Assembly (NCBI GenBank): GCA_003327455.1
Contig: QOQU01000001.1
Coordinates: forward strand, 258,337-322,336
Length of the DNA stretch: 64,000 nt
Direction: 5' to 3'
Origin: Anaerolineae bacterium
GTDB lineage: Bacteria; Chloroflexota; Anaerolineae; Anaerolineales; UBA4823
Part shown: positions 1 through 64,000 of the stretch, piece by piece
Numbering within the stretch: the first letter of the stretch is position 1
How the letters are laid out: every line of letters starts with the position of its first letter
Program-made: the position numbers and the translations under genes
The notes under the pieces: model-generated
What the model saw: the letters and a program-made list of their open reading frames with translations, nothing else
What the model was told of the DNA's origin: nothing
The model's database searches: none

Positions 1-1
1 C

Positions 2-3000
2 GTCCTGGTTTACGATGGCGCTATGGGAACCAATCTGCAGAAGATGAAATTGACCGCTGCACACTTCGGCGGAGAAAAAACGTTTGGCTGCAACGATTAT
101 CTTGTCCTCACTTATCCTGCCGCAGTCGAAGCAGTCCACCGCTCCTTCTTAGAAGTGGGGGTCGATGCGATTGAAACCAATACTTTTCGGTCAAACCGTA
201 TCACGCTGGGTGAATATGGGCTGGCAGAGCGAGTGATTGAAATCAACCGCGCCGCGGCTTCGCTGGCAAGAAGACTGGCGGATGAATACAGCACGGCTGG
301 GCAGCGCCGCTTTGTGGCTGGTTCGATTGGACCTTCGGGGAAATTGCCCTCCGCCGATGACCCCGATCTCTCGAATATCGATTTTGATGAATTGGTAGAT
401 GTTTTTCGCCAACAGGCAGTGGGCTTAATCGAAGGCGGCGTGGATGTCTTGCTGATCGAGACCTCGCAGGATATTTTAGAGGTCAAGGCAGCCATTCTGG
501 GCATTCACGAAGCCTTCCGAGAACTGGGTACACGATTACCCATCCAGGCTCAGGTCACGCTGGACACCAATGGTCGCATGCTGCTGGGCACAGACATTGG
601 GGCGGCGCTGGCGATCCTGGCCGGCATGCAGATTGATGTGATTGGTTTGAACTGCTCCACCGGGCCAGAACACATGCGCCAACCCATCGAATTTCTGGGG
701 AAACACGCGCCCTTGCCCGTGTCCTGTCTGCCCAATGCCGGTTTGCCCTTGAACGTGGACGGAGAAGCCGTTTACCCCCTCGAACCCCAACCCTTCGCGC
801 AGGAGATGCTTGGCTTTGTCGAACGAAATGGCATTCGGGTTGTCGGTGGTTGTTGTGGGACGACGCCTCAACATCTGCAACTGCTGGTGCAGGGTTTACG
901 CGAGAAAGGCTTTCTGGCGCCTCAGGCGCGGTTCTTTCAGGCAGCCACTTTCCCCCCTCATCTGGCTTCAGCGGTTCGGGCGGTTGAAATGCATCAGCAG
1001 CCGCCGCCGTTGCTGATCGGGGAGCGTTGTAACGCCCAGGGCTCACGCCAGTTCAAACGGCTCTTGCTGGAAGAAAATACCGATGCCATCCTCGACCTGG
1101 CTCGCCAGCAGGTAGAGGGCGGCGCACATGCGCTGGATATTTCGGTAGCTCTGACCGAGCGCGCTGATGAAGCCGATACGATGCGCAAAGTGGTCAAACT
1201 TCTGGCAACAGGCGTGGATGTGCCGCTGGTCATAGACACCACCGAACCAGAGGTCATGGAAGTAGCGCTGAAAACCGCTCCGGGCAGATGTTTGCTCAAT
1301 TCCACCCATCTCGAAGGCGGTGAAGCGAAAGCCCGGCGCGTTTTCCAACTGGCAAAAGACTTCAACGCGGCGGTGCTTTGCCTGACCATCGATGAACAGG
1401 GGATGGCAAAAACTGCCCAACGCAAAGTGGAGGTTGCTCGACGCCTCTATCATCTGGCAGTGGAGGAGATCGGTTTAGCCCCAGAGGCGCTGGTCTTTGA
1501 TGCGCTTACGTTTACCCTGGCTACCGGCGATGAGGAATACCGTTACTCAGCGATCGAGACTTTAGAGGGAATTCGTTTGATTAAAGAAAATCTACCCGGC
1601 GTGCTGACCTCCTTAGGTGTCAGCAACCTTTCCTTTGGCCTGGCAGCCAACGCCCGGCCGGTCTTGAACAGTGTGATGCTCTATCACGCGGTTCAGAAGG
1701 GATTGGATATGGCAATTGTCAATCCTGCCCACATCACGCCCTACGCCGAGATCCCTCTGAACGAGCGTGAGCTTGCCGAAGATTTGATCTTTGCCCGCCG
1801 CGAGGATGCCCTCAGCCGTTTGATTGAGTACTTTGCCCAGCAGGCACCAAATGCTCGAATGGGTGAAAAAGACCAGACAGCCGAATTGCTTGGCTCCATG
1901 ACGGCGCAGGAGCGCTTACACTGGAAGGTCGTTCATCGCCATAAAGAGGGGGTTGAAGCGGATATCGACGAAATGATTCAAAATGCCCTGTTGTCTTATC
2001 CCTCACCCCTAACCCCTCCCCCTAAGGGGGAGGGGAATACCCTCCCCCCCTCGCCCTTAGGGAGAGGGGCCGGGGGTGAGGGATTAGAAGGGGTTGAGGG
2101 TGACTTAAAGAAAATCCAACACCAGGCCGCCGTCCAGATCCTCAACCATGTCCTCCTGCCCGCCATGAAAGAAGTAGGAGACAAATTCGGCGCCGGTGAA
2201 CTCATCCTGCCCTTCGTCCTCCAATCCGCTGAAGTCATGAAAAAAGCCGTCAGCCACCTGGAAAACTATCTCGAAAAACAGGAAGGCACGACCAAAGGTA
2301 AGATTGTCCTTGCCACCGTTTACGGCGATGTGCACGACATCGGCAAAAATCTGGTTAAGACCATCCTCTCCAACAACGGCTACACCGTCATCGATTTGGG
2401 CAAACAAGTGCCGGCAGAAACGATCATCTCTACCGCCGTGGAGCAAAAGGCGGATGCCATTGGACTGAGCGCTTTGCTGGTCAGCACTTCCAAACAAATG
2501 CCCCTGATCGTCAACGAACTCCATCGGCGCAGTTTGAAATTCCCCGTCTTAATCGGCGGAGCTGCCATAAATCGGCGCTTTGGCTGGCGGATTTTGTTCA
2601 CCGAAGATCAGAGCGTGTACGAGCCGGGTGTGTTCTATTGCAAGGATGCTTTCGAAGGCCTGGCGGTTATGGACCAGCTCATGCAGCCTGAAAAACGACA
2701 GGCCTTGCTGGAAAAAGTCCGGCAAGACGCCCGGCGGGAGGTTGCCAGACCGCTCCAATCCGACTCAAGGCAAACAACCCAACGACGGTCTACCGTCCTT
2801 CCCAAGCCCTTGCAGCTTCCGCCAGGGGTGCGCTGGGGCAGCCGTGTGGTGCGAGAGATGCCCCTAAGAGCCGTCTTTCAATGCCTGTTCAAGAACGACC
2901 TGTTCCGCCTCTCCTGGGGCGCCAAAAACGCCCATGGGGAAGAATGGGAACGGCTGCACCGCGACTTTGAGCAGCGTCTCGACCTCATGCAACGCCAGGC

Positions 3001-3616
3001 TTTGCAACAGGGGTGGCTCCGCCCTCAAGCAGCTTATGGCTACTGGCCCTGTCAATCCGAAGAAGATGAGCTGATCCTCTACGATCCCGACACCCTGCGC
3101 GCTGAACCCGATGAGTGGGTGGAGTTGATGCGTTTTGCCTTTCCCCGGCAGGAGGACGATGAGCATCTCTGCCTGGCGGATTACTTTGCCAGCCGCGAGA
3201 GCGGTGTAATCGATGTGGTGGCTTTCCAGGTCGTCACCGTGGGGCATGAGGCCACGGAATATTTTGATCGCCTGCAAGCCGAGGGCAACTACACCGAAGC
3301 CTATTTTGTGCATGGGCTGGCGGTTCAAACCGCCGAAGCCGCAGCGGAGTATCTGCATCGCCATATCCGCCGTGAATTAGGCATCCCCGAAGGCCAGGGA
3401 AAGCGCTATTCCTGGGGGTATCCTGCCATTCCAGAATTGGAAGACCACCGCAAAGTGTTCGATCTCTTACCGGTGGAGAAGGAGTTTGGCATGAGCTTAA
3501 CCGCTGCCTTTCAACTCGTCCCGGAACAATCTACAGCGGCAATTATCGTCCATCATCCTCAGGCGAAATATTACGCAGTCGGCGGCAGCCGCGTTGAGCA
3601 GTTGATGAGAGGTTGA
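2..3616 (+). CDS. metH: Cobalamin-dependent methionine synthase, 5'-truncated by the window edge (frame is open from nt 2; the Met at 23 is internal, ..VLVYDGAMGT..)
   Basis: 1197-aa ORF with Hcy-binding (DGAMGT, GGCCGTTP), pterin-binding, B12 cap plus B12-binding (GDVHDIGKN..SALL..GGA) and C-terminal AdoMet-activation regions in canonical order. Confidence 0.95.
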   Translation, partial: VLVYDGAMGTNLQKMKLTAAHFGGEKTFGCNDYLVLTYPAAVEAVHRSFLEVGVDAIETNTFRSNRITLGEYGLAERVIEINRAAASLARRLADEYSTAGQRRFVAGSIGPSGKLPSADDPDLSNIDFDELVDVFRQQAVGLIEGGVDVLLIETSQDILEVKAAILGIHEAFRELGTRLPIQAQVTLDTNGRMLLGTDIGAALAILAGMQIDVIGLNCSTGPEHMRQPIEFLGKHAPLPVSCLPNAGLPLNVDGEAVYPLEPQPFAQEMLGFVERNGIRVVGGCCGTTPQHLQLLVQGLREKGFLAPQARFFQAATFPPHLASAVRAVEMHQQPPPLLIGERCNAQGSRQFKRLLLEENTDAILDLARQQVEGGAHALDISVALTERADEADTMRKVVKLLATGVDVPLVIDTTEPEVMEVALKTAPGRCLLNSTHLEGGEAKARRVFQLAKDFNAAVLCLTIDEQGMAKTAQRKVEVARRLYHLAVEEIGLAPEALVFDALTFTLATGDEEYRYSAIETLEGIRLIKENLPGVLTSLGVSNLSFGLAANARPVLNSVMLYHAVQKGLDMAIVNPAHITPYAEIPLNERELAEDLIFARREDALSRLIEYFAQQAPNARMGEKDQTAELLGSMTAQERLHWKVVHRHKEGVEADIDEMIQNALLSYPSPLTPPPKGEGNTLPPSPLGRGAGGEGLEGVEGDLKKIQHQAAVQILNHVLLPAMKEVGDKFGAGELILPFVLQSAEVMKKAVSHLENYLEKQEGTTKGKIVLATVYGDVHDIGKNLVKTILSNNGYTVIDLGKQVPAETIISTAVEQKADAIGLSALLVSTSKQMPLIVNELHRRSLKFPVLIGGAAINRRFGWRILFTEDQSVYEPGVFYCKDAFEGLAVMDQLMQPEKRQALLEKVRQDARREVARPLQSDSRQTTQRRSTVLPKPLQLPPGVRWGSRVVREMPLRAVFQCLFKNDLFRLSWGAKNAHGEEWERLHRDFEQRLDLMQRQALQQGWLRPQAAYGYWPCQSEEDELILYDPDTLRAEPDEWVELMRFAFPRQEDDEHLCLADYFASRESGVIDVVAFQVVTVGHEATEYFDRLQAEGNYTEAYFVHGLAVQTAEAAAEYLHRHIRRELGIPEGQGKRYSWGYPAIPELEDHRKVFDLLPVEKEFGMSLTAAFQLVPEQSTAAIIVHHPQAKYYAVGGSRVEQLMRG
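1998..2105. repeat. Copy of the dispersed G/C-rich nested-palindrome element lying in-frame inside metH
   Basis: atCCCTCACCCctaaCCCCTCCCCCtaaGGGGGAGGGG...CCCCCTCGCCCttaGGGAGAGGGGccGGGGGTGAGGG has the same architecture as the intergenic units at 6005-6322, 26432-26790, 50650-50850 and 60107-60581. It is translated as SPLTPPPKGEGNTLPPSPLGRGAGGEG. Confidence 0.8.
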
Positions 3617-3619
3617 ACC

Positions 3620-5506
3620 ATGAACTCCTCCCCGACCCTGAAAGACCTGCTGTTGAATGCCGGTGTACCCTTGCTTTCGGATGGAGCAATGGGCACGCAA
3701 CTTCATGCCCGCGGTATAACCTTCGACGAATGCTTTGATGGCTTGAACCTTACCAACCCCGATCTGGTTTTTCAGATTCACTGCGATTACCTCAAGGCCG
3801 GGAGCGATCTCCTTCAAACCAACACCTTCGGGGCAAACCGCTACAAACTTGCCTTGCATGGGTTAGAGAAGGACCTCAGGCGCATAAACCGACAGGGTGT
3901 TCAAATCGCCCGCCAGGCGGCCGGCTCAAGCTCCAGGAAAGTTTTTATTCTCGGCGATATCGGACCGCTGGGGGTTCGGCTGGCGCCTTATGGGCGTGTG
4001 CGACCAGAGCAGGCTCGCCAGGCTTTTCGTGAACAGATCGAAGCGCTGCTCGAAGCCGGGGTAGATGGTATCCTTTTGGAAACCTTTAGCGATCTCCTGG
4101 AGATCCGCGAAGCGATTGAGGCTGCCAAGGCCCTGAGCGACTTGCCGCTGATTGCTTCCATGACCTTTACCCGCGATGACGTGACCCTGTTAGGGGATAC
4201 GCCCGCTCAGGTGGCGCGACAATTGTACGAATACGGGGCAGATCTGATCGGGGTGAATTGTTCTGGCGGTCCAGCCCAGGTCTGGCGCATTCTACGCCAG
4301 ATGGGACAAACGCTGCTGGCGAGCAAGAAAACCTTACCGCCCTTCTCGGCGATGCCCAATGCCGGTTGGCCAGAGCAGGTGGGAGGACGGATCATGTACC
4401 CTGCCAACGCAGCCTATTTTGGCGAGTATGCGCTGGCTTTCTGCGAAGCCGGGGCGCGCCTGGTAGGCGGGTGTTGCGGCACGACCCCTGAGCATATCGC
4501 TGCCATGCGTGCAGCCTTAGATGGTCAAACGGGAGGATGTGCGCCCTCAGTCAGCGAACTCACCCTGCCAATCGAAATTGAGGACGCCAGAGGGGAAGTA
4601 GAAGCGCCCTCCCGCCTGGCGAAGAAACTGGCAGAAGGCAGGTTTGTGATCAGCGTGGAGATGGATCCACCGCGCGGCCTTTCCACCCATAAGCTATTAG
4701 CCGGAGCGAGCTTGCTCAGTGAAGCCGGAGCGGATGTGATTAACATCGCCGATAGCCCCATGGCGCGCATGCGCATGAGCCCCTGGGCGGTTTGTGAGCT
4801 GTTACAACGCACGTTTGACATCGAGACCACGTTGCATTTTCCGACCCGCGGACGTAATCTGCTGCGGGTACAGGGCGATTTGTTGGCTGCCCACGCCCTG
4901 GGCATCCGCAACGTCTTCGTTGTGATGGGCGACCCTACTGCCATTGGCGATTACCCCGACGCCATGGACAACTACGACCTTGTCCCCTCGGGCTTGATCA
5001 AGCTGATCAAACAAAATCTGAACGTTGGGCTCGACCAGGCGGGGGCAGAATTGGGACAGCCAACCCATTTTTTTGTCGGTTGCGCTTTGAATCTCACCCC
5101 AACGGACTTCGGTCAGGAGGCAAAAAACTTACGGCGCAAACTGGAGGCGGGAGCAGACTTTATTCTCACCCAACCCGTCTTTCAACCCCGGCGGGCTGAG
5201 GCTTTTTTACAATTTTATCAGGAGAAATATGGGGAATTGAAAACGCCGCTCTTAGCCGGCGTGTTGCCGCTCTACAGTATTCGGCATGCGCTTTTCCTGC
5301 ATAACGAAGTGCCGGGCATTCAAATCGAAGAGGAAACGCTGGAACGCATCCGCAAAGCAGGCGAAGACGCGCCAGAGGAAGGCATCCGCGTTGCGTTAGA
5401 ACTCATTGAGCAAATGCGCGGCTGGATCAGCGGCATTTACCTGATGCCCGCTTTTCACCGCTACGACATCGCATCGGAAATCATCGAAGCCTGTCGTAAA
5501 TCCTAG
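3620..5506 (+). CDS. yitJ: Bifunctional homocysteine S-methyltransferase / 5,10-methylenetetrahydrofolate reductase (YitJ-like fusion)
   Basis: N-terminal Hcy-binding domain (SDGAMGTQL, GGCCGTTPEHI) fused to an MTHFR-like C-terminal half (ISVEMDPPRG, HFPTRGRN). Start is 4 nt after the metH stop. Confidence 0.85.
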   Translation: MNSSPTLKDLLLNAGVPLLSDGAMGTQLHARGITFDECFDGLNLTNPDLVFQIHCDYLKAGSDLLQTNTFGANRYKLALHGLEKDLRRINRQGVQIARQAAGSSSRKVFILGDIGPLGVRLAPYGRVRPEQARQAFREQIEALLEAGVDGILLETFSDLLEIREAIEAAKALSDLPLIASMTFTRDDVTLLGDTPAQVARQLYEYGADLIGVNCSGGPAQVWRILRQMGQTLLASKKTLPPFSAMPNAGWPEQVGGRIMYPANAAYFGEYALAFCEAGARLVGGCCGTTPEHIAAMRAALDGQTGGCAPSVSELTLPIEIEDARGEVEAPSRLAKKLAEGRFVISVEMDPPRGLSTHKLLAGASLLSEAGADVINIADSPMARMRMSPWAVCELLQRTFDIETTLHFPTRGRNLLRVQGDLLAAHALGIRNVFVVMGDPTAIGDYPDAMDNYDLVPSGLIKLIKQNLNVGLDQAGAELGQPTHFFVGCALNLTPTDFGQEAKNLRRKLEAGADFILTQPVFQPRRAEAFLQFYQEKYGELKTPLLAGVLPLYSIRHALFLHNEVPGIQIEEETLERIRKAGEDAPEEGIRVALELIEQMRGWISGIYLMPAFHRYDIASEIIEACRKS

Positions 5507-5509
5507 CTC

Positions 5510-5788
5510 TTATCCCGGCGGTGGAAGCGGTTCGTCGCTGGATACGGGTTGCGGTTTCTTGCGCAGGGTGAAGAAGCCCACCGCAACCGGGACGACCATT
5601 AACAGCAGCCCAAGACAGAGGATGGGAATACCCGCCGAAGGGGGGATCTGCCCGCTTTGTTCGCCCAGCTCAAAGGTGCCTGCTCCAAAGGCAGAAGCCG
5701 CGCCAAAGATGCATAGAAAAATTCCCGGGCAGCCACAAAGAAAAACCGTGGCAATCGTAGCAATCAAACCAACCGTCTTTTTGTCCAT
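5510..5788 (-). CDS. Small integral membrane protein, unknown function (start moved to MDKKTVG, preceded by AGGAGG)
   Basis: Two hydrophobic helices (LIATIATVFLCGCPGIFLCIF; ILCLGLLLMVVPVAVGFF); RBS aggagg 6 nt upstream of the ATG at 5788. Confidence 0.55.
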   Translation of the reverse strand: MDKKTVGLIATIATVFLCGCPGIFLCIFGAASAFGAGTFELGEQSGQIPPSAGIPILCLGLLLMVVPVAVGFFTLRKKPQPVSSDEPLPPPG

Positions 5789-6004
5789 CAGTCCTCCTGA
5801 GGATATGGGATTTTCTGTGGTCGGGCAATTGCCGCTCAAACCGAAGACCGAGTGCTGCGTCAATCGTGTATCCTGCTCACCTCACCCCCTCTACGTCCTC
5901 TCAGATGAGATCGGCTTACAACGACTCTTGCGCCATCGGTATCTGCTGTATTATAACGCAAGCTCGCGAAAGTTTATGTGAACAGAATTGGCTCTTTTTA
6001 CCCG

Positions 6005-6322
6005 CCCTCATCCCTAACCCCTCTCCCATGGGCGAGGGGAGTTTGATTCCCCTCCCCCTTAGGGGGAGGGCCAGGGTGAGGGATAAGAGCATAAGCGTCC
6101 AGGTGCAGTGGGCGAGGGGAGTTTGCCCTCACCCCCGGCCCCTCTCCCATGGGGAAAGGGGAGTTTGATTCCCTCCTCCTTAGGGGGAGGGCCAGGGTGA
6201 GGGATAAGAGCATAGGCGTCGAGCGGCGGCAGGCAAGGGGAGTTTGCCCTCACCCACAGCCCCTCTCCCATGGGGAGAGGGGAAACCCTCACCCCCATCC
6301 CCTCCCATGGGGAGAGGGGAGA
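6005..6322. repeat. Cluster of G/C-rich nested palindromes ('GEG' element family)
   Basis: Repeated CCCCTCTCCCatggGGAGAGGGG, CCCCTCCCCCttagGGGGAGGG and GGGTGAGGG/CCCTCACCC modules. Both strands translate to PLPxGEG-type pseudo-ORFs. Confidence 0.85.
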
Positions 6323-6323
6323 A

Positions 6324-6857
6324 TTAGACCCCGGTCAATGTACCGCGCACCCAATCCCCAACCAGCCAGTAACGAAAGTCTTTACCCTGACTCACCTGAT
6401 AGGCACCATAACAGCCATAGATCAGGGTGCCAAGCGGTAAAAGCCCACAGATCAGGGTAAATACTAAGGCAAAGGGAATCAAGACAACCCCGATAATCAA
6501 AGCAGATAAGACCCCTACCATCGCCCACATGATCCCGATCAACGTTCCGCCGCCGTACCAGCCGATCAATTGGAAGATGAGCGATTGCAGAGCATGGTAA
6601 GCGATAAACCTTGAGCGGTTGCGATAGACCAGATAGATTATCAGGGCTGCGATCGGTCCTCCGAAACCGGTCACCAAATTGACCAGCACGCTCAGATGCG
6701 CCAGCATCCCCCAGGTACGTTCATCACCAGGGCTGATTTCCTGGGGGGAGAAGCTTTGGGTTGGAATAGCTTCCGAAGAGGGAAGGTTCATTCCCGCAGT
6801 CTCATTCGCCTGTGGTTCTGCTTCAGAAGAGAACGCACTTTGATCCTGTTCAGTCAT
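6324..6857 (-). CDS. DUF4870-like membrane protein
   Basis: WGMLAHLS..GPIAALIIYLVYRNRSRFIAYHALQSLIFQ pattern and 3-4 TM helices; AAGGAG RBS before the ATG. Confidence 0.6.
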   Translation of the reverse strand: MTEQDQSAFSSEAEPQANETAGMNLPSSEAIPTQSFSPQEISPGDERTWGMLAHLSVLVNLVTGFGGPIAALIIYLVYRNRSRFIAYHALQSLIFQLIGWYGGGTLIGIMWAMVGVLSALIIGVVLIPFALVFTLICGLLPLGTLIYGCYGAYQVSQGKDFRYWLVGDWVRGTLTGV

Positions 6858-7030
6858 CCATTACTCCTTGTCGACCGGATATTCACTCTATCTACGCAAG
6901 GCAAGCCGAAAAGTCTTATCCAACCGCTCGATCCGGGGAGAGAAATAAAAATTATCTTCCAAAATCTATATAAACTTATCTGGTCAAATTCTGCTCATCT
7001 TCCTATAATCCTTTCCAAATAAGATTAGCA

Positions 7031-7174
7031 ATGCCTGAATTTCGATCTCGCCCTCCTCGCCAATATCCTCCTTTTTTCGAGAAGATCATCCCGATCACGC
7101 TGGGGGTGCTGGTTTTGGTGATGTTTCTCTTATTGTTGGTTGCCATTGGTGTTTTGGTTGGGTGGATCGGATAA
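7031..7174 (+). CDS. Possible 47-aa single-pass membrane peptide (MPEFRSRPPRQYPPFFEKIIPITLGVLVLVMFLLLLVAIGVLVGWIG)
   Basis: Hand-translated ORF below the 60-aa track cutoff, with one strong TM helix. It ends 24 nt before the next gene on the same strand. Confidence 0.35.
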   Translation: MPEFRSRPPRQYPPFFEKIIPITLGVLVLVMFLLLLVAIGVLVGWIG

Positions 7175-7198
7175 AACAAAATCGAAAAGGAGATTGGT

Positions 7199-7921
7199 AT
7201 GAACGCATGGATTGGTTGGCTTCCCTTTTTAGCGTCAGGAATCAGTTTTCTCTTTGCAGGAATGGTGTTCAAGCGCTACCTTGAACGGAAAGGGACTCAT
7301 CTGCTTTTCTGGGGGATTGGTCTGATCTTCTATGGCATCGGAGGGTTTTGCGAGGGATACTACAGCGCCTGGGGCTGGAATCCGCTCATCTATCGCCTGT
7401 GGTACCTGTTTGGGGCTATTCTGGTCGCCGCCTGGTTGGGACAAGGAACGGTTTTTCTGCTGGCAAAAGCCAGATGGGCTAAGATCACTTTTATGGTATT
7501 GCTTCTTGGCTCTCTCTATGGTGCGGTGCGGGTGTTCACTGCCCAGCTCGATCCTGCTCTTCTTACGACGTCTGCACACACTGGCAGTGAGCTAAGCGGA
7601 CACGCTATCATCACACCTGGCGTCCGCATTCTCACCCCCTTCTTTAACCTCTACGGCACCCTGACGCTGGTCGGTGGAGCGATCTACTCAGCCTGGATTT
7701 TCTGGCGCAAGCGGGTTTTGCTTCACCGTACCATTGGAAATATTCTCATCGCAGTGGGAGCGATGGCGCCAGCTTTTGGAGGTACCTTCAGCCGTCTTGG
7801 CATCCCGGGCGCATTGTACATCAGCGAATTGATCGGTGTACTGCTGATGTTTGCCGGCTTCATCCGGGCTACAACCCCGATCGAAGTCCAGTCCCCGGCC
7901 GTGCAAACCTCTAAGGCATAA
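7199..7921 (+). CDS. Polytopic membrane protein, unknown function
   Basis: 240-aa ORF with about 7 hydrophobic helices; RBS aaaggag upstream. Confidence 0.6.
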   Translation: MNAWIGWLPFLASGISFLFAGMVFKRYLERKGTHLLFWGIGLIFYGIGGFCEGYYSAWGWNPLIYRLWYLFGAILVAAWLGQGTVFLLAKARWAKITFMVLLLGSLYGAVRVFTAQLDPALLTTSAHTGSELSGHAIITPGVRILTPFFNLYGTLTLVGGAIYSAWIFWRKRVLLHRTIGNILIAVGAMAPAFGGTFSRLGIPGALYISELIGVLLMFAGFIRATTPIEVQSPAVQTSKA

Positions 7922-8059
7922 GGTCGGTTCGGTCATAGAGAAATTTCCAGATTGCTCTACGAAATCAGCGTAGGGCAAATTTCAATTTGCTCAAGACTGA
8001 GTGCCGGGACGCTATCGTCCCCAATGCCCGATATAATGAATTAATTCGGCAATTTTTCT

Positions 8060-8730
8060 TCTCCGGCGGGGGGATCAATTCCCCGCCTCAATCTAGAAAA
8101 GTCGGCTGGAAGCCGACGCGTTCGCCTTCTTCAGCCCCGCAAGGGCTTCCATGAATTGAGGCAGGGTTTTAACCCTTGCCGTCTTCTGACTGACTGACCT
8201 CCATTGCGCAGCGGGATCAATCCCTCGCTCAATCCATGGAAGTCGGCTGGAAGCCGACTCTGAATCCGCTTGAGCGGATTTTCATCTCCTGAGCAGGGGC
8301 TTGAGCCCCAGCGAAGGGATACCGCTCCCTCAAGCCCGGCTTTCTGCGCGCCGCTTGAAGGATTCCACCAGGAAAAGGATGGGGGAGAAGCGATGGCGCA
8401 CAGGCTGAATGCCTGTGCTACAGGGACGGGCTGAAGGGCTGGGGCATGGTAAGCAGGGGCTTCCAGCCTGTGGGGGAGAGGAATTTGGCACAGGCTGAAT
8501 GCCTGTGGTACGGTCAGGCGGGGAGGAACCCGACCTCTGCTCGACAAATCGGAAGTTCGCACAGGCTGAATGCCTGTAGTACGGGTGGCGCAGGGATTGG
8601 GGGAGGGAGCGGGGGCAAGGCGAGGCAAAGGCGGGGCAGCAGGGACGAAATCAATTTCGCCCTAACTGGCGAGGGTTTGAGGGGTTGGGTTGCGAGGGGG
8701 GAGATAGCGCAGGAAGGGGGGGCAGGCTGA
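8060..8730. repeat. Array of short unrelated stem-loops (5-8 bp stems, 3-4 nt loops), including 3 copies of CACAGGC-tgaa-GCCTGTG and 2 copies of GTCGGCT-gga-AGCCGAC
   Basis: Read directly: GGCGGGGggatcaattCCCCGCC (8065-8089), GTCGGCTggaAGCCGAC (8101-8117, 8242-8258), AATCCGCttgaGCGGATT, GGGGCttgaGCCCC, CACAGGCtgaaTGCCTGTG at about 8399, 8489, 8560. Confidence 0.8.
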
Positions 8731-8804
8731 AGCCCACCTCCACGCTTGGTCGTTCTAACACGCTCAGATAGCAAACAAGGGACGGTGCCGTGTGGCATCG
8801 TCCG

Positions 8805-9625
8805 CGCTTTGAATGCCCTGACGGGCGGTGGAGGACTCCACTGGGTGGGAAAGATGGAGGTCTGGATTGGTCTTAATGCCCTAACGGCGGACAAGGGGGA
8901 TTCGGATTTGTTCGGTCGGGACGAGCGAAGCCCAAGGGGCATCATTCGGGCTATTGCGTGCCCCTTCTACTGGGCTAGCAGGCGTCCCGCCTGCTGTTGC
9001 GCATCTCGCACGGCCCCTTCGGTCGGGACGACCGAAGCCCAGCAAGTGCCAGCGACGGGCGGACAAGGATTCGGACCCCAGATTTTCAAGTGCGACGGGC
9101 AACTTCACATTCGTTGTCCGTCTTAATGCCCTAACGGGCGGACAAGGATTCGGACCCCAGATTTTCAAGTGCGACGGGCAACTTCACATTCGTTGTCCGT
9201 CTTAATGCCCTAACGGGCGGACGAGGATTCGGACCCCAGATTTTCAAGTGCGACGGGCAACTTCACATTCGTTGTCCGTCTTAATGCCCTAACGGGCGGA
9301 CAAGGATTCGGACCCCAGATTTTCAAGTGCGACGGGCAACTTCACATTCGTTGTCCGTCTTAATGCCCTAACGGGCGGACAAGGATTCGGACCCATAACG
9401 GCAGTCGCTTTGAGTTCCGCACTGCCGGGCATGGGTCTTAATGCCCTAACGGGCGGACAAGGATTCGGGCTAAAGGGGGGTATGCAATACGTTTTTAACA
9501 AGGGGGTTATCGTGAGTCTTAATGCCCTAACGGGCGGACAAGGATTCGGGCAAATGAAGAGGTATCTGTTCTACCATTACGGAAAATGGTCTTAATGCCC
9601 TAACGGGCGGACAAGGATTCGGGCC
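8805..9625 (-). CRISPR. Orphan CRISPR array. It has 7 intact 36-nt repeats (9120, 9199, 9278, 9357, 9435, 9516, 9590), one 5'-truncated repeat (about 9055-9076) and two degenerate repeats (about 8805-8840, 8870-8906)
   Basis: Repeat GTCTTAATGCCCTAACGGGCGGACAAGGATTCGG(A/G)C with 38-45 nt spacers. Minus-strand reading ends ..GGGCATTAAGAC (ATTGAAAC-like handle), and the degenerate repeats lie at the left end, so a minus orientation with the leader at about 9626-9760 is proposed (orientation confidence about 0.5). No cas ORF in the window. Confidence 0.9.
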
Positions 9626-10106
9626 CCGATTGCTCTCTTTTTCACAAGCCCCACTTTGCCCCTGTTTTTTGCCTTTAATCTGCTTTATCCGACCCACTAG
9701 CAGGGGGTTTTTGTCCTTCTAGGGCTTGTTTTCTCCCACTTTTTAAGGTTCGAGGTCATTTTGCGTACCCCCCTGCCAATTTGAGCCATTTTTGCCCGTT
9801 TTTTAAGGGGGGATGCGCAAATTTCAGCCAGGGGTTATTATACCCGTTTTTCTGCCATCGGCAAGGTTTTTTTTGGAGGCGTTTTTTACCAGAAATGCGG
9901 GTAGGGGTAGCGGGAGCTTCAGCCCGTGCATAACTGCGACAACCTGAAAGCTGGGTTACGGAGGGACAGCTTAAAGGCTGTGTCACGATCCAGGCTGACG
10001 ACATGAATGTCGCCCTACAAGGAGCAGCGAAGCGGGAGCGCGGTATAATGCCCATGGGGTTCATCCCCAATAAAATTAACCCTGTTGCAAAGGTTATGGT
10101 ACCGCT

Positions 10107-10664
10107 TTGATTTCCGAATCCCTGGTGATTGCTTTTGGGCTGGCAATGGATGCTTTTGCAGTATCCTTGGGAATTGGGACCAGTCAAATCTCGTATAGCA
10201 CCCGTTCCAGACTGCGCCTGGCTTTCCACTTTGGAATCTTCCAGGCCGGTATGACTCTGATTGGATGGCTGGGAGGCACGACAATCGAGTCGCTGATTCG
10301 TGATTTCGACCACTGGGTCGCTTTTGCGCTGTTGGCTTACGTGGGAGGCAAAATGATTTGGGAAAGCCTTCACGATGACCCGGAGCGGTACTCCTCCGAC
10401 CCAACACGGGGTGGCTTGATGGTCTTGCTGTCGGTGGCGACCAGCATTGACGCTCTGGCGGTGGGTTTAAGCATGGCAATTCTCGGAGCGCCGGTCTTTA
10501 TTCCGTCGTTGTTTATTGGACTGGTGGCTTTTCTACTCTCGGCTATCGGGCTTTTTTGCGGCTGCTATTTTGGCGGACGTTTCGGGAAAAGGATGGAAAC
10601 CCTGGGAGGACTTCTGCTCATCGCGATTGGCATTCGAATTCTGTTCGAACACCTTTTTGTGTGA
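10107..10664 (+). CDS. mntP: Manganese efflux pump MntP
   Basis: LVIAFGLAMDAFAVSLGIG.. and second-half SIDALAVGLS repeat typical of MntP/YebN; 6 TM. TTG start as in the ORF track, so the exact start is uncertain. Confidence 0.85.
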   Translation: MISESLVIAFGLAMDAFAVSLGIGTSQISYSTRSRLRLAFHFGIFQAGMTLIGWLGGTTIESLIRDFDHWVAFALLAYVGGKMIWESLHDDPERYSSDPTRGGLMVLLSVATSIDALAVGLSMAILGAPVFIPSLFIGLVAFLLSAIGLFCGCYFGGRFGKRMETLGGLLLIAIGIRILFEHLFV

Positions 10665-10738
10665 TCTGTAACTTTTTTGCACTTACCGCATCTAAAAAAT
10701 CGGATAATTGTTCTGATTTTCTTGTTTGGAGGTGGCTG

Positions 10739-10945
10739 ATGTCCTTTGTAAACGAGGCCGGTTGGGATCGTATTTTGCGAGTGGTGGTTGGGATTGCTCT
10801 GCTATACCTTGGGTGGAGCGGTCTTGTCGGCGGCGGCTTGGGGAGTGTTTTGAAGGTTCTGGGTTTCGTCCCCTTGTTCACCGGGCTGATCGGGTGGTGC
10901 CCCTTATATTCCCTGCTTAAAATCCGCACCAACCAATCTCAATAG
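10739..10945 (+). CDS. DUF2892 (YgaP C-terminal-like) small membrane protein (start moved to the ATG at 10739 after GGAGG)
   Basis: WDRILRVVVGIALLYLGW...FTGLIGWCPLYSLLKI signature. Confidence 0.7.
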   Translation: MSFVNEAGWDRILRVVVGIALLYLGWSGLVGGGLGSVLKVLGFVPLFTGLIGWCPLYSLLKIRTNQSQ

Positions 10946-11461
10946 ATGGACCTGCAAAGCTTTCGAGAATTCGTGCGCACGCATCCCCGCCCATTCGTCG
11001 TTGACGTTTGGGCGGGCTGGTGCATGCCCTGTCGGGCGATGGAGCCTGCCCTTAAGCGGGTCGAACAGCAGTTCGCCGGGCAGGTTGATCTGCTGCGCCT
11101 GGACGCCGACCAATCCTCAGAAGTGCTCTCGGCGTTACGCGTTTATGGGATTCCCACCCTGCTCGCCTATCACGGAGGTCAGGAGGTCGCCCGTCAAACT
11201 GGCGCCCAGAGTGAGGCCGGGATTCGCCGCCTGTTTGAAGCCGCCCTGGTCGGGCAGGTCTCAGGTCCAGCCCCCCTCAGCCCGGTCGAACGCACCGTGC
11301 GCCTGGTGGCTGGAATTGGTTTGATTGGGCTGGGGCTCACCCAGAGCAGCGGGTGGATCTGGATCGGGTTGGGTGCGCTGGTGAGCTTTACGGCTGTCTA
11401 TGATCGCTGCCCGATCTGGCGCGCCGTGACGGGCTGGCTCAAACGCCGCCTGGCGAATTGA
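10946..11461 (+). CDS. Thioredoxin-domain protein fused to a C-terminal DUF2892 membrane domain
   Basis: WAGWCMPC active-site motif plus GIPT cis-Pro loop; C-terminal RLVAGIGLIGLG..AVYDRCPIWRAV DUF2892 pattern. The ATG directly abuts the upstream stop. Confidence 0.75.
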   Translation: MDLQSFREFVRTHPRPFVVDVWAGWCMPCRAMEPALKRVEQQFAGQVDLLRLDADQSSEVLSALRVYGIPTLLAYHGGQEVARQTGAQSEAGIRRLFEAALVGQVSGPAPLSPVERTVRLVAGIGLIGLGLTQSSGWIWIGLGALVSFTAVYDRCPIWRAVTGWLKRRLAN

Positions 11462-11479
11462 CCTGCGCCGCAGTGAAAA

Positions 11480-11968
11480 TTAGAACTTATAACCGATCTT
11501 GCGCAGAAAGTCTTTGCGCCAGGCAATCTCTTCTTCGCCTTCGATGCCCTTTGGCGGGAAACCGTCGATAACGCCCAAAATGCCACGCCCCTGTTCTGTC
11601 TCCGCCACCAGCACCTCGACCGGATTGGCTGTGGCGCAGAAGATGCGACAGACCTCAGGAATCATTTTGATCGTATTCAACACATTGATTGGGAAATAGC
11701 CCTGACCGAGGAAAAGAATGAAAGAATGTCCGGCGGCGATCGCCAGGGCGTTCTTGTGTGCCAGTTCGATCATCGCTGCATCGGTGCCTGTCCAGCGCAC
11801 CAGACACTTGCCCGAAGCCTCGCAGAACGCCAATCCAAAGCGGATGCCTGGCACAGTGCTGACCAGGGCTTCGTGGATGTCTTCCACCGTTTTGATAAAA
11901 TGGCTTTGCCCCAGAATGAAATTGATCTCTTCTGGTTTTTCAATCTTCACCGTGAGAATGTTTGCCAT
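11480..11968 (-). CDS. Adenosine-specific kinase family protein (PF04008-like)
   Basis: [43 protein letters not shown] matches my recollection of this roughly 160-aa family. Confidence 0.55.
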
Positions 11969-12068
11969 CTTAAACCTCCAGTTCGCTCAAGCAAGAGATA
12001 AGCAAGCTCAGCTTTGGTTTGATTTTATCCGTTTCCACCCTGATTCTCAATAACCAATTCAACAGATT

Positions 12069-13772
12069 TCACGGCACGTAAACGGGCAAAGTCAACACCT
12101 GATAGCTTTCGCCAACGCGCCGGACGATAAAGTCAAACTGACTGAGCGGCGGAAAATCTTCGACTTCTTCTCCACAACAGGGACCTAGAACGAACAACGA
12201 CCCATCCGGGTTTTGCAGTTCGACCGTAAAACGGAACTCATCCGCCGAGATCTGCGCTGCCTGCACCCAGTTTTTCACCGTCAGGTTACAGACAAAGCCA
12301 TTCTGCTGACAGGCTCTTGTCCACAGGGTGAGCGAATCATCAGCCTTAACGTCCGGGTTCATCTCCATCAGCCATTGATAATCACCGCCGTAAAGGCTGA
12401 CCACCTGCGAATAATCCCCCTTGTTCAGGGCATCCAGATAGGCGATCAGGGTCTGTCTGGCTGCTTGGGTTGCGGCGGGGTCCTGCACCTGGCGAGCCTG
12501 GTCGGCAAGCTCTTGCACCAACTGCAGAATGCCCTCTTGTTCCTCCTGGCTGGCTGTTTGCTGCCCTATGCCATTGAAGACAAGCCGCAAGATCATGCCA
12601 TCGGCGGCGCCCGAATCACCCTGATTGATCTCAAACGGCAGGTAAGTATCCAGCCAGCGAAAGACCTCCTGCATTTGCGCGGCGGTAAGATATACCTTCT
12701 GGACGCCGAGTTGTTGCGCAGGACGGCAAGAACTGATTTCAACTCTGCCAGTTCGAGAAATCACCATGTCCTCACAAAACCCTGCCAGACCGCCCTCGCG
12801 GTGAAAGGCAAGCACGGCGGCGGGCTTCATTCCTGCTTGAGGGTCGTGCTCCATCCAGACCTGACGCGCCCATTCGGCAAGCATTCGCTGCTCGGCTGGC
12901 GTGGCGGTGACTGCACCACGCCCTTGAAAGCTAAGCCATCCGGCCGGCGTTTGTGCTTCAAACGGGGCATAGGTTTGGACGAATCTCTCGATTTCCTGGC
13001 GCACTTCTCGCCCGACCAGAGGAACTGAAATCAAAGGCTGGTCGCAGACGCCATAAGACAGGGCTTCTTCACCGAGAACGACGGTTTGACAAAGGCCTCC
13101 TTCGTCTCCCTGCCAGCGCAAGAGCGGCGCGCCGCCTTCCAGATTGGGTTGCAGGGCTAAGCGAACATCGCTGCCGCTCAGATCGGTATGGAATTCATAG
13201 CGCTTTCCCTGCGCTTCGAGCAGGACGCGAAACCCAGGGGTAATCACCTGAGCGCACATCAGCCCGGCGCTCTGGATGCCAAGACAGGCATCTGGCCACT
13301 CCACCTTTTCAACATTGAGAATGCGAACCTCTTCCGGCGAGATGCCCAGCCGGGCCGCCAGCACCTGTTGGGCAGAGAGAGCAGCACCTGGTAAGAATCG
13401 CACGATGGAGCCATCTTCGCTCACCCGAAATTCGTATTGCAGTCCCTCTCCCAGGAGAATACCCTGATAGCCCGGCACGATCAGCTCAGCACAGGCTTCG
13501 CCCTCTTGCTCTAACCCCAAACAGCTATTGGGGAACTGGCGCGCTTCTACCGAAAACACCTCCAGTTGTTCAACCGCCACACCAAGTTGTTGGGCTAAGG
13601 TTTGACGGGCAGCCTGTACAGCCGGAATTGAAACAGAGACCGTTGCCGACGGCGGTTGGGAGGGAGGTACTTCTCCCAGGTTGGGCGTCGGTGCAGCGCT
13701 GGGGGTACAGGCAACGGTGAAAGCGGTGAAAATCAGGACAATCATGAACCAAAAGGGACGCGGGCAATTCAT
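12069..13772 (-). CDS. Putative lipoprotein with two copies of a roughly 75-aa Cys-pair domain, unknown function (start moved to MNCPRPF)
   Basis: Signal/lipobox FTAFTVAC. Internal repeat ..FPNSCLGLEQEGEACAELIVPGYQ..YEFR / ..WPDACLGIQSAGLMCAQVITPGFR..YEFH. Confidence 0.6.
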   Translation of the reverse strand: MNCPRPFWFMIVLIFTAFTVACTPSAAPTPNLGEVPPSQPPSATVSVSIPAVQAARQTLAQQLGVAVEQLEVFSVEARQFPNSCLGLEQEGEACAELIVPGYQGILLGEGLQYEFRVSEDGSIVRFLPGAALSAQQVLAARLGISPEEVRILNVEKVEWPDACLGIQSAGLMCAQVITPGFRVLLEAQGKRYEFHTDLSGSDVRLALQPNLEGGAPLLRWQGDEGGLCQTVVLGEEALSYGVCDQPLISVPLVGREVRQEIERFVQTYAPFEAQTPAGWLSFQGRGAVTATPAEQRMLAEWARQVWMEHDPQAGMKPAAVLAFHREGGLAGFCEDMVISRTGRVEISSCRPAQQLGVQKVYLTAAQMQEVFRWLDTYLPFEINQGDSGAADGMILRLVFNGIGQQTASQEEQEGILQLVQELADQARQVQDPAATQAARQTLIAYLDALNKGDYSQVVSLYGGDYQWLMEMNPDVKADDSLTLWTRACQQNGFVCNLTVKNWVQAAQISADEFRFTVELQNPDGSLFVLGPCCGEEVEDFPPLSQFDFIVRRVGESYQVLTLPVYVP

Positions 13773-13973
13773 TTTCTGGCTCCTTCTGCTTTCGTTCGTA
13801 GTCTTTGGATCGAGCAACGTTGCTCTTCAAACAAAGGCTCTGGTTTGAAAACGCTTTTCGGAAGGCTTTTGTTCCGAATCCATAACCGGAGGGTAGGCGA
13901 CCTCCACCCCAATCATAACCGGTTTATGAACAATTGCCAAATTATCCGAACGATCTTTGATCCTGTATGGAAG

Positions 13974-14921
13974 TTAACTGCATTTGTCCCCAGACTCGCG
14001 GCAGACGCTGGATTTTTCGAATGCAGAGAGGCTTGCTCGCTGACGGAAGACATCGTAGTCATTGGCTTCGATCTTATCCAAAATGGCGCGATAGACATCC
14101 AGAGCCACCGCAATGGCAAAGCGCCCATCCGGGCTGAGCATACGGATGCCAGGCCAGGCTTCTGCGTACAGTTGGCGGGCGCGGTTAATTTGAAAACGCA
14201 TAAACTGCCGCCAACGCTCGGTGACCTGCCCGGCGAAAATGTGGCTCTCATCTAAGCCGAAAGAATCCAGTTCTTGCAGGGGGAGGTATATGCGCCCGTT
14301 GTGATAATCTTCCCCGACATCGCGCAAAATGTTGGTCAATTGCAGGGCAACCCCTAATTTGATGGCGTAGGGGATGGCGTCCTGACCCTGATAGCCGATG
14401 ATGTGCATGCTCATCAAGCCCACCGTAGAAGCCACCGAATAGCAGTAGGTTGCCAGTTGATCAAAGGTCTGATAGCGATGCTGTTCCATATCGCGAGCCA
14501 CACCATCGATTAACTGCAAGGCATAATGGCGCGGAATGTGATAGCGTTGTAAGGTGTCTCCCCAGGCGATAACCACCGGGTCATCTGTCTCGACGGAGGG
14601 ATGGGACACGATTTGGCGCCAGCTCTGCAGGGCGTGATGCGGATCGCAGCCATCTTTGCCCACATCAACAATATCGTCCACCGTGCGACAAAAGGCATAC
14701 AGGGCACGCACCGCCCGCCGCTTTGGCGCAGGTAAAAAGGCAGAGGCAAAATAAAAGGACTTGCTATAGCGAGCCGTGATGAGGGCAGCATGACGATAGG
14801 CTTGATGCAGTTGTTCGCTATTTTCCCCAGCCACAGCCGCAGCGGGAGGAGAAGCAGGATTGGCTTGAAAAGCCAGAGAGAGCAGTCGGTCTTCCCAGTT
14901 TGCTTCCATTATCCTTCCCAA
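13974..14921 (-). CDS. crtB: Phytoene synthase
   Basis: Squalene/phytoene synthase motifs YCYSVASTVGLMS and NILRDVGEDYHNGRIYLP; DDIVD Asp-rich motif. Confidence 0.9.
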   Translation of the reverse strand: MGRIMEANWEDRLLSLAFQANPASPPAAAVAGENSEQLHQAYRHAALITARYSKSFYFASAFLPAPKRRAVRALYAFCRTVDDIVDVGKDGCDPHHALQSWRQIVSHPSVETDDPVVIAWGDTLQRYHIPRHYALQLIDGVARDMEQHRYQTFDQLATYCYSVASTVGLMSMHIIGYQGQDAIPYAIKLGVALQLTNILRDVGEDYHNGRIYLPLQELDSFGLDESHIFAGQVTERWRQFMRFQINRARQLYAEAWPGIRMLSPDGRFAIAVALDVYRAILDKIEANDYDVFRQRASLSAFEKSSVCRESGDKCS

Positions 14922-14942
14922 AACCTTAGAGATATTACCTGT

Positions 14943-14970
14943 ATTCTACACAAATTATCTAATTTGTCAA
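14943..14970 (-). promoter_or_regulatory. crtB promoter (TTGACA-16-TAGAAT on the minus strand) containing a perfect palindrome ACAAATTA-tc-TAATTTGT (14950-14967)
   Basis: Read directly: -35 = 14965-14970, -10 = 14943-14948. The palindrome occupies the spacer and -35. Confidence 0.6.
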
Positions 14971-15000
14971 TAAAAAAACGGAAAAAATCTGGAAGAAATC

Positions 15001-15028
15001 TTGACAGTTTATAGATTTTGACTATAAT
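15001..15028 (+). promoter_or_regulatory. crtI-operon promoter (TTGACA-16-TATAAT) with a degenerate copy of the crtB-promoter palindrome in the spacer (15004-15021, ACAgtTTATagAtTTTGa)
   Basis: Read directly; 12/18 positions are identical to the 14950-14967 site. Confidence 0.55.
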
Positions 15029-15154
15029 AAGAATGGCTGGGACGTCGTGAGCATCGTTGCATCCCATCCTGCTACCCAAAAGCCATCTCGCCCCAAGACG
15101 TCCCACGCCAGATTTCTCTTTCGAGAACCCGACCGGTATGTTATAAGGAGTATT

Positions 15155-16690
15155 ATGAAGCCTACAGTATTGATCATTGGCGCAGGCATCGGTGGCATTG
15201 CAGCAGCAGCTCGCCTGGCAAAAAACGGTTTCCAGGTTACCGTAGTAGAAAAAAATGACCAGCCAGGCGGTCGGTGTGGGCAATTCAGCCGCGATGGGCA
15301 TCGCTTTGACATTGGCCCAACCCTTTTCCTGATGCCGGAAGTCTGGGATGAGACGTTTACTGCCCTCGGTGAGCGCATGAGCGATCACCTCGATTTGCGC
15401 CGCATCGATCCGACCTACAAAGTCCACTTTGAAGATGGCTTGCAGATAGCCCTCACTTCCAATCTGGGGGCGATGCAGACCCAATTAGAACGCGTCGAGA
15501 AGACCGCCTTTACCGGCTTCCTGCACTATATTGCTGAAGGCAGCAAACACTATAAAATTTCACTGGAGAGGTTTGTCGGGCGCAATTTCTACAGCCTGCT
15601 GGAGTATTTTTCACCGGCAAATCTCCCTCTGCTCTTTCAACTCAAGGCACTGGTCAAGCATTATGATAATGTCGGCAAATACTTCACCGACCCGCGTCTC
15701 AAAGCAGCCTTTACCTTTCAGAATATGTACCTGGGTTTGAGCCCCTATGATGCCCCGGCAACCTATTCCCTGCTGCAATACACCGAACTTGCCGAAGGGG
15801 TCTGGTATCCTATCGGTGGTATGTACGCCCCGATTCAGGCGCTGACCGCCATCGCAGAGAAACTGGGGGTACAGTTTGTCTATCATGCCGAAGTAACCCG
15901 CATCGAAACCTCCAATGGAAAGGTAGAGCGGGTTCACCTCAAAGATGGACGTACATTGCAGGCTGATATCTATATCGGTAACGCCGACTTGCCATATATT
16001 TATAAAGAACTCTTGCCCGATCCAGACGCGGCGCGCAGGTTCGATAAGATGCTCTACACCTGCTCGACCATCATGTTTTACTGGGGCGTGGATAAAGCCT
16101 ATCCGCAAATCGCCTTACACAACGTTTTCCTGAGCGGCGACTATAAGGCATCCTTCGATCGCATTTTCAAGGATCACACCCTGCCGGATACCCCTTCGTT
16201 CTACGTTCACGCGCCAACGCGAGTTGACCCTGCGGCTGCCCCGCCTGGTCAGGAAACGCTTTTTATCCTCGTGCCGGTTGGTCATCTCGATGAAAGTCGT
16301 CCGCAAGATTGGGAAGCGATGGTAAACCATGCTCGCCAAACCGTTTTCAACCGCCTTGCCAGAGAGATGAACGCCGCCGATTTGCCCGAACACATCAAAT
16401 TTGAAGTGGTGTACACAGCCCAGGACTGGAAGCAACGCTTCAATCTCGATAAGGGAGCAGCCTTCGGTCTCAGCCATAACTTCTGGCAGGTTGGCTATTT
16501 GCGACCCCAAAACCGGCATCGCCGTTATCGCAACCTGTACTTTGTCGGCGCTTCCACGCATCCGGGCACCGGCTTACCCATCGTCTTGCTCTCTGCCCGT
16601 CTGACTACGGAACGCATTCTGCGTGAGTGCAGCTTCTTATTCCAGACGAGGACAGACTCACAACCCCTTCAAACAGCGGTACCTTCATGA
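15155..16690 (+). CDS. crtI: Phytoene desaturase (start moved to MKPTVLIIGAG after AAGGAG)
   Basis: FAD fingerprint VLIIGAGIGGIAAAARLA; CrtI-family length; C-terminal FVGASTHPGTGLP motif. Confidence 0.9.
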   Translation: MKPTVLIIGAGIGGIAAAARLAKNGFQVTVVEKNDQPGGRCGQFSRDGHRFDIGPTLFLMPEVWDETFTALGERMSDHLDLRRIDPTYKVHFEDGLQIALTSNLGAMQTQLERVEKTAFTGFLHYIAEGSKHYKISLERFVGRNFYSLLEYFSPANLPLLFQLKALVKHYDNVGKYFTDPRLKAAFTFQNMYLGLSPYDAPATYSLLQYTELAEGVWYPIGGMYAPIQALTAIAEKLGVQFVYHAEVTRIETSNGKVERVHLKDGRTLQADIYIGNADLPYIYKELLPDPDAARRFDKMLYTCSTIMFYWGVDKAYPQIALHNVFLSGDYKASFDRIFKDHTLPDTPSFYVHAPTRVDPAAAPPGQETLFILVPVGHLDESRPQDWEAMVNHARQTVFNRLAREMNAADLPEHIKFEVVYTAQDWKQRFNLDKGAAFGLSHNFWQVGYLRPQNRHRRYRNLYFVGASTHPGTGLPIVLLSARLTTERILRECSFLFQTRTDSQPLQTAVPS

Positions 16691-17994
16691 CACCATTAAG
16701 CACAACTCCGGCGTTTAATCTCAAGGTAGTTCTCAAAGAAACCGGCATCCGCCCGGATACCCTGCGGGCATGGGAACGTCGGTATGGTTTACCCAAACCG
16801 CAGCGCTCAGCGGGAGGGCATCGTCTCTATTCTGAGCGCGACATCGAGACGATCAAGTGGTTGATGGCGCGCCAGGAGGAAGGGCTTTCCATCGCTCGCG
16901 CGGTTGACCTCTTGCGCAGTCAGATCGCCCAGGGGAACGACCCCCTCGAACACATCGAACCACCTCCATTGCAGCCCATAGCCACACCGGGTACGCTGGA
17001 AAGCATCCGTCAGGACTGGGTAGAAGCCTGCCTGGCTTTCGACGAAAAGCGGGCAGAAGGATTGCTCAATCAGGCTTTTGCTCTTTTCCCGCTCGAAACG
17101 GTCGTAACCGAGATACTCCAATATGCCATGATCCAGGTGGGGGAGCAGTGGTACCAAAACGACATTTCCGTCCAGCAGGAACATTTTGCCTCGGCGCTTG
17201 TCCAGCGGCGCTTAAATGCACTGATTGCTGCCTGTCCCCCGCCCACTCGCCCGGAAGTGATCTTAGTCGGCAATCCGCCCAGCGAGCAACATCTGATTCC
17301 GATCTTGATGTTGAATCTGTTTTTGCGTCGGCGCGGTTTTGGCGTCGTGGATATCGGCGCCAATGTGCCGGTTGCCAAATTTGATGAGACGGTGGAGCGG
17401 ATTAAGCCCCATCTGGTCGTTCTCAGCGCCCAACGTTTGAGCACGGTTGCTCCGATGATCGAGGTGATCCTCTCTCTGCATCCCCTGAAGACCCAGATTG
17501 CCTATGGAGGGCGCATTTTTAACCTTTTACCCCAATTGGTCGACCTGATACCGGCGCATTACCTGGGCAAGAGCCTGGATGAAGCAGTGCGCAACATCGA
17601 ACGCCTGCTCAGCCAGCGACCGCCTCTGCCACTTCCTTCAGCTAAGTTGCAAACGTACCAGCAGACAGCAGAGGTTTTTCGCCATCTCCGCCCACAAATC
17701 GAAGCGAAACTGTTTGAAGAGTTGAGCCCATACAACCTGCCCGAGGAATACCTCACCACTGCCATTGAAGACTTTGGCGATGTGCTTCACTCGGCTCTGG
17801 CAATTGGTGATCTGGATGCCATTCATCCAGAACTGGAGTGGCTGCGCGGCTTGCTTCATCAACATCATCTCCCCGACGGCATTCTCGCCCCGTTCTTAAT
17901 GGCATACGCACAGGCGGTGCGTTCGATGGAGGTAGCCCAACTGACGCCCCTGGTGGAGTGGTTAAAAACAACCGCTGAAAGAGTTGTGGCATAG
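16687..17994 (+). CDS. MerR-family regulator with a B12-binding domain (CarH/LitR-like) and an extra C-terminal region of about 120 aa
   Basis: MerR HTH (LKETGIRPDTLRAWERRYGLPKPQRSAGGHRLYSERDI); B12-binding fold (ILVGNPPSEQHLIPILMLNLFLRRRGFGVVDIG..VVLSAQRL..YGGRIF). The ATG overlaps the crtI stop (ATGA). Confidence 0.8.
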   Translation: MTPLSTTPAFNLKVVLKETGIRPDTLRAWERRYGLPKPQRSAGGHRLYSERDIETIKWLMARQEEGLSIARAVDLLRSQIAQGNDPLEHIEPPPLQPIATPGTLESIRQDWVEACLAFDEKRAEGLLNQAFALFPLETVVTEILQYAMIQVGEQWYQNDISVQQEHFASALVQRRLNALIAACPPPTRPEVILVGNPPSEQHLIPILMLNLFLRRRGFGVVDIGANVPVAKFDETVERIKPHLVVLSAQRLSTVAPMIEVILSLHPLKTQIAYGGRIFNLLPQLVDLIPAHYLGKSLDEAVRNIERLLSQRPPLPLPSAKLQTYQQTAEVFRHLRPQIEAKLFEELSPYNLPEEYLTTAIEDFGDVLHSALAIGDLDAIHPELEWLRGLLHQHHLPDGILAPFLMAYAQAVRSMEVAQLTPLVEWLKTTAERVVA

Positions 17995-18029
17995 GTCAGC
18001 CTGAGATTGTCTTCCAGAACGGGTAGCAC

Positions 18030-19424
18030 ATGCCGACGATTTGGTGGATTCGCCGTGACTTAAGACTGACCGACAACGGCGCGCTGCATGCTGCCCTTCA
18101 AGAGGGAGAAGTCATCCCATTATTTATTCTTGATCCACATTTGCTCGCCCATTCTGCCCCCAAACGGCTTAATTTCCTCTTTGGCGGCTTGCAGGCTCTG
18201 GATGAAAGCCTGCGCCAGCGCGGCGCGGCGCTGATCCTGCGCCGCGGTGAGCCCCTGACCGTCTTGCGCCAGATGCTGGCAGAGAGCGGCGCTGTGCACG
18301 TTTATGCCGAAGAAGACTACACGCCCTATGCGCGCCGCCGCGATGAAAAAATCCGGGCTGAAATTCCGCTGCATCTCATCGCCTGGCAAACCGTTCATCA
18401 TCCGGCAAGGGTGCGAAAGCCGGATGGAAAGCCTTACACCGTTTACACTCCCTACGCCAAAGCCTGGAAAGCAAACCTGGTTGATCTCAAACTCCTGCCA
18501 GCCCCTGAACGGATCATCCTGCCGCCCGGTCTCTCCAGTGAACCCTTGCCGCCTTTTCAACCCGAGGCACACTTTCCGCCCTCGGAACAGGAAGCGCAGT
18601 TGCGCCTTGAAGAGTTCACCCGTTCAGCCTCCGTTCCCTCTCTGCGCAGGGGATGGGGTGGCATCTTTACCTATGCCGAACAGCGCAACCGCATGGATCT
18701 GGACGGCACTTCCCAGCTTTCGCCCTATTTACGCTTTGGCATGCTTGGAATGCGGCAGGCGGTCTTTGCAGCCGTGCAAGCCATGCGCACTTCGCCACCC
18801 GGAATGAGCAAATCGGCTGAAACGTGGTTGAACGAATTGATCTGGCGCGAGTTCTACATTCAAATCCTGTATCATTTCCCTTACGTTCGGCGAGAGGCAT
18901 TCAACCGGGCTTTTGCGAACCTGCCCTGGCAGAACGATGAAGCCGCTTTTCAGAGTTGGAAAGAGGGATTGACCGGAATGCCGATCGTGGATGCCGCAAT
19001 GCGCCAGTTGCGCCAGATGGGCTGGATGCACAATCGCGCCCGCATGATTGTGGCTTCCTATCTGGTTAAGGACATGTTGATCGACTGGCGCTGGGGAGAA
19101 GCATGGTTTATGGAGAACCTGATCGATGGTGATCTGGCTGCCAACAACGGCGGCTGGCAATGGACAGCCGGCACCGGCACCGACGCTGCACCCTATTTTC
19201 GCATCTTCAATCCCGTTTTACAAAGTCGAAAATTTGATCCCTACGGAGCTTATATCCGCCGCTGGGTGCCCGAACTGCGCCACCTGGATGACGATGCCAT
19301 TCATGCACCGTGGCTCAAAGGGGTTCGGGTTGCCGGTTACCCCTCGCAGCCGGTTGTTTTACCCGATAAAGCCCGCACTTTAGCCGTCTATCGTTCAGGG
19401 CGAACTGGTCAACAGCGAAGCTGA
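18030..19424 (+). CDS. phr: Deoxyribodipyrimidine photolyase
   Basis: IWWIRRDLRLTDN N-terminus; FAD-binding C-terminal half (WREFY, GWMHNRARM, DGDLAANNGGWQW). Confidence 0.9.
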   Translation: MPTIWWIRRDLRLTDNGALHAALQEGEVIPLFILDPHLLAHSAPKRLNFLFGGLQALDESLRQRGAALILRRGEPLTVLRQMLAESGAVHVYAEEDYTPYARRRDEKIRAEIPLHLIAWQTVHHPARVRKPDGKPYTVYTPYAKAWKANLVDLKLLPAPERIILPPGLSSEPLPPFQPEAHFPPSEQEAQLRLEEFTRSASVPSLRRGWGGIFTYAEQRNRMDLDGTSQLSPYLRFGMLGMRQAVFAAVQAMRTSPPGMSKSAETWLNELIWREFYIQILYHFPYVRREAFNRAFANLPWQNDEAAFQSWKEGLTGMPIVDAAMRQLRQMGWMHNRARMIVASYLVKDMLIDWRWGEAWFMENLIDGDLAANNGGWQWTAGTGTDAAPYFRIFNPVLQSRKFDPYGAYIRRWVPELRHLDDDAIHAPWLKGVRVAGYPSQPVVLPDKARTLAVYRSGRTGQQRS

Positions 19425-20051
19425 AAACTCGCTCAAACTGCGCGCCAGCACATCCAAATCGGACTGGGCGGCGTAGGTATCCTTTTCCAAACCGCTCAGG
19501 GCTAAGTTGAGGCGGGTTTCCATTTCGACCAGAGCCGTACGCTGGCTGGGGCTGGCGCTGGTTTGCAACGCCTTGAAGATCGCTTGAGCGTTTTGCATTG
19601 CCTTCCTGGCAAGCTCCGCGTTGTTTTCATACAGGTAGATGCGCGCAGAGGCGATTTCCATTTGCAGGATAAGCACGTTATTCTGGAAATCGGCGCTCTT
19701 TAACTTTTCGAGAGATTCCTGATAGCGCTTTTCGATCTGGGCTTTTTCAGCCAGTTGCCCCTCTAAGGCTTCGATGCGACTCTGAGCGGCGCTCAATTCC
19801 GCTGCGCGAGCGTCTGCCTGGCGGCGCAGGGGCATGTAAAGCAGGAGCAAGGCAGCCACAAAGCCGATACCCAACAGGATTAAGACGCCCAGTGTCCAGC
19901 GCACCAGTTGACGCAGAAAGCGGCGCAGGCGGCTTTCTGCTTTGGGCGGTTGAGCGGGCAGCGCTGGCGGAATGGGTGTTTCAACGGACGGCTGTTCGGT
20001 TGGCTCTTCGAGCGAGCTTTCTAATTTTTCTTCGGCGTCATTTTCATTCAT
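19395..20051 (-). CDS. Membrane-anchored coiled-coil protein, unknown function (start moved to MNENDAE after AGGAAGGAG)
   Basis: One TM helix (WTLGVLILLGIGFVAALLLLY) followed by a heptad-rich region. The 3' end overlaps the phr 3' end by 30 nt (convergent). Confidence 0.55.
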   Translation of the reverse strand: MNENDAEEKLESSLEEPTEQPSVETPIPPALPAQPPKAESRLRRFLRQLVRWTLGVLILLGIGFVAALLLLYMPLRRQADARAAELSAAQSRIEALEGQLAEKAQIEKRYQESLEKLKSADFQNNVLILQMEIASARIYLYENNAELARKAMQNAQAIFKALQTSASPSQRTALVEMETRLNLALSGLEKDTYAAQSDLDVLARSLSEFSASLLTSSP

Positions 20052-20136
20052 TTGCCTTTCTCCTTCCTGCAGAAACAATTCAAGATTGATCGTAACAGCC
20101 TGTTCTGTGGCTTTTTTCGACTTTTTCGGCAGGCTT

Positions 20137-20976
20137 TCATTCGCGCTCTTTCGCTCGCGGGCGAGGCAATGGGTACGGCAGAGGGATATATTCAACTGTC
20201 GGACGCCCCATCCCGGCTTGCGGGTACATGTTCATCAATTGATAGACTTCTTTGGGGACATCCGTGGAGATGGGCAACCCCAAACCCCGCGCTTCTTCAA
20301 CGGTGATCGGGTAATCGTGCGTCCAGCGTCCGCTGGAGAGGACTTCGGCAAGCGTTTCTGCCTGTTCGGGGGTGGTATGACTCATCAGGATTTCGCGTAA
20401 GGTATCTTTGACCTGCCGCATCGCCTTGCGGGCAACATCGGCTAAGATCAACGTTTCATCGTTGATCTTTTCGAGTGGCTTTTGCTCTAAGACGGCAAGG
20501 ATAGAGGCGGCCGGTTGTTGACCGATTTGCGGATCGACCGGCCCAAGCACGGCATTCTCGTCCATCACGATTTCGTCGGCAGCCAGGGCGATCATGGTGC
20601 CGCCCGACATGGCATAGTGCGGCACAAAGACGGTCACTTTAGCGGGATGGCGACAAAGGGCTTTGGCGATCTGCTCGGCAGCCAGTACCAATCCGCCAGG
20701 CGTGTGCAGGATGATGTCAATGGGTACATTCGGATCGGTTAGCTTGATCGCCCGTAAAATCTCTTCCGAGTCATTGATGTCAATATAACGGGCAAGTGGA
20801 AAACCCAGGAAGGACAGGCGTTCCTGGCGGTGAATCAGGGCAATGGCGCGTGAGTTGCGTTTGACTTCCAACTGGCGTAACATGCGCGTCCGACTGGCTT
20901 CCAGCATGCGCTGACGGATCACCGGCTGTAAGGAGGAAATGACCAGGAAGAGAAAGAATAAAATTGTAAAGTCCAT
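20137..20976 (-). CDS. Membrane-anchored Clp-fold serine protease (SDH_sah / DUF114-like)
   Basis: N-terminal TM, then IALIHRQE..IDIILHTPGGLVLAAEQIA..YAMSGGTMIALAADEI pattern. Confidence 0.6.
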   Translation of the reverse strand: MDFTILFFLFLVISSLQPVIRQRMLEASRTRMLRQLEVKRNSRAIALIHRQERLSFLGFPLARYIDINDSEEILRAIKLTDPNVPIDIILHTPGGLVLAAEQIAKALCRHPAKVTVFVPHYAMSGGTMIALAADEIVMDENAVLGPVDPQIGQQPAASILAVLEQKPLEKINDETLILADVARKAMRQVKDTLREILMSHTTPEQAETLAEVLSSGRWTHDYPITVEEARGLGLPISTDVPKEVYQLMNMYPQAGMGRPTVEYIPLPYPLPRPRAKERE

Positions 20977-20996
20977 GTCTCACCTCGCGGAGGGGA

Positions 20997-21728
20997 TTAC
21001 CAGGGGAAGTATTCATCAGGATAGAAGCGTTCATACGGCAGCGGGCGACGCGGGGTAAAGAGCTTTACGGTGAGCAACCCAAAGACAAACCCACCGATGT
21101 GAGCAAACCAGGCTATGCCACCCATGCTCATCTGCGCCGGCGAGAGCAAAGCCGCTACGCCTGAGAAGAATTGCGATACAAACCATAAACCCAAAAAGAA
21201 GAAAGCGTTGATTTCGATAAAGTATGGGATGAAGAATAGGGGGATCAGGGTGATGACCCGGGCGTTGGGGAACAGTAAGAAGTAAGCCCCCATGACGGCC
21301 GCGATCGCGCCGCTGGCGCCGATTGCCGGCACACGGCTGGTTGGATCAACGAACGCCTGTGTGAAGGCGGCTGCCAACCCGCCGAGAATATAGAAAACCA
21401 GATAGCGGAAGGAGCCCATGCGGTCTTCGACGTTATCGCCAAAAATGAACAAAATCCACATGTTGCTCAAAAAATGTACCCAGCCGCCGTGCAGGAACAT
21501 GTGGGTAAACAGTGAAATCACCGCCAGTGGAGAAAATAAAAAGCGCCAGGGCTCAAAGAGCGGAAGGCGCGCCGGCACCATCCCAAAGATTGTAATCAGA
21601 CGCTCTAACAAACGATCGGGCATGCTGATCTCGAACAGAAAGATGGCGGTGTTCAAACCAATGATGGCATAGTTAACAATGGGGAAAGAACGAGAATGAA
21701 TGGTATCACGAATCGGAAGCATCTTCAA
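20997..21728 (-). CDS. Rhomboid-family intramembrane serine protease
   Basis: HMFLHGGWVHFLSNM, GASGAIAAVMGAY (catalytic Ser) and AHIGGFVFG (catalytic His) motifs. Confidence 0.9.
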   Translation of the reverse strand: MKMLPIRDTIHSRSFPIVNYAIIGLNTAIFLFEISMPDRLLERLITIFGMVPARLPLFEPWRFLFSPLAVISLFTHMFLHGGWVHFLSNMWILFIFGDNVEDRMGSFRYLVFYILGGLAAAFTQAFVDPTSRVPAIGASGAIAAVMGAYFLLFPNARVITLIPLFFIPYFIEINAFFFLGLWFVSQFFSGVAALLSPAQMSMGGIAWFAHIGGFVFGLLTVKLFTPRRPLPYERFYPDEYFPW

Positions 21729-21850
21729 CCTCGGTTCAGGAGCGAAAATCGCTCAAGCCTGCTCCTGAGAAGAGTCTGTTAAGCGTATTATACTTCACAC
21801 CCTTTTATGATATTGAATGAAAGCAAGCGCAACCTTCGAAAATGTGTCAA

Positions 21851-22579
21851 TCAACAGCCAGCTTTTTCAGCCACAATGATCACATTCGGCGAAAAGCGTT
21901 CGAGGGGTTTCTGATCAAAGCTGCCGAAGGTCGCTTGAATGCGAAAGCCAGCGTGCTCGAATTCGCCGAGCAGGAGGCTTACATCCTCCAGCGCATACTT
22001 CTGGCGATAGACGAAGCGCTGCACTTCGCCGTTGGGAAATAGTTGATCGTATCTCCACTCCACCTCGAGCCAGCCTGACTGGCGCTGCCAGGTGGTCAGG
22101 ACCTGGACCGGGTTATCGGACTGCGGATGGAGAAAAATCTCTTCCAGTTCGGCTTCCACCTTCGGTGGCAGAGTCTGGAGCAGGGCAGGGTTTGGGAAGC
22201 TCACCCCGAAGGCGCCTCCGATTTGCAAGCTCTGCCAGACATTGCTCAAAATTGCCCGGCGTTGTGGAGCGTCAAAGGTGGAATAGGTATTACAGGGCAA
22301 CAGCGCGAGCCGAAAGCCAGAAGCAAGCCCCAGGTGTCTCATATCGGCACAAAAAACATTTGCCGCCCCGCGCTGCTGCAGATAGCGCAGCATACTCAAA
22401 TCCAGATCGAAGCCAAATACCCGCAAGCCGCTATTCTGTAACGCATGATAGACTCGCCCGGTGCCGCAACCCATCTCCAGGACAGGTTCACCATAACGGC
22501 GAGCCAGTTCGAGGAAAAAGGGTATATCCTCGCTATAGCTGGCGTGATGGGCATGAAATAAGGGTGGAAAGCGATTCAC
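21851..22579 (-). CDS. Class I SAM-dependent methyltransferase
   Basis: Motif I VLEMGCGTGRV, motif II VFGFDLD. Confidence 0.8.
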   Translation of the reverse strand: MNRFPPLFHAHHASYSEDIPFFLELARRYGEPVLEMGCGTGRVYHALQNSGLRVFGFDLDLSMLRYLQQRGAANVFCADMRHLGLASGFRLALLPCNTYSTFDAPQRRAILSNVWQSLQIGGAFGVSFPNPALLQTLPPKVEAELEEIFLHPQSDNPVQVLTTWQRQSGWLEVEWRYDQLFPNGEVQRFVYRQKYALEDVSLLLGEFEHAGFRIQATFGSFDQKPLERFSPNVIIVAEKAGC

Positions 22580-22637
22580 CTTTCAAAAATCCTTGACGAT
22601 CAGGCGGTAACCGCATTATACTCGTCCCTGAACGGAT

Positions 22638-22714
22638 CGGGGTGTGGCGCAGTACGGTAGCGCACCGCGTTTGGGACGCGGGGGTCGGCGGTTCAAGTCC
22701 GCCCGCCCCGACCT
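22638..22714 (+). tRNA. tRNA-Pro (anticodon TGG)
   Basis: Hand-folded cloverleaf: acceptor CGGGGTG/CGCCCCG, D stem GCGC/GCGC, anticodon stem CCGCG/CGCGG with loop TTTGGGA, T stem GGCGG/CCGCC. Confidence 0.9.
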
Positions 22715-23050
22715 TCGCAGTGGATTAACTAACTTGATAAGGTCGTTACTCGCTTATATTGTCACGCAAGCAACCCGAAAAAGCCGAAAGCAAGCGGAGC
22801 GGAACGCAGTGGAGCGGAGCGCAGCTTTCGGCTCAGGGTTGCTTGCGTAGGTTCGGGTGGGTGGGGGTTTGGGATGGTTTCAATCCGCGCGGGAGGCACT
22901 TCTTACCTGACACGCTCCTAACCTATCACCTGGAGAAGCGCGGTCGCGTTTTGCCAATTTTCCCCCCAGGAAAATTGAGCAAAACGGTTCATTGAATCTA
23001 TTCGACATTCTTCAACCGGATGAAAGCAATTCATCCTATACACTCTTTCT

Positions 23051-23222
23051 CTCCACAACCAGGCTAAGGCTTTCTCTCTCTGCCGGCGTTCCATCTCTGA
23101 CCTGGTTATAGCTTTCTCTCTATGCCGGCAATTCATCCACAACCTGGCCAAGTATTTCTTTCTACAACCTGGCTAAGGCTTTCTTTCTACAACCTGGCTC
23201 TGGCTTTCTTTCTCTGCCGGCG
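23051..23222. repeat. About 5 imperfect tandem repeats, core ACAACCTGGCTAAGGCTTTCT(C/T)TCT(CTGCCGGCG)
   Basis: Read directly. A related CTGCCGGCG(a/t)TCCATCTCTGACCTGG(c/t)TAT(a)GCTTC block recurs at 24894-24930 on the other side of the gene module. Confidence 0.75.
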
Positions 23223-23337
23223 GTATATCTCTCTCAGTTGTATAAGCGGTACGGGTTTATAAGGGGAAGGTTGGTTTGATGAGTAGATGAGATCGGGGTA
23301 TTGGTTGGCGGTTCGATGCGCAGACGTTCCACAGTTG

Positions 23338-23511
23338 TTAGCTGTCCGAATCCTGGTTGTTTTGGTTTTCTTCTGATTCTTTGTCTAAATCAATTCGAAA
23401 CAAAGGATAATGATTCTCTGGATAGGGATTAGCAAGGGAGATTAGGGCAAGGATGAATAGAAGGATGATGAAAGTTTTCAGGAAGCAGGTTAATTCAAGG
23501 ATATCTAGCAT
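23338..23511 (-). CDS. 57-aa small membrane protein (hand-called; MLDILELTCFLKTFIILLFILALISLANPY...)
   Basis: The ATG overlaps the upstream stop (AAATGCTAG); one TM helix. Last gene of the island module. Confidence 0.45.
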   Translation of the reverse strand: MLDILELTCFLKTFIILLFILALISLANPYPENHYPLFRIDLDKESEENQNNQDSDS

Positions 23512-23711
23512 TTGGGTTTCCTGATGGGGTTTTTCGATGGTTGAAGTTGGTTCAGGATTTCTTTGATTTGCTCCAGGCGTTCGGTGATTTTATTCAGGGC
23601 TTCAAGGTGCTTTTCGTCTTTGATTTCCTGGCGTTTCATGAGTTCGAGGGTGTACCAGATGAAGATGGCCAGGAGGGGGAATTGGATGAAGACAGGTAAA
23701 AGGTCTTGCAT
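23505..23711 (-). CDS. 68-aa N-terminal TM plus coiled-coil protein
   Basis: LPVFIQFPLLAIFIWYTL TM followed by a charged helix. Tightly packed in the module. Confidence 0.5.
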   Translation of the reverse strand: MQDLLPVFIQFPLLAIFIWYTLELMKRQEIKDEKHLEALNKITERLEQIKEILNQLQPSKNPIRKPKC

Positions 23712-23715
23712 GGGT

Positions 23716-24093
23716 TTATTCCTGGTCGGTAAGGGTTGATGCGTTTTGGGTTAGTTCATGGGTGAGTTCTTTCAGGATGTTGGTGAGGGGGTTTTGTTCT
23801 TCTCGCCGGCGAGTTTCGATGATGGATTGGGTGTTGTAGATGCGGGCGATCGAAAGGGTTATTTTCAGCATGGTGTCGATGTAGGTTAAAAGGGTTTCCT
23901 GGCTGATATTGGATGATTTCAGTTCTGCCATGATTCTTCTCCCGATTACTCTAAGGGCGTTTATTTCGGATTTTAGGGTTTCATCCAGGTTGTCAAGGTC
24001 GGCTCTTTCCAGTTGTCTAAATGCGCGGGCATAATAGCCATGTTTGAGGGCATTTAAGTTTCCTCTCGGCGCGCCTCTGTGTTTGTGATCCAT
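23716..24093 (-). CDS. 125-aa protein with an N-terminal GAPRGNLNALKHGYY motif, unknown function
   Basis: I associate the GAPxGNxNAxKHG motif with small phage/plasmid-borne proteins. This rests on memory only, with no homology search. Confidence 0.45.
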   Translation of the reverse strand: MDHKHRGAPRGNLNALKHGYYARAFRQLERADLDNLDETLKSEINALRVIGRRIMAELKSSNISQETLLTYIDTMLKITLSIARIYNTQSIIETRRREEQNPLTNILKELTHELTQNASTLTDQE

Positions 24094-24290
24094 AGGATTC
24101 TGGCTTTTTGATTGATATTGCGAAGGTGCAGGCGAACGGTTTGGGGTGATAGGTTTAGTTCTTGGGATATTTCTTTTTTCGATTTGCCGGCATTGCGCAG
24201 GTCGTTGATGATGCGTTCGGTATGGGTGAGGATGGGGATATTGTTACCGGTGAGATAATACCTGGTTTGATTGGTGATGATGATCCGCAT
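24054..24290 (-). CDS. 78-aa LuxR/sigma70-region-4-type HTH protein
   Basis: SKKEISQELNLSPQTVRLHLRNINQK helix-turn-helix. Confidence 0.55.
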   Translation of the reverse strand: MRIIITNQTRYYLTGNNIPILTHTERIINDLRNAGKSKKEISQELNLSPQTVRLHLRNINQKARILWITNTEARREET

Positions 24291-24474
24291 GGCTTGTTTT
24301 GGTTGATTGAAGTTTTTCCAGAATGGGGCGGGGGATAGGTTGATTGTTGAGCAGGCATTTGAGAAATAGACGGTATTCTTTATCGTTCAGGTTTTCGATG
24401 GCGGAGGTTGAGAAGGTGTAATGGGTTCCGTCCTGGTAGATGGTGCAGGTCATATGGGGGATGGTGGTTGTCAT
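24244..24474 (-). CDS. 76-aa hypothetical protein (start moved to MTTTIPH, 2 nt after the upstream stop)
   Basis: ORF packed as TAAGCATG after the Zn-ribbon gene; no recognisable motif. Confidence 0.4.
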   Translation of the reverse strand: MTTTIPHMTCTIYQDGTHYTFSTSAIENLNDKEYRLFLKCLLNNQPIPRPILEKLQSTKTSHADHHHQSNQVLSHR

Positions 24475-24476
24475 GC

Positions 24477-24734
24477 TTAGATTCCGAGTTTGTAGTTCAG
24501 TTCTTCTTGGAAGCAATCGTGGCAAAGGGGGAGTTCGACTTTGTAGGCGCCATCTTCACCGACGCTGGTTTCGAGGATGATAACGGCTTTGTTTCCGCAT
24601 TGGCAGTTTAGTTGTCTTCTTTTATAGGCGGGGTCGTTGCGGTGGCAGGGCAGGCATACGCCTAAGCCGTTGCCTTCTCCCAGGTAGGGAAGGTTGCAGA
24701 TTTTACAATTTGGTTTGATGCGGATGTTGGGCAT
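24477..24734 (-). CDS. 85-aa Cys-rich zinc-ribbon protein (island copy); paralog of 41206-41505
   Basis: CKIC..CLPC..CQC..CHDC; alignable with CRSC..CLAC..CAC..CEQC of the 41206 gene, including shared LPYL and VE(L/I)PLC blocks. Confidence 0.65.
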   Translation of the reverse strand: MPNIRIKPNCKICNLPYLGEGNGLGVCLPCHRNDPAYKRRQLNCQCGNKAVIILETSVGEDGAYKVELPLCHDCFQEELNYKLGI

Positions 24735-24747
24735 GTTTCCTCTCCAA

Positions 24748-24796
24748 ATAGAACGTTTGTTCTATTTATTTTAGAGAAGTTTTACTTAAATGTCAA
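24748..24796 (-). promoter_or_regulatory. Island module promoter (TTGACA 24791-24796, 17-nt spacer, TAAAAT 24768-24773) with a Cheo-type LexA box ATAGAACGTTTGTTCTAT (24748-24765) over the predicted start site
   Basis: Read directly; perfect GAAC-N4-GTTC core. Confidence 0.65.
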
Positions 24797-24947
24797 TCGG
24801 GGAATTGGCTTGCGAATGGGGCGAATTCATGCTAAGATAAGGTATCTTTCCCTCCCAAGCCTCTGATGGTTGTAAGCCATCAGGGGCTTATGTTTGCCGG
24901 CGATCCATCTCTGACCTGGCTATGGCTTCAGGTTATTAATTGAGGTG

Positions 24948-24956
24948 TGTTATAAT
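24948..24956 (+). promoter_or_regulatory. Extended -10 promoter candidate (TGTTATAAT) firing rightward into the 35-bp repeat array
   Basis: TGnTATAAT read directly; no good -35. Confidence 0.35.
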
Positions 24957-25000
24957 ACAGGTGGCTTCTCTCTATGCCCTTGATGGTTGCCATCCCATCG

Positions 25001-25187
25001 GGGGCATTTTCAATCTAACGACAATTTACCCACCGTGGGCATTTTCAATCTAACGACAATTTACCCAGCTGGGGCATTTTCAATCTAACGACAATTTACC
25101 CAGCTGGGGCATTTTCAATCTAACGACAATTTACCCACCGGTGGCATTTTCAATCTAACGACAATTTTCCCACAGGGAAAATTGTCG
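25001..25187. repeat. Five exact-period 35-bp tandem repeats (GGCATTTTCAATCTAACGACAATTTACCCA + 5 variable nt) ending in a 13-bp perfect hairpin CGACAATTTTCCC-aca-GGGAAAATTGTCG
   Basis: Unit starts at 25004, 25039, 25074, 25109 and 25144. Hairpin 25159-25187 followed by GTTCATTTTA. Confidence 0.9.
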
Positions 25188-25708
25188 GTTCATTTTAGAT
25201 AAAAACGCCCCAACCTTGCCCAAGCCGAACACGAAGTCGGATAAAGAGGTTATTTTAGCTTTTCTTATCTGAGTGGTTTTTTCAACCTTGCCCAAGCTAC
25301 GGCTGGGCAAGGCGTAAGTTTTGCCCCTAATCCCCCTATCCCGCCCCCCCATGTTAGACTTTCCTTGCTGGGGTGTGGGGGTTGGGTGGGGGGGCTTGGG
25401 GGGGCGGGAGGGGGAGGGGCAAAATTGGGGCGTGGTTCATTCTTCCAGGGGGTTTGTCAGGTGGGAAGGGGCTAGTTTTCCAGGTGAGGGCGGTCGTTCG
25501 GTTCGCATGGCTGAGCAAACGGACTATAACCCGGTCGTGTCAGGCGTTTTTGTTCAAGGGGCTATTGCATGACCTGATAACCTTTGCATTAAGTGCCTCT
25601 GTGTTTGCGCCAGCAGGTTTTGCCTGGGCATTTTCAGGCGTGGGCTGGGCGGCGCGGTTTCTTTTCCTTGTTTCTACGCCGGCGGTTGTTGAAAACGATT
25701 ATCATTAT

Positions 25709-25993
25709 CAGGAAGAGAAAGAATAAAATTGTAAAGTCCATGTCGCACGTCATGAAAACGAATTTCATTATCAATATCTTTATTCGGAGACAAGCTTCAT
25801 TTAACTTGTTTCTGCTCGAAGCCAAATACGCGCAAGCCGCTATTCTGTAACGCATGATAGACTCGCCCGGTGCCGCAACCCATCTCCGAACGTTTTTTCC
25901 GTCATTGTTCGCTTCATTTAACTTGTTTTCATCCCGGCTTTAGGACGCGGGGGTCGGCGGTTCAAGTCCGCCCGCAACTCACGCAAGCAACCC
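25709..25993. other. Collinear micro-copy of the upstream chromosome: four short blocks identical to 20944-20979, 22407-22478, 22674-22706 and 22762-22776
   Basis: Blocks at 25709-25744 (36/36), 25816-25887 (71/72), 25943-25975 (33/33) and 25979-25993 (15/15), same order and orientation. The linkers contain GCTTCATTTAACTTGTTT twice. Confidence 0.85.
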
Positions 25994-26100
25994 TGTTTTC
26001 GCTTGCTTTCCCTGGCCCTCTGGGGGTGGGTGGGTGGGGGGTGGTGGCGGTGCTTTGCTCGATGCCGGCGTTCTCGCATGTTCGCTTCTTTCTGCTGGCT

Positions 26101-26220
26101 TTGCTTGCTCAATGTCTGGCTACGATTCGGTCCGCGGTGAATGCTTGCTCAATGTCGATCTACGATTCGGTTCTCGGTGAATGCTTGCTCGGTGTCGATC
26201 TACGATTCGGTTCTCGGTGG
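26101..26220. repeat. 3 x 40-bp tandem repeat (TGCTTGCTCAATGTCGATCTACGATTCGGTTCTCGGTGAA)
   Basis: Copies start at 26101, 26141 and 26181. Confidence 0.85.
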
Positions 26221-26431
26221 TTGTTTAATTGGTGTGGCTTAACAAGAATAAAAGCGAATCCGGGTTTGGGTTAGTGGGGGAATGGCGGTTCAAGTCCGCC
26301 CGCCCCGACCTTCTGGGGGCATAAAACGATCGGTTGCGAAAGTGCGACTCCCATTTATTGTGTTTTTACTGCAAAAGCCTTAAATGGGCTGCTCCCCTTG
26401 CCCACCGAAACACCCAAACGCCTATGTCCTT

Positions 26432-26790
26432 ATCCCTCACCCTGACCCTCTCCCTGAGGGAGAGGGAACCTGACTCCCCTCGCCCATTGGGAGAGGGGTT
26501 GGAGGTGAGGGCATTCTCCAATCCCTCACCCTGGCCTTCTCCCTGAGGGATAGAGAACTTGACTCCCCTCGCCCATTGGGAGAGGGGTTGGAGGTGAGGG
26601 CATTTTCCAATCCCTCACCCTGGCCTTCTCCCTGAGGGAGAGAGAACTCAACTCCCCTCGCCCATTGGGAGAGGGGTTGGAGGTGAGGGCATTTTCCAAT
26701 CCCTCACCCTGGCCCTCTCCCTGAGGAATAGAGAACTTGACTCCCCTCGCCCATTGGGAGAGGGGTTGGAGGTGAGGGGGATAAGCCCTT
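26432..26790. repeat. 4 x 89-bp tandem array of the complete 'GEG' nested-palindrome unit
   Basis: Unit atCCCTCACCCtggCCCTCTCCCtgaGGGAGAGGGaac..CTCCCCTCGCCCattGGGAGAGGGGttGGAGGTGAGGGcatt. Copies start at 26432, 26521, 26610 and 26699. Confidence 0.9.
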
Positions 26791-26849
26791 GAATCACATT
26801 CCCGACCAGAATCTGCTGTGGGCTAATGCTCTCCAGTAGTCTGTATTTC

Positions 26850-28034
26850 CTAGATGACCAGCATTTTAACTGCCGCTGCAACATACAGGCGGGCAGCAAT
26901 CTCCATGGCTTGAATCTCAATAAACTCATTGGGTTGGTGCGCCAGAGCAGGATCGCCTGGCCCGAGTATCAAGGTAGGAACCTTCAAAGCTGGCACAAAG
27001 ACGGCTGCCTCGGTGGCAAAGGGCACTTTGACGATCGGAATGTCAAGCCCAGCGAATTCTCGGGCAGCCGCTAAAAAAGTTTGCACGGCTGGCGAGTCGG
27101 CGGCTGTCTCGGCGGGTGGCAGTTCATAGGTCAGGCGGATCGAGGCTTTCAAACCCGGAATTTCAGCTTCCAACCGGGCAAGAAACGCTTCTAACTGATG
27201 CAACAATTGACGGTGGTCTTGACCCGGCAAGGTGCGCATATCGACCATCACCGAGCACTGATCGGGTACCACGTTGACCTTCACCCCTCCTTGAATCGTG
27301 TTGACACTGCGCGTGAAATTTCCTAAAACGGGATGAGGTTGAAAGGGAATTTCCAGCTTTTCCAATTCACTCAACACTTTCACCATCATCATCACTGCAT
27401 TGATACCTAACTCAGGCGTTGAGCCGTGGGCAGTTTTGCCATAGGTGGTGATTTCAGGCCAGAAGACACCCCTTTCGGCCAACCCGAGTTGATTGGAAGT
27501 TGGCTCTGATATGATCACAGCTTGCCAGTTCCTGGCTTCGGGTAATGCAGCCAGGGAATGCGCCCCCATCATATTTACTTCCTCACCGGCGGTGGCAGTG
27601 AGAATCAGATCGCCGCGAAGGTTGAGATCCGCCTGGGCAATTGCTTTGGCTGCTGCCAGCATGGCAGCCACCCCTCCCTTCATATCCGCCGAGCCACGTC
27701 CCCAGACTTTGCCCTGCTCGATACTGCCTTCAAACGGAGGATATTCCCAATTGCCTGCCCCAACGGGCACCACGTCTACATGTCCATTGAAGACCACCGC
27801 TCCGCACTTGCCTGTCCCTTTCAGGCGAGCCAGCAGGGTAGCCCGATTCGCTTCGTGTTCGATCAGGTGACACTCATAACCAAAGGGTTTGAGATATTCA
27901 GCGATATATTCAACCGCCGAACGTTCGTTGCCCGGCGGATTTGTTGTGTCAAAACGCACCAGGTCGGAGGTCAAACGAGCGATCTCATCAGCTGAGATTT
28001 TGGAGAAAATCCCTTGAATGTCCATGCTTTGCAT
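26850..28034 (-). CDS. M20-family metallopeptidase (ArgE/DapE-like deacylase); start uncertain (28052 TTG, 28034 ATG or 28025 ATG)
   Basis: NGHVDVVP, GRGSADMKGG, ATAGEE metal-ligand motifs. Confidence 0.8.
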   Translation of the reverse strand: MQSMDIQGIFSKISADEIARLTSDLVRFDTTNPPGNERSAVEYIAEYLKPFGYECHLIEHEANRATLLARLKGTGKCGAVVFNGHVDVVPVGAGNWEYPPFEGSIEQGKVWGRGSADMKGGVAAMLAAAKAIAQADLNLRGDLILTATAGEEVNMMGAHSLAALPEARNWQAVIISEPTSNQLGLAERGVFWPEITTYGKTAHGSTPELGINAVMMMVKVLSELEKLEIPFQPHPVLGNFTRSVNTIQGGVKVNVVPDQCSVMVDMRTLPGQDHRQLLHQLEAFLARLEAEIPGLKASIRLTYELPPAETAADSPAVQTFLAAAREFAGLDIPIVKVPFATEAAVFVPALKVPTLILGPGDPALAHQPNEFIEIQAMEIAARLYVAAAVKMLVI

Positions 28035-28130
28035 TTCCTCTCGAAAAGACAAAAACCTTGTCCAACGTTAAAGTCCAAATCGGAAGGGGGAGGTGGGAAA
28101 AAACCACCTCCCCCACTGAAATCAATCGAT

Positions 28131-28517
28131 TTACGCCTTAATTTTGAAATAGCGCAACATTGCCCAACCGGCAATCATCGTGCCGAGGACGCAGATGATG
28201 ATATTCCATGCTGCAGGAACCTTGAGCGCCATGGGGATATAAGCCAACAGGACGACAATCGGAAGATATTTCCAGCCGCGCAAAATGGATTGTCCCCATA
28301 CGGCTCCAAACACCGCACGCAAGAGGAATTTATTGAAAGCATTTAACAGCCAGGCTGGAAAATATTGCTGGATGTAATTGATAAACAGCGCTCCAATTAA
28401 GATCGCCGGGATGTTGATCAGAACAGAAGTTACCACTCCAATTGCAGCCACCAGTTCCCCTTCGCGCGTGCCTTCTTTAGCCCCTGCTACCTCCTGGGCG
28501 ACAGCGGCACAAGGCAC
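28131..28517 (-). CDS. Membrane protein of unknown family. The frame stays open and protein-like upstream to 28616 without an in-frame start (possible frameshift just after the ATG at 28622)
   Basis: 3-4 TM helices. The upstream in-frame extension reads GFYISEPIAYFPTPGNAGWYLAGTDGNGSNLH. AAGGAG plus ATG lies at 28622 in a different frame. Confidence 0.5.
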   Translation of the reverse strand: MPCAAVAQEVAGAKEGTREGELVAAIGVVTSVLINIPAILIGALFINYIQQYFPAWLLNAFNKFLLRAVFGAVWGQSILRGWKYLPIVVLLAYIPMALKVPAAWNIIICVLGTMIAGWAMLRYFKIKA

Positions 28518-28818
28518 GTGCAGGTTCGAGCCATTGCCGTCGGTTCCAGCCAGATACCAGCCAGCGTTGCCAGGGGTGGGAAAATAAGCAATCGGCTCAC
28601 TGATGTAGAAACCATCAGAGTCTCCTTAGAATGGGATTTTCGATGTGATACACATCTATATTTCATTCTATAAGTCATCGAAAAAAAGTCAAGCCGAAAA
28701 TAAAACACTCCCATCCGACCATTCGTTTATAATAAAAAAGCCCCTCAAAAACTTTTTCCCCGTTCGTCAAAAGAGTTTAGAGAGGTCGTTGATTCCTGAT
28801 TCTCCAAAGGAGATATCC

Positions 28819-31155
28819 ATGAATGTGGTGTTCAAATCCTTTCTGCGGCCTCTCGGATCATTGCTCATCCTGGCAAGCCTACCCTTCAATTTTCTCTCTT
28901 CCCAAACTCTTAACCGGGACAACCTCATCTCTCCGTCACCTGCAAAGATAGATTTCGAACCTCCGGCAAAAGCAGAGAGGCAGCCTAATTTGTCCACACA
29001 TCTTAACCCATCCGCTGAAACCGATGTCCACTTTGTGGGTGTTCTCATCGACGTACAGGGGTCGTCTACACCAGGGGCAGTGACAACTAGAACCATTCGA
29101 GTCCAGGAGATCCTGGACGGACCAACTTTGAGCGGTACTGTTCTGGTAAAGTGGCAGGCTTTGCTCTATTGTTGGGAATCCTATATCGAAAGTGGCTTGA
29201 AGATCGGCGATGTCGTCGAAGTCAAAGGCAATTTAGGTTTTGCAGGCAATCCCGATGTCTGGCTGTGCGGACCAGGAGAGGAAACAGGCTCTTCTTACTT
29301 TATCCGCCGTGCCGTAAGACCGGAACCAATTAACGATCTTACGGCAATCACCGGTACCTATCCAGGAGAAATCATCCTCCGCTGGACAGCACCCTCGCTG
29401 GACGGTGGCACCACAAAGGTCGATTCATACACCCTCAGGTACTGGCCCTGGGAAATCAGTGAGCAAGAATGGAAATACGCCACCGACCTGGAGTCCGAAC
29501 CTATCCCTACCCTGCCGGGGACAGTCCAAACGATGACGGTTAATCTCAAACCGGGCAGCGAGTACTTTTTCGCCATCAAGGCGGTCGGTCCGACAGGGTT
29601 ATCTGCTCCAATCTCTAATTCTCCGTCCGCGCGCGCGGCTGGATATTTAGTCAGTGATATTAATTCTGATCTGACTTATACCCCGCAGGACATCCTCGGC
29701 TATCACGATGTGACCATTGTGGCAACCGCTGCTCGTACCGATGATTGGACGTTCAGATTGGGGGATATTGTGGAGGTGATTAAGTCCATCTCACAATTCA
29801 AAGACCTGAAGGAGGTCGCCTTTACCCTGGTTGATAAAGGCGGCTGGGCAGCCCTGGCTACTTATGCCAAAGCAGTCTGTGTCGGCCTGGCAGCGGACAT
29901 CGCTTTGAATTTGCGCTCTCAAGCTCTCTGGGGCTTACACCCGCTGGAAGACGGGGATTTCAGTCTGCTCTTATTAGACCCTAATGCGCCGCTTCTCCAA
30001 CCAGGGGTACCCTACCTCATCAAAGGAGTCTTACGGGAGAAAAAGCTCAAACCTCCGTTCGAACCTTTCTATTACCTGGAAGTTGACGATGCCAGCAAAA
30101 TCGTAGAACTTTTACCCTCCCCAACAGAACCTCACTTTACCATCCCAAACGGCTACACCTTTCGTTATTGGGTGAATATAAAACTCAATGAGGTCACACC
30201 CCTGGGAGACAACGTTTGCACGATCGGCATGGTAAGTGAACGATATGTGTTCAATCAATCGAAATATATTCGGCTTCGATTGATGGAAGGGAACGAAAGC
30301 GGCTTGATCGTTCGCGTTCAAGCCGAATCAGCCGCTCCTACCCTGGGATCTCTCGTGCTTGCCTGTGGTACCAAACGTTCTGAACACGATGTTTACGACG
30401 GCTGGCAATGGATCAGCAACTACCTGAACACCACAGAAGGCAATGGAAAGGTCTCGCTCTTGCGCGGTAAGACCTCCTCAATTGCCGGGCATGAGTATCT
30501 CAATACCACCAAACTGGTGGTAACGACAGGTAGCCCGGTGGATTTGCACGTCTGGGATGACCAGCAAAATCACATAGGGGCAATCTATGACTTACAGGGT
30601 CAACCAATCGGTTATCAAAATCAACTCCCGGATGCTGACTATATCCCAGGCACAGACCAAAACAGCGAAGCAGTCATCGTCGGCAATCCCACGTCATCGA
30701 TCTATTACCTGAACGTGCAGGGAAAGAATAGCGGGGTTTATACCGAAACGATTCGCATCTTTGACCCTTCAGGGGAACAGACGTATTTTTATAGCCTCCC
30801 AAACCAGCCTACTTTCAATGGTAAATATGACCAGATCGATTTTGCCGAACTTCCTGCCCCTCCGCGTGGTTTGACTTTTGATGTTACTGTGACAGGTACG
30901 GTCCTGGATTGGCTGGACAACTCCGAAAACGATCTGTTGGGATATAACATCTATCGCAGTCAACAGCGCGATGGCGCATACCAGAAGCTGAATGCCCTCC
31001 CCTGGAGTGTCAGTACCTTCATCGACAATGAGACATCCACAACCCAGGCTTATTATTACTATGTGACCGCTGTGGACCAGAGCTACAACGAAAGCGGACA
31101 TTTGACACCGCTAGCAAACCAATCTATACTTTACCTGCCAATTCTGATTCGCTAA
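28819..31155 (+). CDS. Secreted/surface protein with fibronectin type III-like domains (start moved to MNVVFKSF after AAGGAG)
   Basis: Signal peptide LGSLLILASLPF. FN3-like segments (LRWTAPSLDGGTTKVDSYTLRYW..YFFAIKAV; LDWLDNSENDLLGYNIYRS..YYYYVTAVDQSYNES). Confidence 0.6.
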   Translation: MNVVFKSFLRPLGSLLILASLPFNFLSSQTLNRDNLISPSPAKIDFEPPAKAERQPNLSTHLNPSAETDVHFVGVLIDVQGSSTPGAVTTRTIRVQEILDGPTLSGTVLVKWQALLYCWESYIESGLKIGDVVEVKGNLGFAGNPDVWLCGPGEETGSSYFIRRAVRPEPINDLTAITGTYPGEIILRWTAPSLDGGTTKVDSYTLRYWPWEISEQEWKYATDLESEPIPTLPGTVQTMTVNLKPGSEYFFAIKAVGPTGLSAPISNSPSARAAGYLVSDINSDLTYTPQDILGYHDVTIVATAARTDDWTFRLGDIVEVIKSISQFKDLKEVAFTLVDKGGWAALATYAKAVCVGLAADIALNLRSQALWGLHPLEDGDFSLLLLDPNAPLLQPGVPYLIKGVLREKKLKPPFEPFYYLEVDDASKIVELLPSPTEPHFTIPNGYTFRYWVNIKLNEVTPLGDNVCTIGMVSERYVFNQSKYIRLRLMEGNESGLIVRVQAESAAPTLGSLVLACGTKRSEHDVYDGWQWISNYLNTTEGNGKVSLLRGKTSSIAGHEYLNTTKLVVTTGSPVDLHVWDDQQNHIGAIYDLQGQPIGYQNQLPDADYIPGTDQNSEAVIVGNPTSSIYYLNVQGKNSGVYTETIRIFDPSGEQTYFYSLPNQPTFNGKYDQIDFAELPAPPRGLTFDVTVTGTVLDWLDNSENDLLGYNIYRSQQRDGAYQKLNALPWSVSTFIDNETSTTQAYYYYVTAVDQSYNESGHLTPLANQSILYLPILIR

Positions 31156-31163
31156 GGAGGCCC

Positions 31164-32390
31164 ATGGAAGCTACAATCCCTTCTTCTGTCAGGCGCTGGT
31201 TGGAGCATGTGCGGGTGCTGGCTGTGGACATCGGGCCGCGCGGGCCCACCCGCGAAGGAGAGCGAAAGGGAGCCCTGTACGCTAAGGAACAATTCGAAAA
31301 GATGGGCTTACAGCCCCGTTGGGAGACTTTTCGCAGCGCTCGCTCGATCTTCCACCCCCATCTTCTGGGCGCAATTTTGATGCTGGTGGCTTTTCTCCTT
31401 TATCCTCTCGGTGGACGCTGGACTGCGGCATTCGCCGCTTTGCTTTCTATTTTTGTCCTGATCAACGAAGTGCTGGAACTCAGCTTTCGGGAGAATTTCT
31501 TTCGCTGGGTGGTGCCCAAAGGAGAAAGCCAGAACGTTTATGCGCTCCTGAACCCTCAAGGGGAGCATCGTTTTGATCTGATCCTGGTTGGCCATGTGGA
31601 CAGCCAGCGTACACCGCTGATCTTCAAGAACCGCGCCTGGGTGAAAATCTATGATCGGTTCACGTTTATCGCTTTTGCCAGTTTTCTCTTGCAGGCAATT
31701 CTCTACAGCCTGGGAGCAATTTTTGGCTGGAACTGGGTTTGGCCGCCGACTGTCGTCAGCGCAATCTGCGCCGTGTTGCTGGCAGCCATGTGCATTCAGG
31801 CTGATCTGACTCCCTTCACGGCTGGCGCCAATGACAATGCCACCGCCGTGGGGATGGTACTTGCCCTGGCGGAGGAATTGCGCAATCAGCCCTTAGAGCA
31901 CGCCCGCGTCTGGGCGGTGATTACCGGCTGTGAAGAAGTGCAGCATTACGGCATGATCGATTTTTACCGCCGTCATCTCAACGAGTTTGAATCCCCCCAC
32001 GCAGTGGTCTTCGAGATGCTCGGCTGCGCCGGGCCGGCCTGGGTGACGCGGGAAGGTATTGTCGTGCCTTTTCACAGTGACTCCAGGCTGGTTGCCCTTG
32101 CCGAGCGATTGAGCGCCGAAAATCCGCACTGGCAGGCTTACCCGGCAAAGATCAGCGGCGGCAACTCGGAGCTTTCGGATGCGGTGCGCTTTGGAGTGCC
32201 GGCGATCACCTTCTTTGGTCTCACCCCGGATGGCGAAGCCCCTTACTGGCATCAGCGTGAGGATACCTATGACAAGATGAATCCAGACGTGATGGCAAGA
32301 ACCTGGCAAATGGTTACCGCTTTTATCCGCCATCTGGATCGGGAAGGCGTTTCGGGAGCATCTTCAGGCGAACAAAGGCTGCCCGCATAA
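31164..32390 (+). CDS. Membrane-embedded M28-family metallopeptidase
   Basis: GHVDSQ, GANDNATAVGMVLALAEEL, GCEEVQHYG motifs interrupted by about 4 TM helices. Confidence 0.65.
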   Translation: MEATIPSSVRRWLEHVRVLAVDIGPRGPTREGERKGALYAKEQFEKMGLQPRWETFRSARSIFHPHLLGAILMLVAFLLYPLGGRWTAAFAALLSIFVLINEVLELSFRENFFRWVVPKGESQNVYALLNPQGEHRFDLILVGHVDSQRTPLIFKNRAWVKIYDRFTFIAFASFLLQAILYSLGAIFGWNWVWPPTVVSAICAVLLAAMCIQADLTPFTAGANDNATAVGMVLALAEELRNQPLEHARVWAVITGCEEVQHYGMIDFYRRHLNEFESPHAVVFEMLGCAGPAWVTREGIVVPFHSDSRLVALAERLSAENPHWQAYPAKISGGNSELSDAVRFGVPAITFFGLTPDGEAPYWHQREDTYDKMNPDVMARTWQMVTAFIRHLDREGVSGASSGEQRLPA

Positions 32391-32418
32391 CATCCAACCC
32401 GGTGTTGAAGGCTTGAGC

Positions 32419-32805
32419 GTACCTGGGCCTGCGGACGCCCCGTCTGAGCAATCACTCTAGCACACAACCCCCCTGGGCCTGCGGACGTCTCGTCCGCTAG
32501 CAATGCATCCGAGACGGATGCGGCCCAGCGGATAGCGGATGAGGGGGATAATGGCATGTACCTGGGCCTGCGGACGCCCCGTCCGCTCTTAACGGTGCAT
32601 CCGAGATGCGGGCCCAGCGGATAGCGGATGAGGGGGATAATGGCACGTACTGGGCCTGCGGACGCCCCGTCCGCTCTTAACGATGCATCCGAGACGGATG
32701 CGGCCCAGCGGATAGCGGATGAGGGGGATAATGGCACGTACTGGGCTTGCGGACGTCCCGTCCGCTCTTAACGATGCATCCGAGACGGATGCGGACCCAG
32801 TGGGT
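32419..32805. repeat. About 4.5 tandem copies of a roughly 90-bp unit carrying two hairpins (GCGGACG-ccc-CGTCCGC and GCATCCG-aga-CGGATGC); REP/BIME-like
   Basis: Unit starts at 32419 (partial), about 32471, 32558, 32647 and 32738. It ends 10 nt from the RAYT fragment. Confidence 0.85.
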
Positions 32806-32815
32806 GAGTCTTCAG

Positions 32816-33075
32816 CTATGCGTTCCTGGCAGTCTCAGCAGCGCTTGACCAGGGCCAGTCCTGCGCAGCAGCAACCAGCCCGGCTTTGACTGGATTCTGG
32901 TGGATGTATTCCACAACGGCTTTAAAGTGCTTTTGGTCGCGAATAAATCGATCGAAATAATCGGGCATCCAAAAGTCGCCTGTTCGATCAAGCAGCTTGT
33001 TGGCTTCGTGGGCAATGTAAGATTTCCAACTGTGGATCACTTTCGAGAGGGAATGGCCTAAGGGGGCTTTGCCGT
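32816..33075 (-). pseudogene. 5'-truncated REP-associated tyrosine transposase (RAYT, IS200/IS605 Y1 family) fragment
   Basis: FWMPDYFDRFIRDQKHFKAVVEYIHQNPVKAGLVAAAQDWPWSS matches the conserved RAYT C-terminus (WQPRFWEHxIR...YIxxNPVKxGxV..DWPxS). The N-terminal HUH half is absent because the neighbouring gene ends at 33079. Confidence 0.75.
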
Positions 33076-33078
33076 TCC

Positions 33079-34248
33079 CTATTCTTCGGTAATGATCTCC
33101 ACTTCGGCGCTCATCCCCCAGCGCAAGCCCGGCAGTTGCTCATCCAGGGCGATGACGACCGTATAGACCACATCGCCGCCCAATAAATCCGCCTGCGGTG
33201 AGATGGCAATCACCTGACCGTCCACTTCCTCGCCCAGCGCATCGATCCACACCTTGGCGCGCTTCCCAACCTCCACCTGAGCGACATCCCGTTCACTGAG
33301 ATCCGAGGTCTCGACCACAAACTGGCTCAAATTGCCGAGCACCGCCACCACGCTGCCCGCCAACACCGTCTCGCCGGGGCTGGCTTTAAGGGCGGTAATC
33401 GTGCCATCGAATGGAGCTTTCAACGAAGCCTGTTCAAGGGCAGCGCGCGCCTTCGCCAGTTGCGCCTGGGCGTTTTTCAGGCGTGCCTGGGCTAATTCCA
33501 CAGCATCCGGGTCGGGGCCCTCTTTGACCTTTTCGTATTCCGTTTTCGCCTTCTCCAGGTTTGCCCAGGCAATCAGGCGCCGGCTTTCCAGTTCCAGCCG
33601 CCGCAGGGCGTTCTGATGATTGCTCTCGGCGGCGTCCAGTCGCTCCTTCAGCGCGCGGCGAGTGGGGTCAGACTCGGATTTATAGCGCACGGCTTCAAAC
33701 GCCTGGCGGGCTTTCTCCAGTTCGGTCTGGGCGTTTTGCATGGCTTGAATCGAATCCGTACCGCTGAGGTTGGTCGAAGCCAGAAAGTAATACAGTTGAT
33801 ATTCGGCCTCGCGCAATTCGGCAAACGCGGCGGCAATGGCCGCAAATGCCTGGGCCTTCGCCAGAGGAGCGCTGGCATAGAGATCATCCAATGCCTGTTG
33901 GGCAGATAGCATTTCCAGTTCGGCTGCGCTGACCGCAGCCTGCAAAGCTTCTTTGCCAGCCAGTTCGGCGATCACCTGACCGGCGGTCACCGCATCGCCG
34001 CTTTCGACCAGGATGGTTTGAATCTGCCCTCCTTGCGTAAAGCTCAGGTTGGCTTTCTGGCGCGGCACAACCACCGCCGAAGCGCGGATGCCCTGGCTGG
34101 TCAGGACAATAGCGGGCGAAGGGGTAGCCGATAAGACCAGGGCGGTCGGGAGAGGTGTGGATTTTGGGGAACAGGCGCCCAGCATGACCAGCGCCAGCAA
34201 CACACCCAAGCCTGGAAATAGAGCGCGGAGCAAGGAAAATCGCTGCAT
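33079..34248 (-). CDS. HlyD/MacA-type periplasmic adaptor lipoprotein (start moved to MQRFSLL)
   Basis: Lipobox VMLGAC, long coiled-coil hairpin, LKAPFDGTITAL beta-barrel motif. Confidence 0.8.
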   Translation of the reverse strand: MQRFSLLRALFPGLGVLLALVMLGACSPKSTPLPTALVLSATPSPAIVLTSQGIRASAVVVPRQKANLSFTQGGQIQTILVESGDAVTAGQVIAELAGKEALQAAVSAAELEMLSAQQALDDLYASAPLAKAQAFAAIAAAFAELREAEYQLYYFLASTNLSGTDSIQAMQNAQTELEKARQAFEAVRYKSESDPTRRALKERLDAAESNHQNALRRLELESRRLIAWANLEKAKTEYEKVKEGPDPDAVELAQARLKNAQAQLAKARAALEQASLKAPFDGTITALKASPGETVLAGSVVAVLGNLSQFVVETSDLSERDVAQVEVGKRAKVWIDALGEEVDGQVIAISPQADLLGGDVVYTVVIALDEQLPGLRWGMSAEVEIITEE

Positions 34249-34258
34249 GGCGGGCCTC

Positions 34259-34951
34259 TCAGGAGCGGGATTCATGGGAATTTTCCACCACTTTGCCATC
34301 GCGCAAGACAATCGTGCGCCGTGCGTACCCAAACAGGCGCGGGTCGTGCGTGGCAAAGATGAAGGTGGTGCCGGTTTCCTGATTCAGGCGCTGCATAATT
34401 TCCATCACCTGTTTGCCGTTTTCGGTGTCCAGGTTGGCGGTTGGCTCATCAGCCAGAATCATCAAAGGGCGCGGCGCCAGTGCCCTGGCAACGGCAACGC
34501 GCTGTTGCTCTCCGCCGCTCAACTGATTGGGACGGTGATGCGCTCGGTCACTCATCCCGACTGCTGCCAGCAGTTCCAGGACGCGCTGGCGGCGCTCCGC
34601 TGCTCCCATGCCGTTCAGCAGCAACGGCATTTCAACATTCTCATACGCCGTGAGCGTGGGAATCAGCGCAAAGAACTGGAAAATAAAGCCGATGCTACCG
34701 CGGCGCAGGTCAGCCCGCTGATTGCGATTCAGGCGACTGACTTCCTTCCCGTCAATCCATACCCTCCCTTGAGTGGGCTGGTCCAGGCAACCTAAAATTT
34801 GCAGCAGTGTGGTTTTGCCTGAACCTGAGGGTCCGACCAGGGCCGTGAATTCGCCGCGTTCGATGGTCAGGCTGACCTCTCGCAACGCATAAGTCTCCAC
34901 TTCTCCGACGCGGTAAACGCGAGATACGTTCTCAACTTTGATTAATTCCAT
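34259..34951 (-). CDS. ABC transporter ATP-binding protein (MacB/LolD type) (start moved to MELIKVE)
   Basis: Walker [10 protein letters not shown], signature LSGGEQQR, Walker B ILADEPT. Confidence 0.9.
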
Positions 34952-34961
34952 AGTACGCTCC

Positions 34962-36185
34962 TTAGGCATGTTTACCACCCCGCAGGGCATCCACCGGTTC
35001 CAGACGAGCAGCCAGGACGGCTGGATATAGACCTGCCAGCAAGGTGATGACGATCGTAACACTCATCAAGCGCAATGTGTCTGAGAGCGTTAATTTGGCG
35101 TAGATGGTATCGCTGATCAGAAAGCCGCTCATTTCCATCCCGCCGATGTAAAATCCCTCGGTGGCGAGGTAGCTCACCGCTGCCAGCCCCAGCAAGAGGC
35201 CGATCAGAATCCCCCCCACCGTCAACAAACCTGTTTCATAGAGGAATAATCGCAGAATCTCGCCGCTGCGCCAGCCAATGGCAGAAAGGATACCGATCTC
35301 ACGCGTGCGCTCAAAAACGGCCATGATCAACGTATTGGTAATCACCGAAGCCGTGATTGCCAGGACAATCAAATAAAACAGGGACATATAGGCATTTGCC
35401 ATATCTTCGAACTGAAGTATCAGTTCATTCATTTCTTTCCAGTCCAGAATGGCATAAGGGAGATGAGCGAGCTTTGCCCGCACGGCTGCCGTTTGATCGG
35501 AGTCGGTGAGCAGGATAAAGATCAAACTGGCGTAATTCTCGGTACGGGTGATCGTCTGCGCTTTTGAGAGGGGGATGAGCAGGGTGGCGTTATCGAAGGC
35601 ATAGGTCTGGGTGGAGTAGATGCCGCGCACGACAAAACGCTGTTCATCAATATCGCCGTTAGAGGTGTTTACCGAAAGCGAGAAGCGATCCCCTACGGCA
35701 AGGTTGAGCTTTTCTGCCAGGGGCTTGCCGATCAGGACTCCTTCGCGATCGTCGGCGCTGAAATAGCTGCCCTGCAAGAGACCCTGGCGGTAGGGCTCGC
35801 TGGCGGGTGCTTCGGGATCGATCCCCATCAGGCGCACATTGGCAGAGCGATTGCGGACGACCACGATGCCCCCGGCGATCAGTCGCGGCGTCGCATCCTT
35901 AACACCGGGTATCGCCTTGATCTGGGCGGTCAGGGAAAAGGGGTCCTGGATGAGGTCTTCCCACTTCAAACTGCTTTTATCTTCATCGTACGAAGTAGCC
36001 CGAATTTGCAAATGACCGCTTTGCAGACGAATGGTTGCGTCTAAAGCTCCCTCCATCTCGCCGCGGATGAAGGAAGCCATCACCAGCAATAAGGCGAAAC
36101 CCAGAGCCAGCGCAAAAGCCGAAAAGAACGAACGGCGGCGGTTACGTCCCAGGTTGCGCAAAGCGATTTTCAACAAAGGTTTCAT
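34962..36185 (-). CDS. ABC transporter permease, FtsX/MacB-type
   Basis: N-terminal TM, large periplasmic domain, C-terminal FtsX-like 3-TM bundle ([11 protein letters not shown]). Confidence 0.8.
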
Positions 36186-36193
36186 GCATCACC

Positions 36194-37423
36194 TCAATCT
36201 GTATGCAGAGCTGTGGCCGGTTCGCGTTGAGCGGCCTCGTGGGCGGGGTAGAAAGCAGCCAGGGTGGCGATGATGGCGACCGTCAGAGCGCGAGGGGCAA
36301 ATTTATCCAGTCCCCAGGCAGGATAGATGCGTCCACCGACCAGGGCCATATATTCGGTGATATTGGCAAACTGGCTGTAATCCAATCCCACCTGACGAAG
36401 CACGCCGTTGATGATCAAACCCAGAACAACTCCCACTGCAATCCCGACCAGGCCGTATAATGTCCCTTCCAGAACGAACAACAGGGAAATCTGCGCCGGG
36501 CGGAAACCGAGCGAGGCCAGAATGCCGATCTCCCGGCGGCGCTCATAGACAGCCATCAGGAGCAGATTCAGAACGCCAATGGCTGCAATCAAGAGAATCA
36601 CCACACTGAAGACATTCATTACGGCGTTCTTTGTGCCTAGCGTGGATTCAAGTTCGGGGAAATAGGTATGCCAGGAATCGATCTCCAGGTGGGGGAACTC
36701 TGCCGTCAGGTCGGTCATCACCAACTCTTCCTCACCCAATTGCTTGAGAAAGATGGCGACTTCGGTGACCTGTTCGCGCAAATCGTAGAGCGTTTGGGCT
36801 TCGCGCAGAGGCAGATACACGGTGCGTTTTTCGACTTCTGGCAAACCCAGGCTATACACGCCGATCACGGTCATCGTGCGGCGGCGCATCTGGTCGTGGG
36901 GGGCACGTCCAACCAGCGTGATGCGGTCGCCAGCTTTGACACCCATCACCTCTGCCAGGCCCTTACCGATCAAAACCGCGTCCTGATCCTCTTCGTGAAG
37001 GGGGCGACCCTCGACCACATTTTGCAGAGCCAGATTGACATTCATCTCCACCTGGGGCTCGATTCCCAAAATGTTCACCGCAAAAGCCCCCTCACGATTG
37101 CTTGCCAGCCCGGCGGTGATCAGGCGGCGCAGGGCTGCCTGGACACGAGGATGGGCGCGGGCTCGCTCAACGACGCGCAGATCATCGGGCAACGGCAGTA
37201 ACGGCACCTGATCGGCGCTTGCCCGATACCCCTGGGCATGAACCTGAACATTGCCCCCCAACACTTTGATGGCATTGCCGTAGATCGCCTGATCAAAGCC
37301 CGCCACCAGACCATCATAGAACATCATCAGAGCCAGCCCCAATCCCATGGCAAAGACGATGATCAGGGTTCGGCGCCGATGTCGCCAGACATTCCTCCAG
37401 GCAAGACGAAGGTAAAGTCTCAT
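36194..37423 (-). CDS. ABC transporter permease, FtsX/MacB-type (paralog)
   Basis: Same architecture (REIGILASLGF). Confidence 0.8.
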   Translation of the reverse strand: MRLYLRLAWRNVWRHRRRTLIIVFAMGLGLALMMFYDGLVAGFDQAIYGNAIKVLGGNVQVHAQGYRASADQVPLLPLPDDLRVVERARAHPRVQAALRRLITAGLASNREGAFAVNILGIEPQVEMNVNLALQNVVEGRPLHEEDQDAVLIGKGLAEVMGVKAGDRITLVGRAPHDQMRRRTMTVIGVYSLGLPEVEKRTVYLPLREAQTLYDLREQVTEVAIFLKQLGEEELVMTDLTAEFPHLEIDSWHTYFPELESTLGTKNAVMNVFSVVILLIAAIGVLNLLLMAVYERRREIGILASLGFRPAQISLLFVLEGTLYGLVGIAVGVVLGLIINGVLRQVGLDYSQFANITEYMALVGGRIYPAWGLDKFAPRALTVAIIATLAAFYPAHEAAQREPATALHTD

Positions 37424-38187
37424 GCAGCGTACTCCTTTCCGGGTAAGGTAGAGGTTTGCAGGCGGCTGTTTTGGGAGGCCGGAGATTCAGCCGTCTGGTT
37501 TGAGGCAGGTAGGAACCACAAGGCAAGGGCATCGGGATCGAGCAACGTCAGGCAGCCGGGCTGCATACCGAGCAATCGCTCCATTGCTTCGGTATATGCC
37601 CGCAGCGTATCCTCCAGCCAGAGGCGATCAAGGGTTGGCGCGGGCGCTAATAACTGCTGAGCCAGGGTATCGCTCAGCCCCTGCAACAAATAAATGCTCA
37701 TGCGGGCAACAGCCGCTGCTTGGGAGACCTTCCAGCAACCCTCTTGATTGCCTTGTTCGATTAACTGGGTCAGAATCGGGGTAAGCTGCTCGACCCCTTT
37801 GGCAAAGACTTTCTGGCGCACAACCGCATTCTCATCGAGATGCCAGGCGCGCAGGATGGCAATCAGGAACTCGCGCCGCTCGGTCTTCCAGCGCAAGGCA
37901 GCCTGAAAATATTTCTCCAACTTCTGCTGGGCGTTGAGCGTTGCGTCGGCAACGATTGCGTTTAAGTGATTGAGGATTTCAGCGGTCATCTGGTCAATGA
38001 TGGCTTCCAGGAGATCGCTTTTGGAAGAGAAATAATGGAAAAACGCTCCTTTAGAGATGCCCAGCTCTTTAATCAATTCCTGAATGGTCAGGCGGTCAAA
38101 ACCTTTGGTGTAAATGAAGCGTTGTGCTGCCGCCAGAATTTTCTGGCGTTTTGCGGCGTGTTCCTGTTCGTTCAAGGGGCGAGCCAT
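37420..38187 (-). CDS. TetR/AcrR-family regulator, first gene of the efflux operon (start moved to MARPLNE)
   Basis: HTH FDRLTIQELIKELGISKGAFFHYFSSK. The stop overlaps the permease start. Confidence 0.85.
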   Translation of the reverse strand: MARPLNEQEHAAKRQKILAAAQRFIYTKGFDRLTIQELIKELGISKGAFFHYFSSKSDLLEAIIDQMTAEILNHLNAIVADATLNAQQKLEKYFQAALRWKTERREFLIAILRAWHLDENAVVRQKVFAKGVEQLTPILTQLIEQGNQEGCWKVSQAAAVARMSIYLLQGLSDTLAQQLLAPAPTLDRLWLEDTLRAYTEAMERLLGMQPGCLTLLDPDALALWFLPASNQTAESPASQNSRLQTSTLPGKEYAA

Positions 38188-38202
38188 CTTTGACCTCAAT
38201 AA

Positions 38203-38255
38203 TAAACCGACCGTTGGTTTAATAATATTATACGGCTCAAAGGGCAGGACGTCAA
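38203..38255 (-). promoter_or_regulatory. Efflux-operon promoter (TTGACG 38250-38255, 17-nt spacer, TATAAT 38227-38232) followed by the inverted repeat TAAACC-N7-GGTTTA (38203-38221)
   Basis: Read directly. The palindrome lies over the predicted start site, which fits TetR autoregulation. Confidence 0.5.
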
Positions 38256-38496
38256 GGAGGAAATGAGGAACGTTTTCCACCATAGCGTGCTTGGATAGGT
38301 GCCATCAATCCTCTCATGAATTTGCATGATAACAAAATCTTGGAAAATTATGGACGTCTAAGCCATCATTTCCTCACTTCTATCTTTTGCCTTCCTTACT
38401 ATCCCACCTCACCCTAAAAAAACAACCCACTAAATCTTTCAAAGGCGGGTTGGTTTTTATGCTATGATGAAAGCGTATGGTTGAGGAGGTTTGAGT

Positions 38497-41181
38497 ATGG
38501 AGATTGGTTTGGTCCGTCAGGTGGATATCGACCGCGAAATGCAGCAGGCGTATCTGGATTATGCCATGAGTGTGATCGTGGCGCGTGCTTTGCCCGACGC
38601 CCGCGATGGTTTGAAACCCGTCCAACGGCGTATTTTATACGCCATGCTGGAATTGGGCTTGCGGCCCGACAGCGCCTACAAGAAATCGGCGCGCATTGTC
38701 GGAGAGGTGCTGGGAAAATTCCATCCGCACGGCGATATGGCTGTTTATGAAGCCATGGCTCGCCTGGCGCAACCCTTTACGATGCGCGTTCCGCTGGTAG
38801 ATGGGCAGGGCAATTTTGGCAGTGTGGATGGCGATCCGCCAGCAGCCATGCGCTACACCGAGGCGCGGCTCACTGCCGCCGCCATGCAACTGCTTGCCGA
38901 CATTGACAAGGACACGGTCGATTTTGCGCCGAACTTTGACGATACCCTGCGTGAACCGACCGTTTTGCCGGCCGCTTTCCCCAATCTGCTGGTCAACGGG
39001 GCAACCGGGATCGCCGTAGGGATGTCCACCAGCATCCCACCTCACAACCTGGCAGAAGTAATCGACGCACTGCGCCATCTGCTGCTGAATTGGGAAAAGA
39101 TGGACGACATCACCATCGAGGACTTAATGCGGTTCATTCAAGGGCCTGATTTCCCCACCGGTGGCATCCTGCTGACCGCTGAGGGAGAGCACTCGCTTGC
39201 CAGCGCTTATGGGAGTGGACGCGGGCAGGTTGTCGTCCGCGCCCGGGCTCACCTGGAAGAAATGGAACGCGGTCGCAGCCGTATTATTGTCACAGAGTTA
39301 CCTTATACCGTCAACAAAGCAGCTCTGATCGAACGCATCGCCGAGCTGGTGCGCGAGGAAAAGCTGAGCGGCATCACGGATCTACGCGATGAATCCGACC
39401 AGCGCGGCATGCGCATTGTGATTGAGGTGGGCAAAAACGCTGACCCCGAACAGGTTTTGGGAGAGTTATATCGCCATACGCCCATGCAGTCAACCTTTAG
39501 CATGATCTTGCTGGCACTGGTGGACGGCGAACCCCGTTTGATGAGCCTCAAGCAAGTTTTGCGGGTTTACCTCGACCATCGCCTGACCGTCATCCGCAGG
39601 CGCAGCGAATATGAATTGCGGCGCGCCCGTGAGCGCGCTCATATCCTCGAAGGGTTGCGCGTGGCGTTAAAAAACCTGGATGAAGTCATTGAACTCATTC
39701 GCAAATCACCCGATGCAGAGACTGCTCGCGGGCGCTTGATGCGTCGGTTCAAATTGAGCGAACTGCAGGCGCAAGCGATTCTGGATATGCCCCTGCGCCG
39801 CCTGGCAGCCTTAGAGCGTAAAAAAATCGAACTGGAATATCAAGAATTGCTCAAGCGGATCAAAGAACTGGAAAGCCTGTTGAAATCGCCGCCCAAATTG
39901 CGCGCCCTGGCAGCTGAGGAACTGGCAGCCGTTAAAGACGCTTTTGCCGAGCGACGCCGCACCCAAATCGCCGCCAGCGCTACCCGGGGTGGCCCGCTTG
40001 CTCTGACAGTGACCGATCTTACCCCCCAGGAGGAAACCTGGATCAGCATCACCGCCCAGGGGTTGATCGCCCGCAGCGAATCCGGCAAACCGCCCCGCCT
40101 GAGCGGCAACGAAGCGCCAGCCTGGTTGCTTAAAGCTTCCAGTCGCGATACGATCTATCTGGTAGCGGAGAACGGCGAATGCGCTGCCATTGCCCTGCAC
40201 AGTCTGCCACCATGCACTCGCCCCGGCGAAGGTTTGCCTCTGGGAGATGTTTCTCCCTTGAAAGACCCGAACACTCTGGCCTGTCTGTTCGCCCTGCCAC
40301 CCAAAGGCGAACGCCCTGAAGGAGCTTATCTCCTGACCGTAACTCGGCAGGGCTACGTCAAGAAATCTGCTCTGGATGAAGTGATAGGACCAGCCGCCCA
40401 TCTCTTTCAACTGGCAAAAGTCAACCCAGGCGATCGCCTGGGTTGGGTTCACCTGACGCGTGGGGATCAGGAAATCCTGCTGGCGACGGCGCAGGGAATG
40501 GCAATCCGCTTTTCCGAGCAGAGCGTACGCCCGATGGGATTGGTGGCTGCTGGCGTGCTGGGGATTAAGTTGAGCGAGGCGGATGAAGTGATTGGCGCTG
40601 CAATCCTGCCCAAAGCTGGCGATGTCCTCCTGGTCGCCTCAGATGGGCGTGCGAAGCGTCTGGCAGTTGAGCAATTCCCCCTCCAGGGACGCTATGGGCA
40701 GGGGGTTCAGGCGTGGAAATTAAGCCCGACTTCCCGATTGGTCGGTATGGCGGTTGGCAAAGCCACCGCCCAAGCCACGCTTTTTTTGGAGAAACTTGCC
40801 CCGAAGAGCATCCGCTTTGACGAAGCCCCCCTGCAGACGCGCGCCGGGCGAGGCAAGGCAGTGCAGGAACTGAAACCCGGCGATCGGATTGTGCGCCTGG
40901 TGGTGGCATGGGAGAGCGGAGAGATGAAATCTGAACCGACCTCGGCGCGCACTAGCCGCGGCAGGGCGAAAAAAGCGTCCGGTCAACCACAGCAAGCCTC
41001 ACTTCCTGGGAAGAAAAGCCTGCCCCAGGAAGAACAGACCGATGCATCAACGATTGGGACAACACCCACTCGCCGAACGCGGCGTACAACCACGGATGCC
41101 GAGACGCCACCTCAATCATCTACCCCTGCCAGCCAGGCAAGGCGCACCCGCAAGAAGCCTTCACCCCCTGCCCAGGGTTGA
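38497..41181 (+). CDS. gyrA: DNA gyrase subunit A with a basic low-complexity C-terminal tail of about 90 aa
   Basis: [30 protein letters not shown], catalytic-Tyr region AAMRYTE, GyrA-box-containing CTD repeats. ATG at 38497 after GAGGAGG. Confidence 0.95.
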
Positions 41182-41205
41182 TCGCCGGACGGCAAAATCC
41201 AGGCT

Positions 41206-41505
41206 TCAAAAGTGGGAAGCTAATTTCTCAGCCCTCCGTTCCTCCTCAATAGCGGAGGAGCGAACTGATTGGCACTCCCAACTCTCCAATTCCAGCGCCA
41301 GGCATTGCTCACAAAGGGGAATTTCTACGGCGTATTCCCCGTTTAAACCGACCCGATCGAGCAAGACGGTTACGGCAATCTCGCCACAGGCACAACGTAG
41401 CCCAACCGGACTGCTACCTCGTAAGCAAGCCAGACAAAGACCATCTTTCCCGTTCAGGTAGGGCAGGTGACAGGAACGACAAGGGGCTTTAAGAGAAGCA
41501 GGCAT
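41206..41505 (-). CDS. 99-aa Cys-rich zinc-ribbon protein (chromosomal paralog of 24477-24734)
   Basis: CRSC..CLAC..CAC..CEQC; convergent with gyrA, 24 nt apart. Confidence 0.65.
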   Translation of the reverse strand: MPASLKAPCRSCHLPYLNGKDGLCLACLRGSSPVGLRCACGEIAVTVLLDRVGLNGEYAVEIPLCEQCLALELESWECQSVRSSAIEEERRAEKLASHF

Positions 41506-41541
41506 TTTTCCCTTCCTTTGGATGATTGCCCTTATCTTAGC

Positions 41542-41581
41542 AGAACATACGTTCTATAAATAAGCGATTAAACAGGGTGAA
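41542..41581 (-). promoter_or_regulatory. Promoter (TTCACC 41576-41581, 17-nt spacer, TATAGA 41553-41558) overlapped by the Cheo-type LexA box AGAACATACGTTCT (41542-41555)
   Basis: Read directly; perfect GAAC-N4-GTTC core. Confidence 0.6.
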
Positions 41582-41595
41582 TTTTTGGCGAGTCT

Positions 41596-42750
41596 CTAGC
41601 CCGGAGGGGCAGGAAGCGGCGGCGGAGGTGGGAAAAGCCAGGCAAGCAACCTCCCCAAAGACCAGACCAGTGGAGGAAACCAGCCCTGCCCTGCCAGCCG
41701 ATAACAGACCTCGGCAGTGAACCAGCGTGTCATCAGATAACGTCCCAAATAGGATTTTCTCAACCGCCTGCGATAAGTGGAGAATGAGAAATCCTGACGT
41801 TCGAAGGCATCGATGATCGCCTGCGCCGCCAGTTGTCCATACGCCAGCGAGGGGGCAATGCCTTCGCCAAACAGGGGATCGACTCCAGCAACCTCGCCCA
41901 CCAGCAGCAGGCGCGGGTACGCAAAGCGATTGCGCGGACTAAACCAATGGATGGGGTGACTCTGCCATGCATCTCGCAGAGAGCCATACGCCTGAGAAAA
42001 CGCAGTTTCAAGAAACACCGGTAAGGGCGCAGGTGGCTTGCGCTGGTCCAGACGGGCATCGTAGAGACCACGGTTGAAGGCGGCTGTGCCGTTTTGGAAA
42101 AAGGGAAAATCCCATACGTAGCCCTGCAACCCCTCTTTGAGTAAACTGAAATCAAACAGGGTGGCGGCGCTCTGAAAGAGTTCTGCCGATGGACGAGCGG
42201 GTTGGACGACCTCCAGGGTGCGGGCAAGGCGGGCTTTGGCAGTACGGCGGCGCGTCCAGCGGCGGGTAATTCCGTTGGCACCGTCCGCTCCCACCACCAC
42301 TGTAGCAGAATATTCTCTCTCTGGAGTGCGTAAGACCACCGTCTCGGGCAGAAAGATGATCTCTTTCACCTCCTTACCCTCTTCAATTTGGATTCCTCTG
42401 GCTCTGGTTTGTTGTGCAAGATAGGCATCCAGCTCTGCGCGGTTAAAAATCACCAGTTGGGGTTCTCCACATAGGGTGACCACCTGGCGCTGATACCTGA
42501 ACCGAACTTCTTTGACGGCAAATTGGGGTAAGGGCAAGGGGTAAGGAAAATCCAGTTCCTGTAAGATGCGAAATCCCAGGCGGGTCACCGCGCCGCCGCA
42601 TAATTTGAAGCGCGGATAACACTCTTTTTCCAGCACCAGCACTCGTTTGCTCCACTGCGGCGAATAGCGCAGCAAATGTAAGGCGGTCGAAAGCCCACCT
42701 GGTCCGCCGCCGATAATGATCACATCATAATGCGCCTGGGCGCTCATCAT
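41596..42750 (-). CDS. FAD-dependent oxidoreductase, geranylgeranyl-reductase-like
   Basis: YDVIIIGGGPGGLSTA dinucleotide fingerprint, GADGANG motif, length about 380 aa. Confidence 0.6.
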   Translation of the reverse strand: MMSAQAHYDVIIIGGGPGGLSTALHLLRYSPQWSKRVLVLEKECYPRFKLCGGAVTRLGFRILQELDFPYPLPLPQFAVKEVRFRYQRQVVTLCGEPQLVIFNRAELDAYLAQQTRARGIQIEEGKEVKEIIFLPETVVLRTPEREYSATVVVGADGANGITRRWTRRRTAKARLARTLEVVQPARPSAELFQSAATLFDFSLLKEGLQGYVWDFPFFQNGTAAFNRGLYDARLDQRKPPAPLPVFLETAFSQAYGSLRDAWQSHPIHWFSPRNRFAYPRLLLVGEVAGVDPLFGEGIAPSLAYGQLAAQAIIDAFERQDFSFSTYRRRLRKSYLGRYLMTRWFTAEVCYRLAGQGWFPPLVWSLGRLLAWLFPPPPPLPAPPG

Positions 42751-42804
42751 GCATCACAACCGCAGCGAAAATAAAAAGGAGCGGTTGACACCCGCTCCCC
42801 ACCA

Positions 42805-42881
42805 TGGCGCCCCCGGCGCGATTCGAACACGCGACCCCTTGCTCCGCAAGCAAGTGCTCTAATCCACTGAGCTACGAGGGC
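42805..42881 (-). tRNA. tRNA-Arg with genomically encoded anticodon GCG; CCA encoded
   Basis: Hand-folded: acceptor GCCCTCG/CGGGGGC, D stem GCTC/GAGC, anticodon stem CTTGC/GCAAG with loop TTGCGGA, T stem GCGTG/CGCGC. Confidence 0.8.
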
Positions 42882-42958
42882 GAGAAAACCCTCCAGGGGT
42901 TCTCTTCAGAGATGTTTTTATTGTATCGCGATTTGGGATTAAGGTCAAGAAAAAGGAG

Positions 42959-44074
42959 TCAAAAATCGCTCTGTATCCTGTCAATTAAGTAGATCAATTG
43001 CATCATCCCCTGACGTAGCGGCGGGGTATAGATGCTCTCATGGATTGTATGGGCGCCCTCTCCGTAGGTCAAACCAATTCCTACCGCTGGATAGCCAAGG
43101 CTGAGGGGGATATTGGCATCGGTGGAACCAATGTTTGGGATGGCTTTTACCCCAACTTGCTCAAGGCATTCAATGGCAAGTCTGACCAGAGGATGATTTT
43201 CTGCAAGGTTGCCAGCCGGGCGTTCCCCAATTAACTCGGCGCTGAAATGGACTCCCTCTTGTTGGCTTTGCTGCACAAGCTGCAGGATTTGTTGCGCGAG
43301 CTGGACGAGGCAGGTTGTATCTTCCGAACGCAAGTCCAGTTCGGCCGTGGCGAGTGGGGCAATGGTATTTACTGAAATTCCACCCGAGATGACACCCACA
43401 TTCAAGCTGGTGCGCGGCGAGGTTGGAATCGGGATGGAATCGAGGGCTGCAATCAATCTGGCTAAGTGATGGATGGCGGATGGGCGGCCAAAATTCACCC
43501 AGGAATGCCCACCCGCCGTCTCGACTTTCAGGCGATAGCGCCGCACCCCCAAAGCACGATGGTACACATGACCTAAAGCCATCCCCTCCAGCACCAGATA
43601 GGCTTTGACGCGCCTGCCAAACCGTTCGACTACGGCGCGCATACCGCGTAAATTACCCAGCCCCTCTTCGCAAACCGTCGCCACCAGCCAGAGGTCGGTT
43701 GCGGACGATAGGGAGACTTCTTCCAGAGCCCACAGTACCCCAAAGAGAGCGGCAATGCCTAAAGCGTTATCACCGATTCCAGGCCCATAAATGCGGTTTC
43801 CCTTCCATACCGCTGCTTGATTGTGTTCCGCCTGAAAGACCGTATCCAGATGGGCGGTGATGACCAGGGGTAATCCCTTGTCTTGACCCGGGCGGCAGGC
43901 ATACACATTGCCAACTGCATCGGTAAAAACGGCTTCAACTCTCTCATCGCGAAAACGTTCCAGAACAAAACGTGCCCGCTGCTCCTCATAGAAAGTGGGC
44001 GCCGCAATGCGTTGAATTTGTATCGCAAAGTTCAAGATCCGTTCCAGCAGATGAGGGGAGGGAGTCCAGTTCAT
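42959..44074 (-). CDS. M20-family metallopeptidase
   Basis: ITAHLDTV, GIGDNALG, CEEG metal-ligand pattern. Confidence 0.7.
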   Translation of the reverse strand: MNWTPSPHLLERILNFAIQIQRIAAPTFYEEQRARFVLERFRDERVEAVFTDAVGNVYACRPGQDKGLPLVITAHLDTVFQAEHNQAAVWKGNRIYGPGIGDNALGIAALFGVLWALEEVSLSSATDLWLVATVCEEGLGNLRGMRAVVERFGRRVKAYLVLEGMALGHVYHRALGVRRYRLKVETAGGHSWVNFGRPSAIHHLARLIAALDSIPIPTSPRTSLNVGVISGGISVNTIAPLATAELDLRSEDTTCLVQLAQQILQLVQQSQQEGVHFSAELIGERPAGNLAENHPLVRLAIECLEQVGVKAIPNIGSTDANIPLSLGYPAVGIGLTYGEGAHTIHESIYTPPLRQGMMQLIYLIDRIQSDF

Positions 44075-45087
44075 ATTTTTCGCACTGCCTGGCGCAGAGA
44101 CTCGAGGCGGGCGCGCGGTAAGCGCGGCTCACAATCCAGGGCGTAAAATGGGCCTATGCCCTCCGATGCAATCGAGGCGGCGATATTGCCATACAGGGCT
44201 GCTTCGAGAGGATCATAGGTTTCGCAAAAACCGGCCAAAAAACCGCCGCAGAAAACATCCCCCACCCCGTGCAGGCTGATCGTGCGCGCCGGGTATGGCG
44301 GAATAAACCAGCGGTTTTGGCTGCGCGCGTCATACAGCCACTGGCTCTGATCACTTTTGCGCACAACCACGATCTCCACAAACTCCCCCAGAGCTTCCAT
44401 CATCTCCCAGATATCTCGGGTCCGTTCTTTGAAAAGATTCCGCAAATCGTCTTCGGTGGGCATAAAAGCGGTAAGTCCGCGCAGGATTTGAGGCAGGTCA
44501 GTCCAAAAGGTCGGCAGCATGTAACCAGGCGAAGGGGCAAGGGTGATCTTGGTGACCAGTCCCTGGCGCAGCAACGAGGGCAGTAAGTTATGGGTGAGAT
44601 AGTCAACCGGTGCAAGATGGGCGGCTGTGGCATCCAGGTAGAGTTTCGGCAGATCGGTCGAGCGCAAAGAAATTGGCTGGCTCTGGGTGCGGCTATCCGG
44701 ATAGGGCGGCGGTGGCTGGTAACCGATCAGCGCTTTGGGAAAGGGGAGATGATGACGGGCGTAGTGCAGGACGACCTCTTCGCGGCTGAAGGTTTGCAGA
44801 TCCTGATAGGCGTAAAAAGCGCGCCCATCAAGAGGCCGTTTTTCGACCCGGATACCCTGGATATCGATACCCTTTTGCTCGAGTTCTTCCAGCCATTGGG
44901 AGGGATAATCCTCGCCTACTCTGGCGACGATGCCGGCGACCTGATCGGGTTGCCAGAGGCGCCAACCGATCGCCGCATACAGTGCATTCCCACCGATCAG
45001 ATCCTCGAACGAACGCCCATCCGGCAGGAGGATGAAATCGCGTTGTAATAGGCCAATGAAAACTGCCCGAGGAGGAGAAGCAATCAT
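44071..45087 (-). CDS. PfkB-family carbohydrate/nucleoside kinase
   Basis: GGNALYAAIG N-terminal motif and GVGDVFCGGFLAG C-terminal motif. The stop overlaps the next start. Confidence 0.75.
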   Translation of the reverse strand: MIASPPRAVFIGLLQRDFILLPDGRSFEDLIGGNALYAAIGWRLWQPDQVAGIVARVGEDYPSQWLEELEQKGIDIQGIRVEKRPLDGRAFYAYQDLQTFSREEVVLHYARHHLPFPKALIGYQPPPPYPDSRTQSQPISLRSTDLPKLYLDATAAHLAPVDYLTHNLLPSLLRQGLVTKITLAPSPGYMLPTFWTDLPQILRGLTAFMPTEDDLRNLFKERTRDIWEMMEALGEFVEIVVVRKSDQSQWLYDARSQNRWFIPPYPARTISLHGVGDVFCGGFLAGFCETYDPLEAALYGNIAASIASEGIGPFYALDCEPRLPRARLESLRQAVRKI

Positions 45088-45352
45088 GAGGTAAGTGAGG
45101 GAAAGGTGGTACGCATGGAAGGATGCCAGTTTTTCTTAATAATTGCTGTTATTTGAATTATAGCAAACTTGAGTCCAATGCAAGCGCAAACCACGGAGTA
45201 TAATTAGCGAAGAAATACCTGCTCAGGAGGGTGGGGTTAGTAGCTGTGTTGACCTGATTGCCGTCTTGAGCGATTAAAGGACATCCTCACCGAAAGTTCT
45301 CTTCACTTATAAAACCCTGTCACTGCTGAGCAAATTACGAAAAGGAGTGTAT

Positions 45353-46729
45353 ATGTCTGGAAATCGCAATGCAGCCCTTGCTTATGCCCAAAACAATCAA
45401 GCCCGCTTCCTGGAAGAATTAAAGACATTGATCAAGATCCCTTCCGTATCCACCGAGGCGCAGTATGAGGCGCAGATCAAAACCGCGGCTGGCTGGGTAG
45501 CAGATCATCTGCGGGATTTAGGGATACATCAGGTGGCCATTTGCCCTACCGAGCGCCATCCGGTCGTTTGGGGTGAATACCGCTGCCCGGACCCTCACGC
45601 ACCAACCCTGCTCGTCTATGGGCATTATGATGTTCAGCCGCCGGATCCACTGGAACTCTGGCAAAGCCCGCCTTTCGAACCCACTGTGAGCGGCGATTAT
45701 TTATATGGTCGTGGTGCATCTGACATGAAAGGACAGTTGCTGGCGGGCTTAAAGGCGATCGAATCCGTGCTCAGAACAGACCAGCTCCGTGTCAATCTGC
45801 GCTTTCTGATAGAAGGCGAAGAGGAGATCGGATCACCCAGCCTGGAGAAATTCATCTCCGAAAACAAGGACCGTTTGCAGGCAGATGTGGCGCTCAACCT
45901 CGATTCGGGTATCCTTGCTCCGGATTTCCCGACCATTACCATTTCCCTGAGGGGCTTGGCTTATTTTGAATTGCGGGTTTATGGTGCAGCCAGCGACTTA
46001 CACTCGGGTATTTTTGGCGGTGTCGTGCACAACCCGGCTCAGGTGCTGTGTGAACTGATTGCCGGGATGCATGATGGGCAAGGGCGGGTGACCCTGCCGG
46101 GCTTTTACGAGCGGGTGCGCCCGCTCAGCGAGGCAGAGCGGGCAGAGATGGCTCGCCTGCCTTTGGATGAGGCGTATTACTTAAAGCTAACCGGGGCACC
46201 GGCTCTGTACGGTGAAGAAGGATACACGCCTGCCGAACGCGTTGGGGCACGCCCAACTCTGGAAGTGAATGGACTGTATTCCGGCTATATCGGTGAAGGC
46301 TCAAAAACCGTTTTGCCAGCTTATGCCATGGCGAAAATTTCCTGCCGCCTGGTTCCCGATCAAGACCCTGCTGAGGTCTATCAGCAGCTTTTAGCCTACC
46401 TGCAAACGCATGCCCCGCGCACGGTGCGCTGGGAAGTGATTCAACACGCCGGTTCCCCGGCCGGTATGATCGAGCCCAACCGCCCGGACGTCACTGCTCT
46501 GAGCCGGGCGATGGAGCAGGTTTGGGGGAAAAAGCCAGCCTTCAAGCGCGAAGGTGGCAGCATCCCAATTGTCGCTCAGTTACAACAAATCCTGGGCATG
46601 CCGACCATCTTAAGTGGCTTCGGTTTGCCGGATGACAACCTTCACGCCCCCAACGAACGTTTACACCTGCCTACCTGGCAGCGAGGCATAGAAACCCTGA
46701 TCCATTTCTTCTACAACCTGGCCGGTTAG
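45353..46729 (+). CDS. M20-family dipeptidase
   Basis: YGHYDVQP, YGRGASDMKGQ, IEGEEEIGS motifs; ATG after AAAGGAG. Confidence 0.8.
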   Translation: MSGNRNAALAYAQNNQARFLEELKTLIKIPSVSTEAQYEAQIKTAAGWVADHLRDLGIHQVAICPTERHPVVWGEYRCPDPHAPTLLVYGHYDVQPPDPLELWQSPPFEPTVSGDYLYGRGASDMKGQLLAGLKAIESVLRTDQLRVNLRFLIEGEEEIGSPSLEKFISENKDRLQADVALNLDSGILAPDFPTITISLRGLAYFELRVYGAASDLHSGIFGGVVHNPAQVLCELIAGMHDGQGRVTLPGFYERVRPLSEAERAEMARLPLDEAYYLKLTGAPALYGEEGYTPAERVGARPTLEVNGLYSGYIGEGSKTVLPAYAMAKISCRLVPDQDPAEVYQQLLAYLQTHAPRTVRWEVIQHAGSPAGMIEPNRPDVTALSRAMEQVWGKKPAFKREGGSIPIVAQLQQILGMPTILSGFGLPDDNLHAPNERLHLPTWQRGIETLIHFFYNLAG

Positions 46730-46830
46730 CTCCCTCTCTAAGCCTTTGCTTTGGTGGCTTGATTCTACGCTTTATAGCCAGCCGATGTTCTGGTACAATC
46801 AAGCAGAGTTTTATCGGTAGAGGTTAACCT

Positions 46831-47715
46831 ATGGAAAAATCGAAAATGCCCACCTACGGTGGTCAGGCAGTGATTGAAGGGGTGATGATGCGCGGGCGCA
46901 ACGCAGTTGCCATCGCCCTGCGGGCGCCTGATCAGCAAATCATCATCCACACCGAGCCCCTCAGCCCGATCTACCGCAGTCAATGGATGAAAATCCCCTT
47001 TTTGCGTGGCGTGGTCTCCCTATGGGATGCCCTGAGCCTGGGAATGCGGGCGCTCACCCTTTCAGCCAACACCCAGAGCGGCGAAGATGAGAAGCTCGAG
47101 GGCGCCTCACTTTATTTGACGCTGGGCATTTCGCTGGCAATTGCAATTGGTTTATTTTTCCTTACGCCGGCTCTTATCGGCCAGTTAGGCGAGCACTTCC
47201 TGAAGATGAGTGCCTGGCAGAGCAACCTGCTCGAAGGGTTGCTGCGCCTTGCCTTACTGGTGGGTTATATTGTCGCGGTTGGCAAAATCCCCGACATTGC
47301 ACGGGTCTTTGCCTATCACGGAGCGGAACATAAAACGATCAATGCCTTTGAAGCCGGTGCCGAACTGACCCCCCAGGAAGTAGCCCGCTTTCCGCTGGAG
47401 CACCCTCGCTGCGGCACTTCTTTCCTGCTCACCCTGGTGGTCCTCTCGGTCTTGATCTTTTCTCTGCTTGGACCGTTAGATTTGCCTGTCCGTTTGCTTA
47501 CCCGCATTTTGTTGATTCCTGTGCTGGCGGGGGTAGCTTATGAGTACATCCGTTGGACAGCCAATCACCTCGATCGCTTTTGGGTGCGCTGGATGATTGC
47601 CCCCAACCTGGCATTGCAGCGCCTGACAACTCGCGAGCCAAGCCTCGATATGCTCGAGGTGGCGATTGCAGCCTTCTGCACCATGCGCGCAAAGGAAACA
47701 GAGGTCGTCGTGTAG
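46831..47715 (+). CDS. DUF1385-family membrane protein
   Basis: YGGQAVIEGVMMRG N-terminus and YHGAEHKTI motif. Confidence 0.8.
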   Translation: MEKSKMPTYGGQAVIEGVMMRGRNAVAIALRAPDQQIIIHTEPLSPIYRSQWMKIPFLRGVVSLWDALSLGMRALTLSANTQSGEDEKLEGASLYLTLGISLAIAIGLFFLTPALIGQLGEHFLKMSAWQSNLLEGLLRLALLVGYIVAVGKIPDIARVFAYHGAEHKTINAFEAGAELTPQEVARFPLEHPRCGTSFLLTLVVLSVLIFSLLGPLDLPVRLLTRILLIPVLAGVAYEYIRWTANHLDRFWVRWMIAPNLALQRLTTREPSLDMLEVAIAAFCTMRAKETEVVV

Positions 47716-47739
47716 TTCAACCCTGCCGGTTAAAAGCGC

Positions 47740-48159
47740 TCACTCGCCGATCATTTGCACCACTAACTCGCGGCGGCGGGCATGGACGTCAAAATCAATG
47801 AAAATAATTTGCTGCCACGTGCCAAGGGTCAGACGTTGATTGACAAAAGGTACCGTTAGAGAAGGACCCAATAAAGCTGCCCGAACGTGGCTATGACCGT
47901 TGCCATCCCCCCAACGGTTGTTGTGGGCATACGGCTGGCGTGGATCGACAATCTGATCAAACAGACGGCGTAGATCGCTCAGACAGCCGCTCTCAAACTC
48001 AATGGTGGTCACCGCGCTGGTCGAGGAGGGGCAAAAGATGGTGGCGATCCCATTCGACAGTCCGCTTTGCAAGACGAGATTTTGCACCGCTTCGGTTAAA
48101 TCGTGAATATCGGCATTGCCGCGCGTGCTGAGATTCAGAGCCATCGTTTTGACCGTCAT
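47740..48159 (-). CDS. yjbQ: YjbQ/UPF0047 family protein (secondary thiamine-phosphate synthase) (start moved to MTVKTMA)
   Basis: NGHSHVRAALLGPSLTVPF..LTLGTWQQIIFIDFD signature. Confidence 0.85.
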   Translation of the reverse strand: MTVKTMALNLSTRGNADIHDLTEAVQNLVLQSGLSNGIATIFCPSSTSAVTTIEFESGCLSDLRRLFDQIVDPRQPYAHNNRWGDGNGHSHVRAALLGPSLTVPFVNQRLTLGTWQQIIFIDFDVHARRRELVVQMIGE

Positions 48160-48202
48160 GGCAGCCTCCTTTTTGGTTTGATTATAATCTACCGTTTGCC
48201 AA

Positions 48203-49435
48203 TCAAGTTTGCTTCCGGCGCTGCGACAGACGCCGCTGCAAGAATTTAATGGCTTTCTTTGACCCTTTGACAAAAGGATGCATGGCGCGGGATGGCGGAG
48301 GTCGCTGAACGTTTGGCCAGGGTTCCAGGTCGAGCATCTTGCGCACCACATAGCTGCCGATCAGCTTCAGGGTAGCCACCACGGGAGCAGCTAAAATCAG
48401 GCCAATCAAACCGATCAGGTTGGCAAAGATAATTGCCGCCACCAACACAGCGGCCGGATGCACGCCCAACGTTTCCCCCATGAAGCGCGGTGAGACAATG
48501 TTATCGAAAACCTGGTCAGTGAGAAAAGCCAGGATCAAAACCAGAATGGAATACTGCAAGGGTTGCAAGCCAAAGTAGTTACCGGATTGGAAATAGGTGA
48601 CCAAAAAGGTAGTGATCCAAAGCGCCCAGGGGCCAATGTAAGGCACCAACCGCCCCACGCCTGCCAGAACAGCAATGCCGATGGCATAGCGCACCCCCAG
48701 AATTGTAAGTAAAACGAAGTAGGCTAAAATGGCAAACGAGATCACAATCAATTGACCGCGGAAAAAATCATTCCAGATGCGGCGCATCTCTGCCCCAAAG
48801 CGCTCTAAATCGGCCTGATAGCCCGGAATCTCGATATGCACGAATTCATGCCGCACCCGCTTGCCGGCATCCGCAAGCAAGAAATAAGACACGATTAAGA
48901 CGAACAACCCCCATAAGAAGGTCGTCGCTGCCGAAGCGGCAATGCTGCTGATCAGGCTGCCGGCCCGTCCGAGGAGAGGTTGCACGATCGACAACGCCTG
49001 ATTGGCAAGCGCGGGTAAATCATACTGGGCAAGACTGAATTGGAAGGGTCCGAAGACAAAGCTTTGTTGTGAAAGTTGTTCCAGAAACTGCGGAAAGTCC
49101 TTCAGGCTGTTTTGGAGAAAACTGAAGAGACTCTGGAGTTGTTGAACCACGGCTAAGCCGGATAAAGTAACCAGACCCACCACGAGCAGAAATAAGAAAA
49201 TGTAAATGAGGGCAACCGCCGTTTGCCAGGGCATCTTAGTGGCTTTGGTCAGCCAACTGGCAACCGGGTAGAGCAGGTAAGACAGCATAAACGCCAGGAT
49301 CAATGGCCCGACCAGGTGTCGGAACTGGATGACCAGCAAAGCCAGGATCGCTGCGAAAGATAACCCGACAATTAGCTTGGTCGTTGAGCCCCATTTTGGT
49401 GAGCCAGAGGGCTCGGAGTTCGGCAATTCGCTCAT
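48203..49435 (-). CDS. AI-2E family transporter (PerM/UPF0118)
   Basis: 8-TM architecture; LVPYIGPW and AVLVAAIIFANLIGLIGLILAAPV motifs. Confidence 0.8.
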   Translation of the reverse strand: MSELPNSEPSGSPKWGSTTKLIVGLSFAAILALLVIQFRHLVGPLILAFMLSYLLYPVASWLTKATKMPWQTAVALIYIFLFLLVVGLVTLSGLAVVQQLQSLFSFLQNSLKDFPQFLEQLSQQSFVFGPFQFSLAQYDLPALANQALSIVQPLLGRAGSLISSIAASAATTFLWGLFVLIVSYFLLADAGKRVRHEFVHIEIPGYQADLERFGAEMRRIWNDFFRGQLIVISFAILAYFVLLTILGVRYAIGIAVLAGVGRLVPYIGPWALWITTFLVTYFQSGNYFGLQPLQYSILVLILAFLTDQVFDNIVSPRFMGETLGVHPAAVLVAAIIFANLIGLIGLILAAPVVATLKLIGSYVVRKMLDLEPWPNVQRPPPSRAMHPFVKGSKKAIKFLQRRLSQRRKQT

Positions 49436-50619
49436 GGCAACTCTCCTCTTTTAGATGAGTCAGATGATTGAGGTTGCTCTTTCCCCGTTTGCCACCAGCG
49501 CGGGTTGGGCGGCGGCAAAGGGGAGCTGCTGGCTATTGGGAAGGGGTCTAAATCAAACAGGTTGGCGTAAATATAGCGTCCCAGCACCCGTAGACTGGCA
49601 ATGGTGGGAGCCGCCAGAAAGATACCCAACACTCCCGCCAACAATGCACCGCTCACAATTCCCAAAATGACCACGACCGGCGGCAGGTGCACGCTACGCC
49701 CAATGATACGGGGAATGAGGTAATTCAGATCAAACTGCTCGAAGATCAGATGCAAACCAATCACCAAAAGCATAAAGATCCAGTTTGGCAGCGGCAACCA
49801 GGTCGAGCCGACAAAGAAGGCTAACAGAGAAGCCACAAACAACCAGATGCCATGGCCCAGGCTGGGCAAAAATTCCATCAAGCCGGCGAAAATTGCCATC
49901 GCCAGAGGAAACGGCAACCCTAACCCAAAGCTGACAACGGCAAAGATCAGAGCAACCACGCCTGCCAGTGCCAACTGCCCACGAAAAAAAGCTCCCCAGA
50001 TGGTGTTGATTTCTTCTTTCAGGAACTGAAAGTCTGATCGATAGATGGGCGGCACCAGGCTTTCCAACCAACAAGCAAATTTCTGGCTGTCTTTGATGAG
50101 GTAAAACGCCACCACAGCAATAAAGATCACCCATACAAACGAAGACAGGATTCCTGCCAGGAAGTTGACGGTATTTGCCATGACCTGTTCAACCAGGGCT
50201 TGCAATGCCTGGCGGAGTGGTTCAATCAGGGTTTCTGGTCTGATCTGCCAGCCACCGATAACCAGGCGGCGGCTGAGAACAGTTTCTATGTTGAGCGCCA
50301 TTCGTTGGATGTCCCCTCCTAATCCACTCAATTGTTCGATAAAAGGAGGGATAATCAGCCAACCCAGCACAGCCAGAGCTGCCAACACAAGCAGATAAGC
50401 GCTCAAGACGGCAACGCCGCGCGGCAGATGCAAGGCTGCCTGCAGGCGATTAACCAGCGGCGAGAGGATATAAGCCAGAATCACCGCCAGGATGAGTGGC
50501 GGAAGGACAGCGCTAAAGCGAAACAGCAGGTAAACCCCCAATACCAGAACCACCAAACTGACGGTAAACTTGGTTGGGGTAGACCAGCGTGGTCGGGATG
50601 CGATGTTTCTCTCCTCCAT
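49432..50619 (-). CDS. AI-2E family transporter (tandem paralog; stop overlaps the next start)
   Basis: Same family pattern (MEFLPSLGHG; VVVILGIVSGALLAGVLGIFLAAP). Confidence 0.8.
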   Translation of the reverse strand: MEERNIASRPRWSTPTKFTVSLVVLVLGVYLLFRFSAVLPPLILAVILAYILSPLVNRLQAALHLPRGVAVLSAYLLVLAALAVLGWLIIPPFIEQLSGLGGDIQRMALNIETVLSRRLVIGGWQIRPETLIEPLRQALQALVEQVMANTVNFLAGILSSFVWVIFIAVVAFYLIKDSQKFACWLESLVPPIYRSDFQFLKEEINTIWGAFFRGQLALAGVVALIFAVVSFGLGLPFPLAMAIFAGLMEFLPSLGHGIWLFVASLLAFFVGSTWLPLPNWIFMLLVIGLHLIFEQFDLNYLIPRIIGRSVHLPPVVVILGIVSGALLAGVLGIFLAAPTIASLRVLGRYIYANLFDLDPFPIASSSPLPPPNPRWWQTGKEQPQSSDSSKRGELP

Positions 50620-50649
50620 AACGGGAGTCAGGGGAGCGAACAGGCTTCA

Positions 50650-50850
50650 ACCCCCAGCCTCTCTCTCAGCGGGCGAGGGGAATTTGCTCCCTTCTCCCTT
50701 AGGGAGAAGGGCTGGGGATGAGGGATAAGGGCACAGGCGTCCAGGGGCCTGGGCGGGCGATAGAGGAAGCCCTCACTTTCAACCCCTCTCCCATGGGGAG
50801 AGGGGAGATGGATTCCCTCTCCCTTAGGGAGAGGGCCAGGGTGAGGGATA
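50650..50850. repeat. 'GEG' nested-palindrome elements (about 2 units)
   Basis: CCCCTCTCCCatggGGAGAGGGG, CCCTCTCCCttaGGGAGAGGG, GGGTGAGGG modules. Confidence 0.85.
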
Positions 50851-50884
50851 AAGCTCAAGACCTCTCGGATAATATTCGATTCCC

Positions 50885-51115
50885 CTACTTCAGAAAGAAA
50901 GACAAAATGATCATAATGGCGAAAAACGTCCCCGCCAGCGTGCCAATGCGCTTCAGGTCTTTGATCACATCCGAATAATCGGGGTTAAAGGCTTTCTCAC
51001 TGCTGCGGGCACTGACCGACATACTCGGCGAGGTCTGACCGCCGCTCACCGAAGTGATCACTTCGCCTGGGCGAGTAGCAGAACTTCGAGATGAACGTTT
51101 GACTTTCTTACTCAT
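50885..51115 (-). CDS. 76-aa Ser/Arg-rich protein with a C-terminal TM anchor, directly downstream of the sortase gene
   Basis: ORF with C-terminal GTLAGTFFAIMIILSFFLK. Confidence 0.45.
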   Translation of the reverse strand: MSKKVKRSSRSSATRPGEVITSVSGGQTSPSMSVSARSSEKAFNPDYSDVIKDLKRIGTLAGTFFAIMIILSFFLK

Positions 51116-51139
51116 TCTAAACTCCTGTTTAAGATCGCT

Positions 51140-52054
51140 TCAGCCGCCGTTTTGCAAACGCGCCACGACGACGATGCGTTGATTATCCACCATATAAGGA
51201 TAACATGAGATCAGCGTGACAATGGGTTCACTGGTTTGAGCCATCACTTCGACGGCTGTTGGCTCAACGATGCGGGTCGATTCGACCACATAGACAAAAG
51301 CGCGCTGGCTGGTATATAGGATCACCTGGTCACCCTTTTGTAAGCGATCGAGGTCCCGAAAGATCTCGCCGAAAATATCATTGTGCGCGGAGAGGACGAT
51401 ATTTCCCTTTTCACCGGGGTTAGGCGTGCCGAGGCTCTGCCCGACGCCTTTCTTGAGCTGTTCCCAACCATCGCCCTGTACCACCGGCGCATCAACCCGT
51501 ATCGCCGGAATTTGAATGCGGATCGCCTGTTGGGGGCTGGGGGTCGGGAGCGGTAAACTGGCAAGCGATTGCACAATCGGGCGCAAATGCTCGGGAATTT
51601 CAGCATCATTGGGGCGAGCGCCGCCCAGCGAATTGGGCGGAGTGTGTCCGGAAGGCAAGACAACCGCCATCAGCAAGGGGGTCGGGGTTAAAGTGGGTTG
51701 TTCCAGGGCTGCCGCCACTTCCTGATTCAGTTCCCGGATCAGACTTAAACCGTTAAAAACCACAAATAAAAATCCCGCCACGGCGACAATCTCGATCAAC
51801 AGCAGAAAAGCGTCCAGGGCTTTCCGTCGGCGGCGAGTGGGGTTCACCCCATCTTCCTCATCGAGGCTGATCTCCTCCACACTGGAGCGAAGGGGTTGCA
51901 GGGTTAAAGCGCTTTCATCCGGCAGAATCGAAAGCGTCCGCCCTGTGCGCCGGTAGTGCTGCAGGCGCGTTATCCTGGCGGCGCGGCGCTTTTCAACCAG
52001 CAACCAGCGCAGTTCTTCTTCGGTTAGATCCTCGGGATTTTTCTTGCGCACCAC
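51140..52054 (-). CDS. Sortase-family transpeptidase with an N-terminal membrane anchor
   Basis: NIVLSAHND (His) and VTLISCYP (TLxTC-type Cys) motifs. Confidence 0.75.
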   Translation of the reverse strand: MVRKKNPEDLTEEELRWLLVEKRRAARITRLQHYRRTGRTLSILPDESALTLQPLRSSVEEISLDEEDGVNPTRRRRKALDAFLLLIEIVAVAGFLFVVFNGLSLIRELNQEVAAALEQPTLTPTPLLMAVVLPSGHTPPNSLGGARPNDAEIPEHLRPIVQSLASLPLPTPSPQQAIRIQIPAIRVDAPVVQGDGWEQLKKGVGQSLGTPNPGEKGNIVLSAHNDIFGEIFRDLDRLQKGDQVILYTSQRAFVYVVESTRIVEPTAVEVMAQTSEPIVTLISCYPYMVDNQRIVVVARLQNGG

Positions 52055-52092
52055 AGTTGCAGATTATACCAGACAGCAGCATTGCGTTGTTC

Positions 52093-53547
52093 TCATCCTG
52101 CACCTCCACCTCCCTCAAAGATGCCGCCCTCACTCATCCGCCACAGGTCCTTCAGGGCGGCTTCAATTTCTTCTTCGCTCAACGGTTTACCGCTCTCGCG
52201 CTGCAGCAGTTCGCCCTGACGGGCTTTCATCAAGGCTAACTCACGCACCGAGAGATCGTTTGCCATCGCCTCTTTGGCGAGAGTTGCTGCCGCAGCGTAA
52301 CCGATGAGTGGATTCAGGGCAGTGACCAGAATGGCGTTCTTTTCCAGCCAGGTCGCCGCTTTGGCACGGTTGGCTTGAATGCCCCGCACGCATTTTTCCG
52401 TAAAAGCGCCCAGAGAAGTGATGAGCAGGTGCATCATCTCGAACAAACAATGCGCGATGATTGGCATCATCACGTTGAGTTCCAACTGCCCGGCTTGAGC
52501 TGCCAGCGCCACGGTGTGATCCAATCCCTGCACATAGTACATCACCATATTGAGCATTTCTGCCATAACCGGATTGACTTTGCCGGGCATAATACTGGAA
52601 CCCGGTTGCACAGGTGGCAGACGAATCTCGTCCAGTCCGGTCGCCGGTCCCGATGCCAGCAAGCGCAGGTCATTGGCGATGCGCGTTAACGTGATGGCAA
52701 GGGTGCGCAGGGCAGCCGAAAACTCGGCAAAATCAGCCATAGATTGCATCGACTCGAAGAGATTATCGGAAGCGGTCAAACTCCAACCTGTCCGCTGGCT
52801 CAGGCATTCCACCATGCGAAAACGGTAGGTTGGATGGGCGTTCAAGCCGCTGCCTACCGCCGTTCCGCCGATGCCGAGGCGGTAAAGCCCCTGGGCGGCG
52901 CGCCGGATGCGCTCTCCGTCGCGCTCAACGGCGCGGGCATACGCCCCAAATTCCTGCCCCAGGCGAATGGGTACGGCATCCTGAAGGTGGGTGCGACCGG
53001 ATTTCAAGACATCATCGAATTCCTGCGCTTTGTCTTGCAACGCCGTGGCGAGTGATGTGACGGCTTGCAGGAGTTCTGCCAGTCGCCACAGACAACCCAG
53101 ACGGATTGCTGTAGGAATGGTGTCGTTGGTCGACTGCGCCATGTTTACGTGATCGTTGGGGTGAACGAGATATTCTCCCGGTTGTCCACCGAGAAGCTGG
53201 GTAGCGCGGTTAGCGATTACCTCGTTGACGTTCATATTGTGGCTGGTGCCTGCGCCAGCCTGAAAGGGGTCAACCACAAAATGTTCGTCCCACATGCCAT
53301 CCATCACTTCCTGGGCAGCCTGTTGGATGACAAGGGCGCGCCTTTCGTCCAGCAAGCCCAGGGTGTGATTCACCTGTGCGGCGCAGGCTTTGATGATTGC
53401 CATTGACCAGATGAATGCCCGCCAGGGGCGGCGACCGCTGATGGGAAAGTTCAACACTGCCCGTCGGGTTTGAATCCCATACAGGGCTTGAGCCGGCACC
53501 TCTAATTCACCGAGTGAATCGCGCTCCAATCGGACGTTTTCCTCCAT
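52093..53547 (-). CDS. aspA: Aspartate ammonia-lyase (class II fumarase/aspartase family)
   Basis: GSSIMPGKVNPV signature; the N-terminal RDSLGELEVP..YGIQTRRAVLNFPISG resembles aspartases more than fumarases. Confidence 0.8.
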   Translation of the reverse strand: MEENVRLERDSLGELEVPAQALYGIQTRRAVLNFPISGRRPWRAFIWSMAIIKACAAQVNHTLGLLDERRALVIQQAAQEVMDGMWDEHFVVDPFQAGAGTSHNMNVNEVIANRATQLLGGQPGEYLVHPNDHVNMAQSTNDTIPTAIRLGCLWRLAELLQAVTSLATALQDKAQEFDDVLKSGRTHLQDAVPIRLGQEFGAYARAVERDGERIRRAAQGLYRLGIGGTAVGSGLNAHPTYRFRMVECLSQRTGWSLTASDNLFESMQSMADFAEFSAALRTLAITLTRIANDLRLLASGPATGLDEIRLPPVQPGSSIMPGKVNPVMAEMLNMVMYYVQGLDHTVALAAQAGQLELNVMMPIIAHCLFEMMHLLITSLGAFTEKCVRGIQANRAKAATWLEKNAILVTALNPLIGYAAAATLAKEAMANDLSVRELALMKARQGELLQRESGKPLSEEEIEAALKDLWRMSEGGIFEGGGGAG

Positions 53548-53699
53548 GCTTCACCTCGAATCCAGACATATCCGCTAACCATTCAAAGTCAGATGCACCT
53601 TTTTGGGTTATCTGATTTTCTCAAGGGTTGCCCTTTTGTGCAGGGCAAATTTGTTCTCGATTATATCTTAGCCTTTCGTCCAGCCTGGTCGATCGAGTT

Positions 53700-54140
53700 G
53701 TGAGCCAGCAACCCGCGCTTCGCGGTTGAACGTCAAGGAGGGCCGTTCCGGCTAAAAACCGAGCGCGAGACGCCCTTCACTCAGAACTCAGAGGGAAACT
53801 CTGGAGTATCGCCCGGCATACCTGTTCTGTCGTATCGCCAGGCTTGCCTGGTATTGCGTACCGCCAGGCCTGCCTGGTATTGCGTATCGCCAGGCTGTGC
53901 CTGGTCTTCGTCTTAGAGTATTACCGACGAAAGTCAGCGGTACGCTCGAAAGTACCGCCAGGCTTGCCTGGTATGTATCTTGACCGACCGCAGGTCGGTG
54001 ATACTTTGCCCGACTGACCGCCTCCGGGTCAGCAATATGGCCAAAAGTACCGCCAGGCTTGCCTGGTCAACGATTCCGTATATGCCCCAGGCTTGCCTGG
54101 TATGTATCTTGACCGACCGCGGGTCGGCGATACTTCACCC
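53700..54140. repeat. Array of stem-loops dominated by 6 copies of (G)TA(T/C)CGCCAGG-cttg-CCTGGTA and 2 copies of a composite ..CCTGGTATGTATCTTGACCGACC-gc(a/g)-GGTCGG..
   Basis: Read directly at about 53832, 53866, 53883, 53951, 54046 and 54081. Confidence 0.8.
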
Positions 54141-54208
54141 GGCTGTATCCGGTAAGGGTTGGCAAGTGGCGGTGGAGAACGAGGATCCCGCTGTGAGGAA
54201 TGAGCCCT

Positions 54209-55177
54209 CTACGGGCTGGGTGGACATTGGGGAGGCTCTCCGTTGAGATCGGGTGGATCCAGGCTAAGCAAGCAATTTTTCAGGGTCACATCCCCTTCCT
54301 GAGTCATCGAGAAAAGATACCAGAGTTGTCCTTCCCCTGCGGGAGCAGCGTAACAATTTGCTGAAGATTGTTCTTTGAAGTAAACACACACGGTTGCCTT
54401 TAATTCTGCCAGGGAGGGGATTTGCCCGGCGGAGTAGGTAAAGTTTGCATTGTGAACGGCATAGTGATATTCGGTGGGTGGTTCTCCGCTTTCCAGGGCG
54501 GTGATATCAATGGTTTCCGGACCAGCCCCTTCCCGATAATCGTAGAGCAAGAGTGCATGCGGAAAATCGGTTGCGTTACCGCGATTATCATAATAAAGCA
54601 TCAGATTGCCTGTTTGATGTTTAATGAAAAGATAGGCATCCAGGTCATTGTCTATCGGATTTGGAAAATTGGGCAGGGTAAAAGAACGCGTTGCGTCCCA
54701 GGTTAACACTACGCGGCTGACCACATCCTGCAATGGCGGGGAGAGAACAAAATTCAAAGTGACGGTTTGATTGGCAATAGGATAAACGGATTGAGTGAGG
54801 GAAATATAACCTTCTTTCTCAGCCGTAACCTGCCGCTCAGCAATGAAATCCAGGCTGATCGTGTAGCTGCCGTCAGAGGCGGTGGTGGCACATTCCTGAT
54901 ATTGGGTACATACCTTCACTCCTCCAAGTGGGTCTGGCAGGCCATTATTATCCTGGTCACGGGCGTCGACGACTTTGCCTTCAATCCAGGCGCCCAGCCA
55001 GCGAAATTCTTTCATCACCAGGGGAAGATAGAGTTTCTGATTGAGTTCTTGTTGTAAGATATGACCTTTTGCAGGGGTGGGAGCGTTGATCGTCATCAAG
55101 GCGATCAACGTTCCCACGACCAGCAATTTCAGGATCGGCGTTGCTTGCTTCTTCGCCAACCTCCCGCGCAATTGCAT
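54209..55177 (-). CDS. Secreted protein, unknown function (possible carboxypeptidase-regulatory-like beta-sandwich near the N-terminus)
   Basis: Signal peptide; GGVKVCTQ..TTASDGSYTISL segment. Confidence 0.45.
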   Translation of the reverse strand: MQLRGRLAKKQATPILKLLVVGTLIALMTINAPTPAKGHILQQELNQKLYLPLVMKEFRWLGAWIEGKVVDARDQDNNGLPDPLGGVKVCTQYQECATTASDGSYTISLDFIAERQVTAEKEGYISLTQSVYPIANQTVTLNFVLSPPLQDVVSRVVLTWDATRSFTLPNFPNPIDNDLDAYLFIKHQTGNLMLYYDNRGNATDFPHALLLYDYREGAGPETIDITALESGEPPTEYHYAVHNANFTYSAGQIPSLAELKATVCVYFKEQSSANCYAAPAGEGQLWYLFSMTQEGDVTLKNCLLSLDPPDLNGEPPQCPPSP

Positions 55178-55183
55178 CCTGAT

Positions 55184-57382
55184 TTATCCTCCTCCGCCGG
55201 TGGTTGGGCGTGGGGTGCGCGTCGGGGTTGGAGTGGGCGTGCGAGTCGCCTGGGGCGGCGGCTGTGTCCAGGTCGCCGTGGGGGTATTGGTGATCAGCGG
55301 TGTTTCGGTCGGGGTTGGCGTGCGGGTGGGCGTGCGCGTTGGGGTAGTGGTGCGCGTGGGTGTGTTGGTTGGGGTGGGAGTCAGTGAGGGTTTGGGTGTC
55401 ACGGTCGGGGTGAGCGTGATGGTGGGGGTGAGCGTCACGGTGGGTGTCCGCGTCGGAGTCAAAGTAATGGTCGGCGTAGAGGTGCGGGTCGGCGTGCGCG
55501 TAATCGTGGGAGTCAGGGTGATCGTTGAGGTGGGCGTGATCGTTGGCGTACGGGTCGACGTGCGCGTGATGGTTGGGGTGAGCGTGCGGGTCGGTGTGGG
55601 CGTGATGGTCGGGGTGAAGGTAATGGTCGGGGTGCGCGTGATGGTGGGGGTGAGCGTGATGGTTGGCGTGCGCGTAATGGTCGGGGTAGGGGTGATGGTG
55701 CGGGTGGGAGTGCGGGTAGGTGTCAAAATGTACACATTAAAGATGCGCACCACGCGAGTGTAATGGTAGAGAGGATTGCCATCCCGATCGAGAGCCTGGA
55801 TGCTGATCGAATACGTTCCATTTTGAATTGTTTGCGTACTGTTCGGCCAGCGATCGCCCAGTGTGCGAGTCGTGCAATTCGCTCCCGATTGTCCAAAGAG
55901 GCAATACGGGGCAGCGGTATCCGTCTGGTACCCCACCACACTGCCCAGTTGATTGCGCACCACGAAGTACACCTGTTCAATTTGTCCATCGGGGTCAACG
56001 GCTGAGGCCGAAATCGAAAATGGCCCGCTGATCGGATTGGCGGGCAGGGTGGGCTGCACCACCGGCCCGTAGCGACCGATCAGGTTAACCGGTGGGCAGT
56101 CAATGCGCACCTGCTCATCCGGCGAGACCATCTGGTAGTTCAATGTGGTGGTGAAATCGCGCCCGTGATAATAGCTGTAATCGAAGGTTTGCGAAAAATT
56201 CAAACCAAACCAGGTGGTCACGTTGGGCAACAACGTCCAGACATCGCCGCTGAAGCCGCTGTGAGCGACGTTAAAGCCGGGCAGCAGGGGGACATCTGGG
56301 CGGTCATCGATCAGCGCAGATTCACGCGTATAACCCTGGAAGACTTTTGCAGGCGGCGTGGGGGTCAATTCATCGTGCCAGCCGCCGCTCCAGCTCGAGT
56401 TCATCCCGCTCAGGGCAGCGCTGTAATAGGGGTCATTGTTGCGGATATCAAAGGCGACGTCGAAATGATCCAGTCCGTAATTCCAGACTTCAACCTGATT
56501 ACAATCTGCGGTAGGCGTCGGACTGGGGGTAAAGGTAGAGGTAGGCGTAGGTGAGGGGGTAGGGGTGTTGGTTGGGCTGGGTGAGGGCGTCGGACTTTGG
56601 GTTGGGGTTGGACTCTCGGTTGGAGTAGGCGTCTCGCTGGGGGTAGGGGTATTGGTTGGGGTGCGGGTGAAATAGATCGAGATGTCCGGAGGTAATCCCA
56701 GCACGCGGGCGACACGGAACTGTTCCAGAATGCCCGAGCGTTCTGCTCGCAGACGTAAGCTGGGCCAGAGATTGCTCAGGAACGGCAGGATTAAGGGATG
56801 TTGAAAGGTCACCGAAACGATCACCCGCGTTTGACCCTCTTCGGGGTTGCCTGGATCGTCTTCGAACGCGTCGCTGACGATATTGCGACAACGACCATTG
56901 GGACGATCAAAGGCGTAACCGCTGCGCGTGCTGCACACCGAGACCAGCAGATAGCCGGGGGTTTGTTCCCCTTCGGGGGGCGTGCCCATCAAGAAGCCAC
57001 GCACAATATCCTCGTAATAAGCCACCGGGATGGAGCCGGTCTGGTTGAGGACTTCATCATAAATCGAGAGCAGGCGGGCATGGTCTTCTTCGGCGATCCT
57101 GGCTGCCCCGGCACAGGGGCCATCCACCCCCTGGGCGTCCGGACCATCATCGGTGTCCTCACAGTATTCGGGTTTGTATTCGCCGGTCACCGCATAACGC
57201 ACCCCAAAGCGGGCCGCATTGCTGATCACCAGGTAGGACTGATAGACGCGCGCAAACTCGATAATGCCAAAGATCGTCAATAACAGGATCGGCAGCACCA
57301 GGGCAAACTCGGTGATTGCCTGACCGCGTCGCCGCTGTCGCCTGTGGGTTGAAAAGAAGAGAGAAGCGTTTTGTCTATCCAT
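55184..57382 (-). CDS. Giant TadE-like pseudopilin: N-terminal TadE motif, about 350-aa globular region and two Thr/Pro-rich repeat tracts
   Basis: [29 protein letters not shown] (G/XXXXEF prepilin-type site); C-terminal about 190 aa of [12 protein letters not shown] hexapeptide repeats. Confidence 0.7.
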
Positions 57383-57400
57383 CCTGCACCGCCTTCCCGA

Positions 57401-59290
57401 TTAATGCACCAGACGGGTAAAGATGCGCGAGGCAATGTCTTCAAAGATGCGGGTTAGCTGGCTACCGGTGGGCGAGAAGTAATAATTGCCGCACCATTGC
57501 TTGTATTCATTAACGCTGTCATAGTAATCTTTACAGGGGTCGTTTTTCAAGCGCGGGTCACCGGCATAGCCAACGCGGGCAATATAGCGCAAGAGATCAG
57601 CGCCATAGGGTCGGCCCTCGACCTCATTAATGGTATTAATGACCTCATCACCCAAGCCGATGGCAAAGATTACGGCACCTTGACCGCGATAGGCGCTGCC
57701 GTCCAACTGACGGCAGGGGTTACACCTGCCCGAGTCCAGGCAGGCATGATCTTCCGTGCCAGGTGGGATGATATGCCCGGGCTCGGCGTCACCCAGAGCC
57801 AGACAGCCGACGAAGTCCGCCATATCGCGGGCATAGTCATCGGCATCGTAGTTGGGTCCACTGCGATGACGGGTAGTGACATCCTGATCCTGACACAAGG
57901 GTAAATCGTCCAATTCCATAGACGATTGAGGACAGAAGCCAACCGGGTAGGTATTGTAGTCGTTGATGTTATCATCTTCCTGGCGGTCGGTGGCATTTGC
58001 CATGCCATCGGTTAGCAGGACAACTACCCAAAGGGCGTCTTCGCGCGGGTTCAGGGCAAACATATTGCCGGCCAGCTTCAGCCCCCCGCCAATGTTGGTG
58101 GTGGCTTGATAAGACCAGTCGCCGGTCTCCCAGCAAGAGTTGCAATCAAAAAAGCCGGAATAGAAAGCGTCTTCTGGAGCGATATAGCCTGGGTCAGAAG
58201 TATTGGTCGGGGGATAGGCGAAACTTTCCGGCGCATAGTACAGGCAGGGACCCTTCTCAATCAGCATGGTGCCACCAGGATTGTTGCGGGGGTCAAAGCA
58301 ATAGCCAGGCTGACCAGGATTATTGGGATTGCGCAGGTCAGAGGCTTTCAAGCCGCGAATCAGGTCCTCGGCTTCGGCACGGTTTTTAATCCAACCGTTG
58401 GTGCGCACAAAGGTACCCAGGTCCTGCCAGTTCTGGCGGTAATGAGCGCCGCCCGGCTGATTCGTCACCCATCCATTGGCAAAGGTGACGATCGCCAGGC
58501 GGTCTTCCTCTAAGGCTTCCGGCTTATCCAGAATGCGCCCGACGAAGGTCAGGGCTGCCCGTTTGACTTCCTCGAACGGATGACACTCGCCGGGATAGCC
58601 GTCGCTTCCGCTCGGGTCGAGGTAATTGCACACCGACGGGTCGCGCAGGCAAAAGAAATGCGGGTCACCGGGTCCGGGAATCGGCAATTCCCCGTTGATC
58701 AGGCGCTCACAGAGCCTGGGGTCATCCACCCCCGGTCTGAATATGGGGGCGTCGAAGGTCATCGAGTCGGAAATATCGATCACCAGCACCACGTCCACCG
58801 AGGCAGCTTCGGCGATCGAGTTGGCACTTACCCGTAAGGTCTCCACTCCCACCAGATGGAGAAAGATGGTGGGCACATCCAGGTAGGTTGTCACGCGGGC
58901 AAGTTTTCGTCGCGGCGTGGTGCAGAGTTGCGGGTCGCTACCGGCACCTCCACCGCCTGTGCTGGTGCAGTCGCCCCAAAAGACACCGTGGGCATAATTG
59001 CATTCTGCCTCACAGGTCTGGACGGTGACGGTGTACATGTCGGTGGCAATGCCGTTTAATTCGATTGCCTCGGCAGCCGCGGCAGTCAGGTCTTGCAGGT
59101 TGCGCATCTCACGGAATTGTCCCGAAGCTGCCAGCGAAGCCGCATCCACTGCCTGACGCAGATGACCGTAGTAAATGAAAAGCTGACCAACATCGGTGGT
59201 CAAACCGACGATCGCCAGCAGCACCAGAAAAGCCACTCCGACCAGGATCAGTGCCTGACCGGCTTCGCTCTGCCGTCCACGGCGCAGCAT
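57401..59290 (-). CDS. TadG-like protein with a von Willebrand factor A domain (start moved to MLRRGRQ)
   Basis: Tad_N-like GQALILVGVAFLVLLAIVGLTTDVG; MIDAS VDVVLVIDISDSMT. Confidence 0.7.
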   Translation of the reverse strand: MLRRGRQSEAGQALILVGVAFLVLLAIVGLTTDVGQLFIYYGHLRQAVDAASLAASGQFREMRNLQDLTAAAAEAIELNGIATDMYTVTVQTCEAECNYAHGVFWGDCTSTGGGGAGSDPQLCTTPRRKLARVTTYLDVPTIFLHLVGVETLRVSANSIAEAASVDVVLVIDISDSMTFDAPIFRPGVDDPRLCERLINGELPIPGPGDPHFFCLRDPSVCNYLDPSGSDGYPGECHPFEEVKRAALTFVGRILDKPEALEEDRLAIVTFANGWVTNQPGGAHYRQNWQDLGTFVRTNGWIKNRAEAEDLIRGLKASDLRNPNNPGQPGYCFDPRNNPGGTMLIEKGPCLYYAPESFAYPPTNTSDPGYIAPEDAFYSGFFDCNSCWETGDWSYQATTNIGGGLKLAGNMFALNPREDALWVVVLLTDGMANATDRQEDDNINDYNTYPVGFCPQSSMELDDLPLCQDQDVTTRHRSGPNYDADDYARDMADFVGCLALGDAEPGHIIPPGTEDHACLDSGRCNPCRQLDGSAYRGQGAVIFAIGLGDEVINTINEVEGRPYGADLLRYIARVGYAGDPRLKNDPCKDYYDSVNEYKQWCGNYYFSPTGSQLTRIFEDIASRIFTRLVH

Positions 59291-59295
59291 TGACC

Positions 59296-59961
59296 TCAGG
59301 GTTCGGGGGTGGGGGTCGGCTCGGCAGAGCTGTTGGGCATCACTGCAAACGGGCGCAGCAGAATCGGATCGGGTACGAATGCGGTTATCCATGGCAACTT
59401 CAACTTTTGATCATACGAATAATAGAGTTCAACCAGAACGTAGCCGGTGTTGGGGGCAAAACCGCCCAGTCTGGCTTGCATTGCGGCGGTGGAAAAGCTC
59501 GACGACTGGTTGCGCGTGCCGGTGAAATCCTCCGCCATTGACCAGCCTGCCTCACCGACATCGGCGGGAAAGCGAGCTGTAATGGTGCCCCGCGGACCGT
59601 CCACGCTGAAGACGGAAATGATGACATCATCCCTGCCATTGGCGAGATTCAGGCCGACAAACGGGGCCTCGCGGCTCAGTTCGCGGTTGACCAGGCAGGC
59701 GGTTTGGCGATAAAAATCTTTGGTGCTGTTGCAGTCCACGATCATGTCGCGCGAACTGTAATCCGAGTCAGCCGCATAACGGGCAGCGTTGCGCACGGCG
59801 TCTTGAATGGTCATGTATTCATTCAGCAGAAAGCCGAATTCCAGCAAGCCCGAAAGCACAATCAAGAGCACCGGCAAGAGAATGGCTGTTTCCACCAACC
59901 CCTGCCCTTTGGCGAGTCGGCTGTTAAACACAAATCCTCGGCGGAATTTAGACGCCTTCAT
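59296..59961 (-). CDS. TadE-like pseudopilin
   Basis: KGQGLVETAILLPVLLIVLSGLLEFG N-terminus. Confidence 0.7.
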   Translation of the reverse strand: MKASKFRRGFVFNSRLAKGQGLVETAILLPVLLIVLSGLLEFGFLLNEYMTIQDAVRNAARYAADSDYSSRDMIVDCNSTKDFYRQTACLVNRELSREAPFVGLNLANGRDDVIISVFSVDGPRGTITARFPADVGEAGWSMAEDFTGTRNQSSSFSTAAMQARLGGFAPNTGYVLVELYYSYDQKLKLPWITAFVPDPILLRPFAVMPNSSAEPTPTPEP

Positions 59962-60106
59962 GTTTTGATTATAGGAAACTTCTCGTTAAAAAACAAGGAT
60001 TTTGCCTAACAAATTTGAAAAGAATACGTAACAATGTTATTATAGTTGCGTTAAGTATACCCTGAATCGTTTTTGACCGTATCGTTTCCTGTCTGCTAGC
60101 ACTTTC

Positions 60107-60283
60107 GGAGAGGGAATCAAACTCCCCTCGTCCAACGGGAGAGGGGCTGGGGGTGAGGGCATTCTCCCCTCGCCTCGTGGGAGAGGGGTTGGGGGTGAGG
60201 GCACTATCCCCTCGCCCAGCAGGAGAGGGGTCGGGGGTGAGGGTTTCCCCTCGCTCAACGGGCGAGGGGGCGGGGGTAAGGGC
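60107..60283. repeat. 'GEG' elements: about 4 tandem half-units CCCCTCGCCCnnnnGGGAGAGGGGnnGGGGGTGAGGG
   Basis: Read directly, period about 46 bp. Confidence 0.85.
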
Positions 60284-60378
60284 TGCTCCCCCAGGTTAGC
60301 CTGCAAGGCTTTCACGGATTCAGGCAGGGCTTCAGCCCACCGAAAAGGTCACCCATCGCACCTGGACGCCTGGGTTCT

Positions 60379-60581
60379 TATCCCTCACCCTAACCCTCTC
60401 CCTAATGGAGAGGGAATCCATCTCCCCTCGCCCTGTGGGAGAGGGGGCGGGGGTGAGGGTCTCTTCCCTCGCCCTATGGGAGAGAAGACGGGGGTGAGGG
60501 TTTCCCCTCGCCCCATGGGAGAGGGGCCGGGGGTGAGGGCACTTTCCCCTCGCCCAACGGGCGAGGGGAGGGGGGTGAGGG
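60379..60581. repeat. 'GEG' elements: one full unit plus about 3 half-units
   Basis: atCCCTCACCCtaaCCCTCTCCCtaatGGAGAGGG... followed by repeated CCCTCGCCCnnnGGGAGAGnnnnGGGGGTGAGGG. Confidence 0.85.
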
Positions 60582-60753
60582 CTTCGTCGCGTGGCAGAGG
60601 GGTAAATTCGGGGGTAAGTGCTTCCTCAGGCGAGGAGGAGTGACGGCGATCTGAATGCGGGCGCAAACCCGCAAGGGTTGGGGCGGGCAGAGGCAGGGCT
60701 CTAGCCCGCCGTGAGAGTCAAGGAGATGTCTCGCACCAGGCAGTTGCGATCGC

Positions 60754-62055
60754 TTACCGATTCAGGCTCAGAGAGGGCGATTTCCAGAAGATTTCATTCT
60801 CGTTATAGGTCACTTTAAGGCTTCCGTTGCCTGCGTTCACCACAGATTTGGCGATGATCTGCCCGACCACCTGGGTTTCATCGGGATTTTCACCACCTCC
60901 CTTTGCTCGGATCGTGGCATTCAAACCATAGATCAAGCCATGCACAGCATCGCCACCATTGCCGCGCACATCGATTGTAGAAGTGTTATTGCGGGCAACA
61001 AAAATGACGATTCCAACGTACGTACAGCTTGCCGTACGCTCGCCTGCAGTCCCCAGGCAGTTTGAAGTATTCGGGGCAGTCAGGCGCATCCCTCCATTGC
61101 CCGTGATTTGCATACCCCCATTGATAAAATACAACACTACTCCATCCCCCTCGATTGTGTCACTTCCTGCAAGTTTTAGGTCGCCGCTGATGCAATAGAT
61201 GCCCGGCTGGTATAGCCCTGGACCTAGATCTTTGCCGTCAAAACTGCCTGGCGAGTAAACCGGCACAGGGCCGCTGTTGTCCTTAGAACCACTTGTTGCA
61301 CATTGTGGTTCGGGTAAGTCGGCTAAGGGGTCTGAAATCGGCTCACCCCAGTTCAATCCCGTTTCGATCGGGTTGGGGCTGACTTTTGGATTGCCGCTAT
61401 AATCCACCGAACCCACGCTGGCGATTTTTGCTCCGTCATGAGCCACGATCCCCACCGATCCCACTGAGGTGGGGGGGCTCAAAGGGCACTTATTGGAGGA
61501 TGTGGGTGAGTTCACGAACATCCCCCCCTGCCAGGTCTCCACGCCTCCATCCACGCCTCCACCTTCCACTCCGATTAACGGGCTACCGCTGCAATCTGGA
61601 TTCATGGCCACAATGGCATAGCCCGGCAGAGCCGGTTGACTCTGATACGCCTTCGCAACGGCCTGCACCTGGATTTGTAAGGGGCCCTGGTATACGAAGT
61701 GCGCGAATGTGCTTTCAAGGGTAGAAGTAATCGTGGCTGTCACCAGATAATACTTACCAAAGAGGTCAGTAAAGGGCCCACCAATCGCTCCGCTGACTTG
61801 CGCACCGCTATAGCCATTGCTCGCCGCGCTGGCAAGCACGGCCTGGAGGACCACCGAATCGGCTTGTTTATTCGCCTTTTGCAAAGCGCCAGCCAGCGAA
61901 GCTGCATCGGCTGAATTTTGAGCGTGACGGCGTTCGCTATATAAACGACCACCATCGATCGCCAGGGCTGCAAACCCCAGCAGCGCGACCATTGCCAGCA
62001 CCAACAGGACAATGGCTTGACCGCTTTCGTGGGAATGAAAACGCCGGTTCTTCAT
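60754..62055 (-). CDS. TadG-like (Tad_N) secreted/pilus-associated protein
   Basis: SGQAIVLLVLAMVALLGFAALAIDGGRLYSERRHAQNSADAASLAGA N-terminus. Confidence 0.65.
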   Translation of the reverse strand: MKNRRFHSHESGQAIVLLVLAMVALLGFAALAIDGGRLYSERRHAQNSADAASLAGALQKANKQADSVVLQAVLASAASNGYSGAQVSGAIGGPFTDLFGKYYLVTATITSTLESTFAHFVYQGPLQIQVQAVAKAYQSQPALPGYAIVAMNPDCSGSPLIGVEGGGVDGGVETWQGGMFVNSPTSSNKCPLSPPTSVGSVGIVAHDGAKIASVGSVDYSGNPKVSPNPIETGLNWGEPISDPLADLPEPQCATSGSKDNSGPVPVYSPGSFDGKDLGPGLYQPGIYCISGDLKLAGSDTIEGDGVVLYFINGGMQITGNGGMRLTAPNTSNCLGTAGERTASCTYVGIVIFVARNNTSTIDVRGNGGDAVHGLIYGLNATIRAKGGGENPDETQVVGQIIAKSVVNAGNGSLKVTYNENEIFWKSPSLSLNR

Positions 62056-62092
62056 CTTTCGCTCTCCTTGTCTTCCCAGTTATCCAATCCTC

Positions 62093-62572
62093 TCAAGGAC
62101 AGGCTTTGTTGCGCAAAATTGTGTCCGTCACTTCAGCCCGCAAGGTGATGGTCTGGGTACCCAGAAAGGTGCCCATAAAGGGCATGGTGATCACAAAATT
62201 GCGGTAGATCGCCCGCACCCGAATGCCGTTGCCTGGCGCAGGAACTGTTCCGCCACAGGGGGTTTCCCCACTCTCGGTGAGGTAATGACATTCCACCTCA
62301 ATATTGGGGTCGTTTTGCAAATCCAGCGGCGCATTGGAACTGCTCCGCAAACGCGCTTCGATGGCAGCCGCATCTTGAGGACAGATTGAGCCATAAACCG
62401 CTGCCTCCTGGGCGGCATCCCGTAGGGCGATATAAGAAAAAAACGCCCGCCCCAGGTCAACGATCCCAACTAACAGAATCAACAAAATCACTCCCCCCAC
62501 GGAAAATTCCGTCAAACTCTGTCCGCGCTCGCTTTTTTTGTATTTCATCGCATCTCTCCTTTCTGCGCTCAC
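62093..62572 (-). CDS. TadE-like pseudopilin
   Basis: RGQSLTEFSVGGVILLILLVGIVDLGRAF N-terminus (G/XXXXEF). Confidence 0.7.
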   Translation of the reverse strand: MSAERRDAMKYKKSERGQSLTEFSVGGVILLILLVGIVDLGRAFFSYIALRDAAQEAAVYGSICPQDAAAIEARLRSSSNAPLDLQNDPNIEVECHYLTESGETPCGGTVPAPGNGIRVRAIYRNFVITMPFMGTFLGTQTITLRAEVTDTILRNKACP

Positions 62573-64000
62573 TGACGGAGGATCAAGGGTAGATAGAGGG
62601 GTGCAGGGGGAAACGGCGCATTGCCCTGTCCGCAGGCGCTGATGAGCACTTTTGGGAACAGCCCCGCCCCAGCATAAAAGATCATTGGTGAAGTCAGCAC
62701 CTCTAATCCTCCTTCGCCTTGCGCAGCGACGGTTAGAAAGGCATAATAGAGGTAATCGTCCTCTTCGGCGTCTTTCCAGGTCACAACCACGGAATCAGAG
62801 GAGACAGCCGTGATCGAGACGTTTTCGGTCTTGCGCAGTTCGTAGGGAACACGGAGTTCCAGCGCTGCCTCGCCTATCGGTGTAAAGGAGGGGCTTTGCA
62901 AGCGGCGCACGTTCGTTTGCCCGCGCGTGTCATCTGTCCAGGCCACAATCACATCTCCATTCTCTAACCGAACGCCATCTGCCCGCCAGCCTTGTCCGAT
63001 GGCAAAGGAAGGGCCGGAAAGCGCGCCATCTTGCTGCAGAAGCACTCCCTTAAGAGTATTGCTGCTGCCCGCCTGTTCGGTGTAGAGCAGCAGCGCCTGC
63101 TGCCCTTCCAGGCAGACCAGGGCGGGTTGGGAATAGCTCGTTTGAGCATCGGCGAGCAAAGTTTGTACTGTGCCTGCATTTCCCGCTGCATCGATCACGA
63201 CGGACTGGATCTCGCGCCTGCCGCTTGCCGCAGGCGTTTTTTCCCAAACCAGAAGCCAGGCTTCAGGATTTTGTAAGCCACACAAATGGGGAGAAGAATA
63301 CCTGTCCAAATTGGAGATGGGTTGACCACTTTGTTTTGTGATATTTTGCGGACTTCCGATAGAGTTGCCCTGCTGATCAAACTGTAAAAAGTAGATATTG
63401 GCGGTAAATTCTTCCTCCGTAACGAATGACTGATTGCGAACCCAAACCATTCCGACCCGCCCAGCCTCGGATTGAGCGACGCTGGGTTCGCGATCAAAAA
63501 TAAAGGAGTTTTCTGCATGAGTGGTAACCATGCGGGGTTGGGCAAAAAGCTTCTTTCCCTCTACAGAAAACACCTGATAGGCGAGGGCAGCATATCCTGT
63601 GCCATTCACTTCCCAGACAAGCGGATAAAAGCCGCCCTTTCCCTCGCCCATCGCCATGGCGCTGCCGGTGAAATCGGCTTCCACCTGCGACTCTGAAAGG
63701 GTGTTCTCAGCAATCCAATGCAGGTATAGACCGCGCGCGTCATCGGCAAAGAACTGAACAAAACGGGGAGGAACAGCTGCCTGCAGCATTGCCTGGGCGC
63801 GGCCGTTGAGGTCATTCGTAGATTCGACCGTCAAATCGATCTGGGTGTAATTGCCTGGCGGCGCACTGGGGGCGAGGGCGCGAATGGTGATCTCTTCCGT
63901 TGCCCCTGGAGCAACGCCGATTTCAGGCTTGCCATCGTGATCCTCATCGGGTAACAAAGTCTCTCCTGCTAAAAACTGTACTTGCCAGCCTGGAGCTCTC
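62569..64000 (-). CDS. Large hypothetical protein, 5'-truncated by the window edge (frame open to nt 63999)
   Basis: Uninterrupted frame; no motif recognised. The stop overlaps the start of the downstream TadE-like gene. Confidence 0.5.
   Translation of the reverse strand, partial: RAPGWQVQFLAGETLLPDEDHDGKPEIGVAPGATEEITIRALAPSAPPGNYTQIDLTVESTNDLNGRAQAMLQAAVPPRFVQFFADDARGLYLHWIAENTLSESQVEADFTGSAMAMGEGKGGFYPLVWEVNGTGYAALAYQVFSVEGKKLFAQPRMVTTHAENSFIFDREPSVAQSEAGRVGMVWVRNQSFVTEEEFTANIYFLQFDQQGNSIGSPQNITKQSGQPISNLDRYSSPHLCGLQNPEAWLLVWEKTPAASGRREIQSVVIDAAGNAGTVQTLLADAQTSYSQPALVCLEGQQALLLYTEQAGSSNTLKGVLLQQDGALSGPSFAIGQGWRADGVRLENGDVIVAWTDDTRGQTNVRRLQSPSFTPIGEAALELRVPYELRKTENVSITAVSSDSVVVTWKDAEEDDYLYYAFLTVAAQGEGGLEVLTSPMIFYAGAGLFPKVLISACGQGNAPFPPAPLYLPLILRQ

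Follow-up and report, generated by a model that had tools for sequence, protein, structure and literature searches.

A 35-nucleotide tandem repeat array in a small tRNA-Pro island of an Anaerolineae bacterium, tentatively read as a young minisatellite

The repeat array described here resides within a 3.6-kb island at a tRNA-Pro gene of an Anaerolineae bacterium (assembly GCA_003327455.1, contig QOQU01000001.1), and was analyzed in the context of a window of 64,000 nucleotides whose numbering is used throughout. The island is bounded by two forward-strand copies of a 30-bp att core, with 3,597 bp between att cores. The left copy (22687–22716) lies at the 3′ end of tRNA-Pro-tgg (22638–22713), and the right copy is found at 26284–26313. 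A third, partial copy of the tRNA is present at 25934–25975, and the right part of the island also contains short duplicated fragments of host DNA, where 25709–25744 equals 20944–20979 and 25816–25887 equals 22407–22478. A second sample provides a Logan contig (L001, 99.5% identical) in which positions 26033–26313 are joined directly to 22687–25031. Such a junction would be expected if the island were excised as a circle or present as a tandem copy, and the island thus appears to circularize.

Six small genes, all located on the minus strand, are carried by the island. One of these (23716–24093) encodes a 125-amino-acid protein that resembles the terminase small subunit (TerS-like), as suggested by its similarity to PHROG 1889 (E = 3.7e-6) and to the NCBIfam model TerS_not_xtmA (E = 1.8e-5, which is below the cut-off of that model). 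The match is limited to profile positions 83–152 of 276, which lie centrally in phage TerS profiles, and the protein lacks the N-terminal DNA-binding domain of phage TerS. Homologues of this protein on viral contigs are encoded directly upstream of large terminase and portal genes. A LuxR/GerE-type helix-turn-helix (HTH) protein of 78 amino acids (24054–24290; Pfam GerE, E = 5.5e-10) is a candidate DNA binder. The idea that the HTH reading frame and the TerS-like core reading frame represent a split TerS was considered and dropped, since the HTH protein bears no similarity to the N-terminus of phage TerS. The other island products are an 85-amino-acid Zn-ribbon-like orphan, which is encoded beside the array and has a single match (96% identical), the product of a 76/93-amino-acid reading frame, and membrane-like proteins of 68 and 57 amino acids. 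Searches of the six island proteins for Rep and primase families gave no match, and NCBIfam searches with four of them added none. As genes for an integrase, Rep, capsid or large terminase are missing from the island and its flanks, the island looks like a minimal phage-satellite-like element, and a prophage remnant seems less likely.

The promoter of the island operon (TTGACA-17-TAAAAT, minus strand) is accompanied by an operator-like palindrome, TAGAACGTTTGTTCTA, at 24749–24764. The array is located 270–480 bp upstream of the first gene of this operon and 0.9–1.1 kb from the TerS-like gene. Two sRNA-like units, which are paralogues of one another, are present on the forward strand. Unit A (24810–24889) is composed of a weak promoter (TTGCGA-18-TAAGAT), a C/U-rich leader (CUUUCCCUCCC) and a 15-bp hairpin (24857–24889; −23.9 kcal/mol). 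Unit B (24948–25012) likewise combines a promoter, a C/U-rich leader and a hairpin. Its putative promoter, as read from the sequence, is the extended −10 element TGTTATAAT at 24948–24956, which is near-consensus, occurs once in the window, is directed at the array and ends 46 nucleotides upstream of the first repeat core. This agrees with an earlier note on the locus, which had placed an extended −10 element upstream of the repeats and facing them. The hairpin of unit B (hairpin B, 24974–25007, forward strand) has a 13-bp stem and the loop UUGCCAUC, and is followed by AUUUUC (−21.6 kcal/mol, z = −3.5); it represents the terminator-like end of the unit. Hairpin B separates the promoter from the array and extends into the first core, such that the first bases of repeat unit 1 are the 3′ arm and the AUUUUC tail of the hairpin.

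The array itself (24998–25172, forward strand) comprises five head-to-tail units of 35 nucleotides, each formed by a 5-nucleotide linker and a 30-nucleotide core. The core, GGCATTTTCAATCTAACGACAATTTACCCA, is exact at positions 25003, 25038, 25073 and 25108, and carries a single change (A to T at 25168) in the fifth copy, which begins at 25143. When up to one mismatch is allowed, five occurrences of the core are found versus none expected in shuffled sequences, and TRF reports a period of 35 nucleotides, 5.3 copies and 92% matches. The five 35-bp repeats recognized in the earlier note are therefore real and spaced by 35 nucleotides as claimed, although the unit starts given there are one base too high, and the 30-nucleotide core that it called invariant is so in the first four copies but not in the fifth. 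The GC content remains between 0.43 and 0.48 through the array and its flanks, and three units measure 105 bp, or approximately 10 helical turns. As had been noted, no open reading frame spans the array, and the only ones to enter it are mechanical TTG-start frames of 33–37 amino acids. Contig L001 and a further contig (L004) both end inside unit 1.

Differences between the units are strongly clustered in the linkers, where 7 of 25 alignment cells hold a minority base, versus 1 of 150 cells in the cores (Fisher p = 4e-6). The linkers read TCGGG, CCGTG, GCTGG, GCTGG and CCGGT in order, with C at position 2 in every case. The internal junctions (25029–25147) form perfect palindromes: CCCAC.GTGGG (25029–25039), CCCAGCTGGG (25064–25073 and 25099–25108) and CCACCGGTGG (25135–25144). 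A perfect 5+5 palindrome is therefore present at all three distinct internal linkers, whereas random 5-mers placed in the linker context yield arms of at least 5 nucleotides in just 5.9% of cases each. From junction to junction the center of the palindrome and the spacing of its half-sites shift (CCCA-N3-TGGG, CCCA-N2-TGGG and CCA-N4-TGG) while the period stays constant at 35, and these differing spacings argue against a single rigid dimeric binder. As RNA, single units are predicted to fold with energies between 0 and −4.6 kcal/mol, which is not better than shuffled sequence, and the linker palindromes thus contribute little as RNA hairpins. Clustered multi-base differences are also seen in a neighboring array with a 40-nucleotide unit.

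Behind the fifth unit lies a sixth copy that is inverted and degenerate (25175–25211, minus strand), with a 7-nucleotide insertion and a 1-nucleotide deletion. Its local alignment score is 28, whereas shuffled sequences reach at most 24. The layout is thus five direct cores plus one inverted core. Unit 5 and the inverted copy together form a terminal stem-loop (25153–25200, forward strand; −19.9 kcal/mol, z = −5.9). Its perfect 13-bp stem (25159–25171 with 25175–25187) and the tail GTTCATTTTA are as described in the earlier note, in which the last unit runs into the stem, and in the predicted fold this stem is lengthened by AUCUAA/UUAGAU over a 7-nucleotide bulge (GUUCAUU). Given the presence of the inverted copy, the apparent terminator is the inner part of a head-to-head palindrome of units 5 and 6.

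The fifth unit and the inverted copy have the T variant in common, and units 1 through 4 share the A. This distribution suggests that units 1 through 4 descend by amplification from a single mutated copy within an ancestral pair of core and inverted core. The identity of cores 1 through 4, together with the T shared by core 5 and the inverted copy, likewise points to a recent amplification from the unit 5/unit 6 palindrome. The hairpin of units 5 and 6 has a paralogue near the left end of the island (22948–23017, forward strand), which consists of a long hairpin, GTTTTGC-CAATTTTCC...GGAAAATTG-GCAAAAC (−22.4 kcal/mol), followed by GGTTCATT and by the weakly unit-like sequence GAATCTATTCGACATTC. 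The resemblance of this left-end sequence to the core is within noise (score <26). Elsewhere in the window, unit-like sequences likewise do not rise above noise, the exception being the hairpin tail GGGCATTTTC(C)AATC, which is shared with REP-like elements of the host.

The position of hairpin B (−21.6 kcal/mol) ahead of the array means that only read-through would transcribe the repeats. Such read-through is plausible, as the AUUUUC tail of the hairpin is a poor U-tract, and transcription of the array probably occurs only as read-through from promoter B past this weak terminator. The earlier note had offered, as one of two readings, an RNA of roughly 230 nucleotides made of the repeats and ending at a terminator-like hairpin. 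The order of promoter, repeats and hairpin is indeed as described, but the proposed function is weakened by the intervening hairpin, by the nature of the supposed terminator as a head-to-head pair of units, by the unstructured units and by the lack of a toxin gene. An Rfam comparison, which that note had proposed as a check, revealed no family relevant to a repeat RNA; only tRNAs and hairpin noise were found in gathering mode on the whole window and at E values up to 10 on 24700–25500. No complement of a unit that is 11 nucleotides or longer, as might be expected of an antisense target, occurs elsewhere in the window.

Searches for homologues of the repeat were similarly negative. Exact scans with 21–23-mers of the core gave no matches in genome, viral and metagenome collections, which evidently do not include the genome of the window itself, so that these scans are hardly informative on the host. 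A blastn search with 24800–25320 found nothing in phage and plasmid collections, and a second metagenome scan in which a single TerS-like protein served as the query returned no relatives. A CRISPR array, or a Racr-like mimic of a CRISPR repeat, was considered and rejected. The linkers are just 5 nucleotides long, and similarity to the CRISPR repeat or spacer of the window is not significant (P = 0.03–0.67). No CRISPR-DR family of Rfam was matched at E values up to 10, and no spacer of the CRISPR array at 9.1–9.6 kb matches the island or any of the loci retrieved.

Comparison with related islands shows how the array is distributed. In a set of loci designated L005–L016, whose TerS-like proteins are 55–63% identical to that of the window, the six-gene order and the tRNA-Pro insertion are kept. 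The operator is retained as TAGAACnnnnGTTCTA at the operon promoter; L005, L015 and L016 all have the conserved site, and L028 has one that is similar. Also retained are the divergent extended −10 element (TGgTATTAT), a C/U-rich leader and a hairpin followed by a T-run, then, downstream, a second hairpin and a long C-rich/G-rich palindrome, as well as a hairpin with a GGTTCATTGA element near the left end. The equivalent −10 element occupies the matching place in L005 and L015. The L005 hairpin has the same loop as hairpin B with a different stem, and its left-end hairpin with GGTTCATTGA also differs in its stem from that of the window. Taken together, the −10 element, leader and hairpin look like a gene for a 50-nucleotide sRNA.

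The 35-nucleotide array is absent at this position from all of the related islands L005–L016, in which the flanking landmarks are present. The spacer between hairpin B and the C/G palindrome, which the array fills, is 311 nucleotides in the window versus about 75 nucleotides in L005, and ranges from about 75 to 270 nucleotides across relatives. Two closer contigs (L002 and L003, with operons 98–99% identical) part from the window sequence just upstream of promoter B and then carry copies of the 23115–23165 repeat modules; because these contigs end 50 nucleotides after the point of divergence, absence of the array can be concluded from them only locally. As the sister islands lack the array at this position, it cannot be an essential cis site of the family, and because relatives carry the conserved island genes without it, none of these genes depends on it. 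The array would therefore seem to be dispensable for the island family.

Arrays of other kinds are variable in this family as well. Their presence differs even between contigs that encode an identical protein, with a 33-nucleotide array of three copies absent from L010 and L013 and a 67-nucleotide array of 2.2 copies found only in L011 and L013, and a further variable array has 14 copies of a 9-nucleotide unit. The window holds at least 10 other tandem arrays, and a 79-nucleotide repeat reported by TRF is a CRISPR repeat-spacer unit duplicated four times. Among 103 related loci scanned near TerS-like genes, one (L028) has a similar layout, in which 4.2 copies of a 37-nucleotide unit and one partial, inverted copy lie upstream of both operator and TerS-like gene, and this single case is too little to generalize.

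The explanation that we tentatively prefer, at somewhat less than even confidence, is that the array is a young minisatellite that arose by slippage and whose linkers were remodeled by quasi-palindrome template switching. Its near-identical, head-to-tail, non-coding and lineage-specific units conform to the usual description of a minisatellite or VNTR. Ancestrally, a single 30-nucleotide core would have stood opposite an inverted copy of itself, directly behind the terminator hairpin that ends the sRNA-like gene. One copy would have gained the T-to-A change and then been amplified by replication slippage or unequal exchange, in either case between the CCCA...GG microhomologies at the borders of the 35-nucleotide unit. 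The quasi-palindromic linkers (CCCA-N5-GG) would then have been re-perfected by template switches, a process that would yield multi-base steps, perfect palindromes and shifting centers. Such an array would have no dedicated partner gene, and we infer that it has no dedicated function of its own. A history of this kind would explain why variation is clustered, why the linkers form palindromes with variable spacing of half-sites, why relatives have no array and why a partner gene is missing.

Template switching at quasi-palindromes has been established as a hotspot mechanism (PMC7202029), and the hotspots described resemble the linkers in that multi-base changes yield perfect short palindromes. 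Bacterial minisatellites and VNTRs share with the array its near-identical head-to-tail non-coding units, its lineage-specific occurrence and the presence of many other arrays in the genome. However, confinement of variation to the linkers and exactness of the period are stronger here than is usually reported for minisatellites, and selection is possible. Purifying selection on the core, combined with a constraint on the palindromes, would look identical, producing both the linker-confined variation and the exact 35-nucleotide period. Also to be counted against a minisatellite are the near-consensus extended −10 element that points into the array, the strong terminal hairpin, and the agreement of five copies of 35 nucleotides with the range of type III antitoxin arrays.

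If selection does act on the core, the array could be a platform on the DNA, in which the five direct cores and the inverted core are bound by the LuxR-type HTH protein of the island, an option that the earlier note had also raised, or by its TerS-like protein. We regard this reading as rather unlikely. It would give the array a role in pac-like packaging of island concatemers into helper-phage capsids, or in regulation or titration by an array near divergent promoters. Both a TerS-like protein and an HTH protein are encoded by the island, a circle or tandem junction is seen in another sample, and the layout of five direct copies and one inverted copy is typical of protein-binding arrays. The cores are invariant relative to the varying linkers, three units span about 10 helical turns, and a hairpin with GGTTCATT and weakly unit-like sequence is also seen toward the left end. 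A natural comparison is the pac region of phage SPP1, in which sets of direct repeats cover the promoters together with the beginning of the terS operon (PMC4737164), and the array may resemble the SPP1 and SF6 pac regions in that its direct repeats lie close to the promoters that serve an operon with a TerS-like gene. Unlike in those phages, the TerS-like gene lies at the distance of about 1 kb given above, its product is without the usual N-terminal HTH, which the separate HTH protein does not resemble, and sister islands have no array. Moreover, a better operator-like site for the HTH protein lies at 24749–24764, the left-end likeness to the core is within noise, and the box repeats of SPP1 and SF6 were not bound specifically by the TerS DNA-binding domain (PMC4737164), specific recognition being questionable even in those phages. 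The origin alternative of the earlier note, in which the repeats are iterons of a replication origin, would have them bound by an initiator of the island or of a helper, and is weakened to the point of being very improbable. Direct repeats plus an inverted copy, non-coding and on a small element that appears to circularize, do recall the iterons found at origins of plasmids and phages, and the origins of SaPI-type satellites. However, no initiator, Rep or primase-like gene is adjacent, there is no AT-rich trough within or beside the array that could serve as an unwinding element, no DnaA box (with up to one mismatch) lies within 1.7 kb, and the array is not conserved in position among sister elements. 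In addition, the 35-bp unit is atypical, as iterons usually measure 17–22 bp, and the repeat clusters at 23045–23232 are better conserved candidates for such a role.

At the RNA level, read-through from promoter B could produce a decoy or sponge RNA, a reading that we consider quite unlikely, with five A/U-rich single-stranded modules of 25 nucleotides between small GC clamps and an end at the hairpin of units 5 and 6. By analogy with the pseudo-ToxI of phage PhiTE, this RNA might, for example, mimic a type III antitoxin without having a toxin partner of its own, and neutralize an endoribonuclease of the host or a helper. A promoter, tandem 35-nucleotide repeats and a palindrome after the array would represent three of the four features by which type III loci were recognized by Blower et al., 2012 (PMC3401426). 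ToxI is similarly built from a constitutive-type promoter, head-to-tail short repeats and then a short palindrome, and its 5.5 copies of 36 nucleotides are close to the five copies of 35 nucleotides here. Toxin-less antitoxin mimics that grow by repeat amplification are known from mobile elements, and the array is like PhiTE pseudo-ToxI in that a mobile element carries short tandem repeats that lack a toxin and whose copy number reflects recent amplification (PMC3475682). The patchy distribution would suit accessory counter-defense cargo, and the AUUUUC tail of hairpin B makes read-through plausible. Unlike for PhiTE, however, neither a cognate toxin nor a host array that would match is known here, and the core is unmatched in the collections searched. 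The array also differs from ToxI in that a strong additional hairpin lies between the promoter and the repeats, in that the palindrome is an inverted repeat copy, and in that the units have no predicted structure and no sequence or Rfam similarity. Linker palindromes that are perfect through their centers would furthermore be unneeded for an RNA hairpin. The promoter, with its own 13-bp hairpin before the repeats, is arranged as in relatives that have no array. The fourth feature, a downstream toxin gene, is missing, and thus the array is not a type III toxin-antitoxin locus. A complete locus with an unrecognized toxin is scarcely credible, even though the geometry of array and palindrome would fit, some cptIN loci have truncated toxins of 45–66 amino acids, and gaps between repeats and toxin can reach 340 bp (PMC3401426). 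No credible forward-strand reading frame exists within 340 bp of the array. Those at 25321–25726 overlie the conserved C/G-rich palindrome and are mechanical, G-rich and without family matches, and the frame of 117 amino acids at 25373–25726 is not on record as a called gene. Pfam and PADLOC searches of the island and downstream reading frames identified no ToxN, CptN, TenpN or Abi-like protein, and Pfam searches of ten window reading frames of 129–205 amino acids gave no ToxN-like toxin. Taken more generally, the proposal that the array is a functional accessory module, either a toxin-less decoy RNA, imitating a type III antitoxin or some other repeat RNA, or a multimerized recognition platform for packaging or regulatory proteins of the island, with a selected core and palindromic linkers that are free to vary, seems to us distinctly improbable.

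The array is therefore best filed as a minisatellite on a mobile element, an already known kind of feature. As a young minisatellite, it would be a marker of how rapidly non-coding DNA is remodeled in the small mobile elements of this genome, and its invariant core and re-perfected palindromic linkers would make it a clean natural example of quasi-palindrome template switching. If the core is instead under selection, the array might represent a decoy that is antitoxin-like, toxin-less and found beyond Firmicutes and Proteobacteria, or else the first array for cis recognition in a minimal satellite that encodes a TerS-like protein. More interesting than the array is the island itself, with its six small genes, a TerS-like protein, no integrase, att repeats at tRNA-Pro and a circle or tandem junction. 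Integrase-less, satellite-like islands of approximately 3.6 kb in Chloroflexota, which carry only a TerS-like protein and small regulators, could be a previously undescribed family.

The 3.6-kb island (22687-26313) resides at tRNA-Pro(tgg), is bounded at both ends by 30-bp att-core repeats, and carries six small genes, all on the minus strand, among which are those for the TerS-like protein (resembling a terminase small subunit) and a LuxR-type HTH protein. Between these boundaries, no gene for an integrase, a Rep protein, a capsid protein or a large terminase was found.

Divergent from the island operon are sRNA-like units that are retained across the island family, and each consists of an extended -10 element, a C/U-rich leader resembling GGYTTCYCCTCT, a hairpin and a T-run. 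The window carries two copies (24810-24889 and 24948-25012), and related islands carry counterparts on the minus strand (L005 1204-1296 and L015 288-362). The stem sequences of the hairpins vary while their pairing is retained. The C/U-rich leader could function as an anti-Shine-Dalgarno sRNA that targets GGAG-type ribosome-binding sites within the operon. The operon itself has a minus-strand promoter (TTGACA-17-TAAAAT), directly downstream of which lies the palindrome TAGAACGTTTGTTCTA (24749-24764). This palindrome is kept in three related islands (L005, L015 and L016), a similar site is present in locus L028, and the element is a likely operator for the HTH regulator of the island.

A layout like that of the 35-nt array in the window was observed at only one other of the 103 related loci, namely L028 from a Chloroflexia MAG. 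There, 4.2 tandem copies of a 37-nt repeat precede a partial copy in inverted orientation that creates a 16-bp stem (L028 4581-4960), and the array is located ~230 nt upstream of an operator-like site (CAGAACATTTGTGCTA) and a TerS-like gene.

The island also carries other repeats. Downstream of the operon lies a cluster of approximately seven modules, built as ACAACCTGGCTAAGGCTTTCTYTCT / TGCCGGCG...CCATCTCT with 25- and 42-nt periods (23045-23232), and a single copy with 91% identity occurs just upstream of promoter B, the extended -10 of the second unit (24895-24928). In two contigs whose operons are nearly identical to that of the window (L002 and L003), promoter B is replaced by a second set of such modules. 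The island may use these modules as iterons or as recombination substrates. A small hairpin precedes a long, imperfect palindrome with C-rich/G-rich composition (CCCCTAATCCCCCTATCCCGCCCCCCC...GGGGGGGCGGGAGGGGGAGGGG; 25319-25424), and this palindrome recurs at the same position in L005, L015 and L016.

Near the right end of the island, a G-rich tract (26024-26053) is followed by three copies of a 40-nt repeat (26102-26226). Islands of the L005 type have a positional counterpart of unrelated sequence after the same tract, three copies of a 33-nt repeat (L005 615-715) that is present in some near-identical contigs and absent from others. Short stretches of host DNA are also duplicated, exactly or nearly so, in the right part of the island. 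The copy at 25709-25744 corresponds to 20944-20979, where the gene at 20137-20976 has its 5′ end, and the copy at 25816-25887 matches 22407-22478 within a putative methyltransferase-like ORF (21851-22579). A partial tRNA-Pro copy is present as well (25934-25975). These features suggest earlier imprecise excision or tandem insertion.

Additional arrays are present elsewhere in the window. REP-like palindromic units (CCCTCACCC...GGGAGAGGGG...GGTGAGGG) form arrays at 26432-26778, 6004-6320 and 60122-60585. Units in the first of these end in GGGCATTTTCCAATC, and similar minus-strand tails (GGGCATTTTGAATC and GGGCATTTTCGATT) occur at ~1941 and 46811. The tail after hairpin B, which is the start of the 35-nt unit, is of this same kind. 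A CRISPR-like array (9120-9622) has seven repeats (GTCTTAATGCCCTAACGGGCGGACAAGGATTCGG...), whose probable orientation is the minus strand, with ...ATTAAGAC as the end. An identical 45-nt spacer occurs three times between repeats and is followed by three unique spacers; TRF reports 4.3 copies at 9055-9394 because a fourth copy of this spacer lies at the truncated left end. The flanking ORFs scanned, a set that excludes some neighbors (e.g. 15047-19424), gave no Pfam matches to Cas families, and the spacers match neither the island nor any fetched locus.

A circle or tandem junction of the island is evident in contig L001 from another sample. Related islands from other metagenomes (L005-L016) preserve the gene order and occupy tRNA-Pro(cgg). 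More distant homologues of the TerS-like protein are found in Chloroflexota MAGs and, adjoining the large terminase TerL, in viral contigs. The island and its relatives may represent an undescribed family of minimal phage satellites.

Follow-up and report, generated by a model that had tools for sequence, protein, structure and literature searches.

How do short pieces of a bacterial chromosome come to lie, in their original order and orientation, inside a small mobile element integrated beside the genes that they match? This question is raised by the right end of an island at a tRNA-Pro gene in the 64-kb stretch of DNA analysed here (the window), where an earlier sequence-only reading recognised four blocks resembling the chromosome to the left of the tRNA, and proposed that together they represent a single condensed copy of 1.9 kb of upstream chromosome.

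All four blocks were recovered, collinear and with the identities first described: 25709-25744 matches 20944-20979 (block 1, 36/36), 25816-25887 matches 22407-22478 (block 2, 71/72), 25943-25975 matches 22674-22706 (block 3, 33/33) and 25979-25993 matches 22762-22776 (block 4, 15/15). The G-run noticed after block 4 proved to be a fifth collinear exact match (block 5; 26028-26040 to 22855-22867, 13/13). Exact matches of 33-72 nt are unexpected by chance within 64 kb, and, besides these blocks and a 30-bp repeat described below, no further island segment matched the rest of the window beyond chance matches of 13-19 nt. The contrast between chromosomal gaps of 1427, 195 and 55 bp and island linkers of 71, 55 and 3 bp, which had also been pointed out, follows from the block coordinates. 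The edges of two blocks run on with mismatches, amounting to 44/48 identities over 25704-25751 for block 1, with the mismatches at the ends, and 39/42 over 25934-25975 for block 3; the lone mismatch of block 2, as read from the sequence, is synonymous in the methyltransferase frame (CGG to CGC).

Block 1, hereafter patch A' (25709-25744, plus strand), copies the start codon and first 11 codons (20944-20979, minus strand) of an SDH-type ClpP-like protease gene (20137-20976, minus strand; PF01972, E=1e-118), while block 2, or patch B' (25816-25887, plus strand), copies the SAM-binding motif I region (EMGCGTGRVYHALQNSGLRVFGFD; 22407-22478, minus strand) of a methyltransferase gene (21851-22579, minus strand). 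Block 3 is the 33/33 core of tRNA' (25934-25975, plus strand; 39/42 overall), an internal copy of tRNA-Pro positions ~28-69 without the final 7 nt of the tRNA. It is followed by a junction AACTCA and the hairpin arm D' (together 25976-25993, plus strand), and then by G-run' (26022-26041, plus strand), a G-quadruplex-type motif. Short repeats accompany both patches. A 21-nt duplication flanks A' with 19/21 identities, its left copy TGAAAACGATTATCATTATCA at 25690-25710 and its right copy TGAAAACGAATTTCATTATCA at 25753-25773 (both plus strand). The 18-mer GCTTCATTTAACTTGTTT occurs at exactly two sites in the window, as previously reported, but the first of them lies at 25794-25811 rather than at 25795-25812; the second is at 25911-25928.

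The location of the blocks at the right end of an island at tRNA-Pro was corroborated by terminal repeats and by empty sites. The host tRNA-Pro(TGG) gene (22638-22713, plus strand) is the integration target and remains intact. Its last 27 nt plus TTC form the left 30-bp direct repeat, or attL core (22687-22716, plus strand), which is identical (30/30) to the right one, the attR core (26284-26313, plus strand). An exact-protein look-up of the adjacent methyltransferase retrieved 10 near-identical contigs from other assemblies, whose left flank is 99.5-100% and whose right flank is 96-100% identical, and in every contig reaching the site, one 30-bp core links position 22716 directly to 26314. 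Therefore, the island is a precise insertion of 3,597 bp (22717-26313), with a G+C content of ~45-50% versus ~55% in its flanks. Furthermore, a contig from another sample (L042) joins 22717 through one core to 26283 and continues to 26033; this is an attP or tandem-array junction, so the element also exists as a circle or tandem array. A relative of the element, L045, was recovered as a near-complete circle.

An operon of five small ORFs (23505-24734, minus strand; from the ORF list and Pfam/PHROG scans) constitutes the gene content of the element: an 85-aa Cys-rich protein, a 76/93-aa protein, a 78-aa protein with a LuxR/GerE-type HTH (GerE match, E=5e-10), a 125-aa protein with a weak likeness to the small terminase subunit (phrog_1889, E=4e-6; Pfam match below threshold), and a 68-aa membrane-like protein. 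The operon is preceded by a near-consensus sigma-70 promoter, TTGACA-17-TAAAAT (24768-24796, minus strand), and an array of five iteron-like tandem repeats of 35 nt, with an inverted repeat after it (24994-25172), presumably represents a replication origin; iteron-like repeats occur in the element in several sets. No integrase was found in the element, whose largest ORF encodes 134 aa; Pfam and PHROG scans revealed no recombinase among the five operon ORFs, nor was an integrase present among 13 larger ORFs of the window scanned against Pfam. The left (P') arm contains a long hairpin (22762-22848, plus strand), with its left arm TCACGCAAGCAACCC at 22762-22776 and its right arm at 22834-22848, and a G-run of the G-quadruplex type (22855-22873, plus strand). 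Towards the other end, a C-run/G-run inverted repeat (25323-25422) is kept across the element family, with 84-94% identity to the relatives L032 and L045. The P arm includes three 40-nt repeats (26102-26226, plus strand), whose core CACCGAGAACCGAATCG (minus-strand reading) is repeated in L045 too, and a full-length but strongly diverged pseudo-tRNA that adjoins the attR core (26231-26283, plus strand). The element thus carries two tRNA-like sequences, tRNA' and this right-end pseudo-tRNA, of very different age. When viral contigs were searched, the P-arm repeat core gave only chance matches and the terminase-like protein had no relatives.

Small phage satellites such as PICI, cf-PICI and PICMI possess an integrase, a replication module, and helper-interference or packaging genes. 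The element resembles PICI-type satellites as a small island at a tRNA gene with a terminase-small-subunit-like protein, a transcription regulator and a circular form, but it has no integrase, primase/replicase or capsid-remodelling genes, and its terminase assignment is weak (PHROG E=4e-6; Pfam below threshold); since only this match and the HTH regulator were found, classification as a PICI-like satellite was rejected. CIMEs are defined as elements that keep their att sites and have no integration and transfer genes (PMC5704250), and the features seen here, with attL and attR kept and both sets of genes absent, correspond to that definition. A CIME would also be mobilised, in cis or in trans, through the integrase of a related element. 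CIMEs and their tandem accretion at tRNA genes were described by Pavlovic 2004 and Bellanger 2011, as summarised in PMC5704250, and gene capture has been described for accreted elements (PMC5704250). Like a CIME, the element is bounded by repeats of the tRNA 3' end at attL and attR and is devoid of its own integrase, and an internal att-like remnant may point to two accreted units now moving as one. Unlike CIMEs, it is far smaller (3.6 kb) and shows no trace of conjugation ancestry; its genes look phage-satellite- or plasmid-like (terminase-small-subunit-like protein, HTH, iterons), and the captured host DNA consists of 36-72 nt patches amid element scaffold instead of genes between att sites. 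Overall, it behaves like a very small CIME-like or satellite-like integrative element.

Three other candidates for the repeated sequences of the right arm were considered and discarded. CRISPR arrays comprise at least two identical repeats of ~23-50 nt with uniform spacers, and cas genes or a leader nearby; a CRISPR-like mini-array was rejected on finding that the repeat pairs differ (18-mer versus 21-mer), with no cas-like gene and no CRISPR repeat match within the micro-copy. Measured between their starts, the two 18-mer copies are separated by 117 nt, of which 99 nt are intervening sequence. Diversity-generating retroelements combine a reverse transcriptase with a template/variable repeat pair showing adenine-specific differences, while in the element no ORF is big enough for a reverse transcriptase and the sole difference in B' is C/G. 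Finally, the 18-mer was considered as a mobile junction motif, but its 18 exact matches in viral contigs fall in four unrelated contexts, all attributable to chance.

Homologues of the terminase-like protein fell into two sets, one with 98-99% identity, corresponding to the same element in other samples, and one with 55-63%. Samples DRR318519, 3300035306 and 3300028461 contain this same element at 98-99.5% identity. The 63% homologue is present in at least 10 independently assembled contigs (L032-L041), where an element of the L032 type occupies tRNA-Pro(CGG) and adjoins a divergently transcribed inositol-phosphate synthase gene. L045, a contig of 3,231 nt, represents a third lineage, with a body ~81% identical to that of L032; it runs through P' arm, core, pseudo-tRNA and P-arm repeats and onward for almost the full circle. 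A metagenome scan using an alignment of the terminase-like protein returned mostly distant phage-type proteins, L045 and L046 being the only members of the close family. A more distant element (L098) is also located at tRNA-Pro(CGG), without an internal tRNA'. Among species-representative genomes, a search for close relatives of the host locus yielded only methyltransferase homologues at ~40% identity.

Comparison among these lineages separates the five blocks into two classes. The sources of blocks 4 and 5 (22762-22880) are missing from the empty sites, and therefore these blocks are an intra-element repeat: hairpin arm D' and G-run' are copies of the element's own P' arm. Hence, the proposed match to chromosomal sequence stands for blocks 1-3 and fails for blocks 4 and 5, and the right end cannot be a single condensed copy of the 1.9 kb of upstream chromosome. 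At the site homologous to the micro-copy, L032-type elements and L045 contain a C-run', a copy of their own P' hairpin arm, and a tRNA'. In an alignment of three lineages (the window, L032 and L045), the starting base of tRNA' (GCGGGCGG...) coincides throughout, the final 7 nt of the tRNA are missing from every copy, and a homologous 6-nt junction next to tRNA' (AACTCA, AGCTAA and AGCTTA, respectively) leads into the hairpin arm; a 21-nt core of G-run' is likewise kept in all three. As this deletion junction is common to the three lineages, the module made up of tRNA', D' and G-run' is ancestral. The sequence-only reading suggested looking for the block structure in relatives, and this module is indeed shared, but A' and B' are absent from them and a different host patch is found instead.

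Although ancestral, the module follows each host. The window's tRNA' matches tRNA-Pro(TGG) at 33/33 positions, while that of L032 matches its own host's tRNA-Pro(CGG) at 38/39; the L045 copy (47/51) follows the same isoacceptor as L032, and the TGG and CGG tRNAs-Pro differ at ~5 positions across the tRNA' stretch. Similarly, D' is identical to the P' hairpin arm of its own lineage and differs among lineages. Such lineage-specific tRNA' and D' call either for repeated homogenisation of the module with the real attachment region (gene conversion) or for a binding-site constraint that both share. In structure, the module is similar to a P-core-P' junction from which 55 bp have been deleted, and its probable origin is the internal att site of two elements accreted in tandem; the right-hand unit now measures only ~300 bp, too short for proof of an accretion origin, and the similarity between the region after G-run' and the left arm after its G-run is not significant.

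Within 25709-26045, only A' and B' derive from host genes, and each of them sits in element scaffold accompanied by a re-copied scaffold segment (18/18 bracketing B', 19/21 bracketing A'). The linkers had been taken for unrelated sequence; instead, the second linker contains a scaffold motif with the 18-mer (25908-25933, plus strand) that is ancestral, corresponding to L045 2895-2920 at 25/26 positions. The 18-mer motif is single-copy in the relatives, with 17/18 identities in L032, and the extra copy at 25794-25811 (plus strand), directly beside B', is specific to the window lineage. A' lies 4.8 kb from its source and B' 3.4 kb. The host protease and methyltransferase genes are intact and identical in the empty-site strains, and therefore the transfer went from host to element. 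In place of A' and B', the relatives carry an inverted stretch of 36-40 nt from the adjacent inositol-phosphate synthase gene, located between tRNA' and the 18-mer motif; the L032 copy matches the host at 33/36 positions, and the L045 copy matches that same host at 37/40. The two copies of this patch differ at 7/39 positions, similar to the rest of the elements, which indicates that patches are not continually refreshed; the relatives' patch is old and has since drifted. On these comparisons, this one short arm has captured host patches on at least two occasions, separated in time.

In agreement with the sequence-only reading, gradual decay of a simple duplication fails to explain the blocks, and of the three mechanisms that it offered, serial template switching is the best fit. 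Our preferred reading, to which we assign a probability of about 0.6, is a two-layer history in which the internal module recombines with attL by serial template switching. In the older layer, the module would be an ancient paralogue, inside the element, of its attachment region (core and P' arm). A deletion of ~55 bp would then have crippled the core of this copy, which was inherited by the whole element family and homogenised in each lineage against the resident attL, with the host tRNA as partner at one end and the P' hairpin at the other. In the younger layer, and as part of the same reading, A' and B' would be recently inserted copies, templated by host DNA on the tRNA-5' side of attL. 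The initiating event may have been a break or stalled fork in the right arm, which is bounded by G-quadruplex-type runs, plausibly acting as fork-stalling sites; repair through tRNA'/D' homology would invade attL, 3.3 kb away in cis, and synthesis would proceed leftward off the tRNA into the host flank. Repeated dissociation and re-annealing between host flank and element scaffold, by break-induced replication or fork-stalling template switching, would then leave host patches in collinear order amid scaffold, duplicate some scaffold segments, and concentrate mismatches at patch ends. Under this reading, the B' event demands at least three switches. The model would account for the restriction to the tRNA-5' flank, the collinear order in the window, the interleaving and duplication of scaffold, the end mismatches and the occasional inverted patch; the inversion in the relatives means that their history is no simple one-directional copy. 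A pre-insertion allele was not found for the window-type element, and insertion and duplication are consequently deduced from a relative with ~75-80% identity; junction microhomology, read directly against this approximate pre-insertion scaffold, is 0-4 nt and not clearly above chance.

Template switching of the BIR, MMBIR and FoSTeS types has been established mainly in yeast and human genomes. The right arm shares with such events short templated insertions from nearby, direct or inverted, local duplications, several switches per event, and mutations clustered near junctions. It differs from them in that the switching proposed here would take place in a bacterial mobile element, between an internal pseudo-att site and attL, in its recurrence in separate lineages at one locus, and in the weakness of the junction microhomology.

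Aberrant excision in specialised transduction (lambda dgal/dbio) captures one contiguous flank and replaces element DNA. By such a lambda-dgal-type route, or through gene capture between two accreted elements, one contiguous left flank extending from the protease gene to the tRNA could have entered the island and later been reduced by internal deletions. The host DNA is indeed one-sided and lies inside the element beside attL-type sequence; moreover, A', B' and tRNA' retain chromosomal order and orientation, for which the chance is ~1/24 under three independent insertions, the attL-like succession of host genes, tRNA and P' arm is the one that such a capture would give, and accretion with gene capture is documented for elements at tRNA genes (PMC5704250). 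However, unlike lambda dgal/dbio, the patches are tiny, non-contiguous and set in retained scaffold, and the sequence between host blocks is conserved (25/26 in L045) and partly duplicated, which is not deletion debris and also speaks against the deletion series contemplated by the sequence-only reading. In addition, the tRNA'/D' junction is older than the split from lineages with a different patch, while A' and B' match the present host at 99-100% identity, and the relatives' patch is inverted. We therefore regard contiguous capture as unlikely.

The arm could also be a functional cassette tuned to its host, in which short host-matching segments would be retained or taken up because they serve as antisense RNAs to nearby genes, or as homology guides or anchors when an element without an integrase inserts. 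The recurrence of a host-matching patch at the same place in independent lineages, the position of A' over a start codon (a classic antisense target), the way in which tRNA' follows the host tRNA, and the lack of an integrase in the element all favour this possibility. Against it, 25300-26313 yielded neither a promoter or terminator-like site nor an Rfam family, and predicted fold energies were no better than those of shuffled sequences (z = +1.2 and +0.8). Patch orientation relative to the scaffold is opposite in the two lineages, so that one and the same transcript could not be antisense in both; the genes targeted are simply those closest by; drift in the relatives' patch has kept pace with that of the element (7/39 versus ~81% body identity); upstream of A', the mismatches fall on the Shine-Dalgarno positions; and the two flanking repeats, unlike in sequence and length, do not form a repeat-spacer array. 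This explanation is accordingly a distinctly improbable one, and the patches are most likely scars without supported function that record the element's host. A short ORF from the start codon copied in A' (MDFTILFFLFLIMIIVFNNRRRRNKEKKPRRPAHA) was separately evaluated as a small membrane toxin and rejected, given the mismatched Shine-Dalgarno positions and its absence from all relatives. In a further proposal, which we hold to be very improbable, the arm beside the internal pseudo-att site would be a dedicated acquisition locus, where an activity of the element or a helper inserts short pieces of nearby host DNA with target duplication; jointly with the host-following tRNA', these would act as guides by which an element without its own integrase recognises its integration site, or as antisense regulators; if true, it would constitute spacer-like memory outside CRISPR.

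Patchy gene conversion of a diverged homologous flank derived from another host, also among the earlier suggestions, gains something from the support for attL-to-module conversion in the case of tRNA' and from the edge mismatches through which blocks 1 and 3 fade. Nevertheless, linkers of 71 and 55 nt are too short to hold 1427 and 195 bp of homology, residual DNA similarity outside the blocks is nil, and no in-frame protein similarity is left, the micro-copy reading EQKQVK* after FGF where the host reads DLDLSML; the idea is highly improbable. The window's micro-copy rests on a single assembly: no second one emerged among the contigs listed when two spanning ORFs and the 85-aa island protein were looked up exactly and when concatenated ORF translations were used for a word-based protein search. 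The 85-aa protein led again to L042, which ends in G-run' at 26033, and it is also recorded on a contig of 0.2-1 Mb. These facts would suit an assembly or amplification chimera specific to this genome, but an artefact is unlikely and the least credible of the explanations, because the same architecture with another host patch was assembled independently more than 10 times and in a circular contig of the relatives, the order of the conserved scaffold is collinear with theirs, and de Bruijn/MDA chimeras do not yield exact 36-72 nt blocks bracketed by 18-21 nt duplications.

Serial template switching between the internal module and attL, our preferred reading, would make this right arm a natural bacterial instance of multi-switch templated insertion, a process mostly known from eukaryotic repair. 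For genome annotation, such blocks should not be taken for gene fragments, regulatory RNAs or mis-assemblies. The elements themselves form a previously undescribed family of tiny (~3.2-3.6 kb), iteron-bearing elements without an integrase, located at tRNA-Pro genes of Chloroflexota-like bacteria; public assemblies provided the integrated, empty-site and circular states alike. In this family, an internal pseudo-attachment site appears to have been repeatedly converted by the resident attL, with host DNA dragged in as templated patches. These patches act as host barcodes: for instance, L045 can be assigned to a host with an inositol-phosphate synthase gene beside tRNA-Pro(CGG), and barcodes of this kind may be useful for tying small plasmids and satellites to their hosts in metagenomes.

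Sequences that may serve as protein-binding sites lie on both sides of the 30-bp att core of the tRNA-Pro element. Each element carries three copies of the hairpin-arm sequence (two direct, one inverted) which together flank the core on both sides, located at 22762-22776, 22834-22848 and 25979-25993 in the window, and at 2904-2969 and 337-363 in L032, a related element at tRNA-Pro(CGG). Between lineages, these copies all vary in concert, a pattern that would be expected of sites bound by a protein which the element itself encodes, for example the 78-aa HTH protein. In the P arm (i.e., the right arm, beside the core), the repeats of the window lineage (26102-26226) and those of L045, a third lineage (2490-2580), have in common the core CACCGAGAACCGAATCG, in minus-strand reading; these repeats may constitute recombinase arm-type sites or replication-protein sites. 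The element further contains four G-quadruplex-type G-runs plus one matching C-run (22855-22873, 25324-25350, 25370-25419 and 26022-26041), with a C-run/G-run inverted repeat at 25324-25419 that is conserved in L032 and L045 (84-94% identity); across the whole 64-kb window, such motifs amount to 18 of G-type and 10 of C-type.

Regarding the related contigs, those of L032 type (L032 1-173, and the starts of L033-L041) all terminate within the C-terminal part of one ORF, which, as judged by eye, resembles the end of an IS630-type transposase inserted in the P arm. The assembly breaks of these contigs would follow from this putative insertion, which may also have immobilised the element copy. A more distant element, encoding a 113-aa terminase-like protein, adjoins tRNA-Pro(CGG) in L098 (3479-4452), with an inositol-phosphate synthase gene 1.6 kb away; neither an internal tRNA-Pro copy nor a host patch (i.e., a short host-gene copy) was detected in it, and thus not all tRNA-Pro elements possess the internal module.

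In the window, a 35-codon ORF (25634-25740, minus strand) begins at the start codon copied from the protease gene; its product displays a hydrophobic helix and, after it, a tail rich in arginine and lysine, and resembles a type I toxin, a resemblance that is probably fortuitous, since the ribosome-binding positions are mutated. Beyond the island right end, the host intergenic region that extends to the M20 peptidase gene harbors an 89-nt unit in four tandem copies (26432-26778), with the palindromic core CTCTCCCTGAGGGAGAGGG. This array is also carried by the empty-site strains, in which the overlap of the BLAST alignments is consistent with a tandem arrangement, with ~94% identity between copies. 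The photolyase ORF adjoining the locus (13162-14550 in contigs L004 and L005) is, depending on the strain, predicted as a single 462-aa frame or as two ORFs of 146 and 287 aa, which among near-identical strains suggests a frameshift polymorphism or a sequencing error.

As for the operon of the element, the palindrome AGAACAAACGTTCT lies just upstream of the promoter -35 box and is conserved in all three lineages (window 24749-24772, L045 532-554, L032 1306-1329), and is operator-like. The product of the first gene (24477-24734, minus strand) is 85 aa long, contains four cysteine pairs of the CxxC type and has no family match in Pfam or PHROG. It is identical in L042, which holds the same element as a circular or tandem junction, and its position is maintained in the relatives. 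This Cys-rich protein may be a candidate for some DNA-handling role, as yet unrecognised, in an element devoid of integrase.

Follow-up and report, generated by a model that had tools for sequence, protein, structure and literature searches.

A tandem array in an Anaerolineales genome belongs to the BoxC/PIT/TM-ECO repeat family and may be linked to DUF559 nuclease elements

Introduction

Between a tRNA-Pro 3' remnant on one side and the 3' end of an M20 peptidase gene on the other, an Anaerolineales MAG carries a tandem array of 89-bp units. The questions raised by this locus are to what kind of repeat the units belong and by what means they have been spread and multiplied. We have addressed these questions in the whole 64-kb stretch of DNA around the array, which we call the window (Table 1), and by comparison with other strains, other phyla and E. 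coli.

Results

The array and its relatives in the window

The array had been described in a first-pass annotation as perfect. Its period is indeed exact, but the copies are only 94-95% identical: Tandem Repeats Finder reports 26432-26778 with a period of 89, 3.9 copies, 94% matches and 0% indels, and the copies are 95% identical to one another (family D8). Each 89-bp unit is an inverted pair of one minus-strand module of the type CCCTCTCCC TCA GGGAGAGGG TCA GGGTGAGGG and one plus-strand module, CCCCTCGCCC ATT GGGAGAGGGG TT GGAGGTGAGGG, with CATTTTCCAAT joining neighbouring units. A module is built of a 9-10-nt pyrimidine arm, a short loop, a complementary purine arm, 2-5 nt and a G-rich mirror arm, and two such modules in inverted orientation make up the nested palindrome noticed earlier. 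This palindrome folds as claimed (z-score of -5.5 for the predicted RNA fold of the array and of -2.0 for the DNA fold of a single unit), and the sequences first taken for its outer pair are better interpreted as third strands, each belonging to one of two triplex modules in inverted orientation.

At least 23 modules are dispersed over six loci of the window, not over seven places as first listed, and isolated matches at 13444 and 56579 are single 9-mers. The string GGGTGAGGG occurs 21 times in the window against 0.79 expected and GGGAGAGGG 23 times against 0.94 expected, counts that none of 100 shuffles reaches, and the earlier picture of a dispersed modular family with conserved stems and variable loops is supported. 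Five of the six loci are intergenic. Locus B lies directly against the stop codon of a DUF4870 gene at 6324, and its composite unit is made of a minus-strand module, a plus-strand module and 43 nt of spacer; locus D is neighboured by a sortase / 76-aa ORF and an AI-2E transporter gene; and locus E occupies the intergenic region of the tad pilus operon. The half-unit tandems, to which a period of about 46 bp had been given, measure 41-42 bp. The sixth locus lies in frame within metH, where the copy is translated as ...YPSPLTPPPKGEGNTLPPSPLGRGAGGEGLEGVEGD... in a linker of methionine synthase, and all the domains of this protein (S-methyl_trans, Pterin_bind, B12-binding_2, B12-binding and Met_synt_B12) are intact. 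The remark that both strands of the repeat read open was correct, and in this one copy the open reading belongs to a real gene.

Table 1. Positions of the repeat loci and of other features discussed, numbered from the first letter of the window
Feature	Position	Strand	Description
metH	23-3616	+	Protein P0001, 1221 aa, start before window
metH-linker copy	1998-2105	+	Inverted pair: modules 2000-2034 (-) and 2040-2082 (+), then degenerate tail
Locus B	6004-6322	both	Two 121-bp composite units, then two more minus-strand modules: 6005-6038 (-), 6050-6082 (+), 6126-6160 (-), 6171-6203 (+), 6247-6281 (-), 6286-6320 (-, degenerate)
Array, four 89-bp units	26432-26520, 26521-26609, 26610-26698, 26699-26790	both	From sequence and Tandem Repeats Finder
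Different hairpin array	32425-32800	+	Outside the repeat family; 91-bp tandem, five copies of GGGCCTGCGGACGCCCCGTCCGC
RAYT fragment	32816-33040	-	Outside the repeat family; C-terminal half of a REP-associated tyrosine transposase
Locus D	50644-50854	both	Two composite units about 125 bp apart: modules 50690-50724 (+), 50815-50847 (+); minus-strand partners degenerate
Locus E	60107-60291	+	Four head-to-tail modules, 42-bp period: 60125-60159, 60167-60201, 60209-60243, 60248-60282
Locus F	60379-60586	both	One minus-strand module, then four plus-strand modules, 41-42-bp period: 60382-60414 (-); 60425-60459, 60466-60500 (degenerate), 60505-60539, 60547-60581 (+)

The module is a described repeat

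A literature search on GGGTGAGGG alone returned telomere papers only, and an unrecognised repeat family was considered as the identity of the array. This was rejected because consensus and architecture match an E. coli repeat that bears three names, BoxC (Bergler 1992; Bachellier 1990s), PIT (Hoyne and Maher 2000) and TM-ECO (Holder et al. 2015, PMC4666352). Judged by this match, the repeat of the window is BoxC/PIT/TM-ECO, an already described family. The published consensus, 5'-CCCTCNCCC N3-6 GGGNGAGGG N3 GGGNGAGGG (Holder 2015, PMC4666352), is matched exactly three times in the window (6050, 26434 and 50815) against 0 expected, and 23 times when each arm may carry one substitution and loop 2 may measure 2-6 nt. 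Most plus-strand modules fit as 10-triad versions with NNG as loop 2, and 2 positions distinguish the minus-strand module CCCTCTCCCTCAGGGAGAGGGTCAGGGTGAGGG from E. coli TM-ECO no. 17. The 89-bp units pair a module having TCA, CCA or TTA as loop 2 with one having a G-rich loop 2, like types A and B of E. coli. The G/A mismatch variant (CCCTCGCCC opposite GGGAGAGGG, with one mismatched triad) is likewise found in the window as in E. coli, and the pyrimidine-arm G at the mismatch position is present in 11 of 16 plus-strand modules (8 with exact CCCTCGCCC, 3 one-base variants).

In single-stranded or supercoiled DNA, such a module could fold into a hairpin, with the third arm binding to its purine arm as well, so that a purine-motif intrastrand triplex results. 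The E. coli sequence forms an intrastrand triplex in vitro (Holder et al. 2015, PMC4666352), and triplex formation by the window's modules, for which only hairpin folding was computed, is possible. All canonical modules follow the purine-motif triads (G.G-C, A.A-T and T.A-T, with an antiparallel third arm) at 9 of 9 positions, and a minority of modules do so at 8 of 9. The third arm also tracks variant purine arms (GGAGAAGGG occurs with GGGATGAGG, GGGGGAAGG with GGAAGGGGG and AAGAGGGGA with AGGGGAGTT, among others), and this mirror rule is seen in the window's copy at 50690 too, although copies that break it exist, such as GGGGGAGGG with GGGTGAGGG at 6050. The covariation was taken from hairpin-anchored counts, as a loose regular expression gave mostly mis-registered matches that were uninformative. 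The purine and third arms together (GGGAGAGGGGnnGGGGGTGAGGG) contain four G-tracts that fit G3+N1-7 repeated four times, and one may ask whether a G-quadruplex has been selected and not a triplex or hairpin. We consider this extremely improbable. The purine arm is always accompanied by a complementary pyrimidine arm that covaries with it, the A/T positions in the third arm track the purine arm, and variants around the DUF559 nuclease genes described below have two G-tracts, e.g. CCCCC AGAAT GGGGG TCA GGGGG (PCC 7002). Since only two G-tracts in these lineage variants allow no intramolecular G4, the G-quadruplex was set aside.

The RAYT fragment adjoins a different hairpin

The RAYT at 32816, suggested earlier as a possible mobiliser, proved to be a genuine truncated RAYT that matches positions 76-146 of 146 of NCBIfam REP_Tyr_transpos (E=8e-17) and PDB 4ER8 (E=4e-7); a Pfam search on the fragment gave no match. 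The role of mobiliser did not stand, because the fragment adjoins a different hairpin repeat. Its neighbour is the 91-bp array of GGGCCTGCGGACGCCCCGTCCGC, a hairpin that is confined to 32425-32765 within the window; this array lies directly beside the fragment and is the better candidate for the REP that belongs to this RAYT. An intact RAYT flanked by BoxC-type modules was not found in the window, where the C-terminal fragment with its different hairpin is the only RAYT sequence. One could still read the modules as a REP/REPIN system, in which REPs are mobilised by a RAYT, an HUH Y1 transposase such as that at 32816. A dispersed repeat built on hairpins and found singly, as inverted doublets and in arrays, within a window that also holds a genuine RAYT fragment, would suit such a system, but we regard it as highly improbable. 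The RAYT has lost its N-terminal HUH half and stands beside five unrelated hairpins that are absent elsewhere in the window, and the copies read have no GTAG/GTGG head, the modules being preceded by T/C-rich bases and then followed by GGGTGAGGG. REPs are lineage-specific, whereas one module sequence is common to many phyla, and the gene that modules flank across bacteria encodes a DUF559 nuclease, not an HUH transposase.

The modules are widespread in bacteria and unstable among strains

Genome contigs of Chloroflexota, Planctomycetota, Acidobacteriota, Armatimonadota, Cyanobacteria, Proteobacteria and others contain more than 120 stretches that match the module pattern, more than 120 viral contigs match it as well, and the 21 specified bases are identical in modules from many phyla. 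Among strains, locus B measures 262, 303, 342 or 426 nt next to a flanking protein that is 100% identical, and whole modules are gained or lost with breakpoints that fall within the repeats. Presence/absence polymorphism was found in the metH linker of relatives, in which the repeat is present or absent and module number varies. Few contigs span loci C, D, E and F, and in these contigs the four loci show no change; locus D is of equal length in three contigs, and the four array copies are also found in contig L001 of another strain. Modules greatly outnumber any associated enzyme gene, as is the case with MITEs and REPINs. The first-pass view of an actively propagating, REP/MITE-like element fits in its instability among strains and its module polymorphism, but not in a REP identity driven by a RAYT.

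These strain differences also bear on whether the hairpins are kept because they serve the host by ending transcription, by stabilising mRNA or as regulatory structures. In favour of this, the majority of copies occupy intergenic regions that are 3' or intra-operon, a strong RNA fold is predicted for the array, and a role in termination has been suggested in the Enterobacter sp. 638 genome paper. Yet copy number differs among strains with identical neighbouring genes, copies occur in frame within proteins, the stems have no following T-tract, and a terminator and promoter scan of the array found none within the repeats. Rfam gave nothing at gathering score in the window, with 26 bits against a threshold of 80 as the best score near the array, and the third-arm mirror rule would be superfluous in a terminator. 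A host signal of this kind is in our view very unlikely, and no host function need be assumed.

Inverted modules flank DUF559 nuclease genes

Of 80 loci seeded independently on DUF559 (YcjD-family) peptides, about 70% have inverted modules at their flanks, the background being 0.04 per window searched; the accompanying metagenome scan started from a 5-sequence DUF559 alignment. A module lies within 250 nt upstream of DUF559 at 53 of 77 loci, downstream at 54 of 75 and on both sides at 43 of 72, the orientation being mostly plus then minus, and around a quarter of the loci have no module on a given side. The module-DUF559-module elements are about 0.5 kb long and end in element-specific inverted terminal repeats: loop 1 is common to the left and right modules in 26% of comparisons within one element versus 1.5% between elements. 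Lineage-specific module variants surround DUF559 in isolates from four phyla. Elements of this kind are found in frame in MetH, MetRS, LeuRS, HrpA, AroC, ThiC, HsdS and other proteins, with module-encoded peptides at the junctions. Four MetRS genes are interrupted at the same linker, and MetH orthologues carry modules alone or modules together with DUF559 at one site, in the linker that also holds the window's copy. Homologues of DUF559 include PDB 3HRL and the catalytic domain of the homing endonuclease I-Bth0305I (PDB 3R3P; E=1e-5), and an independent study has reported DUF559 genes as 14-fold enriched among predicted inversion targets.

In E. coli, a BoxC lies 167 bp from ycjD, and strain K-12 has one ycjD gene, 23 repeats and 18 BoxC loci. 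Phylogroups that carry ycjD have 13-30 BoxC copies and B2 has 0-2, a correlation that rests on few independent lineages. Mobility genes were not found near the E. coli copies by Holder et al. (2015, PMC4666352), and throughout the literature that we searched, BoxC/PIT/TM repeats are orphan structures with no associated mobility gene. Polymorphism at fabI-ycjD-sapF in E. coli was tried as a guide to the ends of the element and rejected: these alleles do not define them because the alternative allele is the eef operon and not an empty site.

Several observations limit the tie between the window and these elements. Neither tblastn nor hmmsearch with --max detected a DUF559 gene or remnant in the 64-kb window, and the inter-module spacers of the window match only the same species and resemble none of the DUF559 elements found elsewhere. 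Most pairs that stand alone in the window run minus then plus, with the third strands outward, whereas DUF559 is usually bracketed plus then minus, and DUF559 is present at only 8 of 240 repeat-seeded loci. No target-site duplication was detected around DUF559 elements, the longest string shared outside the two ends averaging 2.89 against 2.75 in controls, a comparison in which a short duplication could be missed because the exact element ends are undefined.

A rival reading is that the modules spread by another route, or arise and multiply solely through replication slippage at DNA prone to form structures, and that DUF559 homing genes exploit module pairs as targets or homology arms without creating them. 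The relation of DUF559 to a homing endonuclease and the lack of a detected target-site duplication suit this reading, as do the excess of modules over DUF559 genes by about 30 to 1 or more, the 1-13 modules kept by E. coli strains of B2, E, D and F that have no ycjD, and the change of module-only arrays by whole units. It leaves unexplained, however, why 21 specified bases are common to many phyla and how modules arrive at new sites such as protein linkers. Loops specific to an element and shared by its two ends fit carried ends at least as well as pre-existing targets, and module numbers peak where a DUF559 gene is present. We therefore consider it unlikely that DUF559 genes do no more than exploit modules already in place.

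Discussion

Our explanation for the locus, which we think likely as a whole, is that the array is a local amplification of BoxC/PIT/TM-type repeats and that these repeats are linked to DUF559 elements. Copies in the window probably represent either solo ends of these elements or derivatives that have no nuclease. We infer that the DUF559 nuclease probably cuts the structured repeat and that repair from another copy seeds modules at the cut, by which the nuclease may mobilise them, and that slippage or unequal recombination would then multiply modules locally into the 89-bp, 121-bp and 41-42-bp arrays. More tentatively, and with somewhat less than even confidence, we propose for the family at large that BoxC/triplex repeats are the terminal inverted repeats of a selfish element, pan-bacterial and about 0.5 kb long, and also its derivatives without the gene. 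Its sole gene would be DUF559, with a nuclease that spreads and maintains the repeats in a RAYT-like manner. In such an element DUF559, a Vsr-like enzyme related to homing endonucleases, would act on the structured repeat and so spread and maintain the repeat population. As open reading of the repeats yields linkers rich in Pro and Gly, such an element can be accommodated in frame within essential proteins without splicing.

Taken alone, the array is a further instance of a described repeat, and what is new is the tie to the DUF559 nuclease family. Strong association statistics, matched ends, in-frame insertions and the E. coli correlation tie BoxC/PIT/TM repeats to one small nuclease family, and the origin and spread of BoxC repeats become experimentally approachable in E. 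coli K-12. If our proposal is true, it would give an origin to BoxC/triplex repeats, which have been without a known one since the 1990s. There are also practical consequences, as modules create false ORFs, break assemblies and introduce Pro/Gly segments or nuclease domains into annotated enzymes, MetH and aminoacyl-tRNA synthetases among them.

The closest comparison is with E. coli BoxC/TM-ECO itself, with which the window shares a three-arm module of nearly identical sequence, its arrangement either singly or in inverted pairs that combine two loop-2 types, and a dispersed, mainly intergenic location linked to local rearrangement among strains. The differences begin with the host, which is here a member of the Chloroflexota, whereas 262 proteobacterial genomes and cyanobacteria are listed in Holder 2015 (PMC4666352). 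Unlike those of E. coli, stems in the window usually comprise 10 triads, the additional one being at the loop-2 end, and long head-to-tail arrays are formed (4 x 89, 2-3 x 121 and 4 x 41-42 bp). Third strands point outward in most solitary pairs of the window but inward in 4 of 5 E. coli pairs. One window copy is translated inside metH, in contrast to E. coli copies, which are "always intergenic" (Holder 2015), and no mobility gene was associated with the repeat in that study, whereas we find an association with DUF559.

With the REP/REPIN and RAYT system there is a likeness in plan, since both consist of short structured repeats that occur as singlets, inverted doublets and clusters, and in both the repeats vastly outnumber a usually single-copy nuclease-type gene that is itself flanked by repeats. 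The likeness extends to E. coli, in which repeat abundance tracks the presence of the gene. The enzymes differ, however, a Vsr-like PD-(D/E)XK nuclease (DUF559) in one case and an HUH tyrosine transposase (RAYT) in the other, and the module has a third mirror arm, no GTAG head and the same sequence across phyla. MITEs and their autonomous parents offer another parallel, since here too the inverted repeats at the ends measure about 36-40 bp, the coding element is small, at about 0.5 kb, and derivatives without the gene are numerous, but no target-site duplication was seen, there is no DDE or serine/tyrosine transposase, and the gene-less copies of the window have no sequence relic of the DUF559 gene.

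Rickettsia palindromic elements (RPE) also lie in frame in genes and are translated as extra segments at tolerant sites, but their sequence is unrelated. RPEs are not known to be associated with an enzyme gene or to occur outside Rickettsia. Like I-Bth0305I and, more loosely, inteins, the DUF559 element is a selfish nuclease module at conserved sites in essential genes. It differs from them in lacking both splicing and any scaffold of the intron or intein kind: the nuclease is simply translated as an inserted domain between repeat-encoded Pro/Gly-rich linkers. Finally, the pneumococcal BOX element resembles locus F (60379-60586) in being modular, with a head module followed by variable tandem copies of a second module, but it is unrelated in sequence and does not follow the third-arm mirror rule that characterises the modules of the window.

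Results

Identity and breadth of the repeat family

The dispersed repeat of the window is a real member of a known family in a new host phylum, Chloroflexota, the MetH of the window falling among those of Anaerolineales. A full-text search with both stem halves led to Holder et al. 2015 (NAR 43:10126, PMC4666352), and one element turns out to have three names: BoxC from the 1990s, PIT (potential intrastrand triplex; Hoyne and Maher 2000) and TM-ECO (PMC4666352). Its published consensus is CCCTCNCCC N3-6 GGGNGAGGG N3 GGGNGAGGG (PMC4666352); the window holds three exact matches where none is expected, and the module at 26434-26466 differs at two positions from E. coli TM-ECO no. 17. The mismatch CCCTCGCCC/GGGAGAGGG seen in the window also marks "A mm", the most frequent type in E. 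coli, and five K-12 sites are inverted pairs of a TTA-loop and a CCG-loop type (PMC4666352). There are 23 motifs in K-12 and 3610 in 262 proteobacterial genomes, and related G/C-rich motifs are abundant in cyanobacteria; in vitro, an oligonucleotide of the motif folds into a stable triplex of the purine-motif type, and motif loci show more rearrangement among E. coli strains than control loci do (PMC4666352).

In a scan of one genome per species, exact GGGAGAGGGGNNGGRGGTGAGGG (21 specified bases) occurs in at least 120 genome stretches. The matches listed include Chloroflexota, Planctomycetota, Acidobacteriota, Armatimonadota, Cyanobacteria, Alpha-, Beta- and Gammaproteobacteria, Nitrospirota, Bacteroidota and others, many with the complete inverted pair. 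Viral contigs give at least 120 matches. The authors of an Enterobacter genome paper counted 100 hairpins of this kind and supposed them to be terminators; our terminator scan of the array found no T-tract terminator fitting the modules. No Rfam family fitted in searches of the window and the array region, where BjrC80, a Bradyrhizobiaceae sRNA, matches weakly; that family itself might rest on similar repeats.

Copies in the window

GGGTGAGGG occurs 21 times (0.79 expected) and GGGAGAGGG 23 times (0.94 expected), counts reached in none of 100 shuffles, and a tolerant pattern recovers 23 modules, 16 on the + and 7 on the - strand. An isolated GGGTGAGGG match at 56579 is due to an 18-nt periodic repeat, which is a repetitive coding region with no relation to the modules. 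The first-pass annotation counted seven places, which reduce to six loci, five of them intergenic. Its "perfect 4 x 89-bp array" is exact in period and imperfect in sequence: Tandem Repeats Finder gives 3.9 head-to-tail copies of 89 bp with 94% matches and no indels, copies 2 and 3 each being 95% identical to copy 1. Its half-unit tandems of about 46 bp measure 41-42 bp. Nested hairpins are predicted for the array (RNA z = -5.5) and, more weakly, for a single unit (DNA z = -2.0). The family takes unusual array forms here, and one of its copies is in frame. Tandem arrays of 35-91 bp, some unrelated to this family, are unusually common in the window.

Module loci and other features of the window
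Feature	Position (strand)	Context or description
Module pair in metH	1998-2105	in linker, read in frame as YPSPLTPPPKGEGNTLPPSPLGRGAGGEG
Fused gene	3620-5506	directly 3' of metH; homocysteine S-methyltransferase and methylenetetrahydrofolate reductase domains
Locus B	6004-6322	adjoins stop codon of DUF4870 gene
79-bp tandem array, unrelated	9055-9394	ACGGGCGGACAAGGATTCGGACCCC..., 4.3 copies, 99% identity; degenerate copies, and seven copies of a 42-nt core, reach 9627
tRNA-Pro	22638-22713	
tRNA-Pro with the segment after it	22638-26303	the ~3.6 kb that follow tRNA-Pro are missing from contig L001
Copies of tRNA-Pro 3' half	25934-25975; 26262-26303	
Copy of 22407-22478	25816-25887	
ORFs without Pfam match	23716-24093; 25373-25726; 25870-26274	in the tRNA-Pro insertion
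35-bp minisatellite, unrelated	24994-25177	x 5.3, in the tRNA-Pro insertion; copies differ mainly at 3 bases within CCCAnnnnGGGG
40-bp minisatellite, unrelated	26102-26219	x 3, in the tRNA-Pro insertion
Array (locus C)	26432-26790	between tRNA-Pro 3' remnant and 3' end of M20 peptidase gene
BjrC80 matches	26488-26654 (-); 26556-26715 (+)	22-26 bits; gathering score 80
91-bp array	32425-32800	x 3.6; five copies of hairpin GGGCCTGCGGACGCCCCGTCCGC, nowhere else in the window
RAYT fragment	32816-33040 (-)	74-aa ORF
Locus D	50644-50854	between sortase region and AI-2E transporter gene
ORF with 18-nt (6-codon) repeat	55184-57382 (-)	732 aa; repeat at 55266-55727 and 56504-56663, G-rich on + strand
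Locus E	60107-60291	within tad pilus operon
Locus F	60379-60586	within tad pilus operon

Module anatomy

Each half-unit has a pyrimidine arm, (C)CCCTC[T/G]CCC, a purine arm GGGAGAGGG(G) after a 3-4-nt loop, and, 2-5 nt further on, a second G-rich arm GGGTGAGGG. This third arm is complementary to no part of the half-unit; it is a mirror of the purine arm, in which G faces G, and A or T faces A; most + strand modules conserve CCCTCGCCC opposite GGGAGAGGG. A full unit is a - strand half-unit followed by a + strand one, and therefore the nested palindrome first described keeps its inner hairpins, as the two pyrimidine/purine stems, while its "outer pair" CCCTCACCC...GGGTGAGGG becomes the two third arms. 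When perfect 9-bp pyrimidine/purine hairpins served as anchors and the downstream arm was then scored, third arms were perfect for canonical purine arms, and variant purine arms were paired with matching third arms (GGAGAAGGG with GGGATGAGG, GGGGAAGGG with GGGATGGGG, GGGGGAAGG with GGAAGGGGG, AAGAGGGGA with AGGGGAGTT, AAGGGGAGG with GGAGGGGTT). The window copy at 50690 has all three arms altered jointly, CCTTCTCCC / GGGAGAAGG / GGATGAGGG. The rule is not absolute: at 6050, CCCTCCCCC / GGGGGAGGG still stands with GGGTGAGGG. A G-quadruplex reading is unlikely, because lineage variants such as that of Picosynechococcus PCC 7002, CCCCC-AGAAT-GGGGG-TCA-GGGGG, retain all three arms yet contain just two G-tracts.

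Instability between strains and relatives

The first-pass annotation proposed to look for presence/absence polymorphism between strains; module number varies between strains at locus B and among relatives at the metH linker. Locus B is 262, 303, 342 or 426 nt long in contigs of other samples, with a 100% identical DUF4870 protein, and its differences are whole 41-42-nt modules and one 81-nt indel ending inside hairpins. At the metH linker, most MetH homologues (70-73% identity) lack an insert and relatives at 83-88% have one to four modules; the metH ORF of the window keeps all five domains. Loci C, D, E and F are constant in length in every contig spanning them, and many contigs terminate inside the arrays. 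Beside the array, another strain's contig (L001) has an intact tRNA-Pro directly adjoining the array region, and the extra segment in the window is suggestive of one or two small insertion events at the 3' end of the tRNA, with no integrase recognised in it.

The truncated RAYT

The possible mobiliser named first, a truncated RAYT, is a genuine fragment: its ORF matches NCBIfam REP_Tyr_transpos (positions 76-146 of 146, E = 8e-17) and E. coli TnpA-REP (PDB 4ER8, E = 4e-7), and a Pfam search of it did not detect RAYT. Nothing ties it to the triplex modules. It is a C-terminal half without the HUH half and adjoins the 91-bp array, whose hairpin is likelier to be its cognate REP. Contigs from four other samples (L003-L006) end at 32765-32835, at this array or within about 35 bp of it.

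Association with a DUF559 nuclease

The first sign of another partner came from three MetH homologues (P0035, P0069, P0090) with a Pfam DUF559 / PF18741 domain in the linker that holds the metH copy, flanked on either side by module-encoded peptides. Loci seeded with modules then showed DUF559 between a + and a - module in several unrelated genomes, twice in frame, inside MetRS (L009) and LeuRS (L086). DUF559 is present in only 8 of 240 module-seeded loci. Independently, metagenome contigs were scanned by DUF559 peptide patterns only, giving 80 loci. Within 250 nt, 53 of 77 loci have an upstream module, 54 of 75 a downstream one and 43 of 72 one on each side, against a background of 32 modules per 221 kb of far flanks on the same contigs (0.04 per scan window). 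Upstream modules are mostly + (46) and downstream ones mostly - (46). Loop 1 is identical in 26% of comparisons within one element and 1.5% between elements, the whole module in 8.6% and 0.1%, and rare stem variants recur on both flanks of one element (L254, L309). The median distance to the domain match is 35 nt before and 23 nt after, which makes the element about 0.5 kb.

In profile searches DUF559 matches PDB 3HRL (E = 2e-35) and, in its catalytic domain, the homing endonuclease I-Bth0305I (3R3P, E = 1e-5). Four residues, E, D, H and D, do not vary among the 13 aligned sequences, in-frame ones included. The arrangement recurs, with lineage-specific modules, in the isolates Azospirillum lipoferum 4B, Pseudanabaena ABRG5-3, Picosynechococcus PCC 7002 (pAQ6), Deinococcus proteolyticus and Sphingomonas. 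In an independent survey, genes annotated as "DUF559 domain-containing protein" showed a 14-fold enrichment among predicted programmed-inversion targets (PMC9881135), as would follow from flanking inverted repeats.

In 24 of the 80 loci, over 120 aa of open frame extend beyond the DUF559 match to one side or both, and Pfam found flanking host domains in 16 of the 20 searched. Hosts are MetH, an HrpA-like helicase (between DEAD and Helicase_C), MetRS (before tRNA_bind), ThiC, HsdS (between target-recognition domains), LplA/LipB, a Mur ligase, MmeI-type and type ISP restriction enzymes, and chorismate synthase, its domain split in two. Typical junctions read ...SPSPxGRGxGxEG...[DUF559]...TPxPLPxGEG.... 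In-frame domains, between repeat-encoded Pro/Gly linkers and with LeuRS among their hosts, are seen at L009, L086, L248, L254, L255, L259, L261, L262, L264, L265, L268, L274, L277, L322 and L325. MetRS from four sources is broken at one common point, just before the C-terminal tRNA-binding domain. In type I restriction S subunits (L253, L257, L266) DUF559 and its inverted modules adjoin a target-recognition domain of HsdS; programmed inversions are known in genes of this class, where the inverted modules could thus favour shuffling.

E. coli ycjD

TM-ECO no. 9 of K-12 lies 167 bp past the 3' end of ycjD, its DUF559 gene, next to fabI. BoxC was originally described at this locus. The fabI-sapF interval holds ycjD in phylogroups A, B1 and C (and ST69, ST182) and the eefRABCD operon elsewhere (2026 study, PMC12817139); consistently, 3346 of 5426 E. 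coli genomes match the K-12 arrangement. In about 2080 of the 5426, homology to K-12 (L247, 1349000-1353000) is lost 43 nt before the ycjD-side BoxC, which thus lies at the edge of a segment differing between phylogroups; the one such genome examined, O157:H7 (L357), has the eef efflux operon in its place, and other sampled non-K-12-like rows break at the same point. Example strains that we place in phylogroups A, B1 and C (K-12, BL21, W, 55989, IAI1, O104:H4, APEC O78) have 13-30 modules per genome, in B2 (CFT073, UTI89, IHE3034, E2348/69) 0-2, in E (O157, O55) 10-11, and in D and F (042, SMS-3-5, IAI39, CE10) 6-13. By these counts (Holder Table S7, PMC4666352), module abundance therefore tracks DUF559 gene presence among the few independent lineages compared.

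Discussion

The REP/MITE-like reading of the first-pass annotation broadly holds, these repeats being dispersed, unstable and non-autonomous; what has to change is the enzyme. The most useful outcome of this study is a testable candidate, the DUF559 nuclease, for the enzyme paired with BoxC / triplex-motif repeats. Our literature search, which omitted most subscription journals, found nothing linking DUF559 or YcjD to BoxC / TM repeats. Within the 64 kb, tblastn and hmmsearch found no DUF559 gene or remnant. The spacers of the window showed no resemblance to DUF559 elements elsewhere, and no target-site duplication is visible around such elements. In the solitary pairs of the window the third arms face outward, whereas those of modules bracketing DUF559 usually face inward. 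In P0069, DUF559 lies between whole module pairs in direct orientation, and we speculate that recombination between such pairs would leave one outward-facing pair, as in the metH of the window.

These observations differ in part from BoxC / PIT / TM-ECO as described in E. coli. The motif there is "always located intergenically", whereas the window has one copy inside metH; and transposase or integrase remnants nearby were "never found" (PMC4666352), whereas in our analysis the repeats are associated with DUF559.

Follow-up and report, generated by a model that had tools for sequence, protein, structure and literature searches.

The gene for a 99-aa cysteine-rich protein (Zn99, positions 41206-41505, minus strand) lies tail-to-tail with gyrA in the window, the whole stretch of 64,000 nt of Anaerolineae DNA that was analysed, and carries in its promoter what looks like an operator of the SOS response. 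The question raised by this locus is what kind of protein is being placed under damage control, and for which process. The original prediction had regarded the gene as one half of a two-member family of SOS-regulated zinc-ribbon proteins, the other half being encoded on a mobile island of the same window, and had suggested cell division or DNA gyrase as the target.

The coordinates confirm that the gene is convergent with gyrA (896 aa, 38491-41181, plus strand; 85% identical to GyrA of related Anaerolineae contigs) at a distance of 24 nt. A ribosome-binding site, GGAAGGG, was read from the sequence 5 nt 5' of the ATG (41511-41517, minus strand), and a conserved GGAAGGGAAA(A/G)ATG block was seen at this site and the start codon in the promoter alignment. 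The stop codon is covered by a terminator-like hairpin (41203-41220, minus strand) within the gap to gyrA, which is weak, one such structure being found vs 1.2 expected by chance. The Rfam search of the window returned two tRNAs only, with no riboswitch or sRNA at the Zn99 locus. Word-index searches, which reach close relatives only, identified 11 clusters of orthologs with 70-98% identity and lengths of 75-103 aa, all from Anaerolineae/Anaerolineales MAGs and annotated merely as hypothetical proteins; the MAGs with the gene include GCA_003130835.1, GCA_025057645.1 and GCA_036781705.1. The constant neighbour was the FAD-dependent oxidoreductase gene upstream (41596-42750 in the window, minus strand, as is Zn99), which was present in every orthologous locus. 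At this syntenic site at least seven lineages, with identities as low as 70%, have the gene with intact Cys ligands, ribosome-binding site and promoter. Zn99 is thus encoded by a real and conserved gene.

Within the protein, residues 1-76 form the conserved core, and the acidic C-terminal tail (residues 77-99) varies among orthologs. Eight cysteines (C9, C12, C24, C27, C38, C40, C65 and C68) were invariant in the alignment of 13 relatives and make up two Cys4 sites. They are arranged as the paired knuckles C9/C12 + C24/C27 and C38/C40 + C65/C68 that characterise the generic zinc-ribbon class, and the AF2 model (pLDDT 93.7) has short strands and hairpins at the Cys positions, followed by a long charged C-terminal helix. 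This non-conserved helix accounts for the acidity of Zn99 (pI 5.3); the family median is basic, at 8.7-9.5. No hydrophobic or membrane segment is present in the Zn99 sequence or in that of its island paralog. Zn99 is small and cytoplasmic, and its two Cys4 sites are metal sites, in which Fe-S could take the place of Zn; the eight cysteines might also make the protein thiol- or redox-sensitive. By BLASTP, the island protein (85 aa, Zn85) was 43% identical to Zn99 over 75 residues (E 3e-16). The true paralogy of the two ORFs, the four Cys pairs common to both and their cytoplasmic nature were all claimed in the original prediction and were borne out.

The family itself proved to be far larger than the two members first proposed. 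An HMM search of 1.84 billion representatives returned 94 clusters (50% identity) at E<1e-3, of which 22 were at E<1e-10, and a scan with a hand-built degenerate DNA pattern, based on the fixed spacing of the C-terminal module, matched 71 metagenome stretches, every one of which (71/71) encodes a family member. Two forms were seen, one with two modules, like the window proteins, and one with the C-terminal module only and a very basic tail. The N-terminal module is a CxxC-x11-CxxC ribbon. The second module (CxC...CxxC) has the consensus LRCDCGxxAVTVxxVxVGxDxxYxVxLPLCxxCLxLExE and was modelled by AF2 as a beta-hairpin that the second Cys4 site holds against a helix; a 54-aa C-terminal-only member gave an AlphaFold model with pLDDT 87.4.

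Searches of Pfam, NCBIfam, PHROGs and PADLOC gave no meaningful match for either window protein or for distant members, which agrees with the original statement that no named domain could be assigned, and the profile and homology searches placed the proteins in no characterised family. Among 51 members searched against Pfam, the zinc-type matches were limited to weak ones to DZR_2 and zf-UBR, and both identities were rejected as weak and Cys-driven. The sequence profile search of the PDB returned only ribosomal zinc-knuckle noise (E >= 0.03). Foldseek found nothing at E < 0.01 in the PDB with the full-length and C-terminal models, or in BFVD with the full-length model, and hence no structural analogue in PDB or BFVD that points to a specific biochemical role. 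A recurring but insignificant Foldseek match to the Lsr2 dimerisation domain (beta-hairpin plus helix) was set aside. Relatives were absent from 2.9 million IMG/VR viral contigs, 50,697 GenBank phage records and 72,556 PLSDB plasmids, and the description 'ordinary phage gene' was therefore rejected. What emerges is a large family that has had no name so far and whose members are encoded by Anaerolineae-type genomes and by the small mobile elements these carry.

For the regulation of the gene, the palindrome AGAAC-N4-GTTCT was informative. Exactly two zero-mismatch sites exist in the 64 kb, AGAACATACGTTCT at 41542-41555 and AGAACGTTTGTTCT at 24750-24763, against an estimated chance expectation of about 0.06 (64000/4^10). 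Each of these LexA-type operators sits in the promoter of one paralog, as had been predicted. At two or fewer mismatches the motif was not enriched (15 found vs 20.5 expected), and therefore only the two perfect sites were considered meaningful. The last base of the Zn99 operator is the T of the TG in a probable extended -10 element, TGcTAAGAT (41534-41542, minus strand), whose function is suggested by its invariance in eight orthologous upstream regions. A weak candidate -35 element, TATTTA (41557-41562, minus strand), may be assigned at a 17-nt spacing from TAAGAT. The promoter originally proposed was TTCACC-17-TATAGA (41553-41581, minus strand). Its hexamers, the reverse complements of 41576-41581 and 41553-41558, respectively, and its 17-nt spacer are indeed present, but orthologs at a greater distance (L004, L009 and L032) have not kept the hexamers. 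Neither version was called as a sigma-70 promoter in this region by a consensus scanner. Since GTTCTG-n-TA..AT is invariant in the eight promoters and TTCACC/TATAGA is not, the conserved promoter is more likely to be the extended -10 element.

The flanks of these eight orthologous promoters diverge around the invariant part, which consists of the right arm of the operator and then the extended -10 (TG-n-TAnnAT), so that the box directly abuts the core promoter in the orthologs. The left arm, AGAAC, was intact in six of the eight, carried one mismatch in L011 and was destroyed in the L001 lineage. The proposed SOS box is accordingly perfect in 6/8 orthologous promoters, and it was also present before distant members of the family (L038, L032 and others). 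The box thereby withstands the refuting condition set in the original prediction, namely a lack of conservation in orthologous promoters. Where 550 nt or more of upstream sequence were available (44 loci), the exact site was found upstream in 28, and 193,839 other positions in these loci yielded none; about one-third of these loci were without an exact box. Over the first 23 loci (155 kb), GAACN4GTTC sites were found solely before family genes. From 36 distinct sites the consensus AGAACATATGT(T/G)CT was derived, with the AT-rich spacer GAACATATGTTC.

The placement of the box relative to promoter elements was similarly consistent. In L020, AGAACAAAAGTTCT is followed by TATTAT, in L021 TATAAT is followed by AGAATATATGTTCT, and in L095 the spacer of a consensus promoter, TTGACA-17-TATAAT, is taken up by the box. 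The C-terminal-only members share the promoter-operator TTG...AGAACAWWTGTGCTATAAT, and at many sites the right arm reads GTGCT, so that its TG is also that of an extended -10. For the diverged island-type locus L015, the box falls within the ORF as annotated, 40 nt downstream of the called start, and 28 nt before M28, the probable true start to which the gene was reassigned. The fusion locus L096 has no box. In L032 a further perfect box stands before an 86-aa ORF that is unrelated to the family and that the searches did not identify; a global regulator would be expected to have such additional sites. Overall, the association of gene and operator is exceptionally specific, with the palindrome placed over promoter elements, and it ranks among the tightest gene-operator associations that sequence alone can give.

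GAAC-N4-GTTC has been described as the LexA motif of Firmicutes and Actinobacteria, and both the operator core and the spacer found here match it (PMC3323433). The Gram-positive LexA regulon, with its Cheo box (GAAC-N4-GTTC), is thus resembled in palindromic core, AT-rich spacer, overlap with the promoter and conservation among orthologs; unlike the genes of that regulon, those described here encode a family without known relative, and many of their operators have GTGCT right arms. The LexA of Chloroflexi is also said to use a GAAC-N4-GTTC box, in work on Dehalococcoides attributed to Fernandez de Henestrosa and colleagues (2002). A regular-expression search for motifs of RecA, LexA, Uvr, RuvB, DinB and RecN found none in the window or in 541 kb of fetched loci. 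Judging by motif identity, position and conservation, LexA control of the family genes is probable.

To see what the protein is associated with, the island copy is instructive. Zn85 (24477-24734, minus strand; recognised by BLASTP to Zn99) is the first gene of an operon on a low-GC element of ~3.3 kb integrated at tRNA-Pro (22714-25975), recognised from the tRNA and the GC profile and bounded by 42-nt direct repeats (family D6; 22665-22706 and 25934-25975, 93%). A 96%-identical copy of Zn85 was found in two other metagenomes. The island promoter comprises TTGACA (24791-96), a 17-nt spacer and TAAAAT (24768-73), with the operator just downstream, and the arrangement of promoter and box was identical in L016/L017. 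After the box come Zn85, an ORF of 76-93 aa, a 78-aa GerE/LuxR-type HTH protein (24054-24290, minus strand; Pfam GerE, 39.2 bits against a cut-off of 23.5, E 5.5e-10) and a 125-aa protein resembling terminase small subunits (23716-24093, minus strand; PHROG 1889, E 3.7e-6). Iteron-like repeats are located near the operon. The element, put at ~1.8-3.3 kb, has no integrase or capsid genes. The diverged cassette of L015 retains the Zn, GerE-like and TerS-like genes, and a GerE-like ORF is also present in L028. An 'NAxKHG' motif is common to the 125-aa terminase-like protein and the product of the ORF that comes just before the family gene in L018. In L022, L044 and L071, a C-terminal-only member is the third gene of a boxed operon, after those for ~300-aa HTH and ~165-aa proteins; in this layout the operons recall those that integrated elements express early.

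The link to GerE/LuxR-type HTH proteins recurred outside the island. In three representative clusters (P0082, P0099 and P0104) a fusion protein has the Cys-rich module followed by a GerE/LuxR HTH at the C terminus, and in 10 metagenome loci (~8 types) the CxC motif is preceded, at a distance of 16-190 nt, by the end of a GerE gene with the same orientation, usually with both genes behind one box. Four of the neighbouring GerE proteins scored 32.7-51.6 bits with Pfam GerE, and the GerE domains here also match Sigma70_r4 models. Fusion, neighbourhood and island operon are three architectures that connect the Zn module with GerE, and this recurrence is the strongest functional clue available. Taken together with the SOS-type operator, the LuxR pairing and fusion give the protein the look of a damage-induced transcription helper and not of an inhibitor of gyrase or division. 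Zn99 has no adjacent GerE gene and is acidic; its partner would therefore be encoded elsewhere or may differ.

The best reading overall, which we put forward tentatively and at somewhat less than an even chance, is that the family member is a LexA-repressed, damage-induced partner of LuxR-type (sigma-region-4-like) HTH proteins, common to chromosomes and to small SOS-controlled elements. On this reading Zn99 would be transcribed from the extended -10 promoter, the spacer of which is filled by the GAAC-N4-GTTC operator. LexA bound there would block RNA polymerase in undamaged cells, and RecA-stimulated self-cleavage of LexA after DNA damage would release transcription. Zn99 would then bind a LuxR/GerE-type HTH, with its sigma-region-4-like fold, and act on transcription, the zinc protein taking the place of the regulatory or oligomerisation domain that LuxR regulators made as one polypeptide possess. 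It would represent the stand-alone version of a module used by small LexA-controlled elements as the first product of their SOS operon, and the chromosomal copy is probably a domesticated mobile-element module. The regulation is well supported and the biochemical role is one that we infer: fusions and neighbourhood suggest binding to a LuxR-type HTH as a trans-acting regulatory domain, a possibility of substance that we nevertheless hold to be rather less probable than its contrary. Counted against this best reading were the lack of a GerE gene by Zn99, its acidic pI, the loss of an operator arm in the L001 lineage, the boxless locus L096 and the third or so of assessable loci with no exact box, the absence of lexA, recA and uvr genes from the 541 kb, the want of a structural analogue in the Foldseek searches, and a metal that could be Fe-S.

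Known regulators offer partial parallels to such a partner. As in LuxR/FixJ-type and MqsA-like regulators, the Cys-rich module of the three fused clusters is N-terminal to the GerE HTH, where a regulatory domain would be found; unlike in those regulators, most family members, including both window genes, encode the module as a separate small protein. Pfam and Foldseek found no sequence or fold similarity to receiver domains, autoinducer-binding domains or the zinc domain of MqsA. WhiB-like (Wbl) proteins and factors like T4 AsiA bind sigma region 4, are small and Cys-rich, and also occur on mobile elements. The present family resembles them in this, with an HTH partner that is itself a proposed one; unlike WhiB, no Pfam Whib match was obtained among 51 members, and the Cys spacing differs from the Whib signature tested (C-x(n)-C-x2-C-x5-C), there being eight Cys in two sites.

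A second explanation would make the protein a mobile-element induction switch, with its main task in small integrated elements. There it would respond to SOS as an antirepressor or activator and set off the replication and packaging of the element, with the chromosomal copy a stranded, LexA-responsive remnant of little or no host function. The island copy does stand first in an operon that has a LexA-type box, also includes GerE and a gene resembling those of terminase small subunits, and lies near iteron-like repeats; the same cassette recurs in L015, the C-terminal-only members are third in boxed operons (L022, L044 and L071), and L018 pairs a family member with an 'NAIKHG' terminase-like ORF. 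Precedents exist in GIL01, coliphage 186 tum and the Gifsy antirepressors, where an early promoter with a host LexA box lets the host SOS response trigger the element; the island operon and those of L022, L044 and L071 carry a LexA-type box in the manner of such temperate elements, but the element here differs in its size of only ~1.8-3.3 kb, in its lack of integrase and capsid genes and in a first gene product with no relation to gp7, Tum or Ant. Ogr and Delta (of P2 and P4) are comparable as zinc proteins of ~70-85 aa from small integrated elements, near packaging-type genes; unlike these, the family had no Pfam Ogr_Delta match, and Ogr and Delta are not known to be LexA-controlled. Relatives were missing from the IMG/VR, phage and plasmid sets, and the chromosomal gene has been kept with intact ligands, ribosome-binding site and promoter at its syntenic site in at least seven lineages, which argues for selection in the host. 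We consider this explanation unlikely, though it is the one that survives best beside the LexA-controlled HTH partner.

It might also be asked whether the palindrome belongs to LexA at all. As the operator of GerE/Zn autoregulation, or of an element-encoded repressor, it would leave the genes outside damage control, and its occurrence almost solely beside family genes in 541 kb would fit such a local role. The same box, however, precedes stand-alone genes with no GerE nearby (the window, L004 and L009) and one unrelated ORF (L032). It is positioned like a repressor site, between or over the -35, the -10 and the transcription start, and its core and AT-rich spacer GAACATATGTTC are those of the classical Gram-positive LexA consensus (PMC3323433). 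A regulator other than LexA is on these grounds distinctly unlikely.

The division inhibition suggested originally, i.e. a block of FtsZ or the divisome during repair in the manner of SulA, YneA or SidA, would suit a small protein under LexA-type control. SOS checkpoint proteins are lineage-specific and mutually unrelated in sequence (e.g. SosA and DidA). YneA, SidA, DidA and SosA are membrane-anchored, but Zn99 has no hydrophobic segment. The resemblance to SulA, YneA, SidA and SosA consists of small size and SOS induction, the latter predicted here; there is no homology, membrane anchor or LysM domain, Zn99 matched no SulA/YneA/SidA-type family in Pfam or NCBIfam, and the context is that of an HTH and not of the divisome. 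No link to division genes was seen in ~90 loci, and the recurrent partner is a DNA-binding GerE/LuxR HTH, found by both neighbourhood and fusion, which an inhibitor would not need. With no evidence in its favour from these comparisons, the idea now appears improbable.

Less probable again is a role in tuning the SOS machinery, in which a small acidic protein would bind RecA filaments or LexA in the way of DinI or GIL01 gp7. Zn99 is acidic, has a long charged C-terminal helix and is probably SOS-controlled, and in phage GIL01 a small protein of a LexA-controlled element can reportedly act on LexA. Against this, the acidic tail varies from one ortholog to the next, the family is mostly basic, and no similarity to DinI or gp7 was found; such a role is very unlikely.

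The remaining suggestion concerned gyrA. This gene is downstream of Zn99 only in the window and in the L001-type and L009-type lineages; a ComM/Mg-chelatase-like gene takes its place in the L004-type and a type I restriction HsdR-like gene in the L008-type, and gyrA adjacency is likewise absent from the L032-type orthologs and all distant members. The position is best explained as a lineage-specific accident of synteny. YacG is a small zinc-finger inhibitor of gyrase. A zinc protein that binds GyrA/GyrB after damage, on the model of YacG or of SbmC/GyrI, which is SOS-induced, in E. coli, is highly improbable here: the convergent gene 24 nt away in the window and two related lineages invites the comparison, but the linkage is not conserved and so lends no comparative support, the tail-to-tail genes are therefore not co-transcribed, the family has no homology to YacG or SbmC/GyrI, and neither Zn99 nor any of 51 members matched Pfam YacG.

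LexA-repressed promoters, and elements that borrow the LexA of their host, are already well known; none of the libraries searched holds a description of the family, of its fold or of its pairing with GerE. In its fullest form the favoured partnership with an HTH would amount to a new damage-induced switch, in which a small metal protein, made once LexA has been cleaved, docks on a sigma-region-4-like GerE HTH and reprograms transcription, serving as the SOS trigger of integrase-less elements of 1.8-3.3 kb and, once domesticated, as a second-tier SOS regulator in Anaerolineae. This extended scheme is speculative and, taken as a whole, rather unlikely to hold in every part. Beyond Proteobacteria, Firmicutes and Actinobacteria, SOS regulons are poorly mapped, and in Chloroflexota hardly any of the damage response has been defined by experiment. 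The analysis removes a tempting but unsupported gyrase story and defines an uncharacterised family with a confident predicted fold, no solved relative and a clear candidate partner in the GerE HTH. For work on SOS networks, Chloroflexota and small mobile elements, the family may be of interest as a testable entry point both to how Anaerolineae rewire transcription after DNA damage and to how very small integrated elements couple to the LexA of their host.

The last 42 nt of the tRNA-Pro gene (window 22665-22706) recurred at 25934-25975 as a second copy matching at 93%, and a further, partial copy was present at 26262-26303. A 15-mer at 22762-76 was present again at 25979-93. On both sides, these repeats (window 22638-25993) delimited an element of ~3.3 kb with a low GC content of 44-48%, in which no integrase ORF was found. 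Inside this island, a 34-nt repeat (TGCCGGCG.TCCATCTCTGACCTGG.TAT.GCTT; window 23081-24928 region) lay on both sides of a 1.8-kb unit, which contained the entire operon for the small Cys-rich (Zn-module) protein, the GerE HTH protein and the terminase-small-subunit-like protein. In two contigs from other metagenomes (L016 and L017; 98.7-99% identical), position 24928 was joined straight to 23115, and this head-to-tail junction suggests that the unit occurs in tandem copies or as a circle.

An iteron-like tandem repeat of 35 bp in 5.3 copies (GGCATTTTCAATCTAACGACAATTTACCCA...; window 24994-25177) was located immediately upstream of the island promoter and terminated in an inverted copy. This array is possibly a replication origin or a protein-binding array. 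Two additional tandem arrays were located to the right of the island, one of 40 bp x 3 (window 26102-26219) and the other of 89 bp x 3.9 with 94% identity (window 26432-26778).

Terminase-small-subunit-like ORFs accompanied family members at two unrelated loci, the window island (23716-24093) and L018 (5676-6029), and the two ORFs had the N-terminal motif N-x-N-A-x-K-H-G in common. A different operon, preceded by the LexA-type box, was repeated in five loci (L022, L044, L071, L061 and L090) and consisted of a ~300-aa HTH protein (MARPLLPPRG...), a ~165-aa protein and then a Zn-module protein. The first two proteins gave no Pfam matches, and the arrangement resembles an integrated element's early operon. 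Among the two-module family proteins, a subgroup (P0020, P0023, P0024, P0026, P0028, P0030, P0044 and P0060) exhibited the conserved C-terminal tail NPxQ(I/V)VVVKSLPRxxxxLxG(R/K)KL.

The members with the second Cys module alone (L024-L094; e.g. L034, L047, L065 and L076) were preceded by a common, conserved promoter-operator, cTTGtggaat-AGAACAWWTGTGCTATAAT, in which an imperfect GTGCT arm formed an extended -10. In one ortholog lineage (L001, L002, L003 and L012), the left operator arm upstream of P0004 was lost (GTGACATCGAGGTTCT), with the right arm and the -10 retained; this gene is probably expressed constitutively. For P0015 (L015 392-724), the box fell within the annotated ORF, 28 nt ahead of the likely true ATG, and the start codon in the public annotation is probably placed 27 codons too far upstream.

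A light-response-like cluster at window 15047-19424, comprising genes for an amine-oxidase/phytoene-desaturase-like protein, a CarH-like (MerR plus B12-binding) regulator as well as a DNA photolyase, had no LexA-type box at any of its genes. In L032, an unrelated 86-aa ORF (MEIGMLWFDNDPK...) was preceded, at a distance of ~18 nt, by a second perfect box (AGAACTTATGTTCT; 9464-9477). This ORF, which had no match in Pfam, NCBIfam or PDB, is a candidate for a further SOS gene of the lineage.
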